Positions 1-64,000 of a stretch of 64,000 nt of DNA are shown here, in pieces. The DNA is from Pavona decussata. Taxonomy: Eukaryota. Every line of letters starts with the position of its first letter. Position 1 is the stretch's first letter. The stretch is taken from contig CDRNST010000196.1 of assembly GCA_977016875.1 (NCBI GenBank), positions 1,426,001 through 1,490,000 on the forward strand, in the 5' to 3' direction. Under the pieces are notes generated by a model. That model had not been told where the DNA came from. It ran no database searches and worked only from the letters and a program-made list of their open reading frames with translations. Position numbers and translations under genes: made by a program.

Positions 1-3000
1 TCAGGAACTGCCATTACCCGTTGAACACAACAAGGTCATTGAACAGGGAGTTACTTCAGAATCTACCTGGAGCATAGAAGTAGTTGGAGTTGTAGAAACT
101 ACATCACAGGTGTCAGAGAAGAAACCCAAAAATGTCAATGAAACTGCTGAAACAAAAGGTCCTGAACAAAAACGCGAGGCACCAGGAAAACCCGTAACAC
201 CAGAAATAAATTCTACTGTCGAAGAAGTGGCAGTAGGTGACATAAATAGAAAGAAAGAAAAGCCGCAGGCAATCGAGCCTGTCCGTGTTAGGGAAATTGT
301 CACCGAAAAAGTAAGCTGTGATCATAACATATTAATAGATCAATTTCTGGAGAGGATCAGCCGACTTGAAAAAGAGAAGGAATATATTGAAGGACGCTAT
401 GATGAACTGCGACAAGAGAAAGAGACAGCCTTAGATTCACGGGAAGAACAATTCACAATGCGAGAGGACCATCACCACCACTGTTGTGATATCGTAAAAG
501 ACTACAGCACTTTAGTAGAGTATATTACGAGCCCCCGTGAAGATTATAATGATACGCGAAGCTGCGTTCATAGCCCCACTTCCCATGTTCATGGTGCGAA
601 GGAAAACCAACGCAGTTCCTCCCAAATGAGAGATGATTATGATTACTATAAATCTAGATGTGAGCACATAAAACGGGAGAAGGAACGCTTTCAGAAGGCA
701 TACGAAACTGAGAGGAGACAAAAGGAAGATTTGGAAAGAGATTACCGAAATGAAAATGACGAAAAAGTATATCTCGAGGAGAGGTACCAAGAAATGCTAG
801 ACAGCATAAACGGATTTGATGAAACCATCCGTTCGCTGAGACGAGACAACGAGCTGTTGCAGAAAAATCTAAATGACTGGGCAAGTTCAAGGGTAATAGC
901 ACAGACACTAGAGATAAACAGTATGGCATTGGAGAACGGAAATGATGGAGCAGACATTGCAGAATACAAAAGAAACATACAGGCACTGGAGAAGGAGAAC
1001 AGAGAATTCAGGACAATACTTGACGTCTTAAGCAAGAAGAACGAGAGTCAAGAAAGTTTAAAGAATATCGAATTTAGTTTGGCCAGAGAAAACGAGTTCA
1101 TCGAGCTAAAGAGAGAAAGAGTAAGGTTAGAAAGCAGCATGAAAGAGATGAAACGAACAAACAAGCATCAACAGGAGAGGATAGAAGAGATACGAAGGGA
1201 TTCCACAGCAGAGATAACTCGCTTGAAAGAAAAACAGCGGAAGCTGGAGAGATCACTGAAGGAGAGTGAGAGGGTCATAGAGGAAAAGGATGAGGAAATT
1301 GTCAATATGAAGAAACGACATTCAGAAGAAATTCAAGGGGTGGAATTGCGACTTCAAACTGACCTATCTAGTGCAATTCAGATTGCAAAGAACCAAGTAA
1401 AGGATTTACAGGCAAAAGTTCAGCGGCTGGAGGAGGACAGGAACAGACTAAGAGAGGAAGTAAAGACCTCGGGCGTTAGTGGAAGAGATCGATATGCGAG
1501 CATAGATGCAGAATACCAAGATATTGAAGTGGTTCGACAAAGGTATGAAGAAGAGCGACGAGGTAAGATGAGACTCGCCAACGATATGAAATGTTTACTC
1601 AGTGATATCATGGACCTAAAGGAAAGAAATCAGAGATTGCAAGAGGATTTTACTCGCGAAAGGATGGAAATTAAAGGTATGATCGAAAAACAAGCCAATG
1701 AGATAACCCAGGAATACCTAACTCAAATAAACAAACTGCAGAGGTCACTTATGGAGGAAACAAAACGAAGACAGGAAGCAGAAGCCGGTAGATATGGAGG
1801 TTTTACCAAACAAGATAATAGCACCTCATTTATAAGCGGTCAAAAGGAAATGAATGCGAGACCTAGTTGGGGTAACAGTGAATTACAAGAGCAGCTGACC
1901 AATGAGATTCGACAACGAGAAACGCTGGAGATAGAAAATAAGAAACTTTTATACAAAATAAACGATATTCTGTCAGGAGAAGGAGGAGGAAATGGTCACA
2001 ACGCGGAAGAGGCATTTTACAATCGGAGGACCGAGGGTACACCTTTTAGCCAAGATGAAACGAAGTTGACCGCACGAGATAACAAACACCGTGAAGTGAA
2101 GCAAAAAGAATTACAGAGTGAAATTGAAGATCTCCAGGACAAGTTAGAGGATATGAAGAAAGAAGCCAAAAAGAACAAAGACTTAAAGAGGAAAAACGAA
2201 GAGCTAGAGGAAGAAGTCACTCGTCTGACTCGTAAACGAGATGAGCTTTTAGGTGCTCAAAGAAACCTTACTCGGGAGGTCGATCATTTGTCGCGTACTT
2301 TGGATGAGGGGGAGAGGCGAAATAGAAAGCTTTTAGATGAAACTGAACGCTTCACACGGAAAATCCAAGATATTGAAGAATCCTTTAGACAAGAAAAGGT
2401 AACTTTAGCAAGAAATTACGAAAACGAAAAAGCGAGAGCGGTAGAAGAGGTAACGAAGTTAAAAGATGCTTGTGAGAAGAGACTTCAGATGCAAACAGAC
2501 ACCACAAAAGCGCTTGAAGAGAAAATTCGGTACTTAGAAGAAAAAACACTGGGAAACGCCCAAACACAGGGTGGAGGCATAAGTCAAACATACCCCTCTA
2601 ATACTGATCACGCATATGGAGTTTCGGGAGATTCCAGAAATCAAGCAACGTATCTGCACGATGACAAATTGAAGCTGGAAATACAAAGTCTAGAAGCTTT
2701 GTTACGAGATGTTAATAAGAAACACGCGGACGAACTCAGAAACCTGGAAATTCAAAAACAACGGATGTCCGACGAATTCCAGAGAGAAAAGCAATCGTTG
2801 GAGCGTTACTTTGAGAAAGAAAACGAGAGCCTTCAAAAGCGACTCCGTGATGTTGAGTATAGTACGCGAGGAGTAGAAGGAAAAACGACAACAGAAGTTG
2901 TAGGAGGTGGCGGTGACAAGGCATCTTTCAGCAGCACGGGCAAGCAATCGGCATTAGAAAGAGGACTAGAGGATGATAGTCAAATGGCTCCAGTTCATCA

Positions 3001-5993
3001 TAAATCCAGTGTTGCCACGACAGCAACCTTTAAAGGAAATCCCAGGGCAAATGACTTGGAGAAGAAGACCCAAGAGATGCAACGAAGGTTTAATGAAGAA
3101 AAGGAGGAAATTTTAAACCGAGCATCAAGGGAAAAAACAAAGCTAGAGGAAGAAGTGAGAGAAGCCAAAGAGAAGCTGACCAGTTATCGCCGTTTACTCG
3201 AAGACGAAATGGATGACTTAAAGAGAAAGCATAGAAAAGAGCTAGACTACCTTAATGACAAGCTGCTGAAAGAAAGAACTGAGTTTGAGGAGAAACTTCG
3301 CCCATATAGAAATGGTTCTAGGCCCAAGATTGGAATGACGGAGACTCAAAGTAGACATTATAGTTTGGGAGAAAACAGCAACACAGATACAGAAGAGGAA
3401 AGATTGAAAGACCAACTTGAAAAACAAAGGGTGGTTCTAACTTCCAAGTTCGACAAAGATAAAACCCAGTTGCAGAATGAGAAGAAGAAGCTAATGGAAA
3501 CAATCCACGGTCTAACGAGAGAGATCAATGCCCTTAAATGTGAGAAGCGAGATTCCAAGAACTGCTACAAACAAGAAATAGAAAAGCTTGCGCGATATCA
3601 CGATCTAGAAAAAGTGACCCTTCTCGAAAGGGCTGCAAGAAAAAAAGACGAGGAAACCTTACGGATTAAAGAAGATTACGAAGAGAGATTGTCCTCGGAA
3701 CGTAAAAAGTTGCAAGCGATTATCGATGACTTTAGACGCAAGATGTCTTTAACAGAACGAAAGGTTAAAGATTTGGAGTTGCAACAAAAAAATGAGAGGA
3801 TGAGACAACAGGAAGAGAAAATGGCTACAGAAAAGAGCCTTATTCAAAGCAGGGAAGACTTTAAGATGACAATGGAACGGGAGTACAGAAAAATGCTAAA
3901 TGATGAAAAACAAAAATTTGAGCGAACAATCAAGGAGTTAACAAAGCAAATTTCTTTCCTGCAAGATCAAAGGAAAGAAATTCAAGCGAAGCTGTTAAGT
4001 AACGAGCTGTCGGGAAATACCAGGATGAATACAGAGCAGGTATCAAGGGGTAGAGTAATAATTCAGATGGAGCAAGAATATTTGGAGCGGGCTGATCGTG
4101 AGAGAAGACCAATGGAGGACAAGATTAAAAACCTTCAACAAGAAATCGGTAAACTTAAAAAAGAAAAAACCGAGCTAAAGGAAACACTTGAAAATGAAAA
4201 GCAGGAGTTAGAAGAAGAGATGGAAAAAATGCAGGAAGACATGAGACGAAAGCTCAGCAAAGCAAGAGATGAAATGGACAGAAAAACTGATGCTATTGGC
4301 AAAACGATGATTGCAAGCCAAGTGAAAAATGTTCTGGTGGGTTTACATTGTTTACGTTAATAGCTTTGTTTTGTTTAAGCGTAAGTTTCTTCCTACTTTT
4401 TTGTCTGTTTGTGCCCTGTGCGTGCATGTGTGGGTTAATTCTACAGGTTCTCCTTTCTGTCCAGCAGTATATTTTAATTTATTCCACAAGCATGCGTTAG
4501 ATATGAAGTGATACATAATCATCCCATATCCAACAAGCGGGAACGGAGTAATTGTTTTAACAAAAACAACCAAGAAATGTTGTTAGATCTTGCTAATTTT
4601 ATTTTGGAAGAACGACCAGAAGACGATTAAATGACTGCTAGTTCTCAGAAATATCATAATGACTGATATTATCCTATGATCGGGTTTTTATAAATAAAAA
4701 TCTCCGATAATTGTTGGTCCGGTCAATTTCTGAAACACTGAACATACCTGCTAATTTGGTTGTCATGATCTTGGACTGCCACACCAAATTATTTCCAGTT
4801 AATTTTCAAAAAACTTCACAAAGTTTATTGGCGCTTACTCACAGGGAAATGCTATGAACGTTCAATGTGCGCGAGAAAGACTGAATTTAAGTTACTCGTT
4901 TCTGGATGTCACTTCAGTTTAATTTATATAGCTCGCTGTTCTTTTCCTTTGAAATGCGACTGTTGTGATGGTATACTACATTTGGATTTGTCTTTTTTTC
5001 TAAGGCTTGTTCGGACGTGTCGTCCCACCATTCATCACAATGCGAAGTGAGACAGTATAAAGACCAAATCAACCTGATGGAACAAAGAAACATGACACTC
5101 AAAGCCAAAACAGAGAGGCTTGAAAGGGAACTAAGAGTTATGGGTCATCGACTGAAGACCTTAGAAACTCGAAACAAAGAATTCGAGACAGCTAACAGAG
5201 AGGAGTGGGTAAGAAGCGTACCTTATAACTGTAAAAATACGAATGCACTTAAAACGTAACTCATTTATAAACACGTCGAGAGTATACTGCATCGAATCAT
5301 ATTTGTACCGTCTCTGAACCCGTTTGTACAAATTATATTACTTATCTTGACTTTGTAAGAACGTTTTATCCTTCATACATCACCGTCATACGAAAGACAA
5401 AAAAATCTAAGACTGTGTTCTCGTACAAAACATGGATGCAGCTCGTGCTTTAATTCATTTCACAGAGTGTAACCAGAGGCGACATGCTACGCCCAACCGT
5501 AACATACCGGGGAGAAACAGAGTTCAGAGGAGTTAACGATCTTTTACTGGGTTCAAACGTTGCTGGCCTGAGATCTGAGTCCAGAGTGTTCCAGCCGAGC
5601 TATTCTTCAAGACAAAACAACACAAATGGCCAAACCTTAATGAGCTCAGGGCTGTCATATGGCGACATTCTAGAAAGGGTTCGACACACCATGCACACGA
5701 CCGGGAGCATCTCAGATGCCCTTGGAGGATCCATGGCAGGATCAGGTGGACTGGGCAACGCGTACTTCACTGGCGCCTCAAGTGTTGGGACAGGACAAAG
5801 CGAGGCTTTGGTCGGTGGCTCATTCAACCAGACCACGGTGAATTCGCTAGCCAGCGGAATGATTACGGGGGGTGGCTATTCTGGTATTGACACGCGATTT
5901 GCGGCTGGTGTTGCAGGTGGAAATGCCACAAGCGAGACAATCAGAAGCTCATCTTATGGTGGAGAGGGGATTAACCATCCGGCCGCCCAATAA
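1..5993 (+). CDS. Giant coiled-coil protein A, 5'-partial. Exons <1-4336, 5005-5208, 5466-5993; Gly/Ser-rich C-terminal tail
   Basis: Frame is open from position 2 (QELPLPVEHNK...WSIEVVG...), so the ORF-track GTG at 110 is not the start. Donor CTG|GTGGGT at 4337, acceptor TTTTTTCTAAG|5005, donor TGG|GTAAGA at 5209, acceptor TTTCACAG|5466; all phase 0 and in frame. Stop TAA 5991-5993. E/K/R/Q-rich helical rod. Confidence 0.85.
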
Positions 5994-6690
5994 CCGTAAA
6001 TACCGCTTATAAGCAAGCCAGGGAAGCATATATCAGGATTAGGAATCTGAGACTGCACAAATCAGTTCTAAATCTTTTTAATATTATTGGTTAGCATAAA
6101 ACATTGTGATTATGGATGGTTTTATTGGCAATTTTAGAGAAACTACAGAAGTGAAGGCGTTGATGGGGGCGGGGTGGGGGTATGGGGAGGGGACAGGACA
6201 GCAGGGGTTATAATCGTTAAAACCGGAATATTGTATTTTGGTCATTGGTCTAGTGGATCCATTATTGGGAAATCGAATGGTTGGGGGGATAGGGGGCGGG
6301 GGGGGGGGGGGGCTTTTTATCTTACAACAAACAATGTATTTACTAAACAGATCAATTTTCTGGTCTTTTATCGGCTCATAATTACTATTCAATACTGCAT
6401 TTAGATACAATTATTGTAACTTTAAGTTCCGTAGGAGTCGAAATGGCGGCCAAAGGTGAAGGTTTTCAAATGTACAGTAATCATTTTTTAATTTTTTTTT
6501 TAAAAATTGTTTAGTATTTTGTTATTAAATCTTCTTTTTCTTTTGAAAGAATTAAGCTAAACTTCTTAAGTTTGTTAATCTTGGAGTGCATTGAAATTAA
6601 ATTTCTATCAGCAAATCACTGTGATTTAATGTCTTAGAGGGAGTTAGGAACCTGTTTTGTTCAAACATTTTAGGTAGCAAAACAGTACTT

Positions 6691-7070
6691 TTTTTTTTAT
6701 TTTTTTTTTATTTTGCAATACTAAATAACTACTTACAATACTTACAATGCTTACACTAAACAATACTTACAATACCTACATTACTACATTACAATACTGA
6801 CAAGATTCCCGACACTGTTGAGATTAATTAATTTGTAATTACATTACAGTACAGTTGTAACACTATTACTGTCACACTACAGTTACAACAATCACGTCAA
6901 GCAAATGCGTAATGTTTACATTTTTTTCTCATAACAGATACGTGATATTAAACAATTATACTAATTAAACATGCATCCACACCAGCTACCGTTTTGCCCC
7001 CGTGGCACATACTCTGCAAAAGGCAAGAAAGAAAAAAAACAAGAAGCAAGTACCTTTTAAAGATTGTAAT
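6691..7070 (-). mobile_element. 5'-truncated non-LTR retroelement insertion (poly-A tail plus 17-bp target-site duplication)
   Basis: GTAGCAAAACAGTACTT occurs at 6674-6690 and again at 7071-7087. A poly-T run follows the left copy directly, then TACTTACAA-type short repeats. Confidence 0.75.
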
Positions 7071-8365
7071 GTAGCAAAACAGTACTTACAAGTTTCTTAA
7101 GATAATCGCACAGTATTCAGTCGTTAAAATAGGAGAGGGATGAGGTAGCATCAGTACTAGTATATATGATCTTTACGGTTACATAAAACTTGAAAGGGTA
7201 TAGATATCACCTTTTGAAATAGTTTGATAAACATGTGCATGTTTGATACCTTTGCTATGCTAACGTCCTTTTGAAATTTTCAACTAAAGAAGTTAATCTA
7301 ATTAAAGAGCTAATTAAACTGCTTTAAAGTTTGAATTTTGGAAGAAAGGTATAATCGAGATGTCTTTTATCTAGCGGAGTCATACAGCCTTCATTCTAAA
7401 TCTTTGAGCAATGAAGAATGCTCGAAAAGAACGAAACCTAAACCCTGACCAAATAAAAGGCATTATGGTATGGAGTACGTTACATATAGTTGTATCTCAT
7501 TAACTGACATTTACAGGGAATGTCTTGTTTCAAGAACTTATGAAGGCTTTCAGTGAAAGGAGCACTTTACATGCTATTTTCTATAGTTACATATTAAAAT
7601 TATGTAGTCAATTTCGCTGGAAATTTTTACTCAAAGGGCTTTGGCTCATGTCAGCTTTTGAGAAAAGCGTACTATGATATGTTATATATAATCCTGTCTT
7701 GGCCTAGGTTATTTTAGTAAACCACGAAGTCTTATGTTTAATTCTTCCTTCTTCCTATAACCTTTTGTTTATGTTAGTTCTGAGAGCCGGGGTCTGTGAT
7801 TGAAGTCAAATACATTTAACTTAACGTGATTATTTTACTTATTCTCACTACCTTCCTGTTTCACAGTGTATTGCAAGTGTAAAGAGAGATTTCATTGTAG
7901 AAAGGTAGAGGACGTATAATCTTCTTTGGGCAGACTCGAGTTGAATATTTTAGCTTAACAATGGGTTTTCATTAAATAAAGGTTTTCAGGATATCTAAAT
8001 GAGTGCTTGGATGTGTTTTTACTAAAGCCACGCTCTGCAGTTTTTCTTTGAGACACGAAAACGCCCTAATGTACAGCGTGCAGGACATATTTCACTGATA
8101 AACTAAGATTAGTAAATCTAACTCGCCCCGAGTGTCAATGAAGCTCAGTGTATGCGGAGTAATCGATTAAAATTCCGTTTAAAGATAAATTAAGGCAGGA
8201 TGGCTAATCGGGGAAACATGGTTTTAATGAAAACTGACAGCCAAACAATCTATTCTGAAATACTTAGTTTTGTCACTTTCTTCGCTCCAAACCTAACAAA
8301 CAACTTGAAAGAATTGACATCAGACCAGCAAATGTTGTACTCCCCGAATTACAGAGACTGTACGG

Positions 8366-8366
8366 C

Positions 8367-8416
<50 letters not shown>

Positions 8417-8452
8417 AACAAAAAACGAAAACAAAAACAACAACAACAACAA
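8366..8452. repeat. (CAA)n microsatellite, degenerate at the right end
   Basis: Direct reading. It explains the poly-T, poly-L and poly-C ORFs at 8200-8565. Confidence 0.95.
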
Positions 8453-11400
8453 AAAAAACATTTGAAACGAAAAGGAGCGGCTAAGGCCTCTACATTTATA
8501 TCTTCTTTGGGCTGGTGAGTTAGGTTTTTCCAGCAAAGATCATTTAGCGTTCCTTTTCCATGCAAACTTCCACATTTTCCACCATGTTTTCCCAGTTACC
8601 CATAATGCTTTTAATACTCCAGGGTCTTTTTCAAAAAAGTTTAAGTTTAAATTGGCTTAGGCTAAACAAAGGTTGACACCATCATTATTCCGTAATCCCA
8701 AAGTACAAACTCTATACCTAGCTCGAGGGAACGCCGTCAAAAATTCGCCGAATCCATGCTCATTTTTATCGGCTGATTCACCATGATAAAATTTTGCTTC
8801 ATGACCTGGCAAAGAATTAATGTCTCTTCTAGCGTTTTCCTATAACGTCTGACATACAGCTTTCCATATAAATTTTTTCTCTCAGAATGTCCAAGAAACG
8901 TACTAAGTACTTTAATTAGGTTAAATCGAGTTAGAAACCAGAGTGAGCCCACAAATCCTGGTCAAATATTTTTGGTGCATCTTTTAGTTACAATGAGCAC
9001 GTTGGAATTTCTAGGAACTTCTGCTCCTTGTGCTTTTCCCATCACTTCTTTGGCGTGATTCAAAATCCCCCTCCACCTGGGATTGTAGAAGCTTCCAGCT
9101 GGCTTTATAGCTAACACGGTAGGGCACTTCACCAGCACAGCAGAAATCGTGGGGCTCTATCATCGTTCCAGCTTTATTTGTGTACAAAACAACGATGGTT
9201 TAACATTTGTTAATCAAGTTCTTTTATCTGCAGTTAAGCCTAACATCTGGCATTTGAAATAGGTCACGTTCATGGTTCAACTCGACACATATTGGATTGG
9301 AAACACATTAAACGTGCAACAGGTACTCCATCCTTCCCTGTCTCCTTTCGTCATGTTGGCAATCTCAGCCCGCGGTCAACATTTGTCTAATATTTAATAT
9401 CCCTTTCATTTGATTGGTTCCTTTCCAGAAAGTAGCCTTAGAGCTAAATCTCGCATTCTGGGGAGAAAAAAGGACTTATACTCTTTTCATTAAGCATAAA
9501 CCAAGTCTCTCGTCAAACGTTGCCAAGTTGGTATAAACATAAGGCTACAAAGTCGTTTCAGATTACTTGCCAAAACTTTTCATGCATTTGCTCGGTTCAA
9601 AATACTCGGAACCACCGAGAGGATAGTTTTCTGAATAAGCAGAGATATGGAAACCTTTATATCCCTGGAAGTGGTCAGTGCAAGAATTTGTTACAAATTC
9701 AGATCGCTACATCTTGCTACTGGACGAGTTTGTGTTTAGAAAGACGTGATTTATTTAGCTTTGAATATGATAATGTTTCATGTCTTCATCTCCCACGATG
9801 AAAGGATGTTATATATAATAATGAGACTAAACCACAGGAGGGTCTAAATATGGCCAAAGTTCATATGATATTCACCAAACCACCTGCTCGTAAAATCCAG
9901 ACACAGGATGTGGTTAAGGTACAACTTTACTGAAGTACCGCCCTCGCATATAAGAAGTAAAATATCAAAAGATGTAGTAGGTTTTATAAAATCTAACAAA
10001 GAAAAATCACGAATGGTTTTGCAAGGACAGAATTATGTGATATACAATCAGTGGATTTGAAGCGGTTAAATTGAACCAAGTTATATAGCTATCCTTTCCA
10101 AATCCATAGGAGCTTTGTGGTTTCGAGTATTTCTAATGTCCTACGGCTAGCACCGGCGGAGTCAAATGGGAATTAATTCTTTCTTCAGGTTTTAGTTCAA
10201 CGGAAACAACCACAAGGCTCTTTGTTAAAGTTCTTAACTTTGATTTAACATATTGAGGAGTAATTTGTTGCAATTTTTTAAGTCTGTTTGCATATTCAGA
10301 CCCGTTCAATTGCAGGTACACAAGGTCTGATGGTACAATGACACTGCGTGACCTGCTGTTATCGAAATGCAAATGGAGAGAACGTGACAAAAGCGGATAA
10401 TCTGATTGGATAACGTCTCACACAAATTGGCACCCCTTCAAATGATATAATTACAATTAACCGAGTTGTTTACATCCAGGACAGATACGATGTGAAATGG
10501 AAGAGTACAGACGGCATTTCTGAGCTGTTTTCTGAGTCAAAAATATCATAAATTTCACTGCAACGATGTAGTCATTGTCTGGACCTTACGAAGTTGAGGA
10601 TTCTAGTTTAAAGAAGAAAGTCTTTGTAAAAACACAAGAACATTAAATACAGGTAGGAATTTTATGTTCATATATAAGGTTTGGTGTGATTTAGGTTCAA
10701 TATTTTATTGACAAGGTCGGTGTGCTATGCGACAGTTTGAACAAAAGGTTCTGAGTTTCACATTTGTATAGTTGGTGTCATCTGAAAAATAAGGTTGTTG
10801 ACATTTTTTTAACGAGAAGTGAACCCTAAACTAAAATACCGTTATTGGTTAATGCGAAATTAGGCCCGAATTGCCTTATTACTTTTCAGCCGGTTTTTAT
10901 TTGATGATTGTTGATGACAGCAGTAGAGACAATTAGGAAAATGCGTAATTTTCAATGCCATGTTTAGTTGTCAAATCGATCCAGCAAATTTTAGATTATT
11001 ATTTGTCACGGCTGATTGTACAAGCTACCACGTTTTAAGGATTGACAAAAAGGGGATATTAATTAATCAAATTTACATAGTTGGAGCGCTTTCAAGTAAT
11101 GGTCCTCAAAATTGGATTCGTAGGGCCAAGCAAATTCGAAAAAATTGTTAATGAAAGCCTCCCATGGAGATTTAGAATAGATGTATCCAAAAGGGGGTTA
11201 ATATCCTTTACTGAAGCGACGAAGTAAAATTCAGAGTAGGTTTACCTCGACAAATCACCAGGCACCAGTAGAAACGAAGCAAGAGAAGAAAAAGAAATAA
11301 CCTTCCATCGGTTTGCACCGATCACAATACTTTATGTGGTTGTTGGGAAGTCTTCTCAAAATAATTCAAAGCTAACACCTATACGCGTTTTATTAACCAT

Positions 11401-11459
11401 GCGCCATCTATTGCTGCTTCCTCTTTATTTCTAAAAATATTGTAGCAATTGTAACAGGG

Positions 11460-14400
11460 ATGTCAGGAGAAGAAATACAAGTACTACCAATGGATGACGG
11501 CTGGGGAAGTCCGTATTATGTTCAGCCCATGTCAACCTCAATGATGAGCAGCGAAATACCATTGAACGACCAAGGACAGAACTGGGAGATGGAAGTAGTG
11601 GGCCCTATTCCAGTGGATAATAGTGCAGAGATAGAGTCTCCGAAGCAAAGAATTCGTCTACTGGAAGAGGAAAAGAAAAGCATTAATGACATGTACATAA
11701 AATCTGTAACCGAGTACGAAATGTCAAAAACCAAGATCATTCAAGAATACGAGATCAAGATCGGGCAACTAAAGATTGAGCGAGATAACTGGCAAAAGAA
11801 ATATAGCGACTCACAAAGAGAAGTACAGCGACTCAAGCAGAAGATTTCCACAATGGAGATAGAGAATCTTCGAATGATTGAAGACGTGAAGAGGGAGCTT
11901 ACAAACAAATGCAAGATGGAGAAAGGGGAGATGGAGGCAAGATTTTCAACTGAAAAAGATGAAATGCAAGATAACTATGAAGAACAAATACAGATGCTGC
12001 GAGCTGAAAACGAGGGGCTCTTGCAGATGTATCATAAGAGTACAAAAGACTACGAAATCAAGATAGTTCAGATTCAACAAGATTACGAAGTTAAGTTAGG
12101 CCAACTTAAAATCGACAAGGAAAAGTTAGAAAAGAAAAATTCAAACCTCACTGCACAGATAACCACATGGCGCGAGAAATGTTCTGGCATTGAAAAGGAG
12201 TATGAAGAAAGGTTGGCCAGCCTGAGAATTGAGCTAACAGAGAAGTTCCAAGCGGAAAAGGGAGAGATGGAAGCCATGTTCTCCAAAGAGCATGAAACGA
12301 TGATGGAGGCACATCAGAAGGCTCTTGAAGAATACGAGCTGAAGATAACTTCGATTACGGAACAGTATGAAGAGAAACTAACAGAGCTCAAAACACAGAA
12401 GGAGAAATTTGAGGGAAGTTATAATGTTTGTTTGGAGGAGATCACAGACTTGAAGAGGAAATGCAAGGAACTGGAGGAAAATTACAAGTCACAGTTAAAG
12501 GAGCTGCAGAATAAGCTGAGGACTGAGTACAGCCAAAAAGAGAATGCAATAGAAAATGAATTCGATTCGGAGAAACAAGAGATAATCACAAAATACAAGA
12601 AAATCATTCAACAAAGTGAAGTACGAATCCAAGATTTACAAAAGCAAAACAAACTGGTCATAATGAAATTGCAAACTGACAAAACACAGCTACTAGAAAA
12701 ACACGCGGTAGAAATCGAGTATTGGAAGGAAAAGCTTGCGGCTATTGAGCACAAGTACAAAGAAGAAATGAAGGTCTTGGAAAAAGAACTGATCGAGAAA
12801 TATGAAATAGAGAAGGAAGAATTTGAAGCTAATTTCATGAAAGAAAAGGAAGAACTGATCGAAGGTCAGAAGACCACGGTTCAAGGCTACGAGGCTAAAA
12901 TAACAAGCATTCAGCAAGAATACGAAGTTAAGATAGCTCAGATGGAAAAGGAAATGGAAAGACTCGAAGAGACCAACAAAACGAATATTGAAAAACTGGA
13001 ACAAGAGATTTTGGTGCTCAAGCAAAACCACGAGAAACAACAGAAAGATGTCAAAGAGGAGATGACAGAAAAATGCAATAACGAAAAAAGTGAAATCGAA
13101 GAAAGGTTTACCAAAGAGAAGACTACCTTGACTGAATCACACAACACTGTAGTACAAGAGTATGAAGTGAGGATTGCTGCTCTTCAAGAAGCGATGGAGG
13201 CAAAAGACGAAAAGATGGAAAATGAACTCAAGAATTTAAAGGATTCGCACCAGAAAGCCATGGAGACACTAAGACAAGAAATGGCTGAATCAGAAAAGCA
13301 GCATAAATTGAGAACCAAGGAGCTGAGAGAAGAAATGACCGAGAAGTATAACAAAGAGAAGATAGAATTGGAATCAAGCTTCCTGAAGCAGATCGAAGAA
13401 CTAAAAGTTTCCAATACAAACACAGTTAAAGCATACGAAGAACAAATGGCTGGAATCAAGGGGAAGTACGAGAAGAAGTTAGCAGATTTAGAAGCTGCAA
13501 TGGAAAGTAACGAAGAAAAGTACAAAGAAAAGATTCAAGGGTTGAGGGAGGAGTTGTCAAGCACCATCGACAAGTATGAACAGCTGTTGAAGGACACGAA
13601 GAAAGAACTTCGACAAAAATATGACAAGGAAAGGGAAGAAACGGAAAATGAATTTACCCAGGAGAAAAACAAATTAACTGAGACACACGAACAAGCTGTT
13701 CTTGAGTACGAAAAGAAAATTGCTGATTTGCAAGACGAAATGAAAACAAAGCTGGAGAAAGAGAAAGAAGAGAGAGAAACCATGAAAGAGTGGCATTGCA
13801 AGAAGGAAGAAGAATTGATACAAAAGTGCATAACCACAGAGGAAACGTACAAGACAAAAATAACAGCGATTAGGACGTCTTTAAAAGAGAAATGTGACAA
13901 GGAAAAAAGTGAAATCGAGGCAAACTTCGACCAAGAGAAAGATCAGCTACTCGAGAGACAGAGCGAGATCGTGAAGAAGTATGAAATGAAGATTACGGAA
14001 TTGCTTCTAGATTTCGAAAAGAGAAATTCGCGTTTTACTGTAGAAAAAGATAAACTCGAATCCCAGAAGAAGAAACTACAGGCACAACTTGATAAACTAC
14101 GGAAAGAAACTTTGAAATCAAGGGAGCAATATGAGACAGCAATTAGAAAGAACAAGGAGGAAATAACCGAGAAGTTCAAAAAAGAGACCGATGAAAGGGA
14201 AAAACAATTTAAGAAGGATATGGAGAACTTGAAGACACAACATAACAAGAAACTGCAGCAACTGAAAACAGAAAGGGACAATAGCATCGCGAAACTTGAG
14301 CAGGTGATAAAAGATCTCAAAGCAAAGATCCAGGAGATGCTACAACAAAACGAATCGAAAATGATGGAGTTAACGAACGAAAAGGAGAGACTAGTAGAGA

Positions 14401-40114: not shown

Positions 40115-41029
40115 ATGGCTGAAGCAGAACTAATCCTTAGTTTGACCACCATTCCATTTCTTGTCGTTGGGTTTATTGGAAATGTGTTGGTTATTCGAAT
40201 CGTGCACAAAACACGAGACATGCACACGCCGACAAACTACTTGTTAGCAAACATGGCTGTTAGCGATGTCATCACCATCTTTTTGGTTCCAGCATCCAAA
40301 TTTGCTAATCATCTTGAATATCAAAGTGATGGATTTAGAACTTTCATCTGCAAGACATTTGGGCTTATTGCAATCTGTGTTACAGTTTCTTCCATTACTC
40401 TTACTGTGCTGGCAGTAGAAAGATATCACGCGTTACTGAAACCTTTCCGAACAGGCTTGCGACTGAAAGAAGACAACATTACATACGCCATTGTCTTCAT
40501 TTGGATCTCAAGTGTTATCATAGGTTTCCCAGCGTTTATTTTTAAAGACTGGAGTGAGAGATATTCCACATGTGTTGGTCCATGGACTTTACACATGAAT
40601 CAGGCGGACAAAGTTTATCTGTTAATAATAGCCACATTTATTTATATCAAGCTCGTGGCGGTGTCTTTTTGTTACGGAGCCTTAATCAGGGGAATTTATT
40701 TTACCAAAACAGTTTGCGCAGGAAGAGCTGGAGAAAGGAATGAGGAAAGAACGCAACTTGTTGTCACATTTATTCTAGCGACTGTTGGATTTTTTATTGG
40801 TAATGCACCAGTTGTAGTTTTCTTTACAATTTTAGCCTCGCAAAGTGATGAACTCTTGGACTCGAAGTTGAACTCTGTTCTTCTTTCCGTGTTTGTTGTG
40901 GTGCTTCATTGTAGTTTATGCTTCAACCCGATTTTGTACGCTTTTCGTAGTACAAACTTTAAGGTAGGTTTCAAACGCATGTTACCGTGTCGTGAGCCGA
41001 TGCCATCAAATGAGATTGAATTGAGGTAA
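40115..41029 (+). CDS. Intronless class A (rhodopsin-like) GPCR, peptide-receptor-like, 304 aa
   Basis: Seven hydrophobic segments; GN (TM1), NMAVSD (TM2), ERY (TM3), W..FP (TM4), CY (TM5), NPILY (TM7); Cys in TM3 and ECL2. The start is placed at ATG 40115 by alignment with the paralog, not at the ORF-track GTG at 40043. Confidence 0.93.
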   Translation: MAEAELILSLTTIPFLVVGFIGNVLVIRIVHKTRDMHTPTNYLLANMAVSDVITIFLVPASKFANHLEYQSDGFRTFICKTFGLIAICVTVSSITLTVLAVERYHALLKPFRTGLRLKEDNITYAIVFIWISSVIIGFPAFIFKDWSERYSTCVGPWTLHMNQADKVYLLIIATFIYIKLVAVSFCYGALIRGIYFTKTVCAGRAGERNEERTQLVVTFILATVGFFIGNAPVVVFFTILASQSDELLDSKLNSVLLSVFVVVLHCSLCFNPILYAFRSTNFKVGFKRMLPCREPMPSNEIELR

Positions 41030-41098
41030 TTATTCATTTTTATTTCTGTTTTAAGTTCATTTGGCTCACGGTTGTTCCAAGAATGTTTATTCTAAAAC

Positions 41099-41186
41099 AA
41101 GGTTGGACACCTTACAATGTTTACACAATGCTAAGTTTGAAAAAAAGATTTTTCTGTTGTGTAAACATAATAAGGTGTCCAACCTT
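41099..41186. repeat. Small palindromic element just 3' of the GPCR stop codon
   Basis: AAGGTTGGACACCTTACAATGTTTACACAA pairs with TTGTGTAAACATAATAAGGTGTCCAACCTT. Confidence 0.75.
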
Positions 41187-44100
41187 TAGCTCACGCAGAC
41201 ATTGTTGACTCCGCCGAATATCCAATATCCACGCTTTATGTAGGCCCCAATGATTTGCGCCTTTAATCTTCTGAGAGAATTAGCTGTTAGCGGCGAGTTA
41301 TAAGTTGATAATATTGGCTAAATGTTCGAATTAGAGGGTAGGGTGAATTTATGCCGGATAGCCTGGAAAATTAGGAGACGCAAAGAGGAAGGCAAATAAG
41401 TCATCATCAGTCACAATAACGAGGTGGTTAGTTTAGCGATTAGTTTTAAATAACAAAATTGTTCGGGCGATAAACAAAAACAAAAACAAAGCAAAAAAAT
41501 CGCCAGAACAAGAATGAAAATGTAATGCGGGCTACACTTTATGAATCGAGTTTTCGTTACGGATTACCGTACATGGCTATACATCGTTAATCTTTATTGA
41601 TAACGCATTGTAATGCATGGACTAGATGTCAGCCTTTAAATTTGTCCTGAATAATAATCTCTTTTTTTTTCTCAATAAAATTCCCAATCTAAACGCTCAA
41701 AGTGATTGTGAAAGAAGGATAAATTCATGATGTTTCATTAATTATTAACAGGATACTCGAAATTCAGCACTAATCCCTTGTGAGTTCAAGTTAACGGGCT
41801 TCTTCTGTATTTCGACGGAACCGGAATCCTAATATGACTAATTCAAAAAGATCACATCCGGTTGTACTGCTACGTAACATAACGACATGACCTATTTTAG
41901 ACAGGTTAAACTTGTTATGATGTAATTTTCGTCTCCGGACGATTTCATCGTATGGTTGTACAAAAATGAATAAAATAGATACCAGGTAACTGCAGGGCTT
42001 CCACTTCTTGCAACAAATTTGTATGTGGGTCATTTTTCCGCGTTCGGTTTTTCGGCTCCTCTTCGTGTAAAAAGCAGACCAGATAAAACACGCGCTGCGA
42101 GTTTTTTGAAAGGCTTTAAAAACTGATTTCCTGGAAAAGCGCGTGTCAAGAGAAATCATAACAATGATGCTTTTGTGAGCTTTGGAAATTAGCATACGAG
42201 AAAAACATTAAACACCGCATACTGTTAAAGAGGGGGAGGTTTTCTCGGGTTTCAAAACCACTGCACGAGATGTTTTATCGACCATTCGATAGATCAATGT
42301 GTTTATGAATTATTAATGAGTTTTTGAAAGTAACATAAAACGAAGAAAAATAAAAAGTATAAACTCCTGTAAAACAATAGTGTGCGGGACAACAAAAGAT
42401 AAAAACAAAGGAAAATATCACCGACTGAGGAATTTTATCCGGCGAACAAGACTTCTAACACATTTTAGTGTTAATGACCTGTTAAAAGGGCTTTTTAATT
42501 TAGATAATGTACATTTGTTTTTCTGCCAAGTTTCTAAGTAACGCATTTCTTCTCGTAGAATTCTATTCTTCAATCATTGCAATAGAATTGCAAAGCAGCT
42601 GTTATTTCATACAATTCAGTGAAAACACTGAGTAATATTTTACAATTATAGACAAAAACAGGGAAAAAAGAGCATGGATAGTGTAAAATATTCAAGGTTG
42701 GTGTAGCAATGAACGTTACAAATGCAAACGCATCACAATTTTCTTTTCGACAAAAACAGATATAATGTTTCGGCTAATTATTGTGAGTTGGGTTTGTTGT
42801 CATGCTCTTCAGTTGATTAATATTTCTCATTCATTATTCTTGAGGTCGTCTTTGTAGACGATAGGCATGGATTACAAGAATAGCTTTGTTGGCGTCTTAT
42901 AAATCAAAGTATCGGTAAGCTCATGGCGACGGAATTGAAGCAGCGACGGAGGACACAGCGAAGAGTCAAGGTATAAAAGCATTTATAATTTTTATTCACA
43001 ATGCCTTTATAATTTTAGTGAAATCCTTTAAGCAGATTACAACTGTGAAATTATCCATTTCCAGAACGCAGTCAATTCCTCCGCTATAAAGACTTTTATG
43101 ATTTAACAATGCCTCATCTCAATTGACACAATGATTTAAAAAATCAGGTAGAGAAAAACGGCGTGATATCAAGTGAAGGCAACCTCCACTGAAAACGTTT
43201 CCCGTTTAATCAATTTTAGGTTTGTTCTTTATTCATCCACTGCGGCTGCTGAATGTACTTCATGCCTCTTTTAATGCGTGTCCTAGTATGCGCAGGCTAC
43301 GAAGAGAACTTGATGAGTCCCTTAATTTACACCTGCCAAGAAAAGAGTTTTATTATAATTTTAACATGCAACTGACAATGTAGACTGAATGCTCAAAACG
43401 ATGTAGTGATATAAATTGAATGCTGATCGTGGTCAATAAAAAGCTTCACATCAAAAATATAATACATTTTTGACATTGAGAACTTCTGCCAATAGATTAG
43501 TTTTGAACTAGACCCAGATGCTTACAAACTAGAGGACGGAGTTGAGGCTTAAAGGTTATTAAACCAAACGAATATGTTATTGCAGTACTTTCTCTCAGCT
43601 TTTCCTCTGTCTGTTTGTTTTCTGGCCATCATGGGGCTCTGTCATTAGAATCTAATTTAAAGTGTGGAAAATCGAATAGGACGAGAAACATTTCTTATCA
43701 TCAAATAAAATAGTGTTGATTTCGTCTGCAAATAATATAATCTATGTATGAGACCATTTTTGTAGCTAGTTGATGTTTCTAAGTATGCGTAGTATAAGAT
43801 GCATTATGTGGACAAGGTAAATAAAGAGAGCTACCTCATAAGCTTCCAATGCTTCCGTAATCATAGGCCGGGCTGGCAGGACATTTTAACCACGTCTCAA
43901 ATCCTTTTGATCTTAGAAAAGAGAATTATATTAGTTAAAGCTGATCTAAGTGCAACTTTAAGCCATAGTGATTCATTAATCGATTAAACACAGGCCTGGC
44001 GTTTTGCGAGGATGTTTCATGTGATTTGAGAGGGCTTGTGTGTCTGCCATTTGCAATCAACAGCTGGCGGCATATGTGCATGTGTTTTGCGAAAATCCTA

Positions 44101-44519
44101 CTAAGAAATACTTGGAGCTGTGCTGTTCTGTGAGTCATCGCAAGTCTTAATTCGACCTTATATATTGTTTCAACGGGATGGAAGTCCATTGGCTTAAAAT
44201 TGAAAACTGTGGAGGTATTCTGACCCTTAAAGGCAGTGAAGGTAAAGTCGCAAAAGAGCCACAAATAGCACACACGGCTGAAGATTAACCCGGTTTCGGT
44301 AACATGCAGCAACTTGGTGAATTTGTTTCAACCTCAGCTGGATGGGATGCTGGTCGATCCCAGGGTTAACCCCAGCAGTATGTTGACAACGCCCCTAGTC
44401 TCACTGTAGGGGGTTTTTTACGTTTCGGTCGTCAATGGAACTCTAATGTCATTTTAAGACAACCATTGAACATCTGCTGTACAGTGTACTGGCTGGGTGT
44501 GTGGAATCTAGACAATAAC

Positions 44520-47305
44520 CTACCTTCCGCTTGAGTCGTTAAAGTTCTTACAAATCGTTCTACAGTCTTGAATGTCCTGTCGCACGTGCTCTAGTAAAGC
44601 CTCGTGTTGTTTGTTCAACTTCTGAAAGAACGTTAATCTCTTCTTTATTCTGTTTGTTGTGTCCTCGTTGATGCAGTTTCTGAAGGCGTCCAGCCGGAGT
44701 TTTTCTTTTTCTATCAACATGTCTTGTTGTCTCTGTGCCTCGCGAAACTTGCTGAGCAAGCCAAGAATTCTTTCGCGGCATTCCGTTCCCTCGTCGCCAG
44801 TTTTGGCCACCTTTTTCCAGTTATGTACCTCTGTTCTGATTTGCACCTGAAAAGATTTCATTTCAATGAGTATTTTTAAAAACTTGTTAAACTTTGCTGA
44901 ACAAAAGTGAGCAAATCTAAGAAGTTTCGGAGGTGGAGGCATCAGTTGTTTTACAATTAGACTGAGAGGTCGGTCGAATCAAGCTTTCTTCTCTCGACGC
45001 CAATTCTCGGGGAGAATTACCACGGGTGAATAAGAGCTCTACTCTAAAACTACAAAGAGACTAAATATATACGGAAGAAAGTGCTGGTGAGTTCATCAAA
45101 TTAAGAGCAAGGATATTTAACGGAGGGGGAAACGTGTGTTGGTAAATGTTGAGCAATAATTTGTAACCTGTAAGATCTTCTTCTGTTCTTGATAATGCTG
45201 GCAGAGTTTAGTAAAGTGTTCAAACTTGTAGTCTGGAGGAGACTGAAGGGTTACTTCTACCTGTTAATAAAAGCAACATCACAAAACTTGAAGCTAAACG
45301 AGAAGGATGGAAATTTCGCCTCTTCCGTTTCATTTTCTTAGTAGATCCTTTGAACTGGTTCTTTGATATTGCTGTCTCTCATGCTTAACATAAGATATCA
45401 ATACTAAGATGTACAAACTCGCATGGAATCACCTTTCTTGCGCTGTACACTTCAGTCAAGCCACATGGTAAGCGACTCTTTCGTTACCAAGAATTATGTT
45501 TTATTCAGTCTCATGTTTAGAGAAAAGTGGACTGCAAGCAACATGGGCACAATATCATCGTTGGATCTGACCCAGTTCTTATATAAGAACAAGCAATCTA
45601 TTGGTACGTTTACAATATTCAAATTCTACTGGGTATTCGTGATGAGCTATGCCAAGACATAATGACTAACTTACCTTCAAGAGCGTTATTTAATTACAAT
45701 GAAACCAACAAAAACATTACGACACACTTGTTGTAAATGTCCACATGACAGTGCTGTCTTCTACCTGTCAAGTTGTCTTTGGACAGTCAGTCAGTAACAG
45801 AAAATACACAAACATGTCTGAAACACACAACGTCAATACAGACGGTAAATACATTGAACACGGGCATTAAAGACATAAAGAACTAACAAGATACATCAAT
45901 GCAAAGACAAAGAATGTTCAAAAATTCTATTTTAAAGGTGACTCACGTCAAGTTTGTTCAAAGTGGACTGAAAGGAAACGGTACAAATGATAAAATTGGT
46001 CTGTAATGATTGCGTAAGGGGACGACAAAATATAAGAGCAAACCAGCAAGGCATGTATCAAGGCATGAAAAGAAATTAAACATAAAAAATGCACCACGAA
46101 ACGCTAAAAAAACGTGCTGCGCAAATACTGAGAAACAGGAAATGCACATAATTGCTAACGTGTATAGCAATGAAATATAATACATTTTGTNNNNNNNNNN
46201 NNNNNNNNNNNNNNNNNNNNNNNNNNNNNNNNNNNNNNNNNNNNNNNNNNNNNNNNNNNNNNNNNNNNNNNNNNNNNNNNNNNNNNNNNNNNNNNNNNNN
46301 NNNNNNNNNNNNNNNNNNNNNNNNNNNCCCCGTCCACACTAATGCATTTCGTTTGAAAACGCACACTTTTTGATAGTTCTTTTTTTACTTTTGAAAACGG
46401 TGACGCAAATAGCGTCACACGACATTGGTTCCAGTCCACATGCTAAAACATGCGTAACCCCAGGTCCCAGTCGTTTACATCTTTTTCGGGCGTTCTGGCG
46501 TGGACAGATGAGAACAACACGTGTGGCCGAAAACATTTTGGTGCATTTTCAGACTTTTAAAAACGCATTAGTGTGAACGGGGCCCGGTGTTGAGTTCATA
46601 GAAACGTTCAGTTTATATGACAAATTTCGTAAGTGCTTATTATACAAAAGTAAAATAAAGGCGTTCTTTACTGCTTAACAGATAATTAAAAGTAAAATAA
46701 AATAAAATAAAAGTTAAATGGAGCTATCAATTTGTAACGGGTGGGAATTAAATTAACATTTTACCGATATAACAAAGTCACCTGATGAATAAAAATATCG
46801 TTTTTTAATCTCACAGTTTAAACCATGAGTTCTCAACAGTTTTATTTCAAATGAGTCTTTCAATGCTCAGTTGTCAAAAAAAGCTTTTACGACTTTCTGT
46901 GCTAACGTGAAAGAAGGCCTTATTGCTTTTCAATTTGCATGACCCTGAAATACCTTTATTAGGCCATATTCCCGTCGTGTCAGATAAATTCAACTTACAA
47001 ATAAGAATCGGAACTACACGTCGTTCGAGTTTTTGGTAGTTAAGCTCTCAAGGCATACGATACCACTTGTTTTTAGTGTGGGTTTTACTTTGATAGACGG
47101 CGATTATTTCAAGTTTTCTTTGTAATGGGCTATGATAAAAACATCGGACTTGTCTGACGTACGACGTGTATTCTCTTCGCTTTCCTTTTAAAAAGGAATA
47201 CGTTTATGAAGTTGAAAACATACAAACCGTGTTGTTGTTTTGTTTGGCAGGTGGTAGTGCGGGTGGTTTATTGGCCAAGCCCATGGAGCTCATTGTTGTT
47301 CCCAT
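44520..47305 (-). CDS. Uncharacterised small helical protein X (about 165 aa) with a predicted N-myristoylation start MGTTMS. Coding exons 47305-47228, 45260-45168, 44846-44520
   Basis: Minus strand: acceptor TTTTCTTTTCCAG|47350, ATG 47305, donor ACG|GTTTGT; 93-nt exon AACAG|GTAGAA...TTACAG|GTTACA; acceptor CTTTTCAG|GTGCAA at 44846; all phase 0. An upstream UTR donor AAG|GTAAGA lies near 48158. Supported by homology to X'. The 3' end could instead splice at AG|GTAGGT next to the stop. Confidence 0.72.
46191..46327. other. Assembly gap (137 N) inside the first coding intron of gene X
   Basis: Run of N. Confidence 1.
46328..46584. mobile_element. MITE with (GG)CCCCGTCCACACTAATGC inverted termini; left tip lost in the gap
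   Basis: CCCCGTCCACACTAATGCATTT ... AAACGCATTAGTGTGAACGGGGCC. Confidence 0.75.
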
Positions 47306-49613
47306 GACAACTGGGCTTGGTGTAAGAAAAGCAATTTCCACGAATTAATTCTGGAAAAGAAAAGGAGAAAAAAAATAGAAATTTTGTGCACAATAATTTT
47401 CCAGCAAAGCATATCTTTGCAGTCTTAGATAATACACTGAATTTATTTTCGTTAGAGATTCCAGCTATCTGAAATGTGCCAATAAAGCCAAGAAGATACC
47501 TGCGTTCGAATCAATAGATTGTTAATGCTTGCTTGTTAATTCCAAGGATTATTGACTATCTCGTATATCTTGTTTGATGAAAATCCTTAATCTGTTTTCC
47601 TATTGGTGTTAAAATTTCTGCCTTTTTCCACTCAAGAAAAATATGTTAAGACCTGTTTGAAACACCGGTAGTTATCATTAGCCTCTAGCCAAAATACGGA
47701 ATTCAAGATATTTCCGAATTCTTGCGGCCAAAGAGTCCAGATTATAGGAATCATTTAGGGATTTCTCATGTGCTTATTATTCTTCTCGTCACGGAATGTA
47801 AATCGGTTGGAGTTTGCAAGATCCATAAAAAAATCCCATTCCTCGGAATTAGAAGATTAAAAATGTAGCTGAATGTCATTTTATATTTGCTTGAAGCAAA
47901 ACAGGAACAGCTGTTAAGAGTTCGCTTCTATGAATTCGAGTAATGTTTGTTTGTTTTGAGCGTACGCTTGCTATGACATTTGCAAATGTGCAAATTGCTG
48001 TAGCTAAATCTTTAGCTGAAAGTACCGCGATGGGTGCAAAACTGGGAGTTATGTTTTCTACTAAGAAGCACTTAAGAGTCTGAATTTGAAAATGCAAGCT
48101 ATACATATAGCTCAGCCCTACCTGAGCGCGGCTTGGACTAGATTAGATAACGTCTTACCTTGTGATAATGTTTATCGTTGAGGTTATATCTCACTACAAA
48201 CTCTCTGTGAGCAAAACACCAGAAGTTAGAACTTGAAAGTTGAAGTGAGGGAAGTTGTGCGATGCTAATTGACCAGCAAAATATTTCCTCTGCCCGTCCG
48301 GTTTGCGACTAAGTGTGCACTTATTTACCGATGGATTTCAGTTGAGTAACTGTTTTGGTGCGAGGCTTGGAACTGAATTGTATCGACTTGTTAAAGGCCT
48401 GATGATGTGAAGTCATCGTGTTCAACGTGCGTGGTGTTGACTGCACGTTTAATACGCCTTACAGTACCAGCCCTATGACACCACATGGGCACAAGTAAAT
48501 GATGCTCTTTAAGCGCTGAAGTTTATTTGGAAGGGCGCGTCCTCAGTTGTCAGCGGCAACACTTCCTAAGGGTGTGGTTTTTGGCGATCATTCAGCAGTT
48601 GTTTCTACTGTGTTTCGTTTAAAAGAAAAAAATTATTGTAAGATTCACACGAAAAGCTTGCATTTGTCGAATCTTTTAAGGTTTTATTTGCATTGCATAT
48701 CCCTCAACATGCTATCAGGTTCTGACAAACTCCAGCTAAAAGAATTTTCCTCCCATAAGTTAAAACACCCTGCAAAATTCTACTGGGATCAACTTGTAAT
48801 TTCTCCTTACTTTTTTAATATTAATGTTTTATAAGTAAAAATATTCAGATTAATAAACATACACCGTATGAAGAATGAAGACTTTGATCTTAAAAATGCA
48901 GTGAAAGGCTTTAACTTGATTCCTTATAAAATTATTTTGCATGGTATCTTTCCTTTTATCAATGTTAGAAAGTAGTGGTACCTAAGTTCTTGGCAGCTCG
49001 AAATGTTGAACAAAATGCAAATATTGCCACCTGTTGACAAGGTACTCTGATGCAAGTCGTCAGAGAAAATCAAAAGGAAAACAGACTTAACGGTGTGGGA
49101 CGTAATTATGCCAGTCCAATTATTTTAAAGGAATACCTATGTTGCTGTAGAGGTCTTGGTTAATTATTCCAAATATTCGAAATAAACAACATGGCGGTTG
49201 AATAAAGGTGGCCGTTAGGGTTTAGGTTCCGTCATGCATATCCGAAGCAACAGTAGATGTGTATCTTTTCTAAACCTCCTCACCCTCACTCCAATGAGCT
49301 CTCCGACTCACATTATTGCAAGTTTATGAGTCAATAGACTGTTTGCGCCTAGACTTTCGTGTACATGTTATCATGATAGCCGCATCGTCTTCAATTTTAC
49401 TGGAGAGGAAACGATGATATAGGAGTTAAAATAAATCTCAGCATTTAACAATTTTTAAATTACTTACAAACAACAAAACTAGTTTTTAGGAATTCTTTTG
49501 CGCGTCTTGCACCATTAGTTGAGACCATCTCTCTCACCCATAGCCTGTCTTGTACGCAACCTAAACATCTGACGCAAAACCATAATCTTTCCTGCGCTAT
49601 AGGGAGGATACAA

Positions 49614-49790
49614 AATAGGCCATTTCCGAGTTGCTGTGAACCTCACTATGAAAGCGAGGCTAAGTGCGAAACTTCTCAAATGAAAATTAGTTTTGTTTGC
49701 ATATGAATGAAAACTAATTTTCATAACAAAAACTTTGCACTTAGCCTCGCTTTCATAATGAGGTTCAAAGCAACTCGGAAATGGTCTATT
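49614..49790. mobile_element. Palindromic MITE, copy 2 (opposite orientation to 30088-30263)
   Basis: AATAGGCCATTTCCGAGTTGC ... GCAACTCGGAAATGGTCTATT. Highly similar to copy 1; the spurious ORFs over both copies share [14 protein letters not shown]...[18 protein letters not shown]. Confidence 0.88.
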
Positions 49791-51452
49791 GATCTTTTCG
49801 CCGGACTGGAGATACATTGGGAACCCAGTGCGTTTTTATGCATGCTGTTTGTTTGTTTGGGTCAGCTATCACCAGTTCATAAGCGTTTTGGCGCGAAAGG
49901 AGTACTGGAAAGACATTTTTAACAGTCAAGTATACACGTTATCTGTTCTCAGCAATCAGCACTACCCTCCCTCCTCACCCAAGAAACACCAAGGATGCGT
50001 TTTTTGGGACATATTCCGGAAAAACATATTCGAAAATCAGAACATCTCGAAAAATGTAACATATTTTTTATCTAAAACATTAATGAGAATTCCATTATTT
50101 TACTTTGGCTATTCGAATGTTTTTCGTTACTCGGGCAACAGATACAGCATAGATTTTTTCGTGTATTCCTTCTTCAGAATACACAGAATGTTTCCCCTAA
50201 AAAACGCGCCCCTAGCCACTAACCTGTGTTAAAAATAACTGGTGGAAACATTTGCGTAAGGAGGCCCGTGAGGATTGTGGCATGATTGTAGTTTTTTTGA
50301 AATAAACACAGACTGGACTGAAGAGTCTGTTCACGAATGTGAGGAGACTATAAATATCGTTACAACTCTGGTTTGGGACATTACTTTGAGGCTAATTCTG
50401 ACGTGATTGCTGTGCAACATCTCAACGAAACTAAAATAACCTCAAAGTTTCATTTTTGGACTATCTGAAAAATTAAGATTGTGATCTACCATTTTTCCAG
50501 AATTATTACATAAATTTATCCAGTAGATCTTACCCTCTATCAAATTTGTTGTTGTTGTTTACAGAAATTTTTACTGGATGACTTTCCCCCAAACTTTTCT
50601 GCAGACCAAATGTTGCGTTTACACATGCAAAAAGAAAAAAAAATCAGCATGGATTCGAAAAAGTTTCCAAATTGCAGCATTACTGTTTCCTGCAGGAAAA
50701 TTCGAATGATTTCACTTAGACTTAGTATCTAGCCGCGTGCATCTCCATGCATCCAGGCTGTCCCACCTCATGGCTTGGCGCATGCGCTGGTCTCTTTTTC
50801 CACGACTTAATTACAATTATAATGTTAGAAATTGTTAAAAATTGTTAGCGCAGAAAATAAAACCATCATTTGCATACGTAGTTAGACAAAAGACGTTTCT
50901 ATTTTCTGTGTTTTGATTGTACTGTGTTAAAATCCAAACTAGTCTGTATGAAACAACATTAACCACTTGTCTTTTCTTGGTTATAATGCTCAATTCCAAA
51001 CTTTTTAAGAGCAAACAAACAAACACCTTTCGATTAAAACTTGCCTGTCCACCATCTTTGGGACTCTTTGAATATAAATATTTATGGTTTTCCGGCAAAT
51101 TAATACACCAAAATTTCACCGGCTCGTTTCTGATTGGTCAACGCATAACCGCTATTATTATTTTTGGTTAATAAAAGAGAACGTTTTTAGCATTTTGAAA
51201 AGTAAATTGAGCAAGTTTTTGAAAATAATTTAAATTTTAAACCTTTGTTAAATTTTAATTTTGTTATGTTTTAGTATTTTATGCAGTTTTAAAATAGCAT
51301 ATATTGATATTATTTTTTCTAGTTCATGCACGGAAAACTCCAGGAGATTCCTTTAACGTTTTTACATAATTAAAACTTGTTGTTGTTATTGAAAGCTCAC
51401 GCACACTGTTCTTCTCTTGCGTTTGATGTTTGTCGGTCGAATTCACGCTCAC

Positions 51453-51459
51453 TATAAAA
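51453..51459 (+). promoter_or_regulatory. Candidate TATA box for gene X'
   Basis: TATAAAA about 85 bp upstream of a possible UTR-exon donor near 51537 and about 430 bp upstream of the ATG. Confidence 0.3.
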
Positions 51460-51886
51460 AATTCGGGAATCTAATTTCTGTCTTCACATTTGGTTTCACT
51501 CTCGGATCCAGTTCACCCTGTTCGATCTCCAAGACGGTAGTGCTCGCTACCCTCCCCTCCCTCTAAAAAAGGGCATTTCACACTGTGAAGCGAATATTGC
51601 TTCGCTATGCCTAAACAACGGTTAATCTCATCTTTGTCACCAGAATGAAGTGTAAAAAGGAGCTTATGAAATCAGGATTAGCAATGTGATATATTCTGTA
51701 TCCGATTCAAAAAAGCATGGTAGGTGAATGGTAGTTTAATATGACTTAGATAATGCGCAGAACTATTTAAAAGCCTTATGCTTTATCAGCTGCGCCGAAT
51801 GGACGTCAAACTACATTTTCGTTTCCGATCATTCAGGTCCTTTGAGTTGACAAGTTTTGATTGCGGATATTAGAATCAGTTATAAG

Positions 51887-54800
51887 ATGGGAATAGCTCT
51901 TTCAGTTCTCCGGAGACTGTCTATACTTGCTCTTTCAACGGAAGTACAATCAGATTCCCTACCGGAGCCAACTGATTCAAAGGTGACAACAAATTTTTGA
52001 ATCATTGATAACTGAAGGGTATATAATTTCCTCGCACTTACTGGCTTTACCGAGAAAGTTTGATTGAAGCTTTTCCTAACAGTTCACTACAAATATTGAG
52101 TCATGGAATGCGCGGCTTACATGAAATCCAAACATGTGATCAATGGAAACTAAGCTACAGTGTATATTACCCACGGCGTTATTGGTTTTTCATTTTTGCT
52201 ATGGGTAATTTACAAAAAGAATTGAAATATTAGGATCTTCTTATCTGAAAACGATGGTAAGAATTTCAACTGAAAACCATAATTTCAAAAGTCGATCACG
52301 ACGGCTTAGTTCGGAGATAAAATCATTTCGCTTGAATTTCTTGGGCCTCTTACTTCTATTAACTGATCCTTCAAGTGAATTTTTCATGAAGGCATTTCAG
52401 CATTTTAGCATAGAATTAACATGGATAGCTCGTGTAAGCAGTTGTTCCGTGTTGGGGCCATAATCGACAGTAAAACTCTCCTCTCGCACAAAGACATTTT
52501 AACTCATAAGTGAGAAAAGTAAGCTGTGAAATGAGTTTGTTAGCAGTAAAATATATGAGAAAATGTTTTGTTATAATTAAATATCTCTAAACCATTTCTT
52601 TATTGCAGTGAAAAACTGAAAAACAGAGCCCTCACTTCGGATCACATTGAACATTCTTTGCAGTGATCTTCGTTTTATCATTATATGTCAAATCCTCATG
52701 CCAGATTTCACTTCCACATCCTACAATGTACAATCTTATAATTCTTTACAAAAATACAGTACGTTTCTAAAGCCCGACTTCGATATTTTATTATTGTTTG
52801 AAATATTTATTATTTTACCTCAAATTTACGAAGTCAAAACGTAGATAATTTTCTTATTACCTAGTTTGCACGTCCAATCGAAAAACTTAACTTAATTGGT
52901 ACTTAGATTTAGTAATTAAATTTCTCGGTTTTCGCATAATCAATTAACATAAGATCGGATCGGAAACGTTTGAGTGCTTAAAAAAAATTCTATAACCGAT
53001 TGAATAAAGGATTTAGATCCTACGAGTCCCGCTAATATGTTTTATTTATTGTTTTTAGTGCGCCGGTAAGTCATGATACTGGCCGAATGTTTAGTTTTTC
53101 TTTGAGACATCACTGGCTTTTTTCTTTGAGACATCAGTGCTTTATGATTGTAGTTTAAAACGCCAGATATCACCTGCAATATAGACAATATTTAAGCGAT
53201 AAGAGTTTTACATTGCACTGAACAAGCTAAGCTTCTTTCTTTGTAAAGATAAGAGAGGATTTCTTAGCATCTTACAATTAACCCAACGATGTGAATCAAA
53301 AGAGATTGAGTTTCGTCGGACTGCCATGAAAAAGATTTTGATTTTTTTCAGCGATCCGTTTTTTAAACACTGTTCTATTTTGACTACTGTGTACACTCAA
53401 CGACATTCTCAATTCGGATTGGTCGAGAGCGGTACAATTAATCCCAAATAGTACTTCGTCGGAGTACCTATTACGTTGCCTTGACATCGGTGCACAAGCA
53501 CGTCAAGAAAGATGGCCGACAGTCGATTTGCAGTTTGCAAGGAATCGAAATGTAGAACAACTAAGCAACGATGACACAAAAAAAGAACACAAACCTTTGT
53601 TCAACGATTGGTGTAGCTGGGATGAAGAGCGCAATATCAATGGTAACCTTGAAAAAAAAAAAAAAAAAATCGGCCGCAGCTTTCGTAATTTTGTTGAATG
53701 GCAAGATCTTCTCGTACAATTCGTAAACAAAGAATTTAACGTATTAAAATTGGTACTCGTTATGTTTTGAAAGTTCTCAAAATTCTCAAAGTTTTCAAAA
53801 CATTACTCGGAAGCCTGGAGTGTCAATTGATTGCATATCTTGGACAATTTGTCCTATCCTACCAAAGTTTTCGTTGCTTCTGCAACCAGTGATGCATTGA
53901 AACTCTTGGGTTATTATGAGCCAGGGGGATAATGCATTTGAAGCTATAGTAAATAAAGTCCATCTAATTGCTTTTTGTTGAACTGTCTTAACTACATTAC
54001 TTTATCACAGTAATTGAAAACTTAATTCAGTATTTAAGTCAGGTAAGGCAAAACAGCTGACACCGATAGAAAGGGTATCTTGAAATTGAAAAAAAATGCC
54101 AAATTTGAGAGTCCTGTGTTTAGAAATAGCGAATATTTAGTTTCGTCAAGTCTGACAATTTTTTTTGACATTTGTATGGAATCGGGCAAGTTTTGCCCGT
54201 CATCATGCAAACTTTTGCAAAATATCATTGAATTTATGGAACTATATCTTTACTATATTAAAAGACAAGACTCAAATTTGTTCATTTAAGAGTTAAGATT
54301 TAAGATGCGTTTCCGAAAGTGTCAATGGTGTTTCGTTTCCTGGCCTACATCAAAATTAAATTTTAAATTACTGTGATGAGAACAATTTCACTAGTTCGTT
54401 GAATTTAGTAATTTCTTTCCTACAGGATGTGGATGCTCCCCGCTGTTGTAATGACGTCAAGTGCACGAGCGCTGCAAAAACTGCGAAAGAGCTGTTAACT
54501 AACATGGAGCAAATTGAAACACAACTCCACAATGAAGTCATTCTGTGGAAATTACGGTTCATACGGGGAATCTGCACCGAGGAAAGCCGACGCAACTTCT
54601 ATGAGCTTTTGGGACAGTTTACAACCTTTAATGGAATGCTTGACACAGTTATTGAATGCGAAACAAAGTATTGCAATGCGACTGGAGCAAAACACAACGA
54701 AGATGAAGTAACCGCAACAACAAGTGAAGCTAGCGAGCCCAGGAACGTATCTCTGAGTCAAGGAAAAGCAAAACAACAGGGTGAAACGGCAGACATCGAA

Positions 54801-55094
54801 GCTGGACAGTTCAAGAGTACGGCAAATGCCGAGGCAAAAGCTTTAGCAAAAAGAAAAAGATTTTTTGCCAAAGTTCAAGAACGGAACGTGAAACTGTTGT
54901 CAGTTGTTCTAAGCAAGGTAGATGAGTGTCGTTCGATGGTTGAAATCACCTGCAATGGACAGGAATTGTCAGAAAACTTTACGGGAACGTTGGAAGGCAA
55001 TGGGGTTAAATCTTTGAGTATTTTGGAGGAGTCGATAGAGGAACAACAACCCGAATTCCGGAAGAAGGAGACAGTAGTATTGTTAACTGAATGA
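51887..55094 (+). CDS. Uncharacterised helical protein X' (about 254 aa), paralog of X, with a predicted N-myristoylation start MGIALS. Coding exons 51887-51982, 54426-55094
   Basis: Acceptor ATTCAG|51837, ATG 51887 (MGIALSVLRRLS...EPTDSK), donor AAG|GTGACA at 51983 (phase 0), acceptor TTCTTTCCTACAG|54426 in frame, stop TGA 55092-55094. Exon 2 is well supported by homology to X; exon 1 is less certain. Confidence 0.72.
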
Positions 55095-56649
55095 ATTGAT
55101 TAACTTGGGCCATCGCGCAGAATGCCCGTCGTTCGCGGGCAGTCGAGTAAAAATTATAGGTCTGTGACTGTGTGCATTCAGCCTGAACAAGGCGCCTATG
55201 ACTGATCAACGAAAACACGGCTTTTATCCACAACGGAACAGGAGCGGAACAAAAATAAATAGCTGCCTCGCGAGGTCTATGTATTGTTGATCCTTTTATG
55301 TCACAATTTCGCTCGTTTAAGTTCTAAATAGGAGCTTAATCGCTTTTCATTTTTGCTTAGCGTAAGATTTAACATGCTGAGGTTTTCGAGAAGTGCTTTT
55401 GAGTATTGTGGTAATTCACTGCTGGCAAAAGAAACCATTGGCGATAGGGGAAATGCATTTCGATTAAATAAAGTTCAACATCTTGCTCTCGAAACATTCC
55501 TGATTCATGCAAGCATTTTCTTGAGCCCTGGTACCTAGTGTTTTCTTTGAATCCGATGTGTAGACGGTAAGCGCGTTGGGGTATATCCTCAAACGAGGCC
55601 TAGTGACAAACCTTTGATCTAAACTTGTCGAACTACATTTTTCTTATATACGTCACGCATAACATTTCAGAGAAACTCAAACAACTAAATTAATTTTGCT
55701 CGGTCTTTAAACATTGGAGTGAATTAGCAGCTGTTCTTAAAGCCAGAATAAATATTCAAAAGATAAGACAATTTGGATATGATGAAATTAAAAGTTCAAC
55801 ATTACTGATCCGGCTGATGAAAGTTTTGCACTGCTGTAAACTTATCTAAAAACAATAATCACAAAACTGTGTACTGAGGATGGCACTGGGTTAACAAGAC
55901 TAGCTCAATAAATATAAAATTTTCAAACGCATAGGTCTGGTTAATTTTTGAGTTTATTATGCTTATGCTAATCCAATGAACTGATCTTCTTTTTCCCTTT
56001 TATTATGAATCGAAGCAGATTTATTGTGCTGCGTGTCTGAACTCAAGTGGATTTACCTCGGTGTGAAAACCTGTGAAGTTTTTCTTTGTTTTATTACTAT
56101 TATGTTTGTTCTACTGTTGTTTTTACTTTTTTGTTTTCTTTGTTCCACGTCACTCGTGAACGTAAGAGGTTTTTACACTGAGGGTGAGCCGCTCAAGTTT
56201 ACAACGGTATTACGAGATTCCTTAAGCTTATTTCCCCTTCGTAACTGTGGAAAGTTGCTAGTTGCGGGTGGGGAGGGGAGTGACATTTTTGAGAGGTTTT
56301 GAGAGACATTTTTCAGTCCACATTGCAAATATCACGTTAAAAGTGGGTAGTATATATTTGAATTTGTCACTAACTAACGAGAAAAAGATGAGTCTGGCTT
56401 GGTGGCGACATCATACCATATCAGTGGTAAGAGCATTTGAACGTGGCTTTTCATTGGCTGAATAACACAATCATTTAAAGTTGTTTTGTGAACTGAAACC
56501 AAACATAAGTACTGAGGTCTAGACATTTATCCGAAGCAATAAGCAAGGCCCTTGCTTCGAAACGTTTCGAACGATAAATAACATTTCATTGCATCTCAGA
56601 CTATGTGCGTGCTTACGCAGTAACACACAAAGTATAGTTTTTACTCAAC

Positions 56650-56830
56650 TCTTACCTCGATTTGTCGCTTGTATATTGCAGCTGACGATGTAGATCGCTT
56701 TCTTCGCCACTCGACATGCCATTATTGCTATCATCTTTTTGTTCTAACAGCTCAAGAACCCTCTCTCCGCTAAGGGCAACCGTTCGCGACCGCTTCACGG
56801 CCGACGCTATCTTGAGTCGAAAGAACAGTG
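56650..56830 (-). mobile_element. Probable decayed transposase 5' end (acidic N-terminus reminiscent of piggyBac)
   Basis: Minus-strand reading KIASAVKRSRTVALSGERVLELLEQKDD...GMSSGEESDL ends at a GTAAGA donor. AAGATAGCG looks like a mutated AAGATGGCG start. No catalytic domain is present in the window. Confidence 0.3.
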
Positions 56831-57816
56831 ACTTGGAGAATACGGCGTGTAGGCCACATTCAAGTGTTTTACGCTTTCTACCAAATCTTGTGGCGATCGC
56901 ATGTAACGCAAATTTTGGCAAATGTTTTCGTTATCAGTCTTCAAGTCCAGATGTAAGGTCTGGACAGAAATAAGTTAAAAGTAATAATTAAGACTTTCCG
57001 AGATACTTTTCTTCATCTGAATGTCAAAGTCTTATTTTTAGTCATTTGTCTTTCATCCGCCATCTTGTATTTGGCACGTCATTTGGTCATATACTAATTG
57101 TTTGGACAATCGCGACACATATAAATGATACAAACAAAAAAGACAAAAAACGCGACTGAAAACTTAATTCCGAGTAATTATTTTAGTTCATAACTGTTAA
57201 AAAGACAAAGATCAAATCTGATTGGTTTAAAGTAATGGCACTTATAAACAATTTATTGAAAACAGGGAGAGAATAATAGTAAGAATACATTAATAGCAAT
57301 CTTAATCAGGCTTTCAGCTGAAAGAAATTTGAGATGTACGCTTTTCCATGGGCCTGGCTCAAATCAGCATCTCAAAGATCAATATTTGAAAAACAATTAT
57401 TTCCTCCTGGCAAAGTGTGTGGAAGCCCACGCCACATGCCCATATGGCTAAAATCTTTATTTCTCTTTTTTTTTCTTTACAGGTGACATAGACTGAAGCA
57501 ATGCTGTGACCTCATTCGGGGTCAAAATGGACTTAATAATAAAAACTGTACATATGTATATGATTCTGTGACATACTACAATTCTTGCAAAGACAAGCAC
57601 TTCATGTAGCTTCAGTTCAAGGAATAACAATATTATATGATTGCATTCTTTATCATTCAGTTTCACTAATTTAAATGAATTGCACGAAAAAAAAAAACAC
57701 ACCATTTTCGAGGTGTTTGGAGATATGATGAAACTCTTTCTTGAATGTTTGATATTTCTTCTTCTAAAGTGTCTTCGTGAGCTACATTATTATAAAACCA
57801 AGAAAACAAAGAATAG

Positions 57817-58728
57817 TTATCTCAACTGAATCTCATTAGACGGTGTAGGTTCACGACATAACATGCGTTTGAAACCTAACCGAAAGTTTGTACTACGAAA
57901 AGCGTATAAAATCGGGTTGAAGCATAAACTACAACGAAACGCTACAACAAACACGGAGTGAAGAACAGAAGTCAACTTCAAATTCAAGTGTTTATCACTT
58001 CGTGAGGCTAACACTGTGTAGAAAACTAAACCCGGTGCATTACCAATAAAAAAGCCGACACTCGCCATGATAAATGTGACAACAAGTTGCGTTCTTTCCG
58101 CATTTCTTTCTCCAGCTCTCCCTGCGCAAACTGTTTTGGTAAAATAAATTCCCCTGATCAAGGCTCCGTAACAATAAAACAAGACCACTAGCTTAGAATA
58201 ATTAAGTATAGCTATTATTAACAGATAAACTTTGTCCGCCTGATTCATGTGTAAAGTCCATGGACCAACACATGTGGAATATCTCTCACTCCAGTCTTTG
58301 AAAATAAACTCTGGAAAACATATGATAACACTTGAGATCCAAATGAAGACAATGGCGTATGTAATGTTGTCTTCTTTCAGTCGCAATCCTGTTCGGAAAG
58401 GTTTCATTAAGGCGTGATATCTTTCTACTGCCAGCACAGTAAGAGTAATGGAAGAAACCGTAACACAGATTGCAATAAGCCCAAACGACTTGCAGATGAA
58501 AGTTCTAAATCCATCACTTTGAAGTTCAAGGTGATCAGCAAATTTGTATATTGGAACCAAAAGAATAGTGATGACATCGCTAACAGCCATGTTTGCTAAC
58601 AGGTAGTTTGTTGGAGTGTGCATGTCTCGTGTTTTGTGAACGATTTGAATAACCAACACATTTCCAATAAATCCAACGACAAGAAATGGAATGGTCGTCA
58701 AACTAAGGACTAATTCTGGTTCAGCCAT
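57817..58728 (-). CDS. Intronless class A GPCR, 303 aa, inverted paralog of 40115-41029
   Basis: Same 7TM motifs (GN, NMAVSD, ERY, NPILY). About 42 differences over 304 aligned positions by manual count (about 86% identity). Confidence 0.93.
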   Translation of the reverse strand: MAEPELVLSLTTIPFLVVGFIGNVLVIQIVHKTRDMHTPTNYLLANMAVSDVITILLVPIYKFADHLELQSDGFRTFICKSFGLIAICVTVSSITLTVLAVERYHALMKPFRTGLRLKEDNITYAIVFIWISSVIICFPEFIFKDWSERYSTCVGPWTLHMNQADKVYLLIIAILNYSKLVVLFYCYGALIRGIYFTKTVCAGRAGERNAERTQLVVTFIMASVGFFIGNAPGLVFYTVLASRSDKHLNLKLTSVLHSVFVVAFRCSLCFNPILYAFRSTNFRLGFKRMLCREPTPSNEIQLR

Positions 58729-59278
58729 GTTGTTCGCGAGCCAATAAATATATTTGCAGTTCCTAGCTTTTCAATCGATGGATAAAGTTTAAAGACTGAT
58801 CGCTTGGACCATCTGTTTTCACAAATTTGCATGGAGCAACTGCGCATCTGTTGTTTATACACCGTACATTAATTAAGGTTGTAAGTTGTTCCTTACTGGG
58901 TGAAAGCGCGTCATTTTAAGGCAATTTAGTCAACAAAGAAAGCTCACTTGCTGTTTCTCAATCGAAAGGAGATTTTGAAAAAAGAAGATGAAAATGACTT
59001 AAAAATAAGCTGGAGTGCATCATGTGTAGAAGGCATAGATGGGTTTTACTGATAAGTGTTATGGGCCGTATATGTTTACTGTTAAGTGTTATAAATTCTG
59101 AAATTTAAATGTTGAGTGTTTTACATGAAATTACAGTTAACTGTTATAATGCATTCTAGATACTAAATAAAATAAATTAAAAAAATTAAAAATACAGAAG
59201 TGATGTTACTGATGAAATTTACGTTAACATGCGAAAATGGGCCAATTTTTCTTAATGAGAAAAAAAAAATCGTTGAGA

Positions 59279-60136
59279 TATCTCATCGATGTCGACGGAG
59301 TGTCGACCGAGTGTCGAGTGATGCGCGACCGTCACTTGGTCGGCACTTTATCGAACTTCTGTGAGTATCGATCATCACGACGGTGGAGAGTATAGGTTGG
59401 AAGTGGACCGATATGTCGGTCGATACTGCACCGAAACTTTACCGACGCCTTGTTGTACTTAGTCGTCAATTTGCCAATACTAAGCCGGTGGTTGGTTGCT
59501 AGTTGGCCAACACTCGGCAGATACTCCAAAATGTTGGTTATGAGTGCAATTGGGAATATTTGAGAGCAAGACAAGAAAATATAAAGATGTGGTAATACCT
59601 GACGTGTGTTCCTTAAAGAATTAATGGCGTATAAATAGCCTTTAATGACCCTCTAGAACAAACGAATGAAATAAAATAAAGTAAAAGAGAAATGAACTGT
59701 TCTCCTCCTGGGTCTCGTTTAAAAATACGGATGTTTCCACTAAAAAAAAAAAAAATAAAAAAATAAAAAAAAAATTTCCACTATGATTTTAACCGAGACT
59801 TAGCTGAAACATTGCACACAGTTACCTAGTAAGGCATACTTCATCAACAATTTCATCGCTACTTTACCGATATTCTAACAATATTCTGCTGATACTTTAC
59901 CGATGCTGTGGCGAACGAACACTAGGCCGATGTCTCGACCGACAGTCGACCGACAATTTGACCGCTTATAGGTCAATGCTCGACCAAGTCTCGACCGAGT
60001 CGCAGTCGAGACTCGGTCGCATGTCGGTCGACTCTCGCCCGAGTATCGATCGAGAGACGACCGACACTTTACCGTCAATCGACGACATGTGTCGGTCGAC
60101 ATGTCGACCGAAGGAGCTTATTGCACGTTTGATCCA
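59279..60136. repeat. Decayed repeat element rich in GTCGAC/TCGACCGA motifs
   Basis: Two CpG-rich blocks (59279-59520 and 59860-60120) of reiterated GTCGACCGA-like units around an AT-rich core. Confidence 0.55.
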
Positions 60137-61479
60137 ATAACCCTATGACCCGCTGATCCAAGGATCATCATTTCTCATCTCTTCATGAACCCAGGAGCTT
60201 TCCTGCTCGTTTCCTAAAGGTCTTCCATGTTGACTATTTCTGAGTTTGTTGGTTGCTCTGTCTGTGCAAGACTTAAGATTGTGTTTTTATTGTTTTGGTG
60301 CTCATTTTGAGGTGCAGCAGTCGAAATCAAGTTTTCAGAACTTATTTCCCTGTCAGAACTCAACGGAGGATATATGCGAACTGCAAACGCTTTCAAACTA
60401 TACTGAATTCTTTCCGAGGACTGAGATGCTTTTCAGGTATTTTATTGTATCATCTACAAGGATACGGATATCCTTACCACTATCACGGGGAATGAATTTT
60501 TTCGTCCACAAAATAGGTGACATGCGTTCTCTTATTCTTCCAACACAGCGCGTGTTTATATTCCAGAAAAGTCTTAATATCGCGGACTTTGCCGGTGCCC
60601 CGTCTACGTTTCATCGTTCAATTTCGCTGAGGAACGTCTGAGGGCACTATTTGTTCCTGACCATGATGAGGTAGAGTTAGGTACGTCCATTCAGCGTCCA
60701 TACATCTAATGTAGAGTTTAGTTCTCTAAAAATATCTCAAAAGTATACTGACAAAGGGGCTGGTACCTTGGGGATATATTCTCCGTATTTGACTTATAAG
60801 ACCGTTGAGGCTTAGACTGATTATGCCTGCATTGTTTTACAAAAATTTAACTTAACGAAGTACGTTTTCAACCTCAAATTGCTTAGTCTCTGGTCAAAAT
60901 TTCGAGTTTCAAGGGAAAAAAAGAGTGTATATTTTTATCATGTTTAGAACGGCAGGTGCCACTCCTCACACGATCTGGTGTAACATAAAAAACGCTGATG
61001 CAGTAGTCCAGCGCTCAATTTTGTATCTATTGAAACGGCGGGTGAGACGCCTCACACGGTCTTGTGTGAATATAAACGCTAATACAGCCAGCCAGCGCTT
61101 AACTTTGCTCGTAATGCCTGATGTGAATTCTTAATTTAGATCAAATTCTTTCGGCATACATTAAAACAGATTATCACACCTTTGTGGTTTTGAAAAGGAA
61201 TAATCACGTGCACGGTGCGCCCTCGATTAAGCTATTTCAGGAATGCTAGTAAAATCTACTTGCATTCAGTTCCTTCGCGGGGTGTTCTCTCATGTGCAAA
61301 CTGAAGGGAAGCAATTCCTCAGTGGCTACAAATCTTTAAGCCGGCATTGTTAACTCAGCTTCCTTCGTAAGCCCTTCAGCGTTTAAGTCAAGTGTTCTAG
61401 CCACACTTTTCCCTCTGGACATTTTTAGCATTACATAGACCCATGGCGAGTGCTTTGTTCGTCTCATAAATTGTTTTTT

Positions 61480-61758
61480 GCCCTTTGTTTTCATTACAAA
61501 GACAAGAACGAACACGTTCGTTCTTCTGATGCTTATGCTTATGTCGCAGTTTTCACCGAATGAGAGCGGGGACACAAGCACAAGGCAGTCAACCGTTTCG
61601 TCCGCCATCTTGCTTAACATCGAGGGGAGCTGGTATGGAGAACTCAGTCAAGAAATGGTTTTCTGCGCGTGCGTCTGTCCTTATGCTTCTGTACGTAGTG
61701 TTCTCATTTGCTTATCTTTATGCTTAAGCTTATGCTTATGTTCTAGTGAAAACCAGCC
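61480..61758. mobile_element. Partly decayed MITE with GCTTAT sub-terminal repeats
   Basis: Right end CTAGTGAAAACCAGCC|TTA; degenerate left end TTGTTTTCATTAC; repeated (TGCTTA)n units. Confidence 0.5.
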
Positions 61759-62075
61759 TTAACTTTCATCGAATTGCTGGAGAAAGAGACTGGTCTACTG
61801 ATAGAAGAACCACTGAAGGTGATCGACTGTACCTAAAGAACTGATTATGTTTACTTGGCAGTACTTCTGCTCGGTACTAGTGAATGTGTGCCGCTAGCAC
61901 TAAAGACACAAATGATAGAACAGAGAATTAACTTTGAAGAGTACTGTATTAAAGTGCTAAGTGTATCCATGTAATTCCTACTGGGCGTTAGCCCTAGTAA
62001 GGAAATAAGAGAACGCGCGCGCGAGGTACAGAAACTTGAATCTTTGACCTGGTCGTCCTTAGCTTAATCGACTAA

Positions 62076-62491
62076 GGGGCTGTTTACATGGAGGGAGGAA
62101 GATCCTGGCACTAGGAAAATCCGAGAAGGTGGAAAAACATTTCGTTTGATTTACATGCAGAAATTTCGGCCCAAGTGGTCACCAAGTGGAGAAGGAAAAG
62201 AAGAATAACTGTCGGCCTTGAGCAATTGAACGCCGGGTTGCCGCCATGTTTGTTCTTTTTGCCCCTAGTACTAGGATCTTCCGAGCGAAAGTAGTTTACA
62301 TGGTGCTAGGATCTTCCTAGTGCTAGGATCTTCCTATCTCTCAGCTAGGAAGTTCCTATCTCTAGGAAGATCCTAGGGCCAAGTACAACTTTTTGCATGT
62401 AAACTGAATAGAGAAAACATATGGCGCTAGGATGATCCGCCCTCTGGGTCTTCTGGTGCTAGGATCTTCCTCCTTTCATTTAAACAGTCCC
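62076..62491. mobile_element. PIF/Harbinger-type MITE with a TAA target-site duplication
   Basis: TAA|GGGGCTGTTTACATGGAGGGAGGAAGATCCTGGCAC ... GTGCTAGGATCTTCCTCCTTTCATTTAAACAGTCCC|TAA. Many internal CTAGGATCTTCC repeats. Confidence 0.85.
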
Positions 62492-63143
62492 TAACCCAAG
62501 ACTTGCTCCCGTCTTGCCTCGTAGCTGATAATGGTGGTAATTGCAACAATGTGAGCGTTAGACTTGCCTCAAGTCTTCTTCTTATGCGCCGAAAGATTGA
62601 CCGGCGAGCGACGCCGGGAAAACGGACTATGAGCAAGTCTATATGAATGTGAAAGGGACTAAATGTTGTGCTGCCAGCACTAATTGAGGACACAAATGAT
62701 GGATCGGAGAATAACCCCTGTAGTGCATGTTAAAGTGCTAAAGTGAACAAATGAAATTCATACTCCTTGAGCATTAACCCTAGTAAGGAAATGGGAGACG
62801 AGTGTGTTCGACTTGATTGTAATTGCGCAGTCAAGGGAGTTCGAAAATTTGACAATAACAATAACACTAAAAAAAAAAAAAAAATAGAATAAGCAAAAAA
62901 GAAACGAAAAAACATGAAGGAAAACTTACAAAATGTTGATTTCATATTGCTCAGTCAAAGTGACAAAGCTATATTCTTATCTTGTAACGAACAGGACTTC
63001 TCACCGTAAATAATATTGGTGCCTTAAGGCTAGTTTACAAGTACAGATTAATAGCACTGATTTGGTCCAATTTGACAAAGAAAATGAGTTAACGGACCAA
63101 AATGATCCCCATATACAAAAAGCTGTGGTAGTGCTACAGATGG

Positions 63144-63198
63144 TGTTGGTGTTGTGCCGGATGAAAGTCGGTAACTTTCATCCGGCACTCCACCAACA
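63144..63198. ncRNA. Pre-miRNA-like hairpin candidate
   Basis: 25-bp stem with 23 Watson-Crick pairs (TGTTGGTGTTGTGCCGGATGAAAGT / ACTTTCATCCGGCACTCCACCAACA) and a 5-nt loop. No expression evidence. Confidence 0.3.
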
Positions 63199-64000
63199 GA
63201 ATCAGAAATTGGTCGATAAAATTGTCACGGGTAGATTGGCCCACACGATTATATTGATCCTAGTCGGGCCGATAAATAGGTAAGTGAAAAACCCTTTAGA
63301 GTTTGCTCTTTTTTATTTTATTAATTTTCTAAAGGACTCCTGTGAAACAGCATTGTGAAGGGGCTTCAATAAAATGGAATTCAGGTTAATAACTTAAAAA
63401 GTATGTTGAAGCTATGACTGATCAAAAATAGAGGCTGTATAGTACGTCAAAGGTTGTCTCCTCAAATGCCAATAATGACTTGATTACGTCACATGACGTG
63501 AATTAAGTAATGATTTCTGAAAAGAATGATACAAAATGTTAAAAGTACGGCGAAAAACTTGTCAAAACCAAACAAGTTTTGTGAAGGTTAATTTCAAAAC
63601 AGTATGGACACTAAATTTGGTGAACAACGATACTCAGACCAAAATGATGCTAAACAAATTTTAGACAGGTGGTCTTGTTTTCTTTTTTTGGAAATGCTTT
63701 CTTACGTTGGAAATAAGAACACCCTAACCTCCCAGGTTAAAACATATTAAGACATTTTTAACATCATCAGTTCATCAGCACCCTAACCGACCTACACTAC
63801 TGCATGCATATGTGACTCGTTTCGCTGTCAAGTAAAATAATAGGCCCGGTTCAAACGTTGCATTTCTGCTTTGTCGCATTGAATTCATTCGAGCTCGCCC
63901 AGTAAGTTCGCCAAACGTTCGACTGTTGATTCAGAAATCAAATTTCTCCCTCGCCAAAAAGGCATATTGAAGAGCGGCGATTTAAAATCAATGATCTACA

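Follow-up and report, generated by a model that had tools for sequence, protein, structure and literature searches.

The window analysed here, a 64,000-nt stretch of Pavona decussata contig CDRNST010000196.1 whose positions serve as coordinates throughout, contains two paralogous receptor genes, GPCR1 and GPCR2, which converge from either side upon two genes of an unnamed family, X and X' (Table 1). The initial annotation described a mirror-image module (GPCR> <X X'> <GPCR), and all four genes are indeed found at the positions and in the orientations claimed, with X and X' transcribed divergently. The receptors share 262 of 304 amino acids (86%, as estimated), and BLASTP aligns X and X' at 26-27% identity, close to the proposed 25%. 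The coincidence of midpoints is also real: that of the receptor stop codons (41029 and 57817) falls at 49423, and that of the X and X' start codons (47305 and 51887) at 49596, 173 bp away. The tail-to-tail gap between X' and GPCR2 measures 2.7 kb as described, but the gap between GPCR1 and X shrinks from the reported 3.5 kb to 2.8 kb because a fourth exon has been added to the X gene model. At the level of DNA, mirroring is confined to positions 39889-41070 versus 58988-57776, at 82.8% identity over 1231 columns (blastn), and self comparison of 36-64 kb found no other mirrored DNA.

Table 1. Coordinates of genes, exons and other features in the window, with the basis of each call.
Feature	Position	Strand	Description and basis
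Left 1.2 kb unit	39889-41070	+	GPCR1 with ~225 bp upstream and 40 bp downstream; blastn
GPCR1	40115-41029	+	Intronless class A (rhodopsin-like) receptor, 304 aa; PF00001, 131.4 bits
Gene-conversion tract in GPCR1	40115-40632	+	Partner ~58211-58728 in GPCR2; most homogenised at 40336-40632
X gene	47305-43836	-	Four GT-AG exons, 189 aa
X exon 4	43836-43911	-	Ends ..SKGFETWLKCPASPAYDYGSIGSL + stop; tblastn with full-length orthologs, 96%; AG acceptor and stop read
X exon 3	44524-44846	-	Conserved helical core; ortholog alignment and splice sites
X exon 2	45168-45260	-	VEVTLQSPPDYKFEHFTKLCQHYQEQKKILQ; tblastn, 88-91% to P0037 and P0041; splice sites read directly
Assembly gap (N)	46191-46327	.	Inside X intron 1, between exons 1 and 2; located by script
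X exon 1	47228-47305	-	MGTTMSSMGLANKPPALPPAKQNNNT; tblastn match to Actinostola P0050 residues 1-39
Palindromic MITE	49614-49790	.	177 bp, at apparent symmetry centre; 81-nt arms, 88% complementary
X' gene	51887-55094	+	Two exons, 254 aa
X' exon 1	51887-51982	+	MGIALSVLRRLSILALSTEVQSDSLPEPTDSK; donor AAG/GTGACA; homology (see text)
X' exon 2	54426-55094	+	222 codons + stop; acceptor ttcctacag; coral homologs
Stretch without counterpart in close relative	55240-64000, on to ~66700 beyond window	.	Holds GPCR2; collinearity
Right 1.2 kb unit	57776-58988	-	Contains GPCR2; blastn
GPCR2	57817-58728	-	Intact GPCR1 paralog, 303 aa; PF00001, 122.6 bits

The open reading frame first taken for X (44520-44942, 140 aa) was rejected as a gene model, as its first 32 codons (96 bases) are intron and its only real coding part is exon 3. 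The ortholog alignment begins at VQIRTEV, immediately after the acceptor tcttttcag, and the apparent stop of the frame is included in the exon 3 donor, AG/GTAGGT. By tblastn, full-length orthologs are covered from end to end by the four exons together; in these searches full-length database orthologs stood for the joined X and X' proteins, and the exons of the window were used by reference. No reading frame spans the assembly gap, which lies within intron 1, and the sequences flanking it (45035-46190 and 46332-46660) are collinear with 10785-11956 and 12008-12346 of a close relative, order and orientation both being preserved. Exon 1 of X' is 41% identical to a Montipora-type N-terminus, MGIVFSLFRRIL (tblastn), and 73% identical to its counterpart in the close relative, while exon 2 has 23 coral homologs, including those of Montipora, Oculina and Desmophyllum. 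Transcript evidence takes the form of assembled contigs only: those from probable RNA runs span 54509-55895, covering X' exon 2 and ~0.8 kb of 3' UTR, and stop short of the exon 2 acceptor, such that the X' splice is a prediction.

Both receptors match the 7tm_1 profile (PF00001) over its entire length (positions 1-260 of 260; cut-off 30.5 bits), and both translations carry the class A motifs VERYHAL (ERY) and FNPILYAF (NPILY). Among solved structures those closest to GPCR1 are peptide receptors (nociceptin, somatostatin, NPY2 and NK1; E ~1e-20). The pair shows a dN/dS of 0.29 and a dS of 0.236, and small exact contigs in a probable RNA run match GPCR2 at 57821-57974. Beyond the coding sequences, which are ~90% identical, the flanks of the two 1.2 kb units are ~70-75% identical with indels; this non-coding divergence of ~25-30% is similar to dS, and thus fits a single young copy event. 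Six further copies of the receptor occur on the same contig within 70 kb, the first of them 5.6 kb past GPCR2, and in a tree GPCR1 and GPCR2 nest within the members of this array (C196). Other arrays of the family lie on contigs C72 and C25, other recent pairs among its members have dS values of 0.05-0.20, and class A receptor candidates number in the thousands across the genome. Among the genus-specific gene families that corals have amplified in tandem, those of rhodopsin-like receptors are reported to be the most frequent, with tandem duplication as the driver (Noel et al. 2023, Genome Biol 24:123, PMC10236652). The C196, C72 and C25 arrays match that description, as tandem sets of intronless class A genes in which some duplicates are very recent and pseudogene relics occur. 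The GPCR1/GPCR2 pair departs from it in being inverted rather than head-to-tail, with its members 17 kb apart and two unrelated genes between them, and in carrying a datable partial conversion tract.

The X family has a different history. When the two ortholog families were compared profile to profile, X and X' were joined with 95.4% probability (E 1.8e-8, 104 columns), at a score of 58.7 versus 10-17.5 for reversed and 20 column-shuffled controls, which on sequence grounds identifies them as true but distant paralogs. Orthologs of X occur in Actinostola, Nematostella, Xenia, Hydractinia and Hydra, and at least four lineages of stony corals have retained X and X' head to head; the duplication that produced X' is, judged from this distribution, older than the stony-coral radiation. 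The family has 28 representatives among 1.84 billion sequences and appears restricted to Cnidaria, and no additional X or X' paralogs were found in the P. decussata genome. X is strongly conserved (dN/dS 0.10). Both proteins begin MG, and Gly2 is kept in X orthologs across Cnidaria, within starts of the myristoylation type: MGTTMS in the window, MGTSTS in Xenia, MGASFG in Hydractinia and MGATLI in Hydra, with MG likewise in Nematostella, and MGIALS, MGIVFS and MGIVLS in the X' family. A conserved Gly2 followed, around position 6, by Ser, Thr or a small residue makes it probable that X is N-myristoylated, and structure prediction suggests a two-helix hairpin. The initial annotation had supposed X to be membrane-tethered. 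Attachment through the predicted lipid anchor is plausible, but a transmembrane segment is absent: hydrophobic segments are lacking in both X and X', where Kyte-Doolittle means over 19 residues peak at 1.26 versus 2.41 in GPCR1. Neither matches a Pfam family, the only BORC-type match (BORCS7, E 0.39) falling far below the cut-off, and for X nothing usable emerged from ESM Atlas features, from Foldseek against the PDB (best E 0.27, generic helical hairpins) or from a sequence profile against the PDB (E above 1).

These unequal histories bear directly upon the origin of the mirror. One history proposed at the outset was an old inverted duplication of a GPCR-plus-X unit with later conversion between the receptors. 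In its fullest form, X' arose in that duplication, recurrent conversion has kept the receptors alike ever since, and other lineages have lost or inverted the mirrored partners. X and X' are indeed true paralogs in mirror orientation, conversion between the receptors is demonstrable, and the spacing symmetry is striking. Such a segmental duplication would, however, be expected to leave pairs of similar age or homology along the whole unit, and homology is limited to 1.2 kb with a receptor dS of 0.24, whereas X and X' are so diverged that profile comparison is needed to recognise them, and they predate the stony-coral radiation. The alignable non-coding flanks, which conform to one young copy event, and the nesting of GPCR1 and GPCR2 inside the adjacent array clade count further against it. 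Nor is the mirrored order found in other species with an X/X' pair. It is absent from all three more distant corals (0/3): in coral A, no receptor lies beside X for 7.4 kb, after which comes a VWA gene; in both coral A and coral B, X' is followed by a receptor on the same strand; and in Desmophyllum dynamin comes next after the pair and receptors are absent from the adjoining 10 kb, the extent of flank compared in other species. The Nematostella X locus contains 14 kb of N.

Window positions 36.0-55.2 kb are collinear with the close relative, in which a GPCR1 ortholog likewise converges on X and GPCR2 is missing from the corresponding position; the relative, coral A and coral B are each represented by a single ENA contig, in which a misassembly or heterozygous deletion could mimic loss of GPCR2. 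Collinearity ends at 55240 and resumes at ~66705, at the next same-strand receptor, and the relative has 2.75 kb in place of the intervening stretch. The relative is also not symmetric, with a gap of 1.4 kb between X and its receptor and an insertion of 9.6 kb in the X-X' spacer. Finally, the palindrome at the apparent centre of symmetry, considered as a hinge for the duplication, was rejected in this role: it is an abundant, young MITE with 2087 first-look candidates genome-wide, copies 95-98% identical and a second copy near 30.0-30.3 kb, and it is absent from the orthologous site of the relative. An old joint duplication is thus unsupported and, we judge, highly unlikely. The second history offered in the initial annotation, an independent recent duplication of the receptor, is the one that the evidence supports, and neither the extent of the DNA repeat nor the ages of the two pairs gives any sign that receptor and X were copied together.

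Interlocus, or ectopic, gene conversion between inverted paralogs is a general phenomenon, and the sequences of GPCR1 and GPCR2 indicate that it did occur here, homogenising the 5' ~520 nt of both genes. For CDS nucleotides 1-518, GPCR1 and GPCR2 are sisters (support 96/98), other topologies being rejected in the AU test; within columns 231-530 they differ by 3.4%, versus 12-13% from the ortholog in the relative. The 3' partition instead joins GPCR1 to the relative (91/92), and over the last 400 nt GPCR1 differs by 14.3% from GPCR2 versus 9.4% from the relative. The breakpoint at nucleotide 518 was matched in 0/2000 permutations, and the shift in site patterns is similarly marked (Fisher p 2e-6). 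A mosaic tree with a sharp breakpoint, uniting the paralogs in one segment and the orthologs in the remainder, is typical of such conversion; what is atypical is the short tract (~0.3-0.5 kb), the lack of a long palindrome and the mere 1.2 kb of homology between the arms. Of the conversion originally envisaged, therefore, a partial 5' tract in a young pair stands, and long-term homogenisation of an old pair does not, although recurrent conversion could in principle mask a greater age of GPCR1 and GPCR2.

The receptor duplication is put at only ~1.6 times the age of the split between the window and the relative, and is probably slightly older than that split; for orthologs, dS between the two is 0.25-0.34. 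The alternatives to the 3' topology are not rejected (AU p ~0.10), so that the duplication may also have followed speciation. We must then consider that GPCR2 was inserted in the lineage of the window after the split, with no loss in the relative, and that the 3' signal reflects rate noise or faster evolution of GPCR2. The non-significant 3' topology accords with this scenario, as do the location of GPCR2 within an 11.5 kb stretch missing from the relative and a whole-gene dS between the receptors (0.236) slightly below that of the orthologs. It does not readily accommodate the highly significant shift in site patterns along the gene, or the excess of 3' differences between GPCR1 and GPCR2 over those between GPCR1 and the relative. 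The stretch itself counts against it too, being for the most part single-copy DNA rather than one mobile element, with small repeats lying at ~56.5-57.2 kb and ~62.07-62.5 kb; a large element carrying GPCR2 is accordingly not supported. We consider insertion after the split unlikely, and infer that the relative, having inherited both receptors, later lost the copy on the X' side.

It was further suggested that X might be a tethered partner of these orphan receptors, forming an undescribed module. This idea fails on two counts, both of the kind that the initial annotation had set for its refutation, in that X homologs elsewhere are not linked to the GPCR1/GPCR2 clade and the second receptor copy is missing from the close relative. 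A broader version, in which X and X' are lipid-anchored accessory or adaptor partners of adjoining receptors and their linkage is kept by selection, draws on the conservation of Gly2 across Cnidaria, which suggests membrane anchoring, on the receptor array that adjoins X' in four lineages (the window, the relative, coral A and coral B), and on the presence in Actinostola of a class A receptor that lies 2 kb upstream from X. The Actinostola neighbour was rejected as a conserved linkage, as it belongs to another receptor clade (best matches in the P. decussata genome on C239, at 39%), and chance adjacency must be common in a genome with thousands of class A candidates. X moreover greatly exceeds the lineage-specific receptor clade in both age and conservation, Desmophyllum and coral A lack receptors beside X' and X, respectively, and X resembles no known accessory family. 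We therefore regard selection for such a partnership as very improbable, and read the recurrent adjacency of X' and the array as inherited synteny, which could alternatively reflect constraint.

Known accessory proteins of GPCRs offer little by way of precedent. RAMP, MRAP and RTP/REEP proteins are transmembrane proteins; X and X' are similarly small, but differ in having neither the transmembrane segment nor the family profile match that would place them in these families, nor any PDB or fold match, and the linkage of X to the GPCR1/GPCR2 clade is not conserved. BORCS5/myrlysin and LAMTOR1 are small N-myristoylated helical adaptors, and X may be compared with them in its length (~190 aa), conserved MG start and disordered N-terminal third followed by long helices; in the lack of detectable sequence or profile similarity, the analogy would be functional only. 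It is conceivable, if barely probable, that X and X' are cnidarian-specific, lipid-anchored helical-hairpin adaptors at the inner face of the membrane, acting on the signalling of the neighbouring array, and that the adjacency of X' and the array is kept by shared regulation. Were this true, X, X' and the receptor array would constitute an undescribed receptor-adaptor neighbourhood.

We consider it probable instead that the mirror is a composite of an old X/X' duplication and a much younger receptor duplicate, and not a receptor-plus-partner module. X would have been duplicated head-to-head before stony corals diversified, giving rise to the fast-evolving X', and the divergent pair would have been inherited ever since. 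Beside X' begins an array of class A receptors, intronless and in tandem, whose family undergoes constant birth and death; one member would have been copied in inverted orientation as a ~1.2 kb unit, such that copies came to flank X and X'. This receptor duplication would slightly predate the split from the close relative, which may then have lost the X'-side copy, and later interlocus conversion would have made the two receptors of the window alike over their 5' ~520 nt. The order of duplication, loss and conversion is that which best reconciles the comparisons above; on this reading, the similar gaps and the agreement of the midpoints arose by chance. The locus cautions that duplications with no connection to each other, two in this case, can produce a conspicuous mirror symmetry, with a transposon chancing to lie at the centre. 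It also illustrates, cleanly and in a form that can be dated, how receptor genes are born, lost and partly converted in the tandem arrays which dominate gene-family expansion in corals. The lasting item of interest is the X family itself, as yet without a name, a Pfam family or a structural relative, which is small and strongly conserved, and of which stony corals carry a head-to-head paralog.

The mirrored arrangement described in the initial annotation, in which two receptor genes (GPCR1 and GPCR2) enclose the divergently transcribed small-protein genes X and X', was confirmed with corrected gene models. The symmetry is genuine as geometry, the midpoint of the receptor stop codons falling at 49423 and that of the X and X' start codons at 49596; one tail-to-tail gap stands at 2.7 kb, and the other, originally put at 3.5 kb, contracts to 2.8 kb with the corrected X model. 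The 140-aa reading frame (44520-44942) first taken for X is not a gene in itself; it combines exon 3 with 96 bases of intron. Full-length X orthologs, including that of the anemone Actinostola (62% identity), span 190-208 aa, a length fully covered in tblastn by four exons encoding 189 aa. X' encodes 254 aa. Searches used exons singly, and database orthologs in place of the joined whole proteins. The assembly gap lies inside X intron 1, so that no reading frame spans it, and the DNA on either side is collinear with a contig of the close relative.

Coordinates of the mirrored genes and associated features (window positions)
Feature	Position	Strand	Description or basis
GPCR1	40115-41029	+	intact, intronless class A receptor
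X exons (4)	47305-47228, 45260-45168, 44846-44524, 43911-43836	-	tblastn and GT-AG sites read directly
Assembly gap	46191-46327		within X intron 1
Palindrome	49614-49790		177-bp MITE at centre
X' exons (2)	51887-51982, 54426-55094	+	exon and splice-site reading
GPCR2	57817-58728	-	intact, intronless class A receptor

X and X' are true paralogs: hhalign of their ortholog families gave 95.4% probability (E 1.8e-8) across 104 collinear columns, with a score of 58.7 against 10-17.5 for reversed and 20 column-shuffled controls. The original pairwise alignment passed in part through intronic codons, but the homology it indicated holds. Two X introns (44846/45168, after ..KKILQ, and 43911/44524, within ..SSGR) are missing from X' (54426-55094). 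Intron 1 is phase 0 and comparably placed in both genes; X' may have lost the two introns, or come from a partly processed copy. The MITE between the two genes is absent from the orthologous site in the close relative. It has a further copy at about 30028-30335 and some 2000 first-look candidate copies genome-wide, whose 95-98% identity indicates recent activity.

The X/X' pair and the receptors fare differently in other cnidarians. In the close relative (loci L006 and L009), X and X' share 95% and 85% amino acid identity with the window proteins, collinearity covers 36.0-55.2 kb of the window, and the GPCR1 ortholog converges on X across only 1.4 kb. The following 11.5 kb (55240 to about 66700, past the end of the window), containing GPCR2, is replaced by 2.75 kb in that assembly, and the two sequences align again from the next same-strand receptor onward. 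A 9.6-kb insertion (16164-25732 of reverse-complemented L009 merged with L006) lies in the relative's X-X' spacer, which measures ~14 kb between start codons vs 4.6 kb in the window, arguing against a tight shared bidirectional promoter. Coral A (X' 59%) has, in this order, a VWA gene, 7.4 kb lacking a receptor, the X/X' pair and a same-strand receptor; in coral B (X' 66%) a same-strand receptor lies 2 kb downstream of X' and another begins at ~10 kb. In Desmophyllum dynamin comes after the pair, and no receptor lies within 10 kb of X'. Actinostola has X alone; the class A receptor 2 kb upstream on the same strand (L011:7011-7946, +), intact at 312 codons, belongs to a different clade, with its best matches in this genome on contig C239 (39%). 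Conservation thus applies to the old head-to-head pair and does not extend to the mirrored receptors. The proposed receptor-plus-partner module is not supported.

The receptors that remain in the close relative look decayed: a deletion around TM2 removes ~16 codons from the GPCR1 ortholog (L009:12640-13518), the conserved SD among them, and the next receptor (L006:16112-17036) is either split or cut short at 200 aa. Both may be pseudogenes or assembly errors. The stretch missing from the relative holds interspersed repeats at 56518-57170 (~650 bp, 72-88% identity) and a many-copy repeat at 62070-62495 (~425 bp, inverted ends ~90%).

GPCR1 and GPCR2, whose closest solved relatives are peptide receptors, are young members of a receptor array. 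They are 86% identical with a dS of 0.236, and the mirrored DNA is confined to 39889-41070 vs 58988-57776; its non-coding edges (~70-75% identity) have diverged to a similar extent, as expected from one young copy event. Six further family members lie on the same contig (C196), all within 70 kb and the nearest 5.6 kb beyond GPCR2, and the pair nests among them in the tree. Additional arrays occupy contigs C72 and C25, several array pairs are younger still (dS 0.05-0.20), and class A candidates number in the thousands genome-wide, which fits the tandem, genus-specific amplification of rhodopsin-like receptors published for corals (PMC10236652). The limited mirrored DNA, the dS and the array membership support recent receptor duplication, the alternative raised at the outset. 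Receptor fragments at 38866-39129 (-; TM4-5, 40-47% identity) and at L012:2036-2374 (equivalent to 66036-66374, past the window end; TM1-3, 38-59%) are relics of dead copies beside live ones, typical of birth-and-death arrays.

The protein tree scarcely separates GPCR1, GPCR2 and the close relative's ortholog, and an abrupt shift in site patterns falls at CDS nt 518 (Fisher p 2e-6; permutation 0/2000). Over the 5' portion the two window receptors are sisters (96/98; alternatives rejected, AU test), differing by 3.4% over columns 231-530 vs 12-13% from the ortholog. The 3' portion instead joins GPCR1 to the ortholog (91/92; alternatives not rejected, AU p about 0.1), at 9.4% divergence vs 14.3% to GPCR2. 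Most economically, the receptor would have duplicated slightly before the split from the close relative, GPCR2 would then have been lost there, and the 5' half would later have been converted in the window lineage.

RNA evidence comprises assembled contigs only (5991 bases; two probable RNA runs, same organism). These cover 54509-55895, which takes in the second exon of X' with the 3' UTR, and short parts of GPCR2; they are compatible with transcription, and do not prove level, strand or splicing. Short, very deep RNA-library contigs at 56.0-57.1 kb probably stem from such interspersed repeats located elsewhere. Elsewhere in the window, two very long open frames (2-4357 and 11397-17651, both +) with strong GC and AT skew and 23% mutual identity over 690 residues encode repeat-rich coiled-coil-type proteins.

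An X profile search of 1.84 billion representatives matched only 28 proteins, of which those with a named source are uncharacterised and come from Nematostella, Xenia, Hydractinia and Hydra. The family is pan-cnidarian; Pfam, Atlas, Foldseek and PDB profile searches returned no relative. For Nematostella, P0059 (191 aa) looks like the correct form rather than P0060 (EDO47905, 371 aa), which joins the X core to ~200 unrelated residues and omits the exons for the MG start and for the C-terminal GFETWIKCP..GSIGSL. X' has 23 homologs in corals, those named being from Montipora, Oculina and Desmophyllum, which marks the window as stony-coral DNA. Two very divergent read-assembly proteins (P0077, P0078), in which a long insert separates two conserved blocks, carry the X'-like motif QLHNEV.W, and X' may thus predate stony corals. 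All full-length X family members open with MG, so that Gly2 is conserved, and X' begins likewise (MGI[AV][LF]S). A hydrophobicity scan found no transmembrane segment in X, and AlphaFold2 modelled the first 45 residues as disordered, with helices H48-84 and H90-174 forming a hairpin after them (core pLDDT 80-90, mean 68). Relative to the close relative, dN/dS values of 0.10 for X and 0.29 for X' point to strong constraint on the former and less on the latter. Our best guess is that X is a putative lipid-anchored helical adaptor.

Follow-up and report, generated by a model that had tools for sequence, protein, structure and literature searches.

Head-to-head coral paralogues of a cnidarian protein family with a predicted N-myristoylated three-helix bundle

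Small cytosolic proteins such as BORCS5/myrlysin and LAMTOR1/p18 (160–200 residues) carry an N-terminal Met-Gly lipid anchor that puts a helical body, and its complex, on an organelle membrane. Arf and Arl proteins have myristoylated N-termini that form a membrane-inserting amphipathic helix. The Habc domain of syntaxins (syntaxin 1, Sso1/2, syntaxin 6/12) is an up-down-up antiparallel bundle of three helices, each 33–45 residues long, that lies at the cytosolic membrane face behind a short flexible N-peptide. Here we compare with these systems two genes, X and X′, in the window, the whole 64,000-nucleotide stretch of Pavona decussata DNA that was analysed. We read their products as cnidarian-restricted helical-bundle adaptors with a predicted N-myristoyl anchor, and put the probability of this reading at roughly 0.6. 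BORCS5 and LAMTOR1 provide the working model. The resemblance is architectural only: by hmmscan, neither LOH1CR12 (BORCS5) nor LAMTOR was found in 20 family members (E ≤ 1) or in five full-length members and the window exons (E ≤ 10). The sole BORC-related row, a BORCS7 match of one member at E 0.39, was discarded as noise.

X is encoded on the minus strand as a protein of 189 residues in four coding exons, a model built from spliced contigs of two RNA runs (X1 and X8), the orthologous transcript contig L001 and tblastn. One X8 contig of 816 nt spans the 5′ exon, the Met-Gly exon, exon 2 and exon 3. The non-coding 5′ exon (48159–48424, possibly reaching ~48458) is defined by the joint 47350→48159 (CT..AC) in an X1 contig and covered over 48162–48332 by X8 contig 24; its one ATG (48416) opens a closed upstream ORF of 31 codons. 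The start-codon exon (47228–47350), with the ATG at 47305–47303, encodes 26 residues that begin MGTTMSS and contain KPPALPP, and this N-terminus is conserved in P0056–P0060. Intron 1 (45261–47227; GT..AG, 1967 nt as assembled) includes an assembly gap of Ns at 46191–46327, 901 nt away from exon 1 and 931 nt away from exon 2. Because spliced contigs connect both flanks in the same orientation, the reading frame is independent of this gap. Exon 2 (45168–45260) encodes 31 residues (PPDYKFEHF...) that start helix 1, and exon 3 (44524–44846) encodes helices 1–3 of the bundle.

The exon edges of the initial annotation are all flanked by GT..AG introns, for X and X′ alike, and its two X junctions, 47228/45260 and 45168/44846, are both present in spliced contigs of X1 and X8 (as 45258→47226 and 44844→45166, cut +2, CT..AC on the plus strand). 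The contigs include the Met-Gly exon, which bears on the concern that transcripts might use a different first exon without it. The earlier model of X lacked the non-coding 5′ exon and a conserved C-terminal exon. The TAG at 44522–44520, which had been taken as the end of the gene, is unused: the contigs lose their match at 44524, at a donor (AAG/GTAGGT) one base ahead of the TAG, and exon 3 is spliced to 43911–43836. L001, the orthologous cDNA, is spliced at this donor too. Placement of the final coding exon (43836–43911, stop TGA at 43838–43836) comes from blastn of L001 onto 43914–43833 (88%) and from tblastn with P0057 and P0059. This exon specifies the conserved tail ...KGFETWLKCPASPAYDYGSIGSL, and the 3′ UTR extends below it. 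The X locus should thus begin at 43836.

X′ lies head-to-head with X on the plus strand and encodes 254 residues in two coding exons. The first (51887–51982, ATG at 51887) encodes 32 residues (MGIALSVLRRLSILAL...DSK) and ends, like the first coding exon of X, in phase 0, with the donor GT at 51983. The orthologues P0009 (Montipora foliosa) and P0015 (Desmophyllum) start MGIVFS/MGIVLS, and their first exon also ends ...DSK. The second and last coding exon (54426–55094; 222 residues and the stop) carries all three bundle helices, an RCC motif and an acidic tail; helices 2 and 3 are separated by a disordered insertion. The junction 51982/54426 is supported through the orthologous transcript contig L007 (1201 nt), which has an unbroken ORF starting MGIVFS, matches the window from 54424/54426 and thereby the acceptor. 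Together L001 and L007 support the reality of both genes.

A profile search of 1.84 billion representative proteins brought the family to 39 members. Every named member comes from a cnidarian (Nematostella, Actinostola, Xenia, Hydractinia or Hydra) and bears the label ‘uncharacterized’. The locus had been described as a hidden two-member family, which is too narrow: the family is pan-cnidarian, and NCBI ‘uncharacterized protein’ models exist for other species. So far, this previously undescribed family has been found only in Cnidaria (corals, anemones, soft corals, Hydra), a distribution that refers to the named members and one anthozoan-built HMMER profile, with P0065–P0069, P0071, P0074–P0079 and P0084 outside the named set.

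The first coding exons of X and X′ both start MGxxxS (MGTTMS and MGIALS), as first noticed. N-myristoyltransferase (NMT) substrates were judged by a Gly after the initiator Met, no charged or aromatic residue or Pro at position 3, S/T/A/G/C/N at position 6 and no Pro at position 7; M-G-T-T-M-S-S of X and M-G-I-A-L-S-V of X′ both fit. The Met-Gly is a real translation start. For X this follows from its own spliced contigs: the ATG follows an in-frame stop (TAA 47347–47345, 13 codons upstream) with no other in-frame ATG between them, it is the sole ATG in its exon ahead of the CDS, and the only one further upstream is that of the 31-codon ORF. For X′ the evidence comes from the orthologous transcript L007, in which no ATG precedes the start, an in-frame stop lies upstream and the context is CACCATGG, and from the window, where an in-frame stop lies 12 codons upstream of the ATG.

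Across the family, Met-Gly is present in 11 of 11 full-length N-termini, from Hydra to corals and in three clades: MGTTMS (hexacorals), MGTSTS (Xenia), MGAALA, MGASQS, MGASFG (Hydractinia), MGATLI/MGAALI (Hydra) and, for X′, MGIALS/MGIVFS/MGIVLS. Position 6 has a small residue (S/A/G) in 10 of 11 and, in Hydra, an Ile that is off the usual NMT pattern. In all 11, position 3 is free of forbidden residues and position 7 is not Pro. Residues 3–35, the ~30 that follow Met-Gly, do not align between clades, indicating that Gly2 is retained selectively. On this consensus and conservation we predict that X and X′ are probably myristoylated and membrane-associated, a prediction strengthened by the family-wide Met-Gly. 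It is rather unlikely that they are instead soluble, non-lipidated helical-bundle proteins in which Met-Gly is kept for start context or N-terminal processing. In the Kozak context, a G at +4 does favour codons for Gly/Ala/Val/Asp/Glu at position 2, which accounts for some of the Met-Gly bias. The Hydra Ile is in keeping with this alternative, and the N-terminal 26 residues of hexacoral X are conserved as a unit (22 of 26 shared by Nematostella and coral), so that Gly2 there could simply belong to such a conserved peptide. However, the persistence of Gly2 through unalignable surroundings in all three clades and the residues at positions 3, 6 and 7 speak against that alternative.

Behind a disordered segment of ~30 residues, the AlphaFold2 model of X shows three long helices (36–71, 77–113 and 118–162; pTM 0.64, core pLDDT 80–96), and the model of X′ has three matching helices. 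The predicted bundle is antiparallel and comprises ~125 residues; both chains stop 25–50 residues past helix 3, in disordered tails. The models indicate that X and X′ are very probably three-helix bundles, and the earlier suggestion of a ‘3–4 helix bundle’ is upheld as to the fold but not as to a fourth helix. The statement that no known domain can be assigned was borne out: Pfam (20 members), PDB sequence and profile searches (nesprin-2 profile, E 0.4) and Foldseek gave nothing significant, and by the Pfam and PDB searches the family has neither a Pfam model nor a solved relative. For X, the best three Foldseek matches are syntaxin-1 at E 0.1.

Syntaxin Habc domains are among the best structural matches of both models. 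By VIA-align, X matches 3lg7_A (Z 12.8) and Sso2 (Z 12.5), and X′ matches 3lg7_A (12.4), syntaxin 6 (10.6) and syntaxin 12 (9.8). Squid syntaxin Habc (1s94_B) is aligned over all 118 residues by both, with Z 12.1 and rmsd 2.2 Å for X and Z 11.9 and 1.9 Å for X′. These matches could mean that the family is a diverged offshoot of a known three-helix family, most likely the syntaxin-type SNARE Habc, with spectrin, BAG or the STAT coiled-coil as alternative parents, and that the rest of the parent was lost. We regard this as distinctly unlikely. The Habc matches overall (Z 11.9–12.8, rmsd 1.9–2.3 Å, both models) fall below Z ~13, which by the tool’s own calibration is the chance range for helical bundles, and STAT2 and MukF score equally high for X (5oen_B, Z 13.5, rmsd 2.4 Å over 140 residues; MukF, Z 12.9). 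Sequence identity to syntaxins is 7–11%, none of 20 members has a Pfam syntaxin/SNARE match at E ≤ 10, and PDB sequence and profile searches found no significant match. Moreover, unlike syntaxins, X and X′ have no SNARE (H3) heptad motif and no C-terminal membrane anchor, and their predicted membrane link is an N-terminal lipid, not a C-terminal helix. The STAT coiled-coil and MukF middle domains give the highest scores for X, but STAT scores just Z 9.7 with X′, and both belong to large multidomain nuclear or bacterial proteins with no sequence similarity to X/X′; we take these to be generic long-helix matches. Spectrin repeats (Z 8.7–8.9) and BAG domains (Z 8.0–9.2) were rejected, ranking below the syntaxin and STAT rows and having no Pfam match. 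Because the scores lie within the chance range for helical bundles, the fold matches are uninformative on function.

The N-terminal segment of X′ differs from that of X. Its residues 2–16 contain no acidic residue and two or three Arg/His, with a hydrophobic moment of 0.29–0.50, versus 0.06–0.17 in hexacoral X, and AlphaFold draws residues 2–15 as a helix at low confidence. As in Arf and Arl, X′ orthologues follow MGI[AV][FL]S with a hydrophobic/Arg pattern (MGIVFSLFRRILARL in Montipora, moment up to 0.50). Unlike Arf and Arl, X′ has no GTPase domain behind this segment, so nothing points to a nucleotide-controlled switch. The same Arg-rich amphipathic segment might be a targeting peptide, such as a mitochondrial presequence, placing X′ in a different compartment from X. 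We find this improbable: Gly2 and Ser6 are kept in the three known full-length X′ N-termini (MGIALS/MGIVFS/MGIVLS), as in the X clade, and the segment is short, at ~15 residues, and much like the N-termini of Arf and Arl.

X and X′ are almost certainly genuine genes, paralogues within a single cnidarian family. The initial annotation reported 22 identities in a gapless 93-residue block, 10 of 35 in a second block and an insertion of 42 residues in X′, and all three counts were reproduced exactly; for the first, z is 5.9, with 0 of 5000 shuffles reaching it and 0 of 1000 when the best offset was left free. Smith-Waterman comparison gives z 5.8, and BLASTP of the C-terminal block gives E 9e-5. 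In the profile-profile comparison of the X set (A1) with the X′ set (A2), hhalign returns a probability of 96.3 and E 1.6e-9 over 123 columns, in the same register as first drawn and with the same large insertion, which marks X and X′ as true paralogues. A profile built from X only recovers the X′ protein P0015 among 1.84e9 proteins (E 8e-4), and the X profile also retrieves the X′-type P0075, P0078 and P0084. In the tree, an X′ clade is separated from the X clade with support 100/99. Chance similarity between two low-complexity helical ORFs, or mis-joined exons, is a negligible prospect, already refuted: although the first block alone is not significant in pairwise BLASTP (E 0.94) and X exon 2 alone has no match in X′, the profile E value, the shuffles, the cross-recovery in the full library and linkage conserved in three species argue against chance, and the spliced contigs support the joins. 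The head-to-head arrangement recurs in Desmophyllum (L002; adjacent locus tags OS493_035919 and OS493_035920) and on contig ctg497508 of a third species. Measured against the orthologous contigs L001 and L007, X has a dN/dS of 0.04 and X′ one of 0.25, and identity between corals and Nematostella is 57–66%. We conclude that X and X′ are real, expressed and selectively constrained head-to-head copies that have strongly diverged. The X′-type P0075 retains an X-like ‘DPNFKDF’ at the start of helix 1.

A mechanism can be proposed for the myristoyl-anchored reading. The initiator Met would be removed and Gly2 acylated by N-myristoyltransferase; the flexible N-terminal segment would then tether the rigid bundle to the cytosolic membrane face. 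The surface of helices 2–3, the most conserved (LIEKEK.RL..., R.K.RL.FF..LN.QHE.LL), may bind a putative partner, and X/X′ would act as peripheral-membrane adaptors or scaffolds, a role that we advance tentatively. In anthozoan X, the conserved C-terminal aromatic motif YD[YF]GS[IV]GS[LI] resembles a short docking motif. In X′, the anchor may have been altered to a myristoyl group plus an Arf/Arl-type amphipathic Arg-rich helix, with a gained and conserved Cys-Cys as a candidate palmitoylation site, and the helix 2–3 loop appears to tolerate large insertions. Far more speculatively, and with little likelihood of being right, X/X′ might be a cnidarian invention that arose before Anthozoa and Medusozoa parted, a Habc-like module that is ‘SNARE-less’ and lipid-anchored, with myristate in place of the transmembrane helix. 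It would regulate SM proteins, SNARE assembly or some other trafficking complex in membrane traffic peculiar to cnidarians (cnidocyst biogenesis or discharge, symbiosome handling), with X and X′ forming a heterodimer expressed from a shared divergent promoter region.

The family is conserved and strongly constrained, spans all major cnidarian lineages and is unnamed. It has no present bearing on a long-standing open question. A corrected gene model and a predicted fold are now in place for it, and its lipid anchoring, predicted to depend on Gly2, is a clear property that can be tested cheaply. Membrane adaptors confined to one lineage are candidate contributors to cell biology specific to cnidarians. 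The X/X′ pair offers a clean case of a slow-evolving parent beside a fast-evolving paralogue whose predicted membrane anchor would be re-engineered. Orthologues are present in tractable models: LOC5501706 in Nematostella, LOC101238082 in Hydra and LOC130613352 in Hydractinia.

Spliced transcripts of the minus-strand gene X are present in Pavona decussata. The spliced joints 45260/47228 and 44846/45168, which the initial annotation had predicted, are carried by Logan contigs from two RNA runs of the source organism label, X1 and X8 (reported as 45258->47226 and 44844->45166, 'cut +2', with CT..AC ends that correspond to GT..AG on the minus strand), and one X8 contig of 816 nt spans four X exons in order; none of the contigs resembled human sequence. 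The start codon at 47305 opens a product beginning MGTTMS; the first coding exon (26 codons) ends at 47228, and the second occupies 45260-45168 (31 codons). The large exon begins at 44846. It had been proposed to end the gene at a TAG at 44522-44520, but the contigs lose their match at 44524, at the donor AAG/GTAGGT. A partly spliced transcript contig from a related coral (L001) shares this donor and continues into a short exon that aligns to 43914-43833 of the window with 88% identity. The last coding exon thus runs from 43911 to a stop codon at 43838-43836, giving the protein a tail that ends in AYDYGSIGSL. X is a protein of 189 aa encoded by four coding exons. The four-exon layout is also found in another coral assembly (L003-L005), and the Nematostella gene has one intron more.

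The exon encoding Met-Gly, the first coding exon of X, is present in the spliced transcripts but is preceded by a non-coding 5' exon (48159-48424 or beyond, minus strand) that is joined to an acceptor at 47350. The Met-Gly exon has an in-frame TAA at 47347-47345 upstream of the ATG and no second ATG. In the 5' exon, the sole ATG, located 8 nt from the tip of the longest spliced contig, opens a closed upstream reading frame of 31 codons (48416-48321, minus strand; MTSHHQ...). A run of N at 46191-46327 interrupts intron 1 (47227-45261), with 901 nt separating it from exon 1 and 931 nt from exon 2. Because the spliced contigs bridge this gap, its two sides belong to one transcript in the same orientation, and no reading frame crosses it. 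Beside the gap, at 46200-46600, read depth reaches 366-836 in two coral metatranscriptome runs (X2 and X5) and is low in the organism-A runs, those runs having a T inserted after 46346. This segment is probably another repeat and may have caused the assembly break.

Gene X' lies on the plus strand. Its start codon is at 51887 (product beginning MGIALS), the first coding exon of 32 codons ends at 51982, and the large exon extends over 54426-55094. All introns of X and X' are of the GT..AG type, and both first coding exons finish in phase 0. A Montipora-like transcript contig of 1201 nt (L007) matches the window from the predicted X' acceptor onward and contains an unbroken 254-codon reading frame starting MGIVFS; its 164-nt leader has an in-frame stop and no upstream ATG, and the start context is CACCATGG. 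NCBI models from Montipora foliosa and Desmophyllum have the same two-part structure, the first part ending in DSK as in the window. The joined models of X and X' were used for protein lengths, shuffling and dN/dS. Both genes are under purifying selection, as judged from dN/dS against orthologous transcripts, which is 0.04 for X and 0.25 for X', the faster-evolving copy of the pair.

X and X' were described initially as kin from a gapless block, a second short block and an insertion between them, and these counts were reproduced exactly: 22 identities in 93 positions, 10 in 35, and 42 additional residues in X'. The BLOSUM62 score of the first block is 35 compared with -83 +/- 20 for shuffled sequences (z 5.9), a value matched in none of 5000 shuffles, nor in any of 1000 when the best offset was allowed. 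Smith-Waterman alignment gives a z of 5.8, and BLASTP is significant for the C-terminal block only (E 9e-5). Exon-by-exon word searches gathered 23 sequences related to X' and over 30 related to X. When the two resulting alignments were compared by hhalign, they matched over 123 columns with a probability of 96.3% and an E-value of 1.6e-9, in the register proposed at the outset and with the same loop insertion. An X-only HMMER profile also retrieves proteins of the X' type: P0015 from Desmophyllum (E 8e-4), P0075 (4e-11), P0078 (9e-9) and P0084 (2e-4). Helix 1 of P0075 begins with the X-like sequence DPNFKDF, making this protein a bridge between the two types. X and X' are paralogues.

The family, initially thought to have two members, is considerably broader. 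Searching 1.84 billion representative proteins with the anthozoan X profile yielded 39 proteins at E<=1e-3; every named match is cnidarian and labelled 'uncharacterized', and the remainder are unnamed assembly or metatranscriptome sequences. Members include Nematostella vectensis LOC5501706 (191 aa; 57% identical to the window X large exon by tblastn and 66% to the coral orthologue P0040) and proteins from Actinostola, the octocoral Xenia (LOC124439004), Hydractinia (LOC130613352) and Hydra vulgaris (LOC101238082). No publication on these proteins turned up in literature searches run by identifier (LOC and accession numbers) and by subject. X and X' belong to a previously undescribed family, so far restricted to Cnidaria, whose predicted fold and putative anchor are both of widespread kinds. 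The initial observation stands and its interpretation is supported, after correction of the X gene model and of the breadth of the family; we consider this a solid annotation result. In one database protein, P0061 (371 aa), some 200 unrelated residues are fused upstream of the Nematostella X exon-3 region, and the model continues into intron sequence. It resembles an artefact of gene calling, and the same goes for many tails at the N- or C-terminus of contig-derived X and X' proteins.

In an unrooted maximum-likelihood tree of 20 members, the X' clade, comprising scleractinian X' and three more divergent sequences, is separated from the X clade with 100/99 support, and the hydrozoans fall inside the X clade. 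Since the tree has no root and the X' branch is long, the duplication can be dated only to crown Scleractinia at the latest, and it may be far older.

To model the fold, full-length orthologues stood in for the window proteins, P0059 for X and P0009 (Montipora foliosa) for X'. AlphaFold2, run on the X alignment with Nematostella X as the target, predicts three helices (residues 36-71, 77-113 and 118-162) with a pTM of 0.64 and a core pLDDT of 80-96; the model shows disorder at residues 1-33 and in the C-terminal tail. Matching helices are predicted for Montipora X' (49-81, 86-123 and 162-205), with the region of the 42-aa insertion disordered. The models thus narrow the bundle of three or four helices suggested initially to one of three, predicted to lie behind a flexible leader. 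An exhaustive VIA-align search with X ranks the STAT2 coiled-coil (Z 13.5) and MukF (12.9) alongside syntaxin Habc domains (12.1-12.8, rmsd 2.2-2.3 Å over the whole domain), and with X' it gives syntaxin Habc (11.9-12.4, rmsd 1.9-2.2 Å), syntaxin 6 (10.6) and STAT2 at just 9.7; by the tool's calibration, Z-scores below about 13 are common among helical bundles. We read the predicted structures as Habc-like up-down-up bundles, a description of shape rather than of family membership.

The initial annotation could not assign the proteins to a known domain, and the database searches agree. Foldseek against the PDB gave nothing below E 0.1 (syntaxin-1 takes the top three places), searching PDB sequences with a single protein and three profiles gave nothing under E 0.16, and Pfam gave no recurrent or significant match among the window exons, five full-length orthologues and the 20 members of the joint alignment. 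The sub-threshold Pfam rows (TcdB_N, GCK, RelA_SpoT, Mvb12 and BORCS7) each occur in at most two members and were treated as noise. BORCS5, suggested by the helix 1 pattern LC..YQ[DE], was dropped, having no Pfam support in any member. A PPDY sequence before helix 1 was considered as a PPxY motif of the kind bound by WW domains, but only some half of the members match it strictly, and Xenia, P0065 and Hydractinia lack it. In the model it lies at the helix N-cap, and a structural role is more likely. The loop between helices 2 and 3, where X' has its insertion, contains about 190 aa of PSVTA/HPSVTA-like tandem repeats in the divergent X'-type protein P0075/P0105 (L008:6001-6954), and this protein draws a spurious Pfam match to herpesvirus gp350.

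Met-Gly opens every full-length member: MGTTMS in hexacoral X, MGTSTS in Xenia, MGAALA and MGASQS in unnamed members, MGASFG in Hydractinia, MGATLI/MGAALI in Hydra and MGIALS/MGIVFS/MGIVLS in X'. The usual N-myristoyltransferase pattern, noted initially as MGxxxS/T, fits 10 of 11 N-termini, the exception being Hydra with Ile at position 6. Since the following ~30 residues are unalignable between clades, Gly2 has been retained selectively, which is the best available argument for acylation of what would then be a lipid-anchored protein.

The segments after Met-Gly also differ between the paralogues. Hexacoral X has a proline-rich linker (KPPALPP), whereas X' has an Arg-rich amphipathic segment followed by a conserved RCC; the hydrophobic moment is 0.06-0.17 in the former and 0.29-0.50 in the latter. 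The X' N-terminus resembles those of Arf/Arl proteins. It also resembles mitochondrial presequences, and a presequence is kept as a less likely alternative. In the favoured reading Gly2 of X and X' would be myristoylated and the bundle thereby held at the cytosolic face of a membrane, where the conserved helix 2-3 surface might engage a partner. This architecture would be like that of BORCS5 and LAMTOR1, small lipid-anchored adaptor subunits; they serve as analogues only, since neither Pfam model matches. In X', the anchor may have been re-engineered, and the loop accepts insertions, from 42 aa in the window to ~190 aa in P0075. Anthozoan X has an additional conserved C-terminal motif, YD[YF]GS[IV]GS[LI], which fits the loose [WFY]xx[LIV] docking pattern and offers a weak lead.

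The head-to-head arrangement of X and X' recurs in Desmophyllum (L002; adjacent locus tags) and in a third species on ctg497508, with minus-strand X' near 894 kb and plus-strand X from 913 kb; a search of the 6 kb upstream of the X'-like gene on this contig (L008) did not reveal its first exon. In Nematostella, X' was not found within 10 kb of X. There, X is tail-to-tail with a Sushi-VWA-trypsin gene of the factor B type (L006:15960-24100), and tblastx reveals the same convergent order in the window, with the factor B-type gene on the plus strand at 31218-37590 and X on the minus strand. This gene order has persisted since anemones and stony corals diverged, with a GPCR inserted between the two genes in the coral.

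Intronless GPCR reading frames flank the pair at 40043-41029 (plus) and 57817-58728 (minus), with 86% protein identity. X and X' are about 22% identical, so the GPCR pair either arose far more recently than X and X' duplicated or was homogenised. Beyond X', Desmophyllum has a dynamin gene instead of a GPCR, and the fetched flanks of the other loci contain no GPCR. The flanking GPCRs and X/X' thus did not arise in a single duplication event.

Between X and X', at 49613-49791, lies an element of ~180 nt with a summed depth of 6,000-128,000 in all four RNA runs. Hundreds of variant contigs represent it, among which loose ends and joints between opposite strands are frequent, and reading frames of both strands have a 20-residue peptide in common. 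A transcribed interspersed repeat of very high abundance, resembling a SINE or MITE, is the probable identity. Elsewhere in the window, 1-5000 and 12000-18000 have a strong plus-strand purine skew (GC skew 0.15-0.26, AT skew 0.35-0.46).
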